Positions 1 to 64,000 of a stretch of 64,000 bases of DNA are shown here, in pieces. The notes under the pieces are model-generated. The model was not told the origin of the DNA, searched no databases, and was given only the letters and a program-made list of their open reading frames with translations. This DNA comes from Tricharina praecox. Its lineage: Eukaryota. The stretch's first letter is position 1; each line of letters begins with the position of its first letter. The position numbers were made by a program, and so were the translations under genes. The stretch covers positions 62,001 to 126,000 of the forward strand of contig NW_026250425.1 in assembly GCF_024521635.1 (NCBI RefSeq). Reading direction: 5' to 3'.

Positions 1-1541
1 GTGCTTTTTGAGGAATATTTCTGTCGGGAGGTCGATATCGATTGGCTTGTCCCACCACTGCCGTCGGGTGTGTCAGTTGCATGATACTTCAAGTATGGTG
101 AGTCCGACCCACGTTCGTACGAAGAAACATACCGTGATGTACATCGTTCCAGCGCACATGGCGCGCAAGACGGTGTGGAGTTCGAGCAAGGCGACGGACT
201 GGTTCGCTGACGCCCGTCCACACACCTGGAGTATCATCCATCCAGCTTGGAAGCACACCAAGACTTTTGCCAGAGTATTGGCCTGGGACTTGTCCTTCAC
301 AAACTCTGGGGCGACAAAGGGGAGCCATCCTCTCCTTGCCATCCAGAGTACGCCGTGAGGGGTGAGCGTCGCCGCGGACTGGTAAGTTTTCGCATCCTGA
401 ATGTACCATGGGCATTTCTTTTTGCTGCCGCCCCTTATACTCGACAGCAATCCGATCTGACATTTGCAGCTCTGGCTGTCGCTGGACTCGCGGTTATTCC
501 GACACCGGAACGCCGTTGGAGTACACGTGGAATCCGTACTCGCCAATTTAGACGACTCCTTCGTCATGGTTCCGTGCAAAGGCTCGTTCTCGGTCCGTGC
601 ATCTTCCTGTTGTCCTTCTTGCGCAGCCGCTGTCCCTTTCGCATGGGGATGTTCTGGATCGTGGTCGTAGATGACCCTGAACCCTCCCATAACAGCGTAG
701 TACGAGAGTGTTAAACAGTCCCAAGGGTGGGGTTCGTATTTCTTTCCGGGCTCGTTGGTCTTCTTCACAGCAGAGGCGGTCCGCTGTACGACGTTGCCCT
801 TCTGTTCACTATTGTTGGCCTCCTGCTGGACGTCGGTCTCGGGCACTATGTCACTGCCACACTTCCCTTTTTCTTCGCCATCGGTCGCCTGTAGTAGGTC
901 GTCCACGGTCGTCTGTACGCCGATATCTTTCCGTTTTTCGTCGCCATCGGTCGTCTGTATGCCGATGTCCGTCCGTATTTCCGCCTTATTTTTGTCCTCG
1001 ATGATCTTCCACATCTCAGTGCGAAGCAGCCTCGCCGTACATCTCTCGTAGGCAGCGATCGTCATCGTGATCTCCGGCACCATAAGACTGGAAATGCTCC
1101 ATCCAATTTTCCTGACCGACCGGATGGTCGAGATATAATCGATCCTTGCGATGATTCCGGGATTCTCGCTGAGTTCGACAACCGGCTCGATATTGACCGC
1201 GACGGTAGTCCCTTTCGGAGTTAGCCGTGCGATCGGTCGCCAGGATCGGTGGATTGTGGGTAGTACTCACAGACGCATAAGAACAATGTCATGATGCAGC
1301 TCATGAGGATCCCCATGGTACCGCGTCGATCGGGGCTCGGTACATATCCTATGATCCCGACATTGCTCGGCTCAGACCCCCAGGCGGCGGCGGTTCGAGT
1401 TGGCTGTACTGTGACTGTAGCAACCGTTACAGTAGTGGCGAAATCTTCTCCCTGTTGTGTCAAAGGCACGCCGTATGCAAGGATGGCATATGATGCGAGG
1501 AGGAGCAGCGGCATGTGAAGATGGTTGCAAGTAGCCATCAT
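1..1541 (-). CDS. Uncharacterised fungal multi-pass membrane protein, paralogue 1 (3' end outside window)
   Basis: Exons 1541-1271, 1211-133 and 57-<1; introns 1212-1270 (GTGAGT...GCTAAC...AAG) and 58-132 (GTATGT...CTGAC...CAG). The spliced product has a signal-peptide-like N-terminus and the motifs RRGTMGILMSC..TLFLCVWTT, PE, YYAVMGGF, DKSQANTLAKVLVCFQAGW, LELHT and WWDKPIDIDLPTEI, which are shared with the two downstream paralogues. Confidence 0.85.
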
Positions 1542-3667
1542 GAAGAGCTGAAAGCTGTTCCCGTGGAGTTTAGTTTGAGTGAGGGCCGCTGAACAATAAT
1601 GGAGCTTGAGATGTGCTCAGTTTTCGATAGATAATGAAGCGTGGCGAAGTGAGTCTGGGAATGTACTACATGATATACGATCCGATGAGGTGGTGGCTGC
1701 AAGACAACTTGGACAGTACTGGTCGTGCTGATGCAGAGGAACTCTCTCCCGAGCTCGTTTCCGGAACTGAGTTCGAAGACACCTGACAGACTGACTGTCG
1801 GCCAGTTGGCAAGTGAACAAAAGCACCGCCATGAACTTCGCTGGCTTCAGCATGTCTTTCATAGGGCACATTAGTATCGTACGTTTGAGAAACCATGTAC
1901 TTCTGGTAAGTTTTCGCTATCACTCGGCCATATATGATGCATAACCAGCTGCTTGAATGAATCGCAGTAGTCTACCGGTAGTTTGGCTGCATGCGAATAG
2001 AGATGAAACGAGTATACCGGGCCATACGCTGTCCGCAAACGAGTGCCCGAACAACGCGATGCATTCAGGTCGTGCGGCATTTCACCGCGCTGCGACTCGC
2101 CACCCGTATAGCCATGCATGTGCCTCTACAGCAAGGCTACTGAGTACCAGTAGTCCTTGCTGGTACATACGTGTAGCTTATAGCCCGCTACCGACAGGAC
2201 GCTTCCAATGCATGCCAATCGGGAGCTCACTGCAGTGCTGTGCTGATGATCGATTGGATATCCGGCGAAATCAAACCTCCGCTCGCACGTGAGGGCCGAT
2301 ATGTGCGGCTAGGAAAGACCGTAGATTCAGCCTACGTGGGTGCAGGTCTATTCCTGAATCCTCTGTACATGTCAATCCTCTGCCGGCGAGATGTCGTGGC
2401 GAACTGAATTCCAATCAGAGTGAAAGTTCGGAGGGAGGGGAGGGGTGGACACCGGCCACTGCACCTCTGCAGTCTGATGATTGAATCCGGGCCATTCCGG
2501 CATTGCTCATGTCGCTATTGGACTTGTTCCATCCAACGGTTTGTCGTGAGTCTAGCGTCGTTCGTGCTATCGACCGATGGAGTTTCACGTGACCTTCAGC
2601 CTTCACGGTGAGTATGATAGCAGGGTGACACGCCTCTCCCATCCTTCAGATGCCGGGCCCTACGTGGCGGTGGTACTTCCATCCAGCAGTGCCCACAGGA
2701 AGAGGAGCTGTCGGGAAGAAACCAAAAGACCAATTACAGAAAGAGCTGTCCGCACGGGGCGGGGGACGGGGGCGGTATGGCTTGACCGAGATTGGTGACT
2801 CGTTCGTTCCTCTCGCCTTTCCCGAAACCGGGGTGGTTGAATGCTTGTCAGTGAACGCCGAGCGGTCCCTCCACAGATAAATGGTGACCGCTAGTACCGC
2901 TCGCTAATTATATGTACATACCTAGCGGTCGATCTCCGCCGATGCACCCTGTAACCGGCTACCATGAAGGAGCCTCTGTTCCGTTCCGTTGGGGGTTTCG
3001 TATGGTGAAGTTTCTTGTTCAGACCCGCCATTCGATTTTCTACATACCGTCTCCCGATAACTGCCTCTCCAGGTCCGAGAAGCCATGGTTTTTGTACCAG
3101 CGCTTTCTCTGGGTGCGGCAACTATACTGCAGTTGGTACCAATGCCGCTGTCACCGTCGGAGAAGGCCAAAAAGCTACACTCCAGTCTCACCTGCGTGAA
3201 CCAGTAAGACACAAAAGCTTACACTCTGTTTAACTATACATCGCTAGATACACTATGAAACAGATACTTTGTCCGAGACGGAGTTGTTGCAGTGGTCTAG
3301 CCCCCATGATCTTGCCTATCACTGGCTAACCATCGTTTTATGTCAACGATTTCGTTTAGGAATGTTATTGATAGGTATGCAGGCGCCTCAGTGCCTCACT
3401 CACTTCCTGTCCTACTAGTGGCTGCTCACTTTGATCCTCCACAGCGAATTAGGGCCAGGGTTCGGACGACGACCGACGTAAGACAACACGCACTGCACTG
3501 ACACGGCTGCACCGATCCCCTAGGGTATAAGGAATGTGGCAAGCCGCATTTAAGTAAATGCGAGTCTGCTTGTAAACTGGCTATTAGCACAAAGTGAGGC
3601 TCATTTGCACTGGCAATTCAGGCTTCTGCTCATAAACCGGCATGTTTTGACAAGTTGCAATTTTTAT

Positions 3668-3775
3668 TTGGGCGAAGCCGAGTCAATAGGTGGCTGGTAG
3701 TAATTGCGGCCAGCTCACGATAATCAAATTGGGCGAAGCCGAGTCAATAGGCGGTTGGTAGTAATTGCGGCCAGT
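3668..3775. repeat. Tandem duplication, 61-bp period (left subterminal repeat of the TIR element)
   Basis: TTGGGCGAAGCCGAGTCAATAGG..GGTAGTAATTGCGGCCAG occurs at about 3668 and 3729. Confidence 0.9.
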
Positions 3776-4682
3776 TTGCAATAGTGAAATTAGGCTCTTA
3801 TACTTAATTTGGCTGTCAACACTCAATGTGTCGAATGGAAAGAAGCCTGAGGCGTAAACTGGCGATTGGCAGTAAATGCAATGCCTCTCCACCGCTCTCT
3901 TCGGGTAACCGTTGGTAAAACGATGCGTTACCGCTCATTAGGCTTCCGGCTCGAGTGATGAATAGGCTTCGATTTATAAATGAAACATTTTCTCAATATT
4001 CGGCCAACCCCGCCATGCGTGCCCCCCCGCCATGCCCCCCGTCATACCCACTACTAACCACATTCGCTTCATCCCGCCGACAGCTCCTCCATCACTTCCT
4101 CCTCTCGCCACAGCTCGTCTTCTCTTCCTCTACTCTCCTCATCTCGCCAATAGCTCCTCCTTCCCTTCCTCCCCACGCCCACAACTCCTCCATCATATCC
4201 TCCTCTCACTGACAGCTCCTCCATCACTGAGTCTTCCTCTCGCTCCCCCTCTCGCTCCCTCCTGTCGTCGATAGCTACCCCCCCCCCCCCCCCCCCACCG
4301 TTGTTCACTCTCTTACAGTCTCTAGTCTTACTACAGCAGGTACGTATTGATAATCGTGCTCCTAAACCTACCTCGCTACGGACACCTCACTGTCATTGCC
4401 GATACTAACAGACTGTCTATTGAGCAGGTCGGTCTTGTTGAATGTGTGCTAAGGTGTCTGGGTGAAGGGCGGAGAGTGGAGAGAGCGGAGAGAACGAGAA
4501 GAGAGGGGGAGAAGCGGGGTTCAGTGCGTGGAGGGGAGCCTGGAGGATACATATGGGGCGAGGAGCAGTAGCTAGAACCATAGCAATCTCAAGCAGCAGA
4601 TTGGGCTCGTATAATTGTTTAGGTCAGCCATATGAGCTCCTAAAAGCCAAGTATTATCAACGCCGGTTGATCAACTGTGCCC

Positions 4683-4825
4683 TATTATGGCCGGAGTAGA
4701 GGCGGAATATGGCCGGAATAGAGGCGGATTATGGCTGGAGTAGAGCCCTATTATGGCCGAAGTAGGGCCGGAGTAGAGCCGGAATATGGCCGGATTAGAG
4801 CCTATTCTGGCCGGATTAGAGCCCA
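4683..4825. repeat. About 22-bp degenerate tandem array (right subterminal repeat of the TIR element)
   Basis: Repeated TATGGCCGGA(G/A/T)TAGAG(G/C)C units. Confidence 0.85.
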
Positions 4826-5656
4826 ATGATTAACGCGTGCCCATTCAGTTTAAATGCGACATTGCCGCATTACTTGTACCCTAGGGTCCCATTGGTCGGC
4901 TTTGGACGTCCAGAGCCCCAGGATGACCAGGGAGTATGGGTGATAGACGGATTCGGACGGAATGACATGGCACGAGTGAATGAATGGTGTCTAATGATTA
5001 CGGGTATCGACTACCTACCTGGATGTTGGGGTTTACGGGTAGAAGTGTTATTTTTATCTTTTATCTTACCGAGTGTACTGGCACTCAGCACCTACCTACA
5101 CGAATACCTACATCACTTCTGCTTCAATCAAATGCGGCACTTCCGAGGGTGTAGAAATCTACTTAGCAATATCCGATCTCGTTTCGATGCCGCTGCGACG
5201 CCGTATTTGGGTTTCGATGCGGTCGGCTTTGGCTGCTCTCCGAACCCTGCGTTTTTTCAGTTGTAGTTGGTCCCGATGGAATCTAGATGCCGTACAAAGC
5301 GTGCGGCAGCCTGATTACTCAGAGTACCGAGCGAAGTCCACAGGCAATCACATCCCAGCGTTGATCAAACGCCGTTTACTCCGGCTCTGATGACTAACTG
5401 CTTCCTACCAACTACCTAGTACATGGTAGAGGGTCTGAGACCACCGACGGTTATGTACATCGAGTACAAGATCACGTTTTAAAATTGTCACCACAAGGAA
5501 GCGGATTCTATCTTTTCCTAGTGTTCTTCCGTTGATGCGCTCTACCTACTTGTGTACGCTACGCAGACGGCGTTGTGGCGGAGCAATTCGGTCGCGGGAC
5601 ACCCACCAGGCTACCAATTTATGAGAATCGAATTCATATTTCCAGCACGGAAAAAA

Positions 5657-5738
5657 CCCCGCGTAGTCCAGTGGTCGAGACACGCAATCGGCGAGGGGAG
5701 TTGAGGAAAAGCTCCCGATTCGAGCCCGGGTGCAGACC
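5657..5738 (+). pseudogene. Degenerate tRNA-like sequence (tRNA pseudogene or SINE head)
   Basis: A-box-like TAGTCCAGTGG, D-stem GTC/GAC, T-arm-like CCCGA-TTCGAGC-CCGGG and oligo-T runs at about 5786-5797. The acceptor and anticodon stems pair poorly, so no isotype can be assigned. Confidence 0.4.
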
Positions 5739-7155
5739 TGCGTACAGCTCTTGGGGTTTCCAAGCCACCCGATGGGGTGGGGATGGTTTTTGTTTTTGAC
5801 GTGCCGGGTAAGGCACGCGATATCACTCGGATGTATCACGTGACACGCCTTCCGCTGCTGGCGTTTTTTGGTGCAATTATCACTGCTTTCGACCTTGGTA
5901 AATCGTAGCAAGTTATATATCCGGTTCCACCTGGCCGTCACCGACCGCTGGTTATAAGCTCGATATCGGTTCCCTATTGCTCTCCGCCCAGGCCTCAGCC
6001 CTCCCTGCGCGTCGAGGGAAGGGAGGAAGCAAAACGTACGACGAGAAACCCAAATCTCGCTAGCAACACAGGAGGTAATGCAATATTGCAGATGGATCAA
6101 GACTAGAAGATGGGGCGGTGGGCTGTGCGGTCGTCCGGTATATTTAACCCGGGATGGGTAGGCATCAGGCGCCACATCGGACGGACGGCGATTGCAAGGC
6201 CCTCACGTGGACTGAGCTGGCCCAGCGACCTCACTCCCTCGCATGGTAGAAAGGTTGTCATCTTCATCAATTCACGAAAAAAAATAGCTATGACAAGGAA
6301 GCCTGCCAGCTACGAGCTTGAGATAACTATCTGGTACATTACATGACCTTCGCGGCGTCACGACAGTTATGTTGACCGGTGGGTCCGATTGATTGTGTGC
6401 GTCGGAAGAAGAGGGAGGAGACAGTGAGGAAAGGGGCAGAGAGGGGAGAGAGGCCTCTCGGGAAGAAACGCCTCTCGGGAAGAGACTCACGCGGCGCTTG
6501 GAGCTAAATCGCCGTTGAGAGTCGTTATTGAGGCTTGTGACTTGCCGCTGCCGTGGAGGCATATCAAGTCACTCGCGTCCCGAGTGATGACGCGTGAAGG
6601 ACTGCGCGGGAACCACGAAGCCAGTATACTACATAGTCCGGATCAGTCCGTGCAGCACACATCTTCAGACGGACTGGACTTATGTACCTATTCCAGTTCC
6701 GTCCGGCTGAGGAACCAGGCAGATGTCACGTGTGAGCACATCAATATTCTAGTTAAATGCAGAACAAACGTTCGTACAAAGTCGCGGTCGTGGTCGCTGT
6801 ATGTAGAGTCCTTCACTGAGACATCTTGAGATAGGGCGCGTGGCGGCCGAGATCGCAGCACAGCGATCAGTCGTGAGTGACACTTATATGCACCGATCAC
6901 ATGATTTCCCTAGCCCCTCAAGCAAACCACGCACGTTCCATCCCACTGCGCTTACACGCGAGGAAGCGACAAGCCCAACTCGGCAAAATTCAACCTGCGA
7001 GGTGGAGAAGGATCGGATTACAGCAGCTTCTGGTTACATTGCGATTTGAAAACTCCTGGACAGGAAAGAAAACCTCCAACGGAAACGGACTCCACCAAAC
7101 AAAACCCCGATCATCTGCCGATCTGCAAGCCAGCCCAGCCCCTCGCTCAACCCTC

Positions 7156-9379
7156 CTACTTCGCCACATGCGGCACCGTCTGGACCCAATTAATCGTATC
7201 ATAAACTCCATCAGGCTGTTTCCTCAGCGCAATGAACGACTCAACGAGGAGAAAGCACCGTGTGAACATGACAACGATGAACCCAAAAAACACCGTGACC
7301 GCAACGACAAGCCTATACGCCCTCCAGGACCACGTATCACGTTTCCGCGGATCGTTTCTTGCCGCCTCCGACTTCGCCGCGGGGGTTGTCGCGCTGTCGT
7401 GCTCGTGCTCGTGCGGCGTCGTCGCCTCGATTATTTCGGCGTTCTTCTCGACGGGCTCGCGCGCGGACTGTTGCGTACCGTTACCCGCGACCTTTTCGCG
7501 GCCGGTGGAAGGCTGAGGCTGCCGCTGCGTCTTCGACTCCGAAGTGAACGGCTTAATCGACGTCTCTGGATCGATAAACCTGATGAGCGCGCCAATGCAC
7601 AGCTCGAGGACGAATCCCAGCACCGCGACCGCCGTGACGATGGAGCAAGCGCGCCACGCGTGGCGCTCAAACGCGGAGACGAAGTAGTTATTCCAGGTTG
7701 CGAGATGGACGCCGCCATAGATCAATCCGACGGTGCAGAGCAGGGCGCCCTCCCACACAAGGTTCGCGCGGCCCCGGATGATCCGATCGAAGGCCCGGCC
7801 GAGCGCCGTGAAGCTGAGGAATACGTTGCGCCCGTTTGACAGCTGCTGGTACATTAGCTTCCCGAGACCGGCGCGCGTCGTCACGTATTTGCTGTCGCGC
7901 TCGCCCGGATGCAGGTCCGTGCCGATCTTGCCCCGCGAGAAGGGATTGGTCGGGTTTGGGTCGCCGAGGTCGTCGGTGACTTGGCTCGCCCGCCGTAGCT
8001 CGTCGAATTGTTCGTAGGTGAGGAAGATTTCGGTCGGGAGGTCGATGTCGACCGGCTTCTTGAACCACTGTGGAACGTGTTAGCTACGTGCCTCCGAGTA
8101 CATACTACCGCGAATATCTGCCGTTCGAACGGTGAAACATACAGTGGTGTACATCGTTCCAGCACACACAACGTGCAGGACCGTGTGGAGTTCGAGCAAG
8201 GTGACGGGCTGATTTGCGGCCACTCGTCCGATCGCCTGCATTATCATCCAGAAAGCCTGGAAGCACACCAATATCTTTGCCAGAGCATCGACCTTCGACT
8301 TGTCGTCGACAAAGTCTGGGGAGACGAGGGGCAGCCAGCCCCTCTCTGCCATCCAGAGTACACCGTGAGGCGTGAGTGTGCCGGCGGACTCCCCGGTGTA
8401 CAGATCTTTGACGAACCAGGGACACTTCTTCTTGGTGCCGTACTTTATGTTGGACAAGAACCCGGCCTGGCGACTACAGCTCTTCGCATAGGTACCGTTG
8501 GCCGTACACGTGTGTTTCTGTTTCCTGTTCGTACCGCTCGAAGCATTATTCCCCGCCTGCGAACCCTCCGGCTCAGTAGCGAATCTCGGTTCTTCCTGCT
8601 GGCCCTCCTGTGCGGGCGCCGCGCCTTCAGCATGGGCATCCTCCCGATCATGCTGGTAGACAACCCTGAACCCGCCCATGACGGCGTAGAACGGGAGTTT
8701 CAGATCCATCCAATCCTCGGGCTTCTGCTTGACATCGATCTGCTGTCGGACTTCGGACTTGGGCCCCCGGTCGTCGCTCTCCTTTCGATCGCCGGCAGCG
8801 GCGTCTCGCGCTTGCATAGTCTTTTGCATCGCGCGACGCAGCAGCCGCGCCGTACACATCTCGTATGCGGCGATCGTCATTGTTGCTTCGGGCACCATGA
8901 GACTGGTAAGGCTCCAGCCCACCTTCCGGACCGAGCGGTCGGCCAGGAGACGGTCGATCGCTGCGATCCAGCCGGCCTTGCCGGGTTTGATGACTGGCTC
9001 GATGTTGATTGCGACAGTGGTCCCTTATTATAGAGTAGTGTCAACAATTCGTTTTGACCCCGGGGCGGAAGGGGATTATGACGGGGTGGAAGCAGTGCCA
9101 TTACTCACAGATGCATAGGAATAGCGTTACAACGCAACTCAAGATGATGTCCATGGTGCCGCGTCTGTCCGGTTCTGGCAGATAGCTCAAGAGCCCTTTT
9201 GCGGTTGGTTCAGCAGCGCCGGCGGTGAGCGATGCCTGAGTCGGCTGTATCGTGACGGTTGCTACCGTCACAGTAGCGACGAAATCATCGCCCTGCTGGG
9301 CAAACGGCATGCAGTACGCGGTTATTGCGCATAACGACAGGAGCGGTAGCAGGATACGAAGAGGATGGAAGGTAGGCAT
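7156..9379 (-). CDS. Uncharacterised fungal multi-pass membrane protein, paralogue 2 (complete, apparently intact)
   Basis: Exons 9379-9109, 9023-8143 and 8067-7156; introns 9024-9108 and 8068-8142 fall at the same positions as in paralogue 1. Motifs RRGTMDIILSCVVTLFLCIW, FYAVMGGF, DKSKVDALAKILVCFQAFW, WFKKPVD, YGGVHLATW and RCFLLVESFIALR..P..VY....W...VPH. Confidence 0.9.
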
Positions 9380-11981
9380 TGTAAACGATTGTGCGGGCGA
9401 TTTTGGTGGACAAAAGTTCTGATGATGGCCGCAGATCAGTGAGCCCACGAAATACCGACGGTACACGGTGCTTGACGGACGAAGTAGGGTGGCCACTGCA
9501 GCTTGAGGCGGCTTGGGCATACTGATGATATAAGTCCTAATGACTTTGTCGTATCGAGGTTGTGGCATACGAGGAATGCAGGATGCGGGTCCTCCAGATT
9601 CAATGAGCATCGAACCTGTCCCACCGCCTGCGCTGGCTGCTACTGCAGCTGCCAGCTGGTCCCAAAACCGCAGCCGTAGAGAGTCGCCGCGTTTGCTGGC
9701 TGTTGCAGGTCTATGTGTCAGCCCGTCTGAAACTGTGAATCCTTCCATCCAATGACTACCAACAACCGGTCGCCCGGGACCTCTAGCTGGGTGTCGTTTC
9801 TCGCTTATGGCCAGTCGAAGATTTGCGGCCAATCGGCCCACGCACCGTAACTCGACCGTCCCCCGACCGCCGCAACCCACCGCGCCGTACAAAAGCCCAT
9901 CGTCCCTACATACCTCCCCACGCATGCAGAAAAAGGAATCCTGCGGACAGCTCACTCTCAGCTGTCCGTACGAATGGCCGATAGTGGCATGCCTGTCGCT
10001 TGCATGCATGCCTCACGGCGTGAACATCGATTATCAGTAGTCCTGGTGTCCAACCAGCTGCATTACAGACACATACACACTGGCCGCGAATCTACCGGCC
10101 CCGTCCCTTCGCATAATAATTGCCAGGTTAGAGGTGGGTAGTGCTAGTTTCCCACTCTGTAGTGGATACTGACATTGTCGAATAAGGAGATTCCAATTCA
10201 CGGGGTTTGCGCTCAGCAAAGAACATGTAGGACCCGAGAAACCCAGAGTCCAGTCTGCGACTTTATTTGTCCTTCATCCGACAGGTATTTGTCGTGGCTC
10301 ACTTCATACCAATCAGAGTAGCCTGATAAAATGTCCTGATGGGACTAGAGTATCTCTAGAAGCACTTCTATGGTTCTACCTATTGGAGATATTCCACAAT
10401 GGCCGCCCACGCGTTAATCGCGATAAAACCGACCCGATTCGCTCGATCTCCAAGGCGATGGCTCGTAATTTCTCATCGGCGACGGGTCGTCGTCGTGCGC
10501 CATACGCCACAGCTTCCCCGGCTGTCTTCCGCTCCCCCGTCCGCAGGACAAAGGCGGGGCGAGGGGTTTGCCTAGAAGCACAAGCCGCCGTGGCCCGTAG
10601 GTCTTCGAAGTACCTATGTCACATGTGGGGGGCCGAGAAGCGGCGAATGCACGTTCCATTCAATGAGGCCAGTGAGTGGAAGTCTCCAACTCGGATGCGT
10701 ACCGGTATTCGTAGACATCACCACGCGCACTGCGGTCTGCTGCGGCCCCATCGCGCATCCTACCCCCCACCACTCGACGGCTGTCTCCTACGGTAGTAGT
10801 CACCGGTAGTAGTAGAGTACCGGTAGATCAAACGTGGCCCGCAAAGATAGTATGCACGTACGAGAAGCCGGCTTCTCAGATGCCGCCTGCCGCATCGTGG
10901 TGACCGCCAGGCCGCGGCAATTCCAAAACCAGTAACCAGTTCTCGTGTGTAGGAAGTTAAGAGCTGAGTCGCGTGCTAGAGCGTGTCGAGCGGGGTGAAT
11001 GGACGGCATTCGACGATACCGCTCGCTCGCTCGTTCTATACCGGCCCCACACTCCTTGGTGCGTCTCTGCAGACAGCCAGCCAAACTGTGGGTCCTCCAC
11101 GGGAGTAGGTAGCTGCTCCGCACGTATAACTAGAGCCTAACCCACGGTGTCAGCGCGGATTTCCGATAGGCGAATGGAAAGGGAAAGTTTCCTCCCGTAG
11201 TTAGGTGCTTGATGATCTGTCAGCGGGCGAGATTGAGGCTCTAACTATGTACGCAGGTTCGTGGAGGGGTCATGTAGTTGCGGATCAGATGGATGACGTC
11301 ACGTCAAACTAGCGGCTTGGGTGACGCCTCTTCGCAAACTAACGGTCGCTTGACGTATGCAGCCCGGCAACGGAGGGAATGGTGAAATGAAGAATGCCGT
11401 AGAAGAGGAAGAGGAAGGTGGCATTGAGAGTATGGGGAAGTCAGGGATGTGTTTTCTGATGACTGCAAGGTAGTGCGGTAGCGGACTGCTGAGCTGCCGG
11501 CTTCAAGAACCGAGCATTGTCTCTCTCATATTCGCGAGATTTGACAATAGTTTCCTTCTGTTTTTAAGATTTGCTCGGGCTCGGCCCATTGACGAGGGTT
11601 GGGATGGAGCAGTTTGACCCGTTGACGATGGAATGGCCGTCAGTTCGTCTGGTGGGTGCTCACGATCGGAGAGAAAGGTGTTGCTACCACTAACGTAGCT
11701 CGGCAAAGGGAACGGCGAAAATGAAGAATGATGGAGAAGTTGAGGTTCTATTCAGCTTCGAAGAGCCATCTAATTCCACTGCCTACAACGTTCGGTACCA
11801 CCTGATCCGGCTAGTCCAGCTATCACCACCATACGGATCCGCCAATCCGACTAGGTTGCCTCTCCTCCTCCTATCTTATCAGACCCTCCATCTATCCTCC
11901 ATGTGCTGCAGCCCGACATTGAATCCACCTCCCCCGACCGTGCCAAACCCCGCAAAATAAACCTCATCCACCCGCGGCCTC

Positions 11982-14294
11982 TCATCCCACATGTGGTATC
12001 GATTCAATCCACGGTATTGTGTCGTAGACCGCGTGGGGCTGCCCCCTCAGCGAAATGAACGACTCAACCAGGAGGAAGCACCTAGCGAAGATAACAATGA
12101 CGGAGCCAAGGTAAACTGTGATCGCAGCAAAGAGCTTGTAGAGCTTTCAAGACCACCGCATTGTAAGTCGAGCTCGGGCTGTCGCGGCACCCGACCCCGC
12201 CGGCTGGCGAGCATCGGATTCCGGACGGCTGCCATCTGGTGGTGGTGATGGAGGCGAGGTCTGGCTCTCGGCGGTGTTCTTTTCGACATCAGCGGGGAGG
12301 GGAGTCCGCTACGCGATATCTGCTCGTTGGTTGGTTTCTGGCCGTGCGGGATTGACTGCCGGCTTCTCGGGATTATAGGAGCTCATGAGATTCCCGATAC
12401 ACAATTCCAGCACGAAGCCCAGAAGCGCCACAGCGGTATTGACAGCGCACGCCTTCCACGCCTGCTCCTCGAACCTGCTCTCGAAATGGTTGTCCCAAGA
12501 TGCCAGGTGCAGGCCGCCGTAGAGGAGCCCCACGGTGCTCAGGAAAACAGTCTCCCATATGATGTTTGCTTTGCCCTTGATGATCCGGTCGAATGCGTCT
12601 CCGAGAGTCGCGATGCTCGTAAAGACGTTCTTTCCGTCCGAGAGCTGCCGGTACATGAGAATTCCCAGCCCGGCACGTGAAGTCACGTACTGGTTGTCTG
12701 GCGCACCTTTGCTATCCTTACCGAGCCTTCCTTCCGAGAAAGGATTGGTGGGGTTAGGTTCTCCGGCGGCGTCGTCCGAGGCGTTCTTTAGAGCTTTGAA
12801 TTGCTCGTTATTGAGGTAGATTTCGGTCGGGAGGTCAATGTCGACAGGCTTGTCCCACCACTGTCGCAACTTCCGTTAGCCATGCGTATCCTTTCGAAGG
12901 ACGAAGCAAACAATTGCCCATATTTCCCAGGGAGGAAGCAACTTACAGTGAGATACATCGTCCCGGCACATAGAGCGTGCAAGACTGTGTGGATTTCGAG
13001 CAAGGTCATGGGAATCTTATATTTCACTCGTCCAATCGCCTGGACTATCATCCATGCAGCCTGGAAACACACCAAGGCCTTTGCCAGAGCATTGACCTTG
13101 GACTTGTCCTTCACAAAGTCCGGGGAGACAGTTGGTAGCCATCCCCTCCTTGCCATCTAGAGAACGCCGTGCGGGGTGAGTGTGCCGGCGGACACACCCG
13201 TGTCATTCCGAGCATACCACGCGCATCTTTTCCCTCGACAAGGCTCTGATCTGGCATTTACAACCTGGTTTCTGAGGATCGCTGTTGTTTGCACATTCTC
13301 ATTGCCATCATCCCTGATCACCGATTTTACCGCCACAGCCGCGCTCGATTGCTCCGGCTCGGTTCTTGGCTCCTCCCATTGGCCCTCTTGCGCAGGGACC
13401 ACTCCGTCCGGATGGGTATGATTCGGGTCGTAGATAACCCTGAATCATCCCATAACTGCATAATACGAGAGCATCAAGTCTTTCCAATAATCAGCCTTCC
13501 GTTTCTCGTCGTCCTTCCGTCTCTATTCGTTTCGTCGTCTATATCGTCAACCTTCATGTTGTCGTGGTCGGCTTTCCGTCTGTCGTTGCTTGCGCTATTT
13601 ATACCGTCGACCTTCTTGCTGTCACCGTTGTAGGCCTTCCGTCCGTCGTTGTTTACGTTGTCCATATTAGCTATCTGCATGCCGCCGTTATTGACCATCC
13701 GTTTCTCCTCCACATGTTTAGCCACACGTTTCTCAAGCTCCGCACGGAGCAGCTTCACGGAGCATCTCTCGAAAGCGGCGATGGACATTGTGACTTCGGG
13801 CGCCATGAGGCTTGCGATACTCCAGGCGAGCTTCCTTATCGGCCGCTTGGCCAAGAAGTGATCGATCTTTGCGATCCATCCTGCGTTCTTGTCGAGTTCG
13901 ATAACCGGCTCGATATTGACAGCGACGGTGGTCCCTAGATGGTTTAGAGCGATCCACGGTCAGCAATCTGTATAGCCAGTGACGCCCGGTGGAAGCAGTG
14001 TAGGTACTCACAGATGCATAGGAATAAGGTCAGGACGCAACTCAAGAGGATCCCAATGGTACCGCGTGTTTTGGGGTTCGGTACATATCCGACAATGCTA
14101 GCCGTGGTACTAGCAGCGGGAACCCATATCCAGGAACCAGATGGGGTTTGCTGCACAGTGACGGTTGCAATCGTTACCGTTGTCACGCCGGAATCAACTT
14201 CTTGCGCCAAAGGCATGCCATATGTGGTGATAGTACATGAAGCGAAGAGGAGGAGTAGGGATAGGATACGAAGATGGCGGAGAGTGCTAGACAT
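11982..14294 (-). pseudogene. Pseudogenised paralogue 3 of the same membrane protein family
   Basis: Same three-exon layout (introns 13935-14011 and 12861-12946). It has a frameshift near 13520 and in-frame stops at 13445-47 (TGA; paralogues have Gly in MGGF), 13157-59 (TAG; paralogues have Trp), 12309-11 (TAG) and 12147-49 (TGA; paralogue 2 has Trp). Homology continues to ...IPHVG* at 11982. Confidence 0.88.
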
Positions 14295-16393
14295 TGTGAA
14301 ATGCTGGGCGTGGTTTGTGCAAAGCTTGATTCGAACGAGGGCCGGTAAAGGGGCTGCGAGATCGGAGATATCAACCGCTACTAACCACCGGATTGACGCC
14401 GGTCCATGCGTTCGCACACCGATTAGCAGGGAGGGCGTATCTCCTGTGCCAATGGGGTTTTAGCGGGATCTGGATTCTTCAATTTGCCTAGGCGCAGATC
14501 TGGAAATCTCGGTATGTGTGACAACGAGCCCCCACACAGCTGATAGATAGATTGAATATCGTCGGGGTGAATTCGATATAGTAGGATATTTCGGTCAGGT
14601 GTATTTGCAATGATGCCTGCCAACTATCCGAGTGCGATGTGGCGTGACTCACGAAGATGCCTATCCGAGTGAGGGCCCTGTGCGGAAGATTCAGATACGA
14701 ATAACTTGGTAGATGCAAGCAATATTTCCCGAAGCTCTCTGGAGTGCTTCTCTCCGGCGGTTTGCCGTGAACCGGTCACTAATCGGCCTTGAAGAGCGAT
14801 ATCACTTTCCAATCCACATGGCCGCAAGGCCACGGGGATGCTGGTTCAGTACCCACTTCCAAGGATACCCATCGCCTCTCTATATGCGTGACGACGGAGG
14901 TGCAAACCTCCACCCAGCCTGTCGATTTCTTACACCAGTCCCCCTACTCCGCCACGCACACTGAGGACCCCTGGGGTCTGGCCAGCGGATTCGACGGATC
15001 TGCGGATCTACCCGCTTGTTCGCAACGCGCCACCCCCTACTGCTCTGCTTTCACAGGTCAGAGTTAGATGAGGACTTTGCTAGAAGCACAACCATAATTC
15101 CCTGAGTTGGCTCGGCTAAACGCAAACCATTGGTTTCTGCAAACGAAAGATTAGCTTCTGTCTCGGGTTGTCATTCAGATTCATGGTTCAGAACTGAAAA
15201 CCGGAATGTGCACCCTCAAATACGAGTGAAGACACTGACGAGGCCCCATCACCAGGATCAACACTGCCTGCTGCTGCATACGCCGTCCCACTATTTACTT
15301 TACAATTGCAAAGTTCGAACGTAGGCTGTAGCCAGCAACGCGGGAGGGCTCATCGCGGTGGCGGCAATTCCGCCAACAGTGCTCGCAGGAAGTGGAGATT
15401 TCTGCGGATAATCGGACAGGTTAATTTCTGCACAGGATTATTAATGTCAATTACTGCACTCCAGGAATGGGTCTGGTGGATCATCTTACCACAGTGTTCC
15501 TGTATAATTCAGGAAGTCCCACACTAAAGAAAGCGATCTCAGCGACTGCTGAACAAATCAGGTAACAGACAATAGGCCAATAGACGACAGACTGACCACC
15601 CGAAAATAGAAAGACAGACCCGCTGATTAAATACAACAGGTGCGACCAAAATTGGCCGCCCTCGCTAGACCTGATACGGCGGAGCTACCTCCACCGATCG
15701 TATCACCACCGTGCCGTCCGACAAAAGGGATCAAAACAAACGAAACGGTACAATCAAAACAAACCCGATAGGGGTAGGGTAGCATCGAGTTCCCCAGCTG
15801 ATTATAACATCTTGACGGCAAGACCATCCTAAGTCCGCAGCCAAGGATAGAAAACTGTCGTCAAGACGTCAGTTCCGGCTGTGTCCCACACTGGCTAATA
15901 TTCATTAATGCAGCCCCCGGAATGCCACGCCGTATGAAAACTTAATGAGCACTTCTCCTCACTCATACCAACGACACCCCCCCTCTCTGCTAGCTTTCGA
16001 GACATTCCAATACTTCCAAGGCGTCATCTTGAGAATGGGAACGAGTGATCGGCAGATGAAGCCCCCGCTGCGGCAGAGCGATGCAGGAGCTGTCGGCGGG
16101 AGGAAGCGAATGTGGTTAATAGTGGGCATCAACGTTGGTGCATGAGGGGTTCAACTAGTGAATGAGGAGGGGGAACTTGAGCTGACATCCGCGGGTTTTC
16201 TTCTATTTTGATCATCATCTACAGAATAGACGCTCGGCCTCTACCTCATCATTCCTCTATGTGTGCTCTCCTCTCAACCCCATCACTGGCCTGGAGGGGT
16301 ATTAGCAAAGGAGCCGTCTCTCGCCCTGTTCTACATAGCGAAAGCACACTCGGGGGTGATTCTAGATGACAATACCGGCACACTGCGGGCGGT

Positions 16394-17006
16394 TCACGAG
16401 ACGTGTGACTTAGAAAGAAAAGAAATACTTTTATTCTTGTTCTTGTTCTTGTTCCACCCCTTCCCCTCTCCCTTCACCTTTAGCCGCGCAACCTCGGGCC
16501 AGTCCAAGAACCGGTGGGAGGCCGGGACCACGATCTCGACAGAGATCGCGTCCTCAGGCACCTCCGCACCCTCGGCCACCTAGATGATTCTCCTCCCGCT
16601 GGCGGGACAGAGGACCATCCAGTACTTGGTGGCCTTGGGCGGGTTCTTGGAGCGGCCCTTTGTGGCGGTAGTAGTGGTTGTGGTGATTGTGGTGGTGGTG
16701 GCAGCGGCGGCTCTTTGTGCATTGTTAGAGATACAGATACAGAGATGGATCAGCGTGAACGAACGTACCTTCGCACACCGGGTCTTGCCCACCTTCGCCC
16801 CCATTGGCCGAGGGCTGGCCTTCTTGGGGCGACGGGCCCTCCTCCGCTGGACGAAGCTTGGCGAAAGCTGTGCAAAATCGAATGAGTGGGTGATGCATTA
16901 AATGGTGGCGTGGGAAGAGTGAATATCTTACCTTGACCGGCGCCTTAATGGTCGAACGGTCGCAGAGGAGGTGCCCGTTGGCGGCAGGAGTGGTAGGTGC
17001 AACCAT
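16394..17006 (-). pseudogene. Small basic hypothetical protein gene interrupted by a single in-frame TAG
   Basis: ATG at 17006 and canonical intron 16868-16931 (GTAAGA...CACAG). Exon 2 reads in one GC3-rich frame through KATKYWMVLCPASGRRII*VAEGAEVPEDAISVEIVVP, with TAG at 16580-82. A second intron-like stretch (GTACGT...CTAAC) at 16768-16712 lacks an in-frame AG. Confidence 0.45.
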
Positions 17007-17887
17007 TGTTTGTGAATGCAGGACGAGAAAGTGCTTGGGGTGGTGGATGTAGAAAGAAGGGAGAGAGTGGGAGCCGGAGAGCTGGTATTTATAGGTGTTC
17101 TAAAGGATGTGGTACTTTTGAGGCCTCACATCACGGTCAATGGTACGTCGAATCGTCATCTGATGTGTATCCTACTCTCAATCGCTCCTCAGTATCCCTT
17201 CCTCTACCGTTTCGCGTGCCATATATATTTTCAACATCCAAACGACCCCACGTGACTACTGCCGTACGATCCCTCGCCGCTACCATCAATCGGTTCAGGT
17301 TGTGTCCACCGCGATTAGAGTTGAATTCGCAACTCTTTACGTAGAAACAAGCGTAGAATAGGTACGTAGAAAAGCATGTACTGCTAGCGAGAATAGGTAT
17401 TCCACCTCAGCACGCCGTGGACTGCATCGCGGTGGGGACAGAACAATTCTAGGTAGTTACCAAGCTTGACGGACGACAGGTGATTAGTCAGACTAGATGG
17501 GAGTCGGATTTTCAAGTACTCGACGCTTTTGTTTCTCTTTGCCGGTGAATTGAACCAGCCGTTTTTGGTGTGGATGGACGAGTGTCGAGTGTCGATGTGT
17601 GAAGCCGGAGGAGGTCTACGATTTATCACTCGTTTCCTAGGGAAGCTTTATCTCTGGAACCGATATTAGCCTTGCGCATGTCTTTGAAAGTCCCATTACC
17701 CAGTTATCGTAGAGTTATGATCACTCATGCTCCCATAAATAGACGTCTTTGATTATGATGTAAGTTTGATTTCTTCGTCCAGCATAGATTTGTACATAAA
17801 TATAGTAGAAGCACGACCCGTATTTACTTATATTGCTCTCACTGAACCCCATTTTTACCACTCGTCCACCAAAGATTCAACCAAAAT

Positions 17888-19182
17888 TTACAACATCGCC
17901 GATGTCGGCCACATCCCAAAGAAGTTCCTCCTCTTGACCATAGCGGGCAGCTTATTGAGCGCATCTTTAACAGCAGCAACGTATCCCGCATTGACCCAAG
18001 CCTCACTAGCATCCCACATGGCCACACCACCGAACGTCGGGAATCTCGCCAGGTCGGCAATGATGCTCGCGGCCACGGCTTTGGAAACGTAACCGCCGGC
18101 AGGTGCGACCTTACCGCCTCCAGCGAGAGTCATAAACACCTTCAAGTTCTTGTTCTTACTGTTGGTAGCGACCCAGTTATTCCACATGCCGAAGTTGAAG
18201 CCGGCGTTCGTAAGCTGGGGCTGGCCTTTCGTCTTCCACGCGGATGCGGCGCACGACGGGTTGTTATAGAACTGGACGAAGACGGCGTCGAAGGCGACCT
18301 TGCTGAGCGCGCTCTCAAGGTGCTGGTCGGGGTTCATGCACTGCGGCGCCGCCGTCATGATGTACTTCCTCGTCTTGTCGGCTTCGAAGAGCACGCGGAG
18401 GCGGTACGCGAACTTTTCGTAGAAGAGCGCGGGAAGCGTCTCGATGTCCAGGTCGAAGCCGTCGACAATCGCTTCGCCGAACGGTCGGTAGTACGACCAG
18501 CCACGCCCGAACATGTTCCAGATCTGGTAGGCGAAGGCGTCGGCTTGCGCTGCGGTTTCGAAGCCCTCGTATGTCGCGGTACTACCGCCGATCGAGATGA
18601 GGATCTTTTTGCCCATGGCCTGGCACGCCCGGATATCCGCGCTGCACGAACCGTAAGCATTGGAGCCTCCCCCACCCCTCGTGTGAGGACGAGCGATGAT
18701 TGCTTACGAGATGGTAGGACACCAGAGCAGCTCGGTGCCGGGAAACATCTGGTAGCCGGTACACGCATTGGCAAAGTTGACGATTGGCTGATTGCCGGTA
18801 CCGTTCCAAGTGTTCAGAAATCCAACCGAGATGAGCTGTAAGGTGCGCAAGTACTCGGGTCAGTTGAATCGTTCATTACAAGCGAGGTGGCGGCGGCTTC
18901 AGCCCTGAAATTCGAACTCACATCCACATTCGTGTCTAGTATGTCTCAGATCAGCTCGGTTCCTGACACGACAATGTGGAGATCACGGCTGCACTGACCC
19001 ATGCAGTATGTCAGCAGATCTTGTTGCTGCTTCTCGGGGGTGCTGTCGTAGGAGCCATGGGCATTCTGTCCCCAGTAGAGCACCAGGTTGTTCCGTTTGG
19101 TCAAGTCGAAGGCGGCATTGGCGGTGGTTACGAAAAGAGCGGCGGCCACCACGCATATGAGTGTCGAGAGAGTGGATCGCAT
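17888..19182 (-). CDS. Secreted GH18 class III (subgroup B, CTS1/hevamine-like) chitinase, catalytic domain only
   Basis: Exons 19182-18999, 18935-18922 (14-nt microexon), 18835-18708 and 18641-17888. Signal peptide, YWGQN, KILISIGG, catalytic DGFDLDIE (DxxDxDxE), TAAPQC, FVQFYNN and FGGVAMWDAS. Confidence 0.95.
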
Positions 19183-21263
19183 GACTGGGGGAAAGACAGT
19201 AAAGACGGCTTTGCCAACGAAACCGGTGTGTGCGCACTGAAAAATGAGCGTGGGAGTCCGACGGACGGACTGTTGGATCGATGTTGATGCAGAGATGCCA
19301 CTGCATCGTCTCGAGGAATACCCCGAACTTTATGGATCTTCACGACATGTTGGATCCAGTGGAAGAAAAAGCAATTTTGGGCCTTTCCCCTTCCCACATG
19401 GCTGTGGCTAAGACCAATGGGGACAACTGTCCCCCTTTCGGTCCCGTCCCACAGAGCTTCGAGAGAGATCCAATGCCTCGAACAGGACAGGCGTAGTTAA
19501 CTAACATCGTATTCTCCTCCTTCTCCTCCTCTTTCTCCTCCGCCTCCTCCTTATCCTCTCGGCACCCGTGTACCGATCAATAGTATCCGGCTAACCAACT
19601 GATTGTTCCTCTCGTCACCCACGAGTGCAGTCCGCCATCTTGTCAAAGTGAAGGACGCTGCTGAGATCTCTCGTTGGGAACTTCCGCATTGTTTCCCCAC
19701 TTGCCGTTAACTGTCTAGTCAGGCACATCATTCGAGTCGACTACTCGGTTAAAGTCTTGACAGTGACTCACGACCGGGTCTTTAAAGAGACAGCGTCTGC
19801 TGGTATCACGTGTTGTCGGGAACAGATCTAGAGCAGCATTTATGCAGGGTGTTGACTTCAAAGTTCAGGCACCCCGTTGCAGGTACTCCCTTTCCCCCTT
19901 GCTTTGTGTCCTGAACTGAAGTTTGGATAGGTATACCCAAGTACAACGGTACATACGAAAGTTTACGGTAGAAACACACAATTGTTCCCAAGAGACCAAG
20001 TGAGCAGTGTTTTAGATACCATCTTATCCCGCGGCCGTGGTAACCATGGGCTAGGTACGAAGTATGTATTCTCGGCGATCCGGGGATCTATCGTAGAAAA
20101 TCTTTTGGGTTCTGACTTACAGTAACCCCTTAAGCATACAGCGCGGAGGTGGGTGGACAAGTCACAACCCCGCAATAACGGCGGCAAAGCTCTTAGCTCC
20201 AAGCAATTTCCCAGAATGACTGGGCGCTAGCAACTGCATTGTTACTGGGCGGTTGATTGGTGTTATGTACCAGACTAGTTACGACAGCCAACTAGTGCTG
20301 TCGACTGTCCACGAGCTTGGAACAGGCGGAACCGCTCTATCCAGCACCGCGGTTCGTGATGTGCTCCACGGGGTTGCCCGGATGAGGTCAATCCTGTACA
20401 ATGTAGACATGGCCTCTGCCCGGATATCGGGTTCCGACGCCGGAAGGCGCCGCGCTGCGCTACATATCATGTAATCGGAATACTAGCTTTTTTTCCAAGG
20501 CGAATGCTGAGCTATGTTCCAAGGCCATGGCAGGACTATCTAGGTAGTGAGCGTTGAGTACCTATTTCAGTTGTTTGGGCCATGGCAAGGCTTGACGGTT
20601 GGCCCTCGGAGTTCATGCTTCCCAAACTGTCAGTGCGAATAGCCGACGCAGCCGACACAGCCCCCGTGCGGGGCGGTTTTCCAGTTGCACCCGGCGATGA
20701 CGGGCCGATATAGTAGACGAGCCACGTTCCAAGCCTCCCTACATAGAGTGGGAAGTTGTCATCATGCATCATCACCCACTCACCTACGGTGTCGGCTTCA
20801 ACGGTCGGACGCGGCTCAAGCGATAAGTCTATTTCATCTGTGGGGCAGGTATGCGCCTTGGCCGGCGTAAACGCCGCAGGAGTACCTAGGTAATTCAAAC
20901 AACTATATGCCAACTAATATTACTAGTATAGCACCTTGTCGATGTCGTGAGTCAGGCACTAGCATAGTATAAGCACCATTAGTGAATTTAACCGTGCGGC
21001 ACCGGTACCGTATTCTACTCCAGAAGACGGCGTGATTCCGGAGCTCAATGGCTGGCACGTGGTTTTTTTTGTTTACTCATAATTGCATTCGACCTTAGTA
21101 GATCATGGCAGACACAGCATGCACGTGGCACTGCCGACTGAAGTTTTAGGGATATGTAGGTAGCTCCCAGATTTGGTAGATGGTGAAAGTGTGTGCGCGG
21201 GAATACCGATATTGTGAATAGTCTTGGATTTGTCCGTTCCGGGTGAGGAACGCTGGACGCTGG

Positions 21264-21603
21264 ATGCTGCAGCCGGAACTGAGCGGAAGACTCGCAGTCT
21301 CGAGCTGCCATTCAAGGTTATCAACTCAACAGGATGGAGGTTTCTTTCATGCCTTGGAATCCCCCACAACGAAGGGGTTTCCAACTTCCAAGGTTATTGG
21401 CCACCCAGACTTCCCGTAAGATGAACTCATGCTGCAGCCGGAACTGGGCGGAAGTCTCCCAGTCTCAGTCTCGAGCTGCCATTCAATGTTATCAACCCAA
21501 CAGGATGAAGGTTTCTTTCCAGTCTTGAAATCTCCTCACGAAGAAATCGCTCCCAACTTCCAGCGCTATTCACCCGCCACCCAGACTCGCGAAAGACGAA
21601 CTC
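21264..21603. repeat. Diverged tandem duplication of about 165-175 bp
   Basis: ATGCTGCAGCCGGAACTG...CTCGAGCTGCCATTCAA...ACAGGATG...CCACCCAGACT...GAACTC at 21264 and 21429. Confidence 0.85.
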
Positions 21604-22678
21604 CTACCGACATACCTATCCGCGCAATCATCCTGGGTCACTCGTTTTCTTCGATTCGCCTCGAATCAACATCTGCTTGAAAATTGGAATCGACTTGCGA
21701 TCGTTCCCGGTAACAAAGCGTAGGCCTTCCAGGGTAGGTCTGCGATACCGGTACTCGGAAGCAGCTATTTCTCTTGGACGGTGGAACCCCCCCGCACTGG
21801 CTGAGCGGTCGAGCACAGCACCCCTTAGCCCCGGAATAGACAGCGGAAGACTACTCAGTTCAACTGCTTCATCAAACCAACCAGGCTTCACTCCTGATTT
21901 CTGAACGAAAGCACGCCGTACGTACGTACGTACGTACTACTGGCGGAAACAAGGTTCGACGCCGATACCGACACTGGGACAAGAGCCGTGCATTTTCAAG
22001 TGATGGTAATGGTTAAGAGGAACTGGGCATCGGGTTCCTGAACAGCGACGTCCGTGATGAAGAATTTCACAATTGACTCTTAGATACCTACTCCAAGTCC
22101 CGCGCCATGTGAAACCGCCTGGCAGGCAAAATAGGATGCTGCTATCACAAACGCGAGTGCGTGCGATGAGAATGTAGTTATAATTGGATGGTGAGCGCTT
22201 TCCGTAATAACCACTTGCAGGCTCTAGTATTCAGCTCATCGATCATGGGGGCCGAGTGATAGTGGGCTCTAAAGCTGCATATCTCGAACTATCGCGGCGA
22301 CATATAGAATTTTTCTGATTCATTCCGCCGACAAGTGATGACAAACGTACCCATTGACGCCGATACATACTTCGATGCACAGGATAAACAGTCCTTTATT
22401 CATGGCTCATAATCCAACTCCTTGACAAGTACAAGAATCCACTCCTCGCAAGGAGTAACCGACAACAAATGCGAAGAAAATGTACACACAGGCATCAGCA
22501 CGCCTAGCTAATTAAACAAAACAAGAAAAAATCATCGGGTGATGCGATCGCACATGCCCCGGCCATATACGCCCCTGTATCTCTATCCATTCGAATGCGA
22601 TCTACATACATGGGTTTTCTCCTCGGTGGGCATCTCTCTCCATCTGTTGATCCGGCTCGTATGGCGGGAGAACAGAGC

Positions 22679-23829
22679 TCATTCCTTCTCCGGCTCCGCT
22701 TTTGGGAAAGCGTGCGTCTCGACTTGGGTAACGTCAACGGCGGCGGCACTCGGTGTCTTCTCCTTGTCGAGGCCCTTGACGACCCATTTTGTGTGCTCAT
22801 CCGCGACCCTCAGGCTCTTCTCCACGTCGTCGGTAAGCTTGGTAACTTCGGCTTCGAGAGTGTCCTCCGAGAGAGCCACCGGCGTCTCCAAGCCGACATC
22901 CCCCCTCAGCCCCTTCCAGACCTCCTCCATCTCCTCCCACCAGCCCAATTCCTCAGCCAACTCCCTGATACCATCATCGCACTCGCCCAACCAGACCACA
23001 TCGTCGCGCCGAGTTCCAATCTCTCCCACTTTCTCCATGTTCATCAGCACTCTCGGCACAGTCTCGTCGATCCTCTGGGGCAGCGACGCAAACGGATAGA
23101 CAGACAGGGAGCTGCCCATGACGATGGCCAGATCCGCCGAGTCGAGCAGATGCAAGCTATTGTGGAAATCCGCCGGCAGCGCCTCGCCAAAGAAGGTGAT
23201 ATCCGGTTTCACCAGACCGCCGCACGCACAGAACGCCGGCTTGCCGATCTTGACGTGCTCCTCCAGCTCGGTGCGATCGAACTCCTCCTTACAGTCGATA
23301 CAATGCTGGCCCGCGAAACTACCGTGCGAAAAGACGATCTTGTCCTGTGGGATTCCCGCCGCGAGCTCGAGTGTGTCAATGTTTTGCGTGAAGCAGCGGA
23401 GGAGTAGTCCCCGGTCCGCAAACATCCTCATGAATACGTGTGTCAGCGTCGGCTTGAATTTTCCGGGCCATAGCTCCTGCGCGAGCGCGTAGAAGGGCCG
23501 TGGGTCCTCGCGGAAATAGCTGATGTCGAAGACGGCCTCGGGACGGGGGAGGTCGAGGCGCGCGAGGTTGCTGTAGAGGCCGGTTTCAGGACTGCGGAAG
23601 TCGGGGATTCCCGCGGCAGTGGAGATTCCCGCACCGACCTGGAGGGTCGAGGTCAATCCGCGTCCTACGGAGGTCAGGGGAGGAGCGAAGACTAGGTACA
23701 TACCATGAACACGACTTTTTTGCATTGGCCTGACTTGATGTACTCGGCGACGGCGAGGAGATCACGTCGCAGAAGCTTTGTTGGGGGAATCGACTGGTCG
23801 AAGGGCTCTGCCGACTGTTCCTGTCCCAT
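22679..23829 (-). CDS. HST2: NAD-dependent deacetylase, class I sirtuin (Hst2/SIRT2 type)
   Basis: Exons 23829-23704 and 23638-22679 (intron 23639-23703). GAGISTAAGIPDFRSP, TQNIDTLE, HGSF, CxxC...CxC zinc ligands, KPDITFFGE, GSSLSVYPFA. N-terminus MGQEQS. Confidence 0.93.
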
Positions 23830-24025
23830 GTTGGCGTCTGAAGAGTGGGTGAGTAAGGAGCAGAGGGTGTAGCGTTGGTGGCTTGTCGTGATGCGGCGAT
23901 GCGGTTTGGCGAGGATGGCGGGGTTGGTAGCGCGTTGGTCATCATACTAGTCGTGATTAGCAAGCCGACATCACGTGGAAGCTCTTGACCACACAATCTC
24001 ACTCTGAAGATACCCAAGCCGACCA

Positions 24026-25045
24026 TTGAGATGGCTGTGGAAAACTCACCAGCAGTGGAAAGGACACCGAGTCCATACGAGGTTCAACCAGGAAGCGTAT
24101 GGTGCTGAATGTGATGCCATCCTTAGAGCACTGGAGTTGAGTCACCATCTTCACAGACTCGACCGCCGCAATCAAACGACTAAAGCCAACCGAGATAGGA
24201 CCTGGTATCAAATGCCCGATCGAAATTCGGTGGTATCCAGCACAGATTGAATCGAAGGAAATGAGATGGCAGACGTATGGACGAAGCAGGCAGCGTCTGA
24301 GCCCGACGAGCGACGAGTGGAGTGACACCGGTACACCCATAAATGCGGAAGGCGGAAATTTCCTCTGCCGGCATCCCTCGCACACCTCAAGAGGCGGATA
24401 AGTGATGAGAAATGGAGAGAAGCTAGATAATGGTCAGCAACGCGCATCACACATAGGAGGTTCATACTACCGAGGAAGATGAAGACAGTCGACCCAATTC
24501 CAGGGAGAGTCCCGAAGCGGCTGGCCGCCCAGTACTACCAGCTGACTTCAGGATATACCCTCACGGCGATCCATCTGAAGTGGACCAAGCAGCGAGACGG
24601 CAGCCAATGCTGGTGGTGCAATATTCCAAGCAGAGAAGGGAACACCTGTTCAAGAACTGCAACAGATGGCGAGTTCAACAGGTAGCGCTGTGGGAGAAGA
24701 TCAGAAAGGAGACCGGAATGGAGAGAAGGAAATGGAGCATGGCAGACCTGTTGCAGATGAGCACTGCTCAGAAGCAGTGCTAGAATACTTAAGGACGACG
24801 GACGTGGGGAAGAAAATCCCAACGATAGAAGAAGCCGGAGCCGGAGAGGGGAGTGACGCATCCGGGACCGAACAGGAGTGCCCGGCGGGGTATTGCGTTT
24901 ACGGAGGGTGCGGGTAATGTGTGTGTGGATAATGAGTGTGTGGATAATGAGTGTGGGGACAATGAGTGTGAGCATGGTTTTCCTTTGTAAAATTGGTTGG
25001 TAGGCAGCGGCGTAGCATCAGGCCGTGGCGTAGCATCAGGCCGTG
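24026..25045 (+). mobile_element. Degenerate 5'-truncated non-LTR retrotransposon (LINE): RNase H plus C-terminal Cys/His region and 3' repeats
   Basis: Frameshifted fragments NQEAYGAECDAILRALE, EIRWYPA..IEGNEMADVWTKQAA, YYQLTSG, CWWC...REHLFKNC..W and AVLEYLRTTDVG, typical of fungal LINE ORF2 C-termini. Short tandem repeats at the 3' end (GTGTGGATAATGA x3, GGCGTAGCATCAGGCCGT x2). Confidence 0.82.
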
Positions 25046-25438
25046 GTGGTACATAGAGCTTTCTCTAAAGGGAACGGTAGGAGCACAGACACCCCATATT
25101 CAGGGCAAGAAAACATTCTTTTACGGACTGGCCTTGCGTGGACTGGCCTTCCATGAGAAGGCCATTGAGTGCTTCTGCTACCATTTTCACCAGATGCGAT
25201 CGATATTTGCGTGCAAGACGTAGAATCGCGGGTCGCGACGAACAGACAGATATCAACTCTCGATTTCCGTTGACGACCTAGCAAGCACAAAACTATCGAA
25301 AACATCGGACCTAGAAGTCGCGACCAGCCTGAGCCCAACCGGCTTCATGATGAGCCAATGCTGCCCTCCATACATCTACAACTCGGAATCTATTGCCGTC
25401 AGCACCTTGCGCCCATATACTCCCCATCTACGGACAAG

Positions 25439-26155
25439 ATGAATACCATACTCTCCACATCCCAATTCGTCCTTCCCCTGATGGGGACGATTCTGTGCTC
25501 CAGCCTGACCGGCACGAGCTACGTCCTACTCTACGTCCTGCTCTACGCCCTGCTCTCCCTCCTGCTCTCCCTCCTGCTGTTACCGATCTCCTACCTCTTC
25601 ATCACGGTCGTCTGGTACGCCCGACGGATCATCCTGGGGACGGTCAAATACATCCTGCTCATCCCGCCGCGGCTGCTATGGTACATCACCACGCTGCCGT
25701 TCGAAATCATGCTGTCCATCGTGCAGCTCACCTTCCTCGCCGCCAAAATGGCATTTATCGCCTTCGCGATATACATTCTGATGAGCTACGTCCGGGGTCC
25801 CCAACCCGCCGCCCCCACGGCGTCGGGGTTGTTCTGGCACCTGCTCGGAGGCCTGCACAGCCGGGCGTACACCACCGTGACCAGCTACGGATTCCAGTAC
25901 ACCATCGGTACCGCCGTCGCCGCGTTCGTCGCCGAGTACACCCGCGCACACAGCAGCTCGTACCCGCGCGTCCGCCGAGTTGTCTGGTTGCTGTGGGTGC
26001 TCGCCCGCAGGTGGGTTGCCAGCGGGGCGTTCTATGAGAATGGGTGGAACCCCGTCGACGAGCTGTATGCTGCGGTGCCGAGGTTCGGGGGGTGGCTGAT
26101 GGAGGGTTCCGCCACGCAGGCGGTCGTGGCGCTGCTGCTGAATGAGGTTCCGTAG
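25439..26155 (+). CDS. Hypothetical hydrophobic (multi-TM) protein, about 238 aa
   Basis: Intronless ORF with strong GC3 bias and several long hydrophobic stretches; ATG at 25439. No recognisable domain. Confidence 0.6.
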   Translation: MNTILSTSQFVLPLMGTILCSSLTGTSYVLLYVLLYALLSLLLSLLLLPISYLFITVVWYARRIILGTVKYILLIPPRLLWYITTLPFEIMLSIVQLTFLAAKMAFIAFAIYILMSYVRGPQPAAPTASGLFWHLLGGLHSRAYTTVTSYGFQYTIGTAVAAFVAEYTRAHSSSYPRVRRVVWLLWVLARRWVASGAFYENGWNPVDELYAAVPRFGGWLMEGSATQAVVALLLNEVP

Positions 26156-27950
26156 TTGGCGGTGTATAGGCCGATATTGATGGGGACGACGTGAGTTTCA
26201 GAGCCTTGTATATGTCCTGTAAGTTTACTCTGGAGGCGGGCGCAGCAGCTGGAGCAGATGCGAATGTATGTATGTGTGTATTCGGGTTGGATTTGTTCGG
26301 AAAGTAGACGTGTACCGCGTAGGGGGCCGGCCGCCGGTGTTGAATACCGTAGTGGCTGGACACTGACGATCACGAGATTGGTCGTCAATGTGGGCAATTC
26401 CAGATGTCGAACTTCTGCCACGGAGCAGGATAGGCAGAGTGGGAAAAGCCCGCACGACCGTTTCCATCCCCATCTCCATCCCGTCTCCATCCTCATCTCC
26501 ATCCCCATCCCATCCCATCTCCGAAACGGTGCGGTACTCATCCTGCCATCGTGCGCGTCCCCCAACTCCTCAGCCCTACCCGAGCCAACCTTCCTCTCTC
26601 ATCCATCTCTCTTCCCTCGCAGAAAGAAAAACAAAACCCTTCACACGAACAACCAACCTCCAACCTCCAAGCCCGTTACCCAGCACCAGTCCTATTCCTA
26701 GCGATGCCAGTACGTAATAGCCCCACCCGCTTCTTCTTGGCCCTGTCTCTGTGTCCCTGGAACCCATCCGCGCGGGTAACTATCAGGTAATAGCTTGGTT
26801 CGCCAGCGTCCAGGAGGCAGCACCGAATTTCCGGTAGCGAATCTCTAATCTCGAACGAAGCGATCCGCCCGGTCGTGATCTAGATCTACGATGGAAAGCT
26901 TCCGATGGATCTGGATGGCCGCATGCGGAAACGGTTGCGAGTGATGTGATGTGACACCTCGTGGCACATCCCGTCGGCTGCGCGCGAGTGTGTGTGTGAG
27001 TGTGAGTGGGCCGAAGATCTTTTTTTGATGTCGGCCCGGTGCGTGGCCGAGCGAGAGGAGGAGGGGGCCGTACCCATTGGCCGAGCGCCCTGCCCCCCGG
27101 CCTCGCGAGTCGCCACCCCCATCGCCCCCCGACCGAGAACACCCCACCCCAGTGACCCCACCCCACCACCCCACCGCCGCCGCCGCCGTTGCGATTCGTC
27201 GCGACGAACGAGAGTCGCGACAGCCCACCCACCTATGCGCATCGTAGTTATGCCTGCCTGCCTGCCTGCCTGCCCTAGTTAGCCAGCTAGCTTCCCTTTC
27301 CAAGTCCCTCCCTCGCGCCAGCCATCTGGACCCCCACGCCGCCCAGTCCCGTCGCACCTCGGGCTCGTCGCGCTCGAATTACCACACAGCCTTACACACC
27401 AGCGCCAACTCCTGTCCCCCCCGTCTCCCCTGTCCCGAGGCGCGAAAGCACGCACGCTAAAAAAAGAGCTCGAAAAAAAAGACTTGGGGTCTTTACATAA
27501 AGCCGACGACAAATCCCGGATTAGAGTAGCGATGGTACGATACCGTGAATCCGTGATGCATAGTACTCTACATACCCGGTTCGCCAGCGACCGCCGCCGA
27601 CCACAGACCAGGATCCGGATTAACTATTGGTTCAAGGTTGGTGACGGTGTTGGCCCAAGGTTGGCGGTGGAACTTCAGTGGATGACCGCGAAACGAGAAA
27701 CGAGAAACGAGAATCGAGTTTGTTCCGTTCCCACTTCCGTTCCGTGTCGCCGTTCCGTATCGCTCGGGGTCGCCCGCCGGGTGTATGTAGCTGGGTATCG
27801 CTGGGTACCGGTATCGCCGGGTGTCGCCGAGGTGACTCGTGCGCTGGTGCGGTCGTCGCGCAGCGGCGCGGCGGGCGTTTGCACCTAGCAGAGGGCCAGT
27901 CTCCAGAGGAAGGAATGCTGACACCGCGAGTGACCTAATGGCTGTCAGCC

Positions 27951-28020
27951 CCGTCCAGTGCCGTCCAGTGCCGTCCAGTGCCGTCCAGTGTCGTCCAGTG
28001 CCGTCCAGTGCCGTCCAGTC
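27951..28020. repeat. 10-bp minisatellite (CCGTCCAGTG) x7
   Basis: Read directly from the sequence. Confidence 0.95.
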
Positions 28021-28731
28021 CAGTCGGGTTCCTGGAGATACGGTACCGGTACCGGTATGAATGTAGATACATAATGTAGATAGTGGCGTAGCGCTGAACT
28101 TACCTCCCTCCCTCCGTCCTCCGCCGTCCTCCCATCCTCCAACCGGCCACCCGCCGATCTCCGTCCGATCTCCGCCACCCCCCACCGGCCCAGCCTCCAG
28201 GCAGGCGGACATCACGAATTGACATACCTACACACATACACATCTAGATCTCTGCTGAGTTGTAGCTGTTATTGTCGTGATTGGCATCCGCAATGTGCAT
28301 ACAGTGCAGTAGAGTAACCTAAGTACCGGTACTACTTATAAAATTTATAAGAGCAAAACGAAAGAATATGCCGCCGCCGCCCCCCATCCCCACGTACATA
28401 CAAAGTAACAAACAATCCCCACCCCCAACTGAAATCCAAACCCGCATAACTATCGCTCCAAAAACCGAACGGCCTCCCCTACATACAGGCAGAGGCACAT
28501 ATCCACGATATCCAACCCCCCTAAACAACAAAGAAACTGCAAGAAGAAAAAGGTCGCGGCGTAGTTAATGGTATCAAAAACGAAAACGAAAACAAAAAAA
28601 TTAGAAAAATAAATAAAACACCCGCTTGTATGTGATAACCAATTGCAAACCCAAACCGATCCCAAAAAGTGATGATGATGTATCCAAAAAACGAACGGTC
28701 GTAAGAAAAACAGGAGAAATTGGAGTTAGAT

Positions 28732-30638
28732 CTAGTCCTTCTTCGTGTTGAGCTCTGTAACGGGCGACGGCGGCGTCTGGTATTGTGGTGATGAGCCCTC
28801 GATCATCTGGCTGTGTGCGGCGATGCCGTGGCGGTCGCCAGCTAATGGAACGGAAGACCTGTCAGTTTTCTGTTGATGATGGATGGAAGGGTTGGGGTGA
28901 TTTGGTAGGCGGGCGGGCGAGTGTCGGGAGAAGAAAGCGGAGAAGATGACGGGGAAAGCAAAGACAGGCGCGGAGAATGACGGGCACGTATTATGCCTCC
29001 ATCATCTCCACCCTTATTCCTGCTTTGTGGGGGGAACATTGATCGCATCGAAGGAGGAAGAACCAGGGAGCTCACCCGCAACAGGACTCGGCTGGTGATG
29101 GTACTCCTTCGCCGGGGTCCAGGCGAGGTAGTCGCGGCGGACCTCGACATAGTCGTACGCGAACTCTCCGAGCTGGTCGTCGTCCATTCCGAGGAGCTCT
29201 GCCTCCTCAGTCGCGCGCAGCTGCAGCCCGGGAACCATGTTGATGGCGTAGCAGATCAGCGCGGTGACCACGAACGTGTACGCGGTGCACGCGACGATGT
29301 ACGCGATCTGGATGTACAGCTGCTTCCAGTTGTGGTTGAGCCAGCCGCCGGTGATGCCGTTGTTGACGCCGTCGAGGCCGATGACGTAGTCGGCGGCGAA
29401 CAGGCCGTTGAAGATGAGCCCGAGCATGCCCGCCACGCCGTGCTCCGCGAACACGTCCATCGTGTCGTCGATGTGGATCAGGTACTTGATCTTGGTGGCG
29501 TAGTTGCAAATGACGCCGGAGCACACGCCGAGAAGGATCGAGGCGTGCAGCGGTAGGAAGCCGGAGGCAGGAGTAGCCGCGACGAGGCCAGAGATCAGCC
29601 CGGAGCAGAGACCGACCATTGACCACTTCTTGGCCAGACGGAAATCAAGGAGCACCCAGGTCATTCCAGACATGACGGCGGTCAGGTTCGAGTTCCAGCA
29701 GGCGATGACAGCGCGGAGGTTAGCACCGAAAGCGGATCCTCCGTTGAAGCCGAGCCAGCCGAACCAGAGGAGGATTGTTCCCAGGGTGATCAAGGAGACG
29801 TTGTGGGGGCGGAAGTTGAGGAGCATCTTCTCCTGACGCTTGCCGAGGACCATCGAGTATGCGAGAGCACCGACTCCGGAAACGATCTCAACGGGACCAC
29901 CGCCTGTAGAAAAAACCAATCAGCATCGGCAAGCCCTGCCGCAATCCCCCCAACCCGTGAAGAACATACCAGCGTAGTCCAAAACACCGTACTGGAAAGC
30001 CCATCCGTTGACATTCCACACCCAGCAGCAGACGGGGCAGTAAACGAGGGTGGTGAAGAAGAAGGTGAAGACCATGGCGGGGAGGAGTCTACCGCGCTCG
30101 GCGATAGCGCCCATGACGATGGCGACTGTGACGGCGGCGAACTGCATCTGGTAGAAACTGTACAGCAGCTCGGGAATGAGCGGCGAGCCTGGTGACGGAG
30201 CGCCCAACGTGTTCTGGAGCGCAAAGCGCTTGAGGTCGCCGATGAAGCCGTTGGTTGCACTCGGCGACAGCGCGAGCGAATATCCCCAGAAATACCACTG
30301 GAACGTCACCACCGCCGACGATCCTATACATGCCCAGATGAGGGACAGAGCGGACTTGCGCCGGGCGAGACCCGAGTAGAGGAAGCCGAGGCCGGGAACC
30401 ATGATCATCACCATCGCCGAGGCGATGAGGATGTAGGAGACGTCACCATGAGTGAACCACTGGTTCAGGTTCTCGGTTCCTGGAAGGGGGAATGCGGTCA
30501 GTTCGGCCCGGGCCAAAACCACCGACGTCCCAGTCGAGACGATTGCGGTTGGACGGGACAATGCTCACTTGAATCACCACCCATCAACGCGTTTGTGCCA
30601 TTGAATTCGGTCGGCGCACCGGTATGGGCGTACGACAT
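28732..30638 (-). CDS. meaA: Ammonium transporter (Amt/Mep), Glu-His MeaA/Mep1-like subtype
   Basis: Exons 30638-30569, 30479-29970, 29903-29076 and probably 28841-28732. Motifs MVPGLGFLYSGLARRKSAL, YQMQFAAVT, ERGR, DYAGGGPVEIVSG, LWFGWLGFNGGS, GLVAATPASG, DDTMDVFAEHG and GMDDDQLGEFAYDYVEVRRDYLAW. Confidence 0.93.
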
Positions 30639-30877
30639 GTTGGCGAACTGGAGATTGAAGCTGCTGTTACTGAGTTGTAGATACGGAGCGGTCGTGTCGA
30701 TGTCGTGGATGGACTTCGATTGTCGGATATGGCCAAGCAAGTCGTCTTATACCAGGCACTGCCTCGACTTGTGTATATGCTGATGGAGAGCTGTAGTGGG
30801 ATGGAGAGGAGATCGAAAGAGAAAGGGACCCGATGGAGGGGGCAGGAGCCCGACAATTAAAGGATCCGACTCTCGGT

Positions 30878-30905
30878 GGGGGGGGGGGGGGGGGGGGGGG
30901 GGGGG
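30878..30905. repeat. Poly-G tract (28 nt) about 240 bp upstream of the Amt start codon
   Basis: Read directly; homopolymer length may be affected by assembly error. Confidence 0.9.
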
Positions 30906-31465
30906 AGGATCTCGGGTTGTCTGATTCACCAATGCTGATACACATCACACCAGGAGGTTGCGGGAACCTCGGGTCCAGCTTTCCGTGCGCAGGAGGGATG
31001 CGTGCGGGGACGTATCTCCGTACGAAGTTGTAATTAGTGTTAGAGCATGTCAATAGCGAGCGAGCAGATAACCAGTGCGCCACCGTTTTCGTTGCACCAA
31101 GCTTTCCAGCGATGGCGTCGCAAGCAGCAGAAGGCTGTGGGGTGGGTAGGACCTGAATCTGGGTACATTCCTGCCAAGACTAAACTGTTCCTGGAGAAGG
31201 ATCGAGTTCCTGGACGAGAAGGAACGCCGCCTTCGGGTATTTTTTATTTTTATTTTTTATTTTATTTTGCCGCAGTTGGCAAGTCCGCGACGAGCCCGGC
31301 GAATCAGGGCTGGCTGGTCAGCAGCTAGAAGAAAGTCCCGGTACAGCAGCGATAGAGCATCTTGTCGCACAATTCCCCGTTCAGACATCTTGCTGGGGTT
31401 TGGAACGTCGCCGAACTGGCAGCGCAGGCAGTTGGCTGGGGGGAACCGGGGAGGGGGGGCTCGCC

Positions 31466-31600
31466 CTATCTAGGTAACTATGATACCAGTACACTCCTGC
31501 TCAACGGGTTCGCTCTATCTGGGTAACTTTGATACCAGCACCACCACCACTCGTGCTTGACGGGTTCCTTCCATCTAATCTAGGTAACCATGATACCACC
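31466..31600. promoter_or_regulatory. Three diverged 49-60-bp repeats containing GATA cores upstream of the ammonium transporter
   Basis: CTATCT(A/G)GGTAAC..TGATACCA units at 31466, 31515 and 31575. Copies 1 and 2 contain AGATAG (HGATAR) on the minus strand. Confidence 0.4.
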
Positions 31601-34600
31601 ACCATTCTCCATCGCCGGGCTCCATTCTGCCTTCCTACATTCCCTACCAGTACTACTGCTTCCTCCCAGCCCTGATCGTGCCGGATCTGATTGGCCTGGG
31701 AACCGCATTTAGAGGTGCTCCAGGCACTCTATCGGATGCAGAGAGCGCTCTACTCCACTGCTACTAGCAAGTCCTCTACTCAACTCTACTAGCACCGTGT
31801 ACTGTACATGGTCGCCTCCCGTACTGAGCTGTTTCCAGAATTTATCCGAGACCTGCTCGCGTGTTGGAGCCATTCGTGCCTCGTGCTTCGATTCGATTGA
31901 TGATGCACATCCGCATCTCTTGGCGTGGGATGGCCACTTGGCAGAGTTGCCCGTGGAGGTGGTGGGGAACACACCGCAGTGTGCTACATACTACCGACTT
32001 ACCAGTAGTTATCGCACCTGCTTCGTTTCCTTCACGTCGACTCTAGATACATACTCGAGTCGCTTATCATGCTTCGCGGGGCATAGAGCAAAGTACCGCC
32101 GGTATACGGTATGACACTGTGTCCTGCCTTGTGTTTGAAGGAGGGCCGTGGTTACAGATAACAAAGTGCTGAACACCGTACGCAGGCGAAGTAAGGGCGC
32201 AATCTACCGGCAACTATCTTCTCTACCGTCGATTTGCCAGCCTTGGGACGACGACGTACGGCGCACTGGCACTGGCTTCCGAGAAGCCAAAGCCCGGCAT
32301 GGGAATGTACAATACGGGAACTCCCACTAGGGCTGCGGCGAACAGAACCGCTAGATAGTTAGCCCTCCGAGCTAAGGGACGAACTAACATCTCTTCCGTA
32401 GGTGGCGCACGCAGAGATAAGGGAAGAAGCCGGAGCAAGAAATCGAAAGTCGTAGGGCCCGTCATCATCACCAAGATCGTCCCCTTCGGGTATCGATAGC
32501 GAGTATGCTATAGGTAGTACGGTATGCATAGAACTGCTGCCCCCGAGAAGGTGCGGCCACTGCGGTGGCCGAGTGCTGCTCCAGCTCCCAGCTCCCAGCC
32601 GCCGGCATAGCAGGGCGCAACCGGATCAGCCGCAGATCGGGGACGTGGGCAAGGCAACTGGGCAGTTACGCCAACCCGCCGAGAATCCCCCCAGTGGAGC
32701 GGTGGAGCGGTGGCGCTCGGCTGGCTCCGATCATTCCATCGTTCACATACATACACCAACGGCGAAGTTTCAGGTGAGATGGACTGGATGGATGTACCGG
32801 TCCTGTACTCTACTCTACCTACTCTGCGCTGCTTTGCGCTGCGCTGCTCTGCTCTGATATGCTCTGCTCATATAAGCTGGCCTGGCCCTGGCGCGAGGTT
32901 TCTAAATGATCGCCGACGTGGGGGGCGCCGCTGATTATCAAAGCATCCTCATCTCCTCCTCCTCGCAACAACAACAATCAACAAACAATCAACCAGCATG
33001 GCCAGAATGTCGAATCTCTAGCGATTCCCCAGCAACATCAGCGCCTGGTACTCTATCTTACCCTCTCACTTGTGTCAACAACATGAATCACCAACTCTGG
33101 AGTGCGCTGTTGCATAGTACTCCACATACACAGGGCAGCTATAGCACCTACTACCGTAACCCGTACCTAGTATTCCAACTAACTCCGCACTCCAAGCCAA
33201 GCTCTCGATGGGCTTCCCTTCTTCTGATATGATAACCAGCCAGCCACCGACCGGCAGATATTCCACATCTGCAATTGGCTTCTCCCCTTCTCCCCTTCTC
33301 CGTGTACTCTATCTAGTCGCCGTCCCACAGATGATAAAAAGGTGCCTTGGCGAGTCTGACAGTACCACGGTTCCGGAGCTGGTCTGGCCAATGGGCGCGC
33401 CGCATCCGCCTCGCTAAAATTTCGTGCGCGACACGGTTATTTGTTGTTTTCACGCGCGAGGTGGTCAGAGATAAGGAATTGCTTGGCGGCGCCGCGGGTG
33501 GAGTAGGTTTGTTTTGTATGGAACATGGTGTACGGTAGACAACTCTACGCGGGACTGAGATGGAGATGAATCATGATGATTGATGCGGAGGCGAAAGGCG
33601 AGAGGCGAGAGGCAGAGGTCGTCGTCTCCACCACAGAGGGCGCAGCAGCAGTGGGCAATGGAGGGGAATGCTTATCCATTGGAGCGGGAAGAGCGACGAC
33701 ATGCACAACTCGCATGGGAAACCTTCAGACTCTGGGGGCGGGGGGAAACCGAACGGCAGCACCTCATAGCGACGCAAGATTCTCGTACGACTCGATGCTC
33801 TTGGTCGGTCCGACGGCGCGAAGGCGGCGATCGAAAGGCGGCGATCGAAAGGCGGGATCGAAAATCCGGGATGACTGTGGGTCTGCACGGACTCGAGTCC
33901 TCCCGGCCACGGAATAAAAACACTACCTCAATTCCTACAAACCCACGCCGTAACTATACTATATGATAGCGCCAACCGCCTCATCCGCGCGCGGCTTCCC
34001 GTTCCCCGTTCGTTCGCGATCTATCATCTCTTAAGGCGAGCCAGTCTCCCAGTTTCGCAGACCCAGACCAGACCACTCACGACCCGGCGCCACCCGTCAG
34101 TCCGTCAGTCCGTCAGCGTCAGTCCGCCGGGCTTCTTGGATCTCCATTCTCCCGCCACGCAATGCCAATGCAATGCAGGGCAGGGCCCAGACAGAAAGAA
34201 AGAAAGCGCGGCAGGCACGCACCCCACCCCCTCGGCGACCAGTCGTTCCCCAGTCGTGCGTGTGCAGAGCAAACGTGGAGGCTCGCTCGGGGGAACAGAT
34301 GTATGGATGTGCGGTATGGTGTGTAGGTGTGTATATAGTGGTACATAGGCATGGCATGGCATGGCATGTACAGATGACCCGGCGTTGGAAAGGTTTGCAT
34401 TCGGCGACCATAACTACTAGGTATGCTAAAGCCGATCGCAATCCAGTCCTAACTGACTATCCCATCCCTAACCCTTCGTTACACAGTTAGTTACACGGTT
34501 ACCCCGGATCATGTATCGCAGTGGGCGAATCGAATCGCCAGCATCCCGGTCGGCCGGCCGGCGCGGAAATATCGACCAAGACCAAGATCATGACTCTGTA

Positions 34601-36649
34601 TCGAGGCAGGTATCTATTTCTTCGCCAAACCGCCAGATGAGGGCTGCCTCCTCTAACGGGGAGAGGGGCTGCTTCCTGAACGGAGCGCGGCGAACACTCT
34701 ATCAGTCCGTCGCATCGGAGCCAACCATAGCTGCTTACTTACCTCCCGTATCCCCCACATTCCACTCCGCCCTCTTCATGCTCGCCGCAGTCATCCACCA
34801 CCCCCGATCTCCGGCGCCGCCGTCAACGCCTCAGCGCCTCAACGGCCCCAAGATCTCGGCGATTCTAGGCCAGGCAGCGCTATGAAACATACATCGCCGG
34901 GGAACCCGCAAGTTCTCGTGGATGAGTGGAGGAGATGACGCGTGACGAGGAGCTAGAAAACATGTCGGAGAGGTTGCGGCTTGCGGAGGAAGCCGGTCGG
35001 CGGGCTCTCTCTTGGTCTCTCTTGCTTTCTCTTGCGAGGACCCATGTACAACATATCTACCCCATCCATGTGCAAATTAGGTATGTTGGGGAGATCGTTC
35101 GAGGCGTGAACGAATACCACCTACCTATACATATCACCCCTGGGCCCACCCTCGCTACGTGGATCGTCGCCGACTTCACGTTGCACGCACGCCAGTCGCA
35201 CGCACGCGTACAACGTACATCCATCCGGCACGGTGGAGTGGAGTGGAGTGGAGTGGAGTGGGTAGGCGCAGGATGACAGTAGGTACGGTACATCATGCGA
35301 GGGTACTACGCAGTGTCAGGTTGCCGTGGGTCGGCCAGTAACCGGCCGGTATGTCGGCAGGATGTAGGTAAGTATGTATGTATGACCCTGTCTGGGGAAG
35401 AAGAAGGAGAAGAAGAAGAAGAAACATCGAGCCAACGTCTACTATGTGTACCTGATCCGCAGGAACCTCCGGAGTCCATCTTGCAATCATTCGTGGGCGC
35501 GGCGATCTCGCTCCGCCTCGGGCTTTTTACGACGCCACGATGCTATGTACCGATACGAAAGCGAGCAGATTACAATGTTACATGTCTCGCCGCCCGACAA
35601 CAAGGCTTGAAGGAGCGTCACACTGTCACACATTTCCCCCCACGTCCTTAAGGCTTACACAGGTACACCGTACACCGTACACGAACTCATCTCCAATGTC
35701 TACCACGGACTATGCGGAATCCCGCATTCCACCGTCCACCGTCCACGTCGTACGTATGTACACAGCACCACCGCATGACAGCACCACCGTAACGTAGCTC
35801 ACGTCGCACGTTGCACGCAGGCAGGCACGCACCAGATCCTGGGGAAGGGGGGAGGGAGGGGAGGGGAGAGGAGGTATCGTGCAGATGCCGGGCTCTATCA
35901 CTCACTATCACTCGAATTCTTGCAAATCTGCACCATCGACGAACCGTGCAAATTGTTCATTTTCTCATGTGTAAAGTAGTCTGGCAGATAGTGCTCTGGC
36001 GGGTAGTGAGCTAGGAGAATTGTCCGTCAAGTCAAGCGCTGCAGCGATTCGTGAGTCGTGATGTCCCGAACGCGTACATACCACCGATACCACCGACAAC
36101 CCGACCGTGAATAACACTGTAGTGTAGCATATAGGTCGTGTGAATGGATCCCTGAGGTTACGACCCCGCGGCTGGTGATGCACCGCGTCGATCGAAAGCT
36201 ACGCAGGTCGATAAAACTTGTAGCCGTGACTTCCTCCGGCTACGCAGTGCGGTGGTTGCTGTAGCTGTGGATACTTGGCGATAGCCAGGTGCAGAAGCTA
36301 TGGGTTCTTGAGTGCTCACTGTTGTGCTTCATCTTTGTGTACACAAGTGGATATTCTACTGGCCCCTAGGTTCGGGCACGGCAGTATTCCTGCTATTCCT
36401 GCGCCCTCCCCCCTCCCCCAGCTACCGATAGTGCATCCTTATCTTCTCAGCCTCTCGGCGACCATGGATACAAGAAGAATAACAAGTAAAAGCCAAAGAA
36501 AAGAAGAGGAAAAAAAAAACGGATATCCGTGTTCCGAGTGCCAACCCATGACTACGGCTTGCAACGTGGAGGTTTTTGCCAGGATCCTGGGCGTGGCGGA
36601 CTTGAGGTCTTGCGTTGTTGCTCTTCGTGTTATGTTAGACGGCGGTGAA

Positions 36650-38455
36650 TGAGGGAGAGATCGGGCATGAATGGCACATTGAACGGGACATGAATGGGAC
36701 ATTGCAGGCAATCGTGCTGGGTTAGTGAATGAGGCTTTGAACGGGACATTACACAAATTATGCTGGGTGAGTAAATGTGAAATTGCAGACGATGGTGCTG
36801 AATGTGAGTGGAGAATTGAATGGGACAATGCAGACGATGGTGCTGAGTGAGTTAATGTGACCGAATGAGACATCGCAGACGATTGTGCTGAGTGAGTGAA
36901 TGTGACATTTGTTGAATAATGAAGTAGGTAGAAGAAGACAATAGTATTCAGTACAGCAACAGTACCTATCGTGAGCAGCTCTCTCTCTCTATACCGGTAT
37001 ACAAGCTTCACGAACCAGAAAATCTCTGGATCTAAACCTTCGGAAGGTGGGTCTTCCGTGGTCGGATCCCCCGCTAGAGTGCGCTAGGAAGATCGTCATC
37101 TCCGGAGGTCTAATATTCTGACATCATTGCAGAAGATTGTGCTGGATGAGTCAATGAGGCATTGAATGGGACATTGCAGACGAGTGCGGGTGTAAATACG
37201 ACACTGAATGAGACACTGCAGACGATCGTGCCGAGTGATTTGATGGGCATTCGATGGGATGTTGAATGAAACTCTGCAGACGATCGCTGGGAGCCTGGGA
37301 GCCTGGGAGAGTGAATGGCCACTGCCGACGACCATCCTGCGTGAGCAGACCAAGTAAACCAGTCAGGTGCAAACACCACGCCCTATCCGCCACCGCCCAT
37401 CTCCATACAAGCGAAGCAAAGTAGACATTATAGTTCGTTTCTATTCTCAAAAATAAAAATAATCCCACGAATATCAAAAATGAGCGATAATCCATGACGC
37501 ACCAGAATGCCGCCTCCCCGCCCCTTTCAAGACGGAAACAAAACTCAAATACGCGAATCGCACACGCACTCGTCGTCGTCATCCATACCTAGTCTCGAAC
37601 ATCCCACCGTTTTGTGCTGGGTGAGTGAATGGGACACTGAATGGACACTGCAGATCATCATACTGCGAGAGTGAATCGAAACTTCCAACGACCATGCTAT
37701 GTGAGAGTGAAACAACTAAAAACCTCTAGATTTAAACACTACGCCCTATCCATAGCCGCTCATCTCCCTACGAGCGAAGCAAAACAGATATTACAATTCA
37801 TTTCTATCACCAAATAAATCGTTAAATCTTCGCCCACCATCACCAAAACGAACGATAATTCATGACGCACCAAAATGCGCCCCCTCTTCCAAGACGGAAA
37901 CAAAACTCAAATACGCGAATCGCACACGCACTCTTCGTCGTCATTCATACGTAATCTAGACCATCCTCATGTTTTGTGCTGGGTGACTGAATGGAACATT
38001 GAATGATACCTTGCCAACGATTGTGTTGTAAGAGTGAATAGGTACCGCAGACGATCGTGCTGAGTGAGCGAATGTGAGGGAATGGGGCGTTGCAGACGAA
38101 TCGTTCTGGGCGAGTGAGCGATTGAATGAAACATTGCAGACATTCATGCTAGGTGAATGAATGAACACTGCCAACGATCATGCTCGATGCGAGTGCAACA
38201 AGTAAACCCGTCAGTTTCAAACACCACGCCCTATCCATAGCCGCCCAACTGCATACGAGCGCTGCAGAATAGATATTACATTTCATTTCTATCCACAAAA
38301 AAATCTTGACCAAAATCGTCGCGCACCATTAACCCAAGCCGAACCATATTTTATGACGCATCAGAATGCCCCCTCACCAGAGGGGAAACAAACAAAACTC
38401 TAATACGCGAATCGTCGTCATCATTCATTCATACCTCACCTCGACCCTTCCTACC
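36650..38455. repeat. Compound satellite: about 40-45-bp degenerate minisatellite blocks alternating with three copies of the Hsp70-like gene 3' end
   Basis: Units like TTGCAGACGATCGTGCTGAGTGAGTGAATG..ACATTGAATGGGACA. Larger units anchored by AAACAC(C/T)ACGCCCTATCC at 37371, 37734 and 38219, and by AAAACTC(A/T)AATACGCGAATCG. Confidence 0.9.
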
Positions 38456-40576
38456 TTCTCCCTCTCTCCCTTCGTCCCCTTCTCCCCTTTCACTCCCTTG
38501 ACCCCCTTCTTCGCCATACTCATCTCATAAACCACTGCGCCGCCGGTGACTGTCATGTCGAGGCTATAATCGACGCGATAAAACACGTCGCCCTTTTCAT
38601 TCCGCATCTTGACAAACCTTTCGACAGGGACGGGCTCGCTCTCCATCACGCACAGCTTCCGCACCGTGCTGTCGCGCTTGCTGGGCGCGGTCTCGGCATC
38701 GCATACCCACAGCTCCGTCTTGAGCGCGTGGGTCCCGCCGACTATGTCTGAAGCCGCGATCGTCCGGTAGAACGCGAACGAGAGCGTGCGTGTTGAGGTG
38801 GTTACGTCGCCCTGGAAGGATGGTCAGTGGGGAGGGGGAGAAGGGGCGGGGGCGGGACGGGGCGCATACCCGCCGGATGTACCACTGGATCCTGTTCCTG
38901 ACGACCCACTCGCATCGCAGCTGGTGCCACTGCTTTTCCACGTCATCATGTTTCTGGGGATCGAATTTGGCGTCATGGACGACGCCGTAGTAGCGACGGC
39001 TCAGGCGGGCCTTAACGGTGTCGCCCTGGAGGCCGCGGATTATTGCGCCGCGCACCACCGCGGTCCATGCGTTGCGCGGCTGCAGCACCGGGATGCTCCC
39101 GCTCGACCAGGACAGGATCTGTCGGTACAGGTACTCGCTGCTGCCGAAGCCGCCGACGAGAAGGATTGCGCCGACGGGCTTTTGCGCTGACTTGAGCACT
39201 TGTAACACTTGTGCCCCGAGGAGCTCGAGGACTTGCGCCACGATCGGCGCGAAGATCTCGCGTACTTCGTCTCTGCGACGGGTCAGCACATCTATATACC
39301 GTAGTGTATGGGACGAAAGCGCACCTCGAAACCCTCAAGAACCCACCGCGCATCCTTCCGTCGTCCGTATCCGGCACGCCCATCACAGGCACCCAAAAGT
39401 CATCATCGTCGTTGTCGCCAGCAACCTTCTCCGAGAACTCTCTTTTCATATACGTCTCCCAATACTGCCCCATCTGGAACTTGGCGCGAGGATCCATAGC
39501 CTCAAACCTGTCCCTACCAATCTTCTCGGCCACAAAGTCCTCAAACCTCCGGTCAAGATAGACCGCACCGCAGAGCGCGCCCGTTCCCACCGCGACCTCC
39601 TGCAGCTGCAGCGGTTGCAGCGACGAGATGGTATACGTGATCAGGTCGACCGTGCCGCCGCCGGCATCACACACCGTAAAGCAGTCCCCCTCCTTCAGCG
39701 TATTCGGCCTCAAGCTTCGCAACGCATACTCCGCGGCGCCCTCAGGCTCCGTGATGAGTCTGAGCCCGCCCCCTTCCTCGTCCTCCACCCCGCCTAGCCC
39801 CGCCGCCACCGCCGCCTCCAGCGTAGTCGCCCGCGCCTTATCGCTCCACACGGCGGGGACAGTGAGGACATACTCCACCGGGGTTGTCTCGACCACCTCG
39901 GCGCCCAGGCGCCGCGTCAGCGTTAGCAGCGTGTAGGCGCGCAGGGCGCGCAGGTAGTCGGTCACGATGGAGACGGGCGTCTTGCCGGGTGGCAACACGG
40001 ACTTTTTGGGCTGGACGAAGGTCGGACGCGGCTGTGACGGGTCGAGCAGGATCTTTACCCAGCTGAGCTTTTGCGGGTCCGCCGCGGGGACTTCGAAGCC
40101 CCATTTGAAGGAGAGCGTGTCGGGGGACGGGGTGAGGGAGGAGGGGGTGGGAGTGGTGGTCGCGGGCGGTGATGGCGAGCGACCCGTGTTGTATGAGATG
40201 TCCGACGGGACTTTGCCCCAGTCTTTGCCCGACTGCCCCGGCCATTGCGTGATCACCTCGTACTCGTCGGGAGTGCTGGTGTGGGCCCAGGCGAGGGCGC
40301 TGTGGGTGGTTCTGGGTCGGGCCGGGTTAGGGGGACTGCTGAGCTGGGCGGGGGGAGGGGGACGGGAGTGGTTTGGTACCCAAAGTCGATGCCGACGATT
40401 ATCCGATCGCGGTCTTTCTTGTCTTCGGCGTCGGCGGGCGGGGGTGTTGCCGGCGGCGAGTACTCGATCGGAGTGGACGCGGTTGAGGCTGTGGAGTGTC
40501 TTCTCTCCTCCTCGGACGTGTGAATGCCGAGGCCGTGGAGCGCGGTTGCCAGGCTCGTGGTCGACATGTCCGACAT
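38425..40576 (-). CDS. Atypical Hsp70-family / actin-like ATPase (HSPA12-like fungal group)
   Basis: Exons 40576-40380, 40311-39325, 39272-38870 and 38811-38425. IIVGIDFGTTHSALAW, LTVPAVWSDKA, ITEPEGAA, VCDAGGGTVDLITY, LCGAVYLDRRF, ILLVGGFGSSEYL and AVVRGA. Confidence 0.92.
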
Positions 40577-41834
40577 CTTCTGATTAATTTTTTTCTTTTT
40601 TTTTATAGCTACCCTTACGTATGTGGAGCTGAGAGCTCGCTCGCGAGCTACCGTATACCACCTTTCGCTTCTCTAGGTAGCTGAACCTTGAAGAATACCG
40701 GTACGTCCGATGCGTTGCCGAACGGGAAGAGGATCCAGATCCAGATTGTCCGAGCTGAGGTTGTGAGGAGCGGTTCCTTGTAACACCTACGCCGGTACAC
40801 TTGAGGGCTGTTGGGTTATGGGTGTTTGCGAGAGAGGATGGTCGGAGGAGGGGTCGGAGGGGTCGGAGGAGGGCGAGGTCAATATTGCTGGACTGGAGGG
40901 GCGCTTCTGGTCGACAGCCATCTCTCTTTCTCTCCCTTCGCGCTCACCTCGGTCGGAGATGGGATACATGCTCTGGCATGCTTTTGGGTGGTGGGTTCCC
41001 CTGAGTTTGAAGATATGCAGCGGTACGACCTAGAAGCCCATAGTTGGCCCCACCATCTCTGGCTCATTGGCCGTGGCGATAATTGCGGGGAGGCGAGGGG
41101 ACGGTGGGCGCTTGGAGAAACGAGTGAGTGTACATGACTCGACAATGGCATTGTCTCGCATCTCGACCTCGCACTCGTTCTTGTCTCACTTTGGCGGCAA
41201 CGATTGGCATCCAGGATTCTGGGTACTACATAATAGCATTTTGGAATAGCTGGGATGTGACCTCACAAACACTCGACGACATGAGGATTTCCGCCCCCGC
41301 TGACCCTGCCTCAGCTGAAAAAGCGCGCTATTCGGTCGGGGAGTTGCACACCATCACGGTTCGGGAATGCTGACTGGCTGGCTGGCGTTGGGGTTACCTT
41401 CGGCGGACGGATGCACGAGGCCGGGAAAGTCCTTATTCGTCGCCACACGGAGGGGGGAGTGGGAGGGTAGAAGGGGCGTTTGTCTGTGGGATGGTCGGGG
41501 GGGAGGGAGTGGTTTCCCTCCCAACGCAACGCATGATATCCGCATGCTTGGCTGGTAGGCAGGCTGGGTTTCTGCACTCGCCTCACCCACCTGAACGCAG
41601 ACATTCGCGTTCCGCAACAGCCAATTGGAGCAATTGCAGGGCCACGTCGGATGGGATGGAGGGGGGACTCAACTGGCCCAGTGATCTTGATTGCTGACGC
41701 AGACGAGTGGGGCCAATGGGACAGGCAAGGTGGTGCAAGCTTTTTATTTTATTTGTCGTTGTTGTACTAGGGATGAAGGATGTGGTATGTGGAACCTTAA
41801 GGAGATGGAGGAAGGAGAGAAGAGAAGGGAAGAG

Positions 41835-41903
41835 GAAGAAGAAGAAGAAGAAGAAGAAGAAGAAGAAGAAGAAGAAGAAGAAGAAGAAAAGAAGAAGAAG
41901 AAG
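41835..41903. repeat. (GAA)n microsatellite
   Basis: Near-perfect GAA run read directly. Confidence 0.95.
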
Positions 41904-44515
41904 AGCAAGAGGTATGGGTATCTCAAAGCCATTCGGGTTGCTGGCTGGCTGGCGCATCTTGATCTTCTTCTCCTCCGCTCGCGCCACTCGTCAAACATCT
42001 GAATGCGGTGGTATCTACAATGCTTATCTGCTGCTGCTATTGCTTGCATGTGCTTTTGCTTGCTTGCTGCACTCAGTTGTTCCGATCGGTGATGAATGTA
42101 TCGCGGGAGGGATCATCAGCCAGACAAGAAATCGCCCCAACGACACACCTACGCCGATACTGCCCCGCCGCATTTCGTCTATCGAGTCTCGAGCAGCTGG
42201 CAGGCATCTTCAGCAGCATCACCAGCAGCAGCAGCAGAAGCAGCAGAAGCAACGGTCTCCTCCCCGTCTTTGCTTGCTGCGATCCGCCTTCGTAAGTGTG
42301 CATGGCGTGCATGAGCCCACCACTAACCACTTATTTACTGACTTACCCTACTCTAGTCTCTATTACGGAGTTGATACGCTGCAGACCCACGCAAGTCGTA
42401 TTTACCTCCATGCTCAGATTCCTCACGACCAATCCCGTCGTCGCCTAGAGGAACCTCTAATGAACGACACCTTACCGTTAATCGGCTGCACTGCAATTTG
42501 GCCTGCAGCTCCCTCAGCTCTAGCGTGTGTCGATTTTTTTGATTTTTTTCCGTCCTTCCTTCCTCCTTTTCTTTCGTACGATTAATACTAACTGCTCCTA
42601 GTACTAGTACACTGGACGAGCAGGCAGCATCAGCCAGAGACGAAGCCGCCTTCTCCCTTCTCCGATCTTCCCATCTCCGCCTTCTCCTGCACCACAGCCC
42701 CTTCCCGCCTGCCCAGCGCCTCCTGCCTTTCCCGCCTTCTCGTTACCGCCCCTGATTTATCGCTCACTGCGGGAATCCTCTGCTCTGCGCCACTTCTGTC
42801 CGGATACCCACACGCGCTTTGCATATGATCCTCGCGATATTGCCAATCATCTCCGTGCTCTCGTAGCAGCCTGACTTGTTCGCAATTATCGCCGCTTCCG
42901 AGAATCCGAACTCTGTAACGACCTCTTGCACGACCAACAAACGAACAGACCGACAAACGGACAAACGAATAACGAATAAACGAATAAACGACCATCACGA
43001 CAATTCAAGACAATTCAAGACCACTCACGACCATTCACGACCTCTTACGACTGTTATTGTATTCTGTTTAGTTTCCTGTCCGAAGCCCGAGATATATATC
43101 GTGAAGAAACGAAGAAACGAAGAAACGGAAACCCGATCCCTTGAAGAACTGTGGCTTGACCGAGAGATATCGAACACGGGCCGACCTTCCACTGTCCCGT
43201 CTTCTTACTGCCTCTGTCCGTACCGTATCCCGAGCTGATACATACTCGATTCGCCACTGAGGTCCTTCCTCTTCTTCCTCCTCTTCAGCTCAGCCCGTCT
43301 CGCCTGCCTAGGGTACATTGTGCCGTGGCTCCCTCTCGTCTCCTCTTTCTTCATCGGCTACTGGCCTTTGCCCTATTCTTGACCTTACCTAGATCCATCC
43401 CCTACCCTTTTTACGCGGCCCCTACCAGCTTACCAGCTTGCCTGCTTGCGGGTAACTAGAGTCCCTAAGTCCCTGGAGCATTCTGCTGCAATTTACCGTC
43501 CCGCGGCCACTCAGACGCTGACCCCGATCCGACGCAGACCACTCTATATCCCCTTGGAGCACCGCATAACGACGGTCCACGCTTTCCTGTGCACTATTAT
43601 CGTCGCTTTTACCGTGACCCACCTTGGCCTTTTCGATTCGACGGAGAGATCTTGGTTAGTAGGAACACATCCTCCAAGTAGGTAGGCCGTCAACAAACAC
43701 CCATCACCCTCTTCCACCATCATCATCGCCGCCTCCACCCTCCACCGCCGCCACCCTTCTTCTTCTTCTCCTCCGGTACGCAACTGCGACTAGCCGCCCT
43801 CTCACTGGTTGTCCTCCCCGTTCGCATTGCTGCCTATCATCCATCATTCCACCCCCATCCACATCATCCTTCTTGACCTACCCTACACGCAAGTCCGTTG
43901 CATGCACATCGCCTCCCTCAAGTGGCCTCCTTGAAGAAAAAGAAGAAGAACACGAAGACGAGAACTGCCTTCCTGCCTTCCTGCCTTCCTGCCTTCCTCT
44001 CCCTGACCCATCCATCGGCACCAACCACATCGTCTCCGAGAAGAAGAATTGAACGAACGCGGGCCCAATCACATCACACTGAGCCCACACAGACGCGACC
44101 AACCCGTCAACCAATACCGCAATTGCTAGCAATTGGTCAGACGGTATTTACTTGCTTGCAATTTGCTTTGCTTGTTACTACTACTCTACTACTCCTGAAC
44201 GGCCGGCCAAACACATCGATACCCTTCCCCCCAACTATTAAACGAATAGACGCCCTCCAACTCCGCGCGCGCGCGTCCTGCCCTGTGTATTACATATTGT
44301 ATTCCATTCATCCAATCCACGAAAGCGAGCCTCGAATTCCTTCTGTGTTATTAGCATCCATTTCCTCCCGTTCCGCGGCCAATCGCATCGTCCAGATTCG
44401 CGTCCATATTTTCCTACATACATAGCGGCCATAGAATCAACGCGCGACTCCCTCGAGAGAGTTCTGTGCTTGTTTCGAACGAGACATCAACGATAATCCA
44501 TCACCATCGCCGGAT

Positions 44516-47500
44516 ATGTCGTCGCCCATGAAGTCATCACGAACCCCTTGCGCCGAAGGGCAGCAACAGCAACAACAATCCACCGCTCCCGGCAGTGAGC
44601 CCTTCCTCCCGCGCGGCCTCTCCGCAGCAAGCAACAACAACACTACCACCACCACCAAAACAGCCGATCGCGGTCAGTCCGCTGTTACCACATGCTCGGT
44701 TCCTCTTCCGGCCGCGGCAACAACGGGAACCACTGTAACACCCATAACTACAACCGCAGCGAAGTCCAACGGCGCCGCGAACGCGAACGTGAACACGTCG
44801 AGCTCCTCGGTCTATGCGCACATGTCGACTGATGGTACTTCTACGTCGGGTACGTATGATAAGCCCCCGCCCTTTGCTAACTCGTCATACTATGGCCAGA
44901 CCTTGAACGGCGGCGGAGGTCTGGGAATAACCACTACAGCTACAGCTACAGCAGCAAATACAGCGGCACATACTTCATCGACACCAATGTCGGCAATGCC
45001 AATACCGATCCCCACTCCCAGTGCACCCCACGGCCTGCCATCCACATACAGGCCCGTGCCGGTGCCACAGGTGTCGCCGTACACCACCGGGCCGCTGGCG
45101 GGAGCGTCATACACCGCGTTGACGCAGAGCAACAGCGCGCACTCGCTCTCGCACACGACCGCGGGCTACATGGGGGGGCAATCGAGCAGCAGCGGCTCCT
45201 CCAACCAGCACCAGCACCACCTGGTGCACCACCACAACGGCCACAGCCAGAGCATGCAGCAGAGCTCCAGCTCGATGCAGCTCGTCGGCGGCGGCAAGAA
45301 CCCGTTCGCGGCGTCCGGCTCCTCCGGCGGCAGCAGCAGCCTGGCCATGGTCCAGCACCAACACACGCACACACACCACAGTCGCACGGGGCTGCGCCGG
45401 AGTCTCAGCGGGATCTGGCGCTCGCTCAAGGAGTCGGAGCGCGAGCAGATCGGCCAGTTTGAGGCGTGGGCCGAGGTCGAGGGGATGTGTCGCGACTGCT
45501 TCGAGCCCGGGTCGTCCGCCGCCGATGCGCCAAGGAAGCATCATGTCAGTGAGCGGTGGGACGCGAAGCGCCGCGTGTGGGTGCCGAGGAGCCCGAGGGG
45601 TTGGGGCGAAAGGAGGAGGAGGAGGTCCACGTCTTCGTCCGATGGAACCGGCAGTAGCACTTCCAGCTCGGACTCGTCGAGTGACGACGCGGGATTGTCC
45701 TCGGGGTCGAGACGGAGGAAGCATGTGTACCGCAGGATCCGCCACGAGCGGAAGATCGAGAGTCGGCGGCGGAGACAGGAGGAGATTCGGAGCGCGGAGC
45801 AATCGCAGGGCTTGTTTGGAAGGGTTGGACGAGCGCTCGGCGTCGTCAGCACTACCACCGCCAGCAGTAGCAGCATGATCAAGCACTCATCGTCGTCGAC
45901 AAAGGTTGTGCACTCGTCGTCGTCGTTGACCGCCGGCCTCCACGCCGGCGGAAGCGCCGCGGGGAAGTCCAGCACTCTCTTTTACGATCCGGGGTACGGC
46001 GCGGACGGCACTCCACACCCACACTACTACGTAGAGGAGGAGGAGGAGGAGCAGGCGCGTCGCTCACGGCGATCGCACGACGGCGTGTACCAAAGCGTCA
46101 AGCACTCGAAGTCCTCGTCGTCCATCATGGGCAGCCTGTGGGGCGGCGCCAGCAAGAAGAAGGATAAGGGCAAATCGCGGCGCGGCTACCACTCCAAGAG
46201 CTCGAGCAGATCCTCGGTGTTTAGCGCGCCGAGCTCAAGCTCCGACAACGGCCTCGCCTACGGCTCGTCCGTCGGCTCGCGGTCGACCAGCGGCGGCGGA
46301 GGATTCTTCAGTCGCAGGAAGAAGCAGAAAGCGACGTCGGTCGCATCGTCGGATGCGCTCGCGTACGGTGATCTCTACTCAACCTCGCCGGAAATGCCGT
46401 GGGGCTCGTTCTCGCCGAAGAAGCCCGCGCCGATCTCGATGGCCGGCTCGATCAAGTCCGCGCTGTGGGGGTCGAAGAAGAGCGAGCGTCGCAGCTCGTG
46501 GGACGTGGTGATCGACAAGCGGCAGCAGCAGAACAACGGGTCGTCGAGCCGGGTTGGCGGCGGGTACAACTACAGCGACGTCGCGCTGACCCGTCACAAC
46601 TCTACGGGTGGCACTCGCGCAAACGCAACCACACGCTCCGGCTTCGTGGCCAACAGGCGCCACTCCTCGACCTCCGTCTATGGCTCGTCCAGCGGCGGAA
46701 AACTTTACCGTGCGCCGAGTAGTAGCAGCGGCTGGATGGGCGACTCCTCCGTCGGCTCGAGACGCAGCAGCTCCTCGGGGAGCAGCTTGTTCGAGGGCGG
46801 CGTGGCGCACGACGTCAAGAAGAGGAAGGAGGAGCGCAATACTACCACTACTGCCATGTCCAGCGGCCGCAGCTGGTGGACACTGGGTTTGCGCCGCGCG
46901 AATACTACTGCTACCACTACTTCTACCGCAGTAACCAGCGCGCGAGCCGCCGCTGCCGTCGCCGCTGGTGGTTCTGCCGGCCGCCGCAACAAATCGCCAA
47001 AATCGTATAGCTCCGACAGCTCCCTCACCCCGTCGAGCGACGACACGCGCCCTAGCAATAGGGGCCCCACGCGACGCGCATCGGCTGTGGCGGCGCTGGG
47101 CGGCGCGCTGTTTGGCTTCGGCGGAAGCAGCAAGAAGAAGCAGCAGACGACAAGAGGTGCGGGCGCGGGGGTCTATGCCGAAGAGCGCAACGGGAACGGG
47201 AGCGAGCGCAGGTCGGCGTCCTCGTATAGGGAGCACACTTATGGAGGACTGGAGCAGAAACAGGTATGTCTAAGTCATCTTCCCCCCACCCCCGTATCTG
47301 TATCACCGGATTTTTCTAAACCTTCGCCCCCACCCCTCGGGCCCGTGAGGAACAACAGACTACATCAAGGTTCGAGCCCACCACCAATGTCAATGTTGCC
47401 TCCACCTCCTCAACCTCCGCAATCGTCCCCGCCCCCCTCCTCGCGACAGAATACTCCTCCTCCTCCTCCCAGCACCGTCGTTCGCGCGTTTCCATCTCTG

Positions 47501-50500
47501 AGCTTGAGCGTGAGCGTGAGCAAACACATTCTTACCAGGGACCTTTTCCACAGCAGCAGCAGCAACAGCAATTCGGGCAACAGCAACAAGCGCAGTTTGG
47601 GCAATTCGGGCAACAAACGCAGTTCGGGCAGCAGCAAGCGCAATACGGGCAGCAACCCTATCTACCGCAATGGCAGCAGCAGCAACAACATCAACACCAG
47701 CAGCAACATCAGCAGCAGCAGTCGGTACAACAAATCGCACATCAGCATCATGAGCAGTATCAACAGTCGGGGTCAGCAGCAGCAACAACAGCAACAAAGG
47801 CAACGGTAATCACCGGCGCGACGCCGTCAACGCTGGTGACGCGCGTTGGCGTGTCCGGTGAGGGAGTGCGGCCCATTCCCTTGCCGCTGCAGACACACGA
47901 GCAGATACCACCGCCACCACCATCGGCGGCGGAGAAAGCAGTAGTAGTAGATAATAGTGTAGTCAATAATTCTTCTTCTTCATCTTCTCGTTATAATATC
48001 CATCAGCATACTTCTTCTTCTCACACATCTCATATTTCACATTCTCATATTTCTCATCAGCATATTTCTCATACTCATATTTCATCTTCTCATTCATCAC
48101 CCTCTTCTTCTTCATCTTCAGAGGCATTTGTTTCGGCCCCCTCGGTCGTGCGCGTTCACGGTCACGGTCAGGGACACGGACACGGACACGGACAGTCTAC
48201 GGCTGCAGGACATGTTTCTGAGGCCTCGTCCAGCGATTCTACTTCCGACTCGAGCTCGAGTTCGAGTAATGATAGCTCGGAGGATGAGGGGCATGTTTCA
48301 CGGAGGAGAGCGGGGGCAGTGGCAGGGGCAGTGGCAGGGGCAGTGGCAGGGACAGTGGCAGGCGGATCTACATCGACGAAAATCACGAAAACAAAAACGG
48401 AAACGGAAACGGAGACGCAGGTGAGGCGGAGCAAAGAGGCTTCGTCGTCTGGTGCGGTAATGGTAGCAGGAGGGGGAGCAGGAGGAGGGGCGGTAATGGG
48501 AGAGGTCATGCGTGGAGAACTCATTGGAGGAGGAAGTGGAGGCAGTGGAGCAGCATCGAGGACAGTGACCGAAGGCGGATCATCAGCGACCACCGGCTCA
48601 GGGGCATTCACTGGCGGAGCAGCAGTAGGAGGAGGATCATTCATGGGGACCGGGCACTCCTCACAATATTCGCACGGCGCGATCTCCGAGTCCTCGAGCT
48701 CCGGCTCCTCGCAGTCATCATCGCAATTCGTTGCCGGCGCATCCACTTTAGCGGCAATCGGGGCATTCCAGCAGCCAGCACGGCACTTTATCGACTTCGA
48801 CAGTGCGCCTCCGATGCCCACAGGCAAGATGTCTTTGCAAGAATCCGTGCGACAAGCCGGTCTCGCGGCCAAAGCCGCGCCGATATCTACGGGTGCGCGG
48901 CTGCGCGCTGCAGCCAACGCGTCGCGCATCGCCGCGGACCAGCTGCGGCTGGAAGCGGAGGCGGTCAAGGCGCGGCGCGATCAGGAGCTGGCGGATCAGG
49001 CGCGGCAGGACACGATACGCCGGAAGCTCGAGGATGATAGACGGCTTGATGAGCTCGCAAAGGAGAAGATTCGCGAGTTTGAGAGGCTGAAGGAGGTTGA
49101 GAGGGCGAGGGTTAATGAGCTCGAGAAGGCGGCGATTAGGACCGCCATGATTGCCCGCGAGAAGAGAGATCGTGAGGTTAAGGAGGCCGAGCTGTGGAGG
49201 GCTGAACATGAGAAGGCGGAGAGGACCAGGAAGGCGCTGGAGGCGGGGATCGACGAGCGCAGGAGGCGCGAGAGTCTCGCTATCGAGGAGAAGATTGAGC
49301 TCGAGCAGCGGGCGGAGAGGGAGAAGCAGGAGGGCCGACGCAGGGAGTTGCTGGAGGCCGAGGCGAGGCGGCTGGGGTATCTGAGAGCTGAGAAGGAGCG
49401 GCTGGTACAGAAGCAGAGGAGAGAGTCGGTTACTGCTACGGCTACTACTACTTCCTCTACGAAGGAACTGCACTCGTACTCCTCCTCCTCCTCCTCCGAG
49501 AGCGTTCAGCGGGACGTATCCAGGGGACGCACGTCCGGTCGCGATCAGGCTATCATCAACACCAGCTCCACATCTGCGAGTGGCGAGCATGCGGCCGAGG
49601 AGCGTGGACGAAAGCAGACCTGGACGCAACGGCAGATCCAGCTGGCGGCCGAGGCCAAGGCTCAGGAGACGACGATCTCCACTGCGCAGCCATCAGGCAC
49701 ACAAGTCGTCACCTCTACAGAGAAACTCGAGTCGACCTCAGTGGTCTCTTCATCCGACGAGACGGAAGAGAACCGACTCTCGCGCACTGCGCTCGAGCGG
49801 CAAAAAGCCGAGCTCGAATCCATGATCGCGGAAGCGAAGAAGCGCAGCGTCAAAGATCGGCGGCGCCGCGAGCGCAGCTCGGACGAGTACAAGAAGAAGG
49901 AGCGACGGCGGCAGCGCGACTCGTCGCGCGACCGCGAAGCCGAGCGCGCCGAGGCACGGAAACAGGAGGTCGAGTATGTCCGCAAGAAGCTCGGGCTCGG
50001 GCCCATCGTCAAGGACACGCCCGACGAGAAGAAGAAGGCTATCACGTTCACGGACGAGGAGAAGGAGGCTATGATTGATCGCTTCGGCACCTGGGAGAAC
50101 TGGACTGGTAGGGTCCCCAGACTCATCGAGACCCCGCCCACGCCGAGGTTTGGCGCCGCGATGACTGTCCCCGTGGTCCACTGCGAGGGTAGCGATTACT
50201 TTGGCGGCGCGACTCATGAGCCGTCCAGCGCGCCGGAGACTGTCTACCCCGTCATGACCGCCCCCGGGACCCCGTCTATCTCCATCAGTGGCCCCGATGA
50301 CGTTCCGGACCTGCCTTCTCTCGGCGACGAGCCGGAGATTGTCACCGCGGAGCTGGAAATTGTCGTCGCAGAACCCGACTTTGGCGATGATTTCGCGCCG
50401 ACCGATATGCCGCCGTTCGTTGCGTTCAACCCCGTCGCGGGCATCGAGTCGAATCATGGCAATGCTTTTGTGCCCGCCATGCCGGCTATGCCATCGAGTG

Positions 50501-53500
50501 AAGTCTTTTACGGACCCGAACTCCCGTCTGCCGGCGTCGTTGGCGGCGAGAATGCTAGCTATTACTCCGGCCAGGTCGCGCAGGAGGTCAAGAAATCCGA
50601 GGAGACCGCACGTGTGGCGCAGTACCATCGGCAAGTGGGAGAGACGACGGAGACGCAGCGCGCACAGGTTGAGCATAGTGAGAGCACTGGCGGATCGCGA
50701 CAGGAGTACTACACCATGGCGAAAGAGGTGGACCAGCAGCTAGAGCAGATCAAGTCCGCGGATAGCAAGAAGGAGGAGGAGGAGAAGGAGAAGAAAGAGA
50801 AGCACGAGCGCTGGAGTGGTGGGTTTGTTGAGGGAACTAAGGGCAGCGAGAAGTTCCGTGCTCCCGGCATCCCCTCCGTTGCCGCCGCGAAGCCGAGTAT
50901 TGCCCCGGTCATGAGTGTGCCGCAGGTTCTCCGCGTTGCGGAATCCCAGCAGCAGCATGAGACGGTGGACGTGGAACGCAGGACGTCGTTTGGTTCGTAT
51001 GAGGAGAAGACGGAGCGCAAGTCGCTCGACTCGGAAAGGGAGCGGTTGCAGCATATACTCAAGCGCACGGAGAGTGCGTCGACCAAGTCCGAGACCGCAT
51101 CGCTGTATTCGCTCGACTCGAACGCGACGGACCAGCACCCACCATCCTCCCCTGAGGACGCAAAGAAGGAGCCCAAGAAGCCGTCGAGGTGGGGTTCCTT
51201 TTGGAAAGAGAAGACGCCCGCCGCCGTCGAGAAGAAGAAGGGCACGCTCGGTTGGTACGCGGCAGCACAGAAACTGAAGGATGCCACGTCGGCGGCGGTA
51301 TCGACATCGTCGATTCCTGAAGCGTCAGCTTCCGCATCGCAAGGTATAACTCCCCTCCCCGTCCGGTGATCACGCGCTGACAAGTCCACAGCTACCACCG
51401 CCGGCGCATCCACCAGCCGTCTCCCGCGCCCCGCCGCGCCATCTTTCAAAACGCTACAATCCATCGCCAGCACGAGCAGCAGCTCGATCTCGTCGAGCGG
51501 GTACCACACTGCCGGCAGCACCACGCCCACGCAGACACCGCGCGCGCCCGCGCCAGTCAACTACTTTGCCGAATCGAAGCCGTCGTCGGAACTCGACGTG
51601 TTCAATGAGCCCGAGGTCGTCACCCCTACGCCTAAGCAGCAGGAGGCCGCAGAGTTCCGCGCCATCACCGCGATGGCCGCGGAGGCCGCTGGGTACTCCG
51701 AGGGCGTGGTTAGGAAGGTGGTTAATCAGGAGCATGGACATGGCGGGGTTGCAAATGGTAATGGGAGTGCGCATGGGAGTAATGGGAGTAGTGAGAAGCC
51801 GGGGACGACAGCGTTCCTGTCGAATTTCGACGAGATTGAAAACGATAGGAAGAAGCGGGCGAATAGGAGGGTGCCGCAGTCGGAGCTGGAGTCGGAGTTC
51901 GAGGATGAGACGTATGAGCGGACCGAGTACCAGCGGCAAGAAAGCCAGCGGACGCAGGTCCCCGACTCTCCTGTGTCCACGGCGTTCGATGCGCAGGGGC
52001 TTCTCCAAAGCTATGATAGCCAGAAGGTCTCGGCCTCTCAGGCGGCGTCGGCATCGGCATCGGCGGGTTTTCGCAGCGGTCAGCTACTGGGGTTTGGAAC
52101 TGACCGCGCCGCGATACAAACCCACCACCTCCGCCGGTACGAACAGGAGCAGGAGCATGAGCGGGAGCAGGGGCGCCAAGACGCGGTAAGATTTGAGGCG
52201 GCGAGGTTTGAGGCGGCTCAGCAGCTGCAACGGCAGGATGGGCAGTGGACGCAGATCGAGGCCTCTCCGACGATTCCTACGGGATTTGTTCAGCAGGAGC
52301 GGTACGAGAAAGGCGAGCATGCCTATCAGGATAGCCAACAGACACAACCCGCTACCTCGCCCGTATCGACGGCCTTCGATGCAAGGGAGCTGCTGAAACG
52401 CTACGATAGCCAGCAACAGAGTAGCTCGAGCCAATATGTTGGAGCTGAGCAGACCCAGTCCTCGTCGGCAGTGTTTGGAACAACCCAACAACTCCAGCAG
52501 CAGCACCGGCAGAACATCGAGCAGGAACGCCAATTGACGACGTTTGAGCGTCAAGCAACTTCGGCGCAGTTCGAGGCTACGCAGCAGCTGCAGCGGCAGG
52601 ATGGGCAGTGGACACAGGTCGAGGCTTCTCCGACGATTCCTACGGGATTTGTTCAGCAGGAGCGGTACGAGAAAAGCGAGCATGCCTATCAGGATAGCCA
52701 ACAGACACAACCCGCTACCTCGCCCGTATCGACGGCCTTCGATGCACGGGAGCTGCTGCAACGTTACGATAGCCAACACCAGAGCTCAAGCCAATATGTT
52801 GCCCCTTCGGCATCGGTGGGAGCTGAGCAGACCCAGTCCTCGTCGGCAGGGTTTGGAACAACTCAGCAATTCCAGCAGCACCAACAGAACATCGAGCAGG
52901 AACGCCAATTGACGACGTTTGAGCGTGACGCATCTTCGGTGCAGTTGGAGGCTACTCAGCAGCTGCAACGGCAGGACGGCCGGTGGACACAGTTATCTGC
53001 CTCTCCGATGATCCCGACGGGATTTGTTGAGCAGCCGCAGCAGCCGCAGCAGCAACTACAGAAACTGCACTATGAGCAGGAGCAGGATCAGGAGCGCCAG
53101 TCGGCGGTAAGATTTGAGGCTGCCCAACAGCTACAACGGCAGAACGGGCAGTGGACACAGGTCGAGGCTTCTCCGACGATTCCTACGGGATTTGTTCAGC
53201 AGGAGCGGTACGAGAAAAGCGAGCATGCCTATCAGGATAGCCAACAGACACAACCCGCTACCTCGCCCGTATCGACGGCCTTCGATGCACGGGAGCTGCT
53301 GCAACGTTACGATAGCCAACACCAGAGCTCAAGCCAATATGTTGCCCCTTCGGCATCGGTGGGAGCTGAGCAGACCCAGTCCTCGTCGGCAGTGTTTGGA
53401 ACAACCCAACAACTCCAGCAGCAGCACCAACAGAACGTCGAGCAGGAACGCCAATTGACGACGTTTGAACGTCAGGCGACATCGGCGCAGTTGGGGGCTA

Positions 53501-56500
53501 CTCAGCAGCTGCAACGGCAGGATGGACAGTGGACACAGTTTACCACCTCTCCTACGTTGCCATGGGGGTTTGACCAGCAAGCACAAGAGCAATACAAGCA
53601 GGAACGTCGTTTGGCGGGAGTTGGAGCCAGTCAGCAGGAGGTGGTTGAGGTCGGTGTGCGCGCAGACGTTGAGGCCGCCAACGAACGACAATACCAGCTT
53701 CGCCAGGAACTACAGCGTCAGGAATTGCTGCGTCAGACTACCGATCATTCTGCGTCTGCGGCGGGGTTTGAGAAACGTCAGGAGCAACCCGCTACCTCTC
53801 CTGTGTCGACGGCATTTGATGCACGGCAGCTACTGCAACGTTATGACAGCCAGCGCCAGTCGTTTGAGGCCACTCAGCAGCTGCAGCGTCAGGATGGGCA
53901 GTGGACCCAATTCACTAGCTCACCCTCACTGCCATCAAGGTTTAGCCAGCAAGCACAAGAGCAATACAAGCAGGAACGTCGTTCGGCGGAGGTTGGAGCC
54001 AGTCAGCAGGTGGCGGCTGAGGTTGATGTGGTCGCGGAAGTTGAGACTGCCCAGGAACGGCTATACCAGCATCGCCAGGAACCGCAGCGCCAGACTACCG
54101 AGCACTCCGCGTCGGCGGCGGGGTTTGAGAAACGTCAGGAGCAATCCGCTTCCTCTCCTGTGTCGACGGCCTTTGATGCACGGCAACTACTGCAACGTTA
54201 CGACAGCCAGCGCCAGTCGTTTGAGGCCACTCAGCAGCTGCAGCGTCAGGACGGGCAGTGGACCCAATTCACTACCTCACCCGCGCTGCCATGGGGGTTC
54301 GATCAGCCACAGAAGAGCGAGTTTGTTGCACTGTCCACGTCGGCGGGATTTGAGGTTGGCCGGGTCGCCCAACAGACGCAGTTCGCTACGTTGCCCGAGG
54401 TCTCGCAGAAATACCAGAAGTCGCACCAGGCCTACGAGCAGGAACGTCCATCGGTATTTGAGGCGCCAAAGTCTCAGTACGCCCCCTCAACCGGACCGGC
54501 TGGGCTTGGAATCAGCCAACAGTCGGAATTTGAGGAACGTCGGGAGCAATCTGCTTCCTCTTCTCCGTCCGCGGCGGGGTTTGAGAAACGTCAGGAGCAA
54601 TCTGCCACCTCTTCTGCTTCAGCGGCGGGGTTTGAGCATCGTCCGGAGCAATCCGCTACCTCCCCCGTATCAACAGCATTTGATGCACGGCAACTACTGC
54701 AACGTTACGATAGCCAGCGCCAGTCGTTCGAGGCTACTCAGCAGCTACAGCGTCAGGATGGGCAGTGGACTCAATTCACTACCTCACTCTCGCTGCTATA
54801 CGGGTTCGATCAACCGAAGAAGAGCCAGTTTGTTGCACCTTCCACGTCGGCGGGGTTTGAGATTGGCCGGGTCGCCCAGCAGACGCAGTTCGCTGCGATG
54901 CCTGAAGTTTCTCAGCAGTATCAGAAGCCGCATCAGACCTACGAGCAGGAACATCCGTCGGTGGAGTCAAAGTCTCAGTACACCCCTTCATCCGGGCTGG
55001 CGGGACTTGGAATCAGCCAAGAGACGGAGTTTGAAGAACGGCGGGAGCAAGTCGCTACCTCTTCTGCTTCAGCAGCGGGGTTTGAGCAAGGTCAGGAGCA
55101 ATCCGCTTCCTCTCCTGTGTCGACAGCATTTGATGCACGACAGCTACTGCAACGATATGACAGCCAGCGCCTGTCGTTTGAGGCCACTCAGCAGCTGCAG
55201 CGTCAAGACGGGCAGTGGACACAATTTACCACCTCTCCCATGTTGCCTTCGGAGTTCGATCAGCCGAAGAAGAGCCAGTTTGTTGCACCTTCCACGTCAG
55301 CAGGGTTTGAGGTTGGCCGGGTCGCTCAGCGGACGCAGTTCGCTACGGTGCCTGAGGTTTCCCAGCAATACCAGAAGTCGCACCATACCTACGAGCAGGA
55401 ACGTCCGGCAGTGTTTGAGGAGTCAAAGTCGCAGTACGCCCCCTCAACCGGGCCGATGGGGCTTGGAATCAGCCAACAGGCGGAATTTGAGGAGAATCGG
55501 GAGGAATTCGCTTCCTCTACTGCGTCGGCGGCGGGGTTTGAGGAACGTCGGGAGCAATCCGCTTCCTCTCCTGTGTCGACGGCCTTTGATGCACGGCAAC
55601 TACTGCAACGTTACGATAGCCAACGCCAGTCGTTTGAGGCCACTCAGCAGCTGCAGCGCCAGGATGGGCAGTGGACTCAATTCACTACCTCTCCCATGCT
55701 GCCTTCGGGGGTTGAAGTTAGCCAGCAGCGTCATCACGAACAGCAGCGTCAAGATATAAGGCAGACCGCGTCTACTGTCGGACTCGATACACGTCGGGAC
55801 CATTCTCGTCCTTCGTCTTCCTCGAGGGTTGAGTTGACCCAGCAACACAAGCTTGAGCAACGCCGTGAGCAACAGCACCAGGATTTGCAGGAGAGCGAGC
55901 ACTCTGCCGAGGAGAGAAGTGACCATGAGGAACAAGAGGAACAGCTTCGTGAGGGTACTACAGAGGGAGGGGAGGCGTTCACCGCTCTTGGACTCCGCGG
56001 AGGTTATCTGCACAGCCGTGATCGCGACGAAAATGAGTACAAATTCGCAGAGAGAACAAAGAAGGGGAAGAAGGAGAAGAAGGAGAAGCATCGCGAGAAC
56101 GGATCGGCGATCAAGGAGGTCAGCCATCAGAGGAGCTCCAGCAGCCATCGGAACGTCGAGAGTGGAGCTTCCGCGTCAGAGGGGAGAACCCAGGAACAAC
56201 AACGTCCTGGGACTACTCCCGTTCAATCATACGCACAAGCGATTCGGGGGCGGGTGTCTACCCAGGGAGCAATCCAGGGCCACCAATCCGACACGTACCA
56301 TGAGACCTCCGGTCAGCAAATCGCCACCGAGCGCCCGCCTCATGTCTCGCAGGCGTCAGAATCCGGCGCTACCCGTGCCCGATACGATCAGACCACAGGC
56401 ACCCTACCATATGTCGCAATGCCTTCACCCACCACTGGAGGCTACATCTCTCAGCCGGCCACACCAGTTGAGCAGTGGACTTCGGGTGGACACCTCGCGA

Positions 56501-59500
56501 ACGTGGGCGCCCCACCTTTGGGCGCCGAATTAAGCCAGACTAAGTCCGAACAATGTGAGTTTCCCTTATCTTGGAGGTCCAGATTGCGCAAAGTGCTTAC
56601 AATAGATCTAGTTTCCTCTTCCCAGCCCGCTGTCCAGGAGTGGGAGGCGCAGCAGGCACAAGTTGAAAAGACCCAGCATCAGCAACGCTATCAGGGAGCA
56701 GAGATTGAACACCACACCGCGCTCCCGGTGGAAACGACTCAGGAGAGCTACAGCTCCCAGTCTGCCGTTGAGGAATGGGCGTCGGGACAACAGGCTTCAG
56801 CTAAGCAGTATAACCAGACCGTGGATGCAGCCCAAAATGCGCAGTCCGAGCATCGCCAGGAAACCCAGACTCTGGCGGTTATCCCAGCCTCCGCAACTGG
56901 CGGATACATCTCTCAGCCGGCTTCAGCCGTTGAGCAGTGGACTTCGGGCGGGTATCTCGCGCACACGGGTGTTGAGAACAGGGCCGTCGAGCCACAGGAA
57001 CGTCACCAGGACACCATCCAGAGCTCACAACCTGCCATTTCGGAGTGGAATCAGCGTACGCATCATCAGGTTGCGGAGACTTCTCAGACGACGTCTGAGG
57101 CCCGATATGAGCAAGCCACCGGCACTGCAGCATTTGTTCCCATGCCTGTGCCAGCCACCGGCTACATCTCGCAGCCAGCGACGCCGGTTGAGCAGTGGAC
57201 GGCAGGTGGATACCTCGCGAACACTGGCTTTGAGCTTCACAGTGCCCAGTCGGTACAAGATCAACGAGAACGTACCCAGCCCGTCGATGTTGCCGCTTCT
57301 CTACAGAGTTCCCAGCCTGCCGTTGCGGAGTGGAATGCGCGCCAGGCAGCTCTTCGGCACACTAAATCAGAACAGTACGAGCACCACCAAACTATGGAGA
57401 GTCCAGCATTTGTCCCTCTGCCAGCGGAGGCGACCCAGAGTTACACCTCCCAGTCTGCTGTTCATGAGTCGGAAGCACGCCGGTCAGCCGTCAATGCCCA
57501 AGCCATCCAACATCGGATCGAGCAAACCACTGGGACTTCAGAACATACTGATATGCCGATGCCAACCACCGGGGGCTACATATCTCAGCCGGCAACGCCT
57601 TCTTACGAATGGACTTCGGGCGGGTATCTTGCAAATGCAGGTGCCGAGCTCCCCTACATTCCCCTGCAGACCACGGAGACCGAGGAGTACGAGCGTCGCC
57701 AGGATAATGCTCGCGAGGATGTTGTCACCCGTGTGCAAGCGGAGCGCAGCTACAGCTCTCAGCCTGCAGTTCAGGAATGGGAAGCGAAGCAGGCCGAAAA
57801 TCGCGCCGCTCAGTTTGCCGAAGGCCTTTCAGAGCGAAACCAGAGCACCGAGACATTGACAGTTATGCCTGCGCCAGCCCAGACGACTGGAGGATACATC
57901 ACTCAGCCGGCCGCGACTACCGAGCAGTTGACTTTGGGAGGATATCTCACGAACGCGGGTGCCGAGCTCACCTACAATACTGCGGTCGAGACAACCGAGA
58001 GCTACAGCTCTCAGCCTGCCGTTGCGGAATGGGAAGCGAAGCAGGCAGCTATTCGTGCCACTCAGTTTGCGCAAGGACTTTCAGAGCGACACCAGAGCAC
58101 CGAGACATCCGCAGTTGTGCCTGCGCCAGCCCAGATGACTGGAGGCTACATCTCACAGCCGGCAACACCCTCTGAGGAATGGACGTCGGGTGGGTATCTC
58201 GCGAACGCAGGTGTCGAGCTCGCCTACAATGCTCCTGTCCAGACAGCCGAGAGCTACAGCTCGCAGCCGGCGGTTCAGGAATGGGAAGCGAAGCAGGCAG
58301 CTATTCGTGCCGCTCAGTTTGCCGAAGGCCTTTCAGAGCGAAACCAGAGCACCGAGACATTAACAGTTATGCCTGCGCCAACACAGACGACTGGCGGCTA
58401 CATCACCCAGCCTACCACGACTACCGAGCAGTTGGCTTTGGGAGGATATCTTGCGAATGCGGGTGTTTCCAGCTCTCAGCCAGCGGTTCAGGAATGGGAA
58501 GCGGAGCAGGCAGCAATCCGCGCTGCTCAGTTTGCTCAAGGACTGTCCGAGCGATACCAGAGTACCGAGACATCGGTAGCTATGCCTGCGCCAACGCAGA
58601 CGACTGGAGGCTATATCTCACAGCCGGCAACACCCTCTGAGGAATGGACGTCGGGCGGGTATCTCGCGAGCGCAGGTGCTGAACTTCCTTATGTACCCCA
58701 ACCAGCCGCACTCGAGTACGAGCGACACCAGGATACTACGCCGGCACAGGGAGGGCGGATCCCCAACTCTTCGACTGCCGTGGAGGAGTGGAATGTACGC
58801 CAGTCGCATGATGTCCAGGCCGACCAGAGCCAGCACGAGCAACGCCAGCACAGCGAGGCTGTTCCTGTAAGGCCGCGGCCCACCCAGAGCTACAGCTCTC
58901 AGCCCGCGGTCATCGAATGGGAAGCCAGGCAGCAACGGTATGCCGACCGCAGCCAGAGCCAGACGCAGCAATACATCGCAGACGAGACGGACCAGAAGAC
59001 GCCGCGCCAATACCCCGCCGACATCCAGATGCCATCATCCACCGCTATGATGCACACCAGTCCCTTGACCACTCCGGTTGAGGAATACACGACATCTGAG
59101 CCAGGCTGGGGCGCATCAATCCCCCTTTCATTCTCACAGCCCAATTCCGAGGTTTCTAACACGCCGTCACGCCGTCAACGCCGCGCTTCGTCTGCCTTCA
59201 GCGACACCACAACTGCGGCTGAATCTGGAACCACCTACTCCGTCATTTCCCGCGGTGCGGCTTCGACCGTGCTCACCAGCATCGATGATCTCGAAGCCTT
59301 CGAGTGCCGTCGCGAGAGCAAGAGGGAGTACGACGATAGTACGGACTCCGATTCCGATGGAGAATTGTCAGGCGAGGATGTGGAAGGAGCGTCTCTCGCA
59401 GAAGGCCAGCAGACGGCTCAGGGTGAAGAAGGCCCGAAGTTGGGTCTCCGTGGAGGAGATGCTGGCCAGGGCCGACGTCGTCACCGCACGAAGGAGGAGA

Positions 59501-62500
59501 AGGCAGCTAGCAAGAAGCGCCGCGAAGCACGTCGCGAAGAGAGGCGGCTCAGGGAGGAGCAGGGAGAGGGGAAGCAGCAAGTTCGCCGGAAGATCTCTCG
59601 TTCACAAACCGAGGTCGTCGACTCTACCTCAAAGCCTACCAAGGAGACGCCTAAGCAATCTGGTGGTGACGGTAGCTGGAGTCGCTTCTTAGGCAAGTTT
59701 GTCAGCCCCGCACCCACCACCGCCGCCGTCGCCGTCGCCGCCACCAAGGCCAGCAGCCTTCGCCGCGTCAAGTCCGGCTCCGAAAAGTCACTCAAGAAAT
59801 CCACCTCGGACATGAGCCTCAGCGATAAGCTCGACAGCAAAATTCAATTGCAGCGCGACTCATCTACCGAGAGCTGGCAGGGGGTACAGAAGGACGGCGA
59901 GGAGAAGACCAAGAAGAAGCGCCGCAACAGGGAATCGTCGGTTTCCTCCGATGTCGGAGACACTACTTCGGCGGAACGGACGCCCGGTCGTGTTCGCTCT
60001 GCTTCCGGCACCGTCACTCTCGCCGAGGATCTTGATGGGCTTATTGCCAAGTTGAAGATCGAGCGCACTGAAGAGGAGCAAAAGAGTTTGGGACTGAGAG
60101 GTGGCGAGCTGAGGGATGAGGGGAAGAAGAATAAGAAGATGGATATCCTCACATATCTCGAGGAGAAGGAGAAGCTACAAGAGCGCAAGAAGAAGAAGGC
60201 GCTGAAGGAGAAGGAGCGAGCCGAGCGCGAAAGAAAGAGGGAGAAGAAGGAGAGGAGGAAGATGAGAAAGGAGGAGCAGAAGAAGGCCGGTGAGGCAGTG
60301 GAAGAGTCGTCGTCTGAGGAGGAACAAGAGGGTGTTAAATTGGACGACAACGGCGCTGCCGAGCTAGTCGAGGACCTCAGTGAGAGCGACATCGACGAGG
60401 CCTCGTACGTCCAGGCGAAGCAGCAGCCTGGCAACAACGGTGTTGTCCTCCCCGGCGTGCAGATTGGAATCCAGCCGGAGCATATGGAAGAGGAGGAGGA
60501 GGAGGGATCTATGGCCAAGAAAGCCATGAAGATTGCAGATGAGAAAAAGGTGAAGAAGCTCTCTGATGCTACTGCTACTGCCCCCTCCTCGTTGCACGAA
60601 GATGATTTTGCCCTGGTTGCAGGACGCAAACAGGTATCCTCCTAATTCTCTGTCCTTCCCTTTGCTTTGAATCCTGCGCTATCAGTTTGGATATTGCCTC
60701 CCTTTGGGACCTTTCCGAACATAGGCTAACGTCAACGAGGAGGTTGCGGGCAACAGGAGTGGTAGAAAAGAAGAAAAAAAGGCAGCTGTACAGGGAAAGT
60801 TGAGGGGAGGAGATAGATTGTCAGATGTTGAAGAGGAGCAGGAGGGTGGAAAGTTTTCTCATGTTTTAGATTTTGTGCCCGTCAGCAGTATTAAATCGGC
60901 CGGTTCTTATTATGTTTCTTCGTCTTCGACGTTACCTGGGGATTTGCCATCTGTTCGTTTTTCGTTGCCGGGCGAGACACAGCCTGTCTTGCCAGGTCAG
61001 TCACCTGCATTGCAGAAGCCCTCCGAGGTCGTCTTGCCGGAGGGAAAGCCTGATGTTTTGAAGTCTTCCAGTGTGTTTCCTCTCTGTTGATTGTATTACC
61101 GGCTATTGCTTACGATGTATTAGTACATGAGATCAAATTGCCCCAGCACCGTTTGGAAGAAATTGGATCCCAGAAGGAATCATCCTTGCCGTGCCCCGCC
61201 GAAGCACCAGCCGTCACTTCCGAGACTACCCCAAAATCACCTGTTACTACCGCGGAAGAAGAGGGCTTTCCATTGATCAGCTCCCCGAGGTCAACAAATA
61301 CCGAGGATGAAGAGGAGTACTCGTGGTGGGCGGAATCACCGGAGAGGATTGAGAGTGAGGAGAGAGCGTATCCCCTCCACCTCAAGTTGCAACAGCCGGA
61401 ATACGTGCAGCTTCCAGAGAGCGGCCCAACTTCGCCCTACGAGCTCCCCAAGCTGCATGGTACTTTTCCCACTCTCGAGCCGCACCAAACGGCGTATGAG
61501 TCGGACAGCGAGTCGATAGTTATCCTGAGTGACGCCGATATGGAAGAGCTTCCGCTTAGCCTAAAGCTGGAACGCCCAGAGTATTTGATGCTGCCCGATA
61601 GCCGACCCGGATCGCCTTACGAAGTTCCGGGTGTTCCCTGGTGGCTGCCGGACCTCCCAGAGAGTCCTATCGATTCGCCGACTCAGTTGCCACAGCTTCG
61701 GGATGATGGGGACGTCGATGTCGAAGAGCTTCCCCTGCATCTCAGACTGCAACAGCCGGAGTACGTTATGCTCCCAGACAGTCCCGTCGGTTCGCCCACC
61801 CAATTGCTGCGGCTACAGCCCAGCCTTCCGGAGCACCTTGACCTCAACCTCCACACAGAAGAGGGGAAAGAGGAGAACGCCCAGCTCATCATTGAGCACC
61901 TATCTTCGCCCGCCATGTCCAGCGAGTTTGAGTCCGACGTTGAGCTTCAGCTGGGTAGAACGCCCTCCCCGGGAGTCCTCAGCGTTAGCGATGAAGAGGA
62001 GCTGCCCCTGAACCTGAAGCTGCAACGGCCCGAGTATGTGATGCTGCCCGACAGCAACCCAGGATCTCCTTACGAAGTTCTAGGTGTCTCGTGGTGGCTA
62101 CCCGTTCTGCCAGAGAGCCCGATCGACTCGCCTACACAACTGCTGATTCACGGTGAGGAAGTGGACGATATCGAAGCGTTTCCCCCCCAGTTGAGGCTGC
62201 AGCAGCCGGAGTATGTTATGCACCCAGATAGCGCTCCCAATTCGCCGACGCAGTTGCCAGCTTTGCCGTACATTGCTCCGAAGAGTCTGCCGATCGGAAT
62301 TCAAGACGAGCAGAAGGAAGATGATGTTGCGGGATTGATTGCTCGAGAGGATGCGGAGGAGCTGCCACTTCACCTCAGGCTGCAGCGGCCCGAGTATGTC
62401 ATGCTCCCAGATAGCAGGCCCGGTTCGCCCTACGAAGTTGAAGAGATCCAGCGGTCTCTGTCAGCTCTGGGTTTGCGTACCCAACTGCCGAAGTTACAGG

Positions 62501-64000
62501 ACAGTATTCTGGAGACTCGGCCGTTCGCCACACAAGATGAGAACAAGGAGGACGACGTCGCGAGAATAGTTGGGCTAGAGGACGCAGAGGAACTTCCTCT
62601 TCATCGCAGACTGAAGCGGCCGGAGTATGTCATGCTACCAGACAGCAGACCCGGTTCGCCAACGCAATTATCGCTGCCAACGGATTCTATTGCAATGACT
62701 CTCCCGTTCGCCACTCGAGATGAGAAGAAGGAGGACGACGTCGCCAGAATGGTTGGACTAGAAGATGCTGAGGAGCTTCCTCTTCATCTCAGGCTGCAAC
62801 GGCCGGAATACGTGATGCTCCCGGATAGAGCCCCTAGATCTCCTTACGAGCTCTCGGTGATGCCTTGGGATCTTCCATCGCTACCGGAGAGCACTCCTGG
62901 TTCGCCAGCGCAGTTACCACTTGCAGTGTCTCTCCCGTTCCCAACTCAAGATGAGAACACGGAGGACGATGTCGCGCGAATGGTTGGGCTAGAAGATGCT
63001 GAAGAGCTTCCTCTTCATCTCAGGTTGCAGCGGCCGGAGTATGTCATGCTCCCAGAAAGCAGGCCCGGTTCGCCCTACGAAGTTGAAGAGATCCAGCGGT
63101 CTCTGCCAGCTCTGGGTTTGCGTACCCAACTGCCGAAGTTACACGACAGCACTCTGGAGACTCGGCTATTCGCCACCCAAGATGAGAACAAGGAGGACAA
63201 TGTTGCTGGATTGGTCAGACTGGAGGATGCAGAAGAGCTTCCGCTTCATCTCAGGTTGCAACGGCCGGAATACGTGATGCTCCCGGATAGCAGACCCGGT
63301 TCGCCCTACGAACTCTCGGAAATGCCTTGGGATCTTCCATCGCTACCGGAGAGCGCGCCTGGTTCGCCAGCGCAGTCACCATTTGCAGTGTCTCTCCCGT
63401 TCGCCACCCAAGATGAGAAGGAGGAGGACGACGTCGCGAGAATAGTTGGGCTAGAGGACGCAGAGGAACTTCCTCTTCATCGCAGACTGCAGCGGCCGGA
63501 GTATGTCATGCTACCAGACAGCAGACCCGATTCGCCAACGCAATTATCGCGGCCAACGGATTCTATTGCAGTGTCTCTCTCGTCCGCCACTCAAGATGAG
63601 AAGAAGGAGGACGACGTCGCGAGAATGGTTGGGTTGGAGGACGCAGAGGAGCTCCCGCTTCATCTCAGGTTGCAACGGCCGGAATACGTGATGCTCCCGG
63701 ATAGCAGACCCGGTTCGCCCTACGAACTCTCGGAAATGCCTTGGGATCTTCCATCGCTACCGGAGAGCGCGCCTGGTTCGCCAGCGCAGTCACCATTTGC
63801 AGTGTCTCTCCCGTTCGCCACCCAAGATGAGAAGGAGGAGGACGACGTCGCGAGAATGGTTGGGTTGGAGGACGCAGAGGAGCTTCCTCCTCACCTCAGG
63901 CTGCAACGGCCGGAATACGTGATGCTCCCGGATAGCAACCCTGGATCGCCCTACGAAATGCCAGAACTTCCTTGGTATCTACCTGCTCTACCAAAGAGCG
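44516..64000 (+). CDS. Giant low-complexity repeat protein (over 6,300 aa, 3' end outside window), function unknown
   Basis: Phase-compatible introns join the separate ORFs: 47264-47553 (GTATGT...CTTAC...CAG), 51344-51391 (GTATAA...CTGAC...CAG), 56555-56611 (GTGAGT...CTTAC...TAG, in frame), 60634-60739/42 (GTATCC...GCTAAC...GAG) and 61071-61123 (GTGTGT...CTTAC...TAG). The last exon stays open in frame 1 to the window end. The start codon is uncertain. Confidence 0.78.
51940..55720 (+). repeat. Coding repeat block I (Q-rich): SPVSTAFDARxLLQRYDSQ x9 and QQLQRQDGQWTQ x10
   Basis: Counted in the translated ORF; several nucleotide copies are near-identical. Confidence 0.95.
56400..58940 (+). repeat. 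Coding repeat block II: TGGYISQPATP.E.WTSGGYLAN x8 interleaved with SSQPAVxEW motifs
   Basis: Counted in the translated ORF. Confidence 0.92.
61370..64000 (+). repeat. Coding repeat block III: EELPLHLRLQRPEYVMLPDSRPGSP, at least 13 copies, 183/231-bp units in the distal part
   Basis: Frame-1 translation by hand; PEY anchors at 62389, 62620, 62803, 63034, 63265, 63496, 63679 and 63910, plus five more diverged copies from about 61396. Confidence 0.92.

Follow-up and report, generated by a model that had tools for sequence, protein, structure and literature searches.

An expressed gene that spans at least 6,375 codons in Tricharina praecox (Pezizales, Pezizomycetes) encodes a giant protein in which three copies of the hexapeptide LGLRGG form, as sequence comparison indicates, one short linear motif under selection. 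The gene lies in a window of 64,000 nucleotides, the whole stretch of DNA analysed here. Somewhat short of an even chance, in our estimate, is the reading that LGLRGG mimics the tail of ubiquitin or NEDD8, is read by the cleft of a UBL protease and is probably cut after Gly-Gly; docking without a cut is nearly as likely. The protein as a whole, when its features are likened to published descriptions, is probably a Leashin/Lah-type Woronin-body tether/scaffold.

The giant gene and its LRGG motifs

RNA contigs from runs X1 and X2 support a reading frame without a stop over the spliced exons that spans at least 6,375 aa and runs past the window end, and RNA depth over the gene is present in 30 of 30 bins. 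We infer that the start codon is the one at 44516. The protein is far larger than an earlier sequence-only reading could see, and the public NCBI model (P0002, 1,743 aa), which begins within exon 3 and stops in the retained last intron, is a mere fragment of the gene. The RNA-supported structure given here stands whichever reading of the motif holds.

44516..64000, + strand: giant host gene, its frame still open after at least 6,375 codons where the window ends
44516-47263, 47359-51343, 51392-56554, 56612-60633, 60740-61070 and 61124-64000+, + strand: its exons
47264-47358, 51344-51391, 56555-56611, 60634-60739 and 61071-61123: its five introns, GT..AG joints in RNA contigs
51967..55709, + strand: repeat block I, Q-rich units with SPVSTAFDAR.LL, 9 copies
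55987..56004, + strand: LGLRGG site 1 (CTT GGA CTC CGC GGA GGT; aa 3777-3782), followed by Y
56437..58626, + strand: repeat block II, units with GGYI[ST]QP, 7 copies
59440..59457, + strand: LGLRGG site 2 (TTG GGT CTC CGT GGA GGA; aa 4909-4914)
60088..60105, + strand: LGLRGG site 3 (TTG GGA CTG AGA GGT GGC; aa 5125-5130)
60797..60811, + strand: KLRGG site 4, in exon 5, not conserved
61723..64000, + strand: repeat block III, acidic P/E/L/S-rich units (EELPLHLRLQRPEYV..., LPxLPES core), Leashin-like

The coordinates and codons that the sequence-only reading gave for three LGLRGG and one KLRGG are exact, and site 4 does fall in the next exon, as predicted, since 60634-60739 is spliced out in the RNA contigs. 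Its claims that the copies use different codons, have non-homologous flanks and lie outside the repeat blocks are also borne out. The three 18-mers agree at just 11-13 of 18 bases, and BLASTP of 80 aa on either side, with the motif taken out, gives no significant match among sites 1, 2 and 3 (best E 0.79; no match at all for 2 of the 3 pairs), the sole flank match at E<0.01 being a K/E low-complexity run between sites 3 and 4. None of the motifs falls within the TRF tandem arrays at 54594-55709, 57748-58465 and 62690-63719, and site 1 separates repeat block I from block II. Each LGLRGG is preceded by acidic and followed by basic sequence, as described, with net charges over 30 aa upstream and 30 aa downstream of -9/+5, -8/+8 and -3/+3 at sites 1-3; site 4, at +1/-4, departs from this rule and reverses the pattern.

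Counting against background, which had been proposed as a check, places LRGG far above the composition expectation: 4 are observed in the 6,375-aa protein versus 0.112 expected (P(>=4) = 6e-6), and 3 LGLRGG versus 4.4e-4 (P(>=3) = 1.4e-11). Shuffling the 3,091-aa ORF 20,000 times never gave three or more LRGG. The protein has four RGG tripeptides, all within LRGG and spaced 200 to 1,132 residues apart, and 61 GG dipeptides outside an LRGG context.

Conservation and structural setting of the motif

Across 18 instances from 9 orthologous proteins L-R-G-G is invariant. Position -2 before it is L in 15 and G in 3; position -1 is G in 14, R in 3 and K in 1; and position +1 after it is D in 12, E in 3, Y in 2 and H in 1, statistics that are weak for this last residue because the 18 instances represent only ~3 orthologous sites. 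One instance, in P0009, is LRLRGG. The consensus is an acidic run - (P)x - L-G-L-R-G-G - D/E, and the acidic-to-basic switch is present at 16/18 instances, the exceptions being T. praecox site 4 and P0010. In an alignment of eight sequences with identities as low as 34%, the LRGG columns stand as identity islands between diverged flanks, and the six motif codons of sites 1-3 show synonymous changes only among the window, L001 and L002. Site 1 is kept as GLGLRGG(H/Y)LHRRDR in L001/P0014 and L002. Site 2 is kept in P0003, P0005, P0004 (two copies), P0006, P0008 and P0009 and has decayed in Geopyxis P0010; site 3 is kept as LGLRGG, GRLRGG or GLRLRGG in P0003, P0005, P0004, P0007, P0008, P0009 and P0010. 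The expectation that orthologues would conserve the motif while its flanks diverge thus holds for LGLRGG sites 1-3 in the relatives recovered and fails for KLRGG site 4, where two close relatives have NLKGG (L001) and KFWKR (L002). Conservation spans Pyronemataceae and Tarzettaceae, a profile search of 1.84 billion representatives returned 6 matches at E<=1e-3, and the motif was seen solely in Pezizales relatives.

These observations bear on two accounts that would require little of the motif. Functionless chance or recent internal duplication, which the length and repetitiveness of the protein might invite, is hardly credible, being contradicted by the composition statistics (for three LGLRGG in particular), by differing codons, by unrelated flanks outside the TRF arrays, and by conservation across both families with synonymous-only change. 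Very improbable, too, is a role as PRMT arginine-methylation (RGG) sites or RNA-binding RGG elements: every RGG in the window protein and the listed orthologue models falls within the motifs, but RGG boxes are clustered Gly-rich repeats whereas here four isolated RGG are scattered over 6,375 aa, neither the Leu at -1 from Arg, which never varies, nor the L at -3 is accounted for, and downstream parts of relatives contain TRGG and ERGG without the motif.

The structural setting was modelled with AlphaFold2 for the segment carrying sites 2 and 3, which is predicted as coil and four helices only (mean pLDDT 50.7, pTM 0.20) and is largely disordered between the two sites. Two features stand out.

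59491..59601, + strand: basic K/R/E-rich helix right after site 2 (AlphaFold2 helix 113-149, block pLDDT ~76-91)
60031..60192, + strand: helix - LGLRGG coil - helix around site 3 (AlphaFold2 helices 293-311 and 331-346)

Site 2 has an acidic run upstream and then D and the basic helix, which begins ~12 residues past it; site 3 is placed between helices with the peptides DLDGLIAKLK... and DILTYLEEKEK..., and model residues 313-321 around it have pLDDT <50. The motifs would be accessible because they lie in such low-pLDDT coil between helices. The claim that no ubiquitin fold precedes the motifs is supported at sites 2 and 3, where the model has coil and helices in place of a beta-grasp fold of ~70-80 aa; Pfam finds no domain in the gene's ORFs, and the sequence upstream of site 1 is low-complexity Q/E/R.

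The same model speaks to a structural hinge, in which Gly-Gly would break or cap helices where the acidic arm switches to the basic helix, the oppositely charged arms folding back or zipping between molecules while the Leu pack locally. D/E is a common helix N-cap, so its presence after GG suits such a role, as do the charge switch at nearly all instances, the confident basic helix past site 2 and the helices flanking site 3. We nevertheless consider a hinge improbable: it has no need of Leu and Arg invariant in 18/18 instances, the model shows neither hairpin nor contact between the charged arms at a pTM of 0.20, and the GG dipeptides elsewhere in the protein lack this context.

A probable Leashin-type host, and possible cleavage versus docking

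A Leashin/Lah-type identity (N. crassa LAH-1/LAH-2, A. fumigatus Lah) is probable for this giant Pezizomycotina protein, given its size, its acidic P/E/L/S repeats with their LPxLPES core and a C-terminal layout in the relative L002 that may correspond. Leashin/Lah proteins are single polypeptides of ~5,900-10,800 aa in Pezizomycotina (PMC2690989), a range compatible with at least 6,375 aa in a Pezizomycetes host. Their central region is poorly conserved, highly acidic and rich in P, E, L and S, with repeats, and block III is likewise acidic, P/E/L/S-rich and repetitive: the last window exon is 13.8% P, 14.1% L, 12.6% E and 9.0% S with a net charge of -111, and LPxLPES occurs five times there and ten times in the L002 continuation (LPALPES three times among them), while any match appears in just 12-18 of 2,000 shuffles. 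The comparison was made with the Neurospora Leashin R1 consensus as quoted in PMC2690989, which ends LLPALPES. LahC has a coiled coil at 509-686, a TM segment at 761-781 of 1000 residues and then a terminal domain; L002 has a coiled-coil-like stretch at aa 583-752, read by eye, and, ~80 aa past it in a similar spacing, its most hydrophobic 19-mer, which begins at aa 832-835 (mean hydropathy 1.2), where the L002 locus ends. At the other end, the LAH 1-344 N-terminal region binds WSC on Woronin bodies; the N-terminal exon of the T. praecox gene has no match in an Atlas search and has only a Cys motif in common with giant proteins and with an acidic Penicillium tannophilum protein of 3,814 aa (P0016/P0017).

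45482..45544, + strand: N-terminal conserved Cys motif GMCRDCFEPGSS..DAPRKHH, common to P0014, P0015 and P0016/P0017

The Penicillium relative, unlike the T. praecox protein, has no LRGG, and published descriptions of Leashin mention neither an LRGG hub nor Q-rich blocks like I and II.

Ubiquitin ends in LRLRGG and NEDD8/Rub1 in LALRGG. LGLRGG agrees with this LxLRGG tail at 5/6 positions, which supports the UBL-protease reading, although a scan aimed at ubiquitin-like tails will now and then pick up a fortuitous resemblance where conserved motifs are many. The NEDD8 tail is closest, with a small residue fifth from the cut (Gly here, Ala in NEDD8), and the P0009 variant is the exact ubiquitin hexapeptide; the 18 instances all agree with the tail consensus at L-R-G-G, and 15 of them at the L of position -2. 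Unlike the ubiquitin and NEDD8 tails, the motif is internal and repeated in a disordered giant protein, with no beta-grasp fold ahead of it.

Under the cleavage reading, the motif would enter the narrow cleft with which a DEN1/DenA-type deneddylase or a USP/UCH cysteine protease binds such tails, a tunnel for which the two invariant Gly seem suited, and binding would lead to a cut after Gly-Gly. Cuts would sever the tether at its joints, one between blocks I and II and the others on either side of the motif-rich hub that would precede the acidic P/E/L/S spring. Each downstream piece would then expose D, E, Y or H as its first residue, all destabilising N-terminal residues of the Arg/N-degron pathway. 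Only regulated or partial cutting would be compatible with tethering, since a tether that is always cut could hold nothing in place. A deubiquitinase may cut the protein into modules, as the sequence-only reading proposed; the di-Gly ends that it thought might be conjugatable find no support here, and its label "polyprotein" is doubtful, because the protein resembles one continuous Leashin-type tether/scaffold that constitutive cutting would destroy. Cellular DUBs normally require the ubiquitin fold, whose predicted absence before the motifs would count against DUB cleavage. The tether's need for N- to C-terminal continuity also counts against it, and the unconserved site 4 and the loss of site 2 in Geopyxis appear to do the same.

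Docking is the serious competitor: LGLRGG(D/E) would be an uncleaved docking motif in a scaffold hub, its ubiquitin-tail likeness coincidental, an account we hold to be possible. A tether has to remain intact, LAH-2 is a client-recruiting scaffold (PMC7275032), and the stretch that joins sites 2 and 3 is largely disordered, as is typical of scaffold hubs, and full of other conserved islands (SWSRF, EKSLKKSTSD, (E)SW(E/Q)xV and PLPADLDxxIAKL), among which a chance LRGG match is possible with residues as common as L, R and G. Yet coincidence sits uneasily with the extent of the tail agreement and with variants (GRLRGG, LRLRGG) that remain ubiquitin-like; two invariant glycines are unusual in a docking motif, and there is no known partner.

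Returning to cleavage, Leashin/Lah is anchored at the septal pore (PMC5345055) and the cytoplasmic pool of fungal DenA/DEN1 is "located mainly at septa" (PMC4806917), a link that in A. nidulans must be independent of the motif because the motif was seen solely in Pezizales relatives. In Neurospora the leashin locus is divided by nature and yields two proteins, each with its own role (PMC2690989, PMC7275032), so separated halves can function. A rather unlikely extension is that the single Pezizales Leashin gene product is split post-translationally at LGLRGG by a septal DenA/DEN1-type protease, so that one gene would yield the intact Woronin-body tether alongside LAH-1-like and LAH-2-like pieces, the downstream pieces, started by D/E/Y/H, being timed for Arg/N-degron removal. 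If true, this would be a proteolytic counterpart of the Neurospora gene split, and the protein would be the first of cellular origin to be processed at ubiquitin-tail motifs that stand bare, with no ubiquitin fold.

More generally, if LGLRGG is a cut site, cellular ubiquitin/NEDD8-tail proteases could process a protein at bare LxLRGG peptides and septal-pore tethers would gain a built-in release or remodelling switch, which bears on the freeing and repositioning of Woronin bodies and on the targets of the septum-bound DenA/DEN1 pool. If it is a docking site, it adds a new short linear motif to the giant fungal scaffolds, a family that is poorly understood.

Comparison with known processing systems

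A USP can cut ubiquitin-like Gly-Gly outside the ubiquitin fold: USP1-UAF1 cleaves the bare peptide LRGG-AMC, USP12 does so only when WDR20 is present, and USP1 cuts itself at an internal Gly-Gly (PMC8024992). Peptide cleavage of this type requires an activated enzyme, and human USP1 acts on itself with its own catalytic domain, unlike the giant protein, whose window part has no protease domain in Pfam. The candidate internal Gly-Gly processing site, known here from sequence, also recalls another cellular protein. SDE2-type proteins reportedly carry an N-terminal UBL and Gly-Gly and are cut by DUBs, and thus have a ubiquitin-like fold ahead of the site that the T. praecox protein lacks. Papain-like or adenain-type (clan CE) proteases, encoded within the viral polyprotein or close by, cleave viral polyprotein or leader sites of the (L/I/M)xGG form. 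A scan of the T. praecox gene's own ORFs, of relatives and of 20 of 73 listed neighbouring ORFs found no protease family, L002 alone being covered beyond the window end. The fungal gene differs from the viral systems in being cellular, with introns and no linked protease, and in its invariant Arg, where the viral consensus takes any residue; what the two have in common is a short L-x-G-G in unfolded linkers, present several times per polypeptide and independent of a ubiquitin fold.

The gene and its transcripts

The LRGG motifs lie in a single gene, whose features are these.

44516-64000+, + strand: gene of six exons with repeat blocks I-III, of which block III is acidic and P/E/L/S-rich
45482-45544, + strand: N-terminal Cys motif, GMCRDCFEPGSS..DAPRKHH
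50083-50145, + strand: FGTWENWTGRVPRLIETPPTP, in exon 2
55987-56004, + strand: LGLRGG, site 1
59440-59457, + strand: LGLRGG, site 2
59755-59781, + strand: SLRRVKSGS
59863-59886, + strand: STESWQGV
60088-60105, + strand: LGLRGG, site 3
60797-60811, + strand: KLRGG, site 4

For Tricharina praecox (Pyronemataceae, Pezizales) NCBI holds a hypothetical protein of 1,743 aa that matches the window at 100%; this model is a fragment of the gene, starting inside exon 3 and ending in the retained intron 61071-61123. Contigs from two RNA runs (X1 and X2) cover 30/30 bins of 44001-64000 and define introns at 47264-47358, 51344-51391, 56555-56611, 60634-60739 and 61071-61123. Because the skips in these contigs are bounded by GT..AG, they represent spliced RNA. 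The gene is not spanned end to end by any one contig, the longest (9.7 kb) bridging introns 1 and 2. The joined exons give 6,375 stop-free codons, with the reading frame open at the window end. We infer a start codon at 44516; since the 9.7-kb contig reaches 1,566 nt upstream of 44001, there is either a long 5′ leader or additional upstream exons. A second joint, present in both RNA runs at 60547-60755 (207 nt skipped, GT..AG, short side of only 27 letters), would take out 101 coding bases and put the KLRGG exon into another frame; it could reflect a minor isoform or an artefact of assembly. Two soil metatranscriptome runs (X3 and X4) gave small shares only, which offer no basis for a habitat claim. 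The neighbouring 22682-23761 (- strand) and 29017-30564 (- strand) hold a Sir2-family deacetylase and an ammonium transporter in two exon ORFs, unrelated to the motifs.

Recurrence and conservation of LRGG

The three LGLRGG copies and one KLRGG occur at exactly the positions and with the codons reported in the sequence-only reading, which had also described differing codons, non-homologous flanks and a location outside the repeats. The three LGLRGG 18-mers agree at just 11-13 of 18 bases, the 80-aa flanks of sites 1-3 yield no significant BLASTP match among themselves once the motif is removed, and none of the motifs lies inside a tandem array. The differing codons and unrelated flanks rule out recent duplication as the origin of the copies. 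Against a background of composition, shuffles and the six-frame window, LRGG is far above expectation, with 4 observed and 0.112 expected from composition over the full protein (Poisson P = 6e-6), 3 LGLRGG observed and 4.4e-4 expected (P = 1.4e-11), and three or more LRGG in 0 of 20,000 shuffles of the 3,091-aa ORF. Chance or duplication is thus a highly improbable source of the motifs. An RNA-level explanation was also rejected, the fold of 59420-59480 being weak (z -1.98) and the codons varying between sites. The switch from acidic to basic surroundings that had been described holds at sites 1-3, where net charge passes from negative to positive, and is absent at site 4.

A profile of the hub, the segment from site 2 to site 3, retrieved 6 proteins at E<=1e-3 from 1.84 billion representatives, the named matches being Wilcoxina mikolae (Pyronemataceae) and Geopyxis carbonaria (Tarzettaceae). 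Matches from the profile and from word-indexed searches supplied the instances tabulated here; P0007, a 204-aa fragment near the related protein P0004 and likewise carrying GRLRGG, was excluded.

Residues around LRGG in 18 instances from nine orthologous proteins, representing about three orthologous sites and one additional copy in P0004
L-R-G-G: invariant, 18/18
Position -2: L 15, G 3
Position -1: G 14, R 3, K 1
Position +1: D 12, E 3, Y 2, H 1
Position -4: P 8
Positions -8 to -6: mostly E/D
Position +10 onward: mostly R/K

One of the 18 reads LRLRGG. In an alignment of eight sequences, with identity down to 34%, the LRGG columns are conspicuous amid diverging flanks, and a comparison of the window with two metagenome relatives shows nothing but synonymous changes in the six codons of the motif at the three sites. 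Conservation of the motif with divergence of its flanks, proposed earlier as a check, is found for sites 1-3, which are kept in relatives, with site 2 decayed to SSQRDGD in Geopyxis and site 3 missing from the Wilcoxina model, possibly through a gene-model error. It does not extend to site 4, where the metagenome loci L001 and L002 have NLKGG and KFWKR in an exon otherwise 72-77% identical. LRGG is absent from an acidic 3,814-aa protein of Penicillium tannophilum that shares the N-terminal Cys motif. All four RGG tripeptides of the Tricharina protein are LRGG, and the orthologue models listed likewise have RGG only within LRGG; further downstream, the P/E/L/S regions of L001 and L002 between them contain a single ERGG and a single TRGG. 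Arginine methylation seems a very unlikely role for the motif.

Possible readers of the motif

LGLRGG shares five of its six residues with the tail of ubiquitin and NEDD8, and we take it to be nearer NEDD8 than ubiquitin, with Gly at NEDD8's Ala position. The absence of a ubiquitin fold noted from sequence is borne out by Pfam, which finds 0 domains in all gene parts and relatives, and by an AlphaFold2 model of a 347-aa segment holding sites 2 and 3 (three aligned sequences only; mean pLDDT 50.7), which contains no beta-grasp. The LGLRGG sites are thus Gly-Gly motifs that resemble a ubiquitin tail and lie away from any ubiquitin fold. We found no paper reporting LGLRGG and, among the matches listed, none linking LRGG with Woronin bodies, the septal pore or hyphae; literature on LRGG in fungal, cleavage or motif settings held nothing relevant, and that on the 'LRGG motif', among the matches listed, concerned only ISG15, PLpro and DUB probes. 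Separase, tankyrase-binding, clathrin-box, dileucine and SUMO-interaction consensus motifs do not fit in a by-eye comparison.

The model has four helices, at 43-57, 113-149, 293-311 and 331-346, and places both LRGG motifs in stretches with pLDDT < 50; the acidic arm and the basic arm do not touch. That the motif serves as a structural hinge is unlikely.

The hub holds other conserved elements. STESWQGV, ESWEEV in relatives, is a conserved acidic-Ser-rich W-x-x-V island between sites 2 and 3, a candidate AIM/LIR motif for Atg8 binding that resembles the WEEL type. SLRRVKSGS aligns with HRRxxS in five related proteins (P0004, P0006, P0008, P0009 and P0010, the last from Geopyxis); Tricharina has L in place of H, and H-R-R-x-x-S belongs to the more distant relatives. 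The HRRxxS of relatives fits the NDR/LATS kinase consensus HxRxxS. The NDR kinase COT-1 is recruited by Neurospora LAH-2 (PMC7275032).

If the likeness to ubiquitin tails is meaningful, the reader would be a tail-binding cleft, and productive binding there would lead to a cut after Gly-Gly; non-protease tail readers require a free Gly-Gly end, so that a cut would be implied for them too. As the likeliest single reading, though at somewhat less than even probability, we tentatively suggest that the motif is read by the cleft of a UBL protease; a cut at the motif itself is less likely again. LRGG-AMC, a bare peptide, is a substrate of activated USPs, and USP1 self-cleaves at an internal Gly-Gly (PMC8024992); the cytoplasmic pool of fungal DenA/DEN1 is mainly at septa (PMC4806917), and in Neurospora the ancestral leashin gene is split into two functional proteins (PMC2690989, PMC7275032). 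However, cellular DUBs normally require a ubiquitin fold, a tether has to remain whole, the motif is restricted to Pezizales among the matches found, and scanning for ubiquitin tails turns up chance look-alikes. The +1 residues D, E, Y and H are all destabilising N-terminal residues of the Arg/N-degron pathway, but this class makes up 51% of the protein's residues and there are about three independent sites, so the signal is weak. The interpretation made from sequence alone is partly supported: sites 1-3 are conserved, LRGG is in excess and, as it noted, a ubiquitin fold is lacking; site 4 is not conserved, and the protein may be cut into modules at LRGG.

It is possible, though short of probable, that the motif is instead an uncleaved docking site for another partner. 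This reading stays strong because Neurospora LAH-2 is a scaffold that recruits clients (PMC7275032) and the hub carries several more conserved islands.

Likeness to Leashin/Lah

Word-indexed protein searches (up to 5,000 aa, below full-length Leashins) returned only close relatives or unnamed proteins (3/8,000, 2/211 and 3/8,000 candidates), Atlas searches gave no match or Ascomycota clusters without a name (the L002 end scoring 0.92 and 0.91), and cluster look-ups of the matched proteins gave 'hypothetical protein' names only. Pfam matches to Cyclase_polyket (E 6.9e-8) and NRDE-2 at 61054-63999 were treated as spurious, since no stretch passes alone and the best, of ~26 aa, lies within the P/E/L/S repeats of block III. 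The N-terminal Cys motif is common to giant proteins of other Ascomycota, that of P. tannophilum included, and we found no paper holding CFEPGSS. FGTWENWTGRVPRLIETPPTP and its surroundings form the most conserved part of exon 2, common to Wilcoxina and Geopyxis.

Judged by size and composition, with a possibly similar C-terminal layout, against published descriptions, the giant protein is probably the Woronin-body tether Leashin/Lah. At least 6,375 aa of it lie in the window, which compares with 5,936-10,821 aa for the Leashin family, present in all Pezizomycotina (PMC2690989). Both the final exon within the window and the sequence that follows it in the contig of a relative are acidic and P/E/L/S-rich. 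An LPxLPES core is repeated 5 times in the window and 10 times in L002, where LPALPES accounts for three; any match appeared in 12-18 of 2,000 shuffles. The core resembles the Neurospora R1 consensus, which terminates in LLPALPES (PMC2690989). At the far gene end, L002 18208-20829 encodes a Ser/Pro-rich region, a coiled-coil-like stretch (aa 583-752 of the ORF, ~170 aa, read by eye) and, 80 aa further, the most hydrophobic segment, followed by an intron. The spacing of this putative C-terminal arrangement is similar to that of A. fumigatus LahC, in which residues 509-686 form a coiled coil and 761-781 a membrane segment (PMC5345055).
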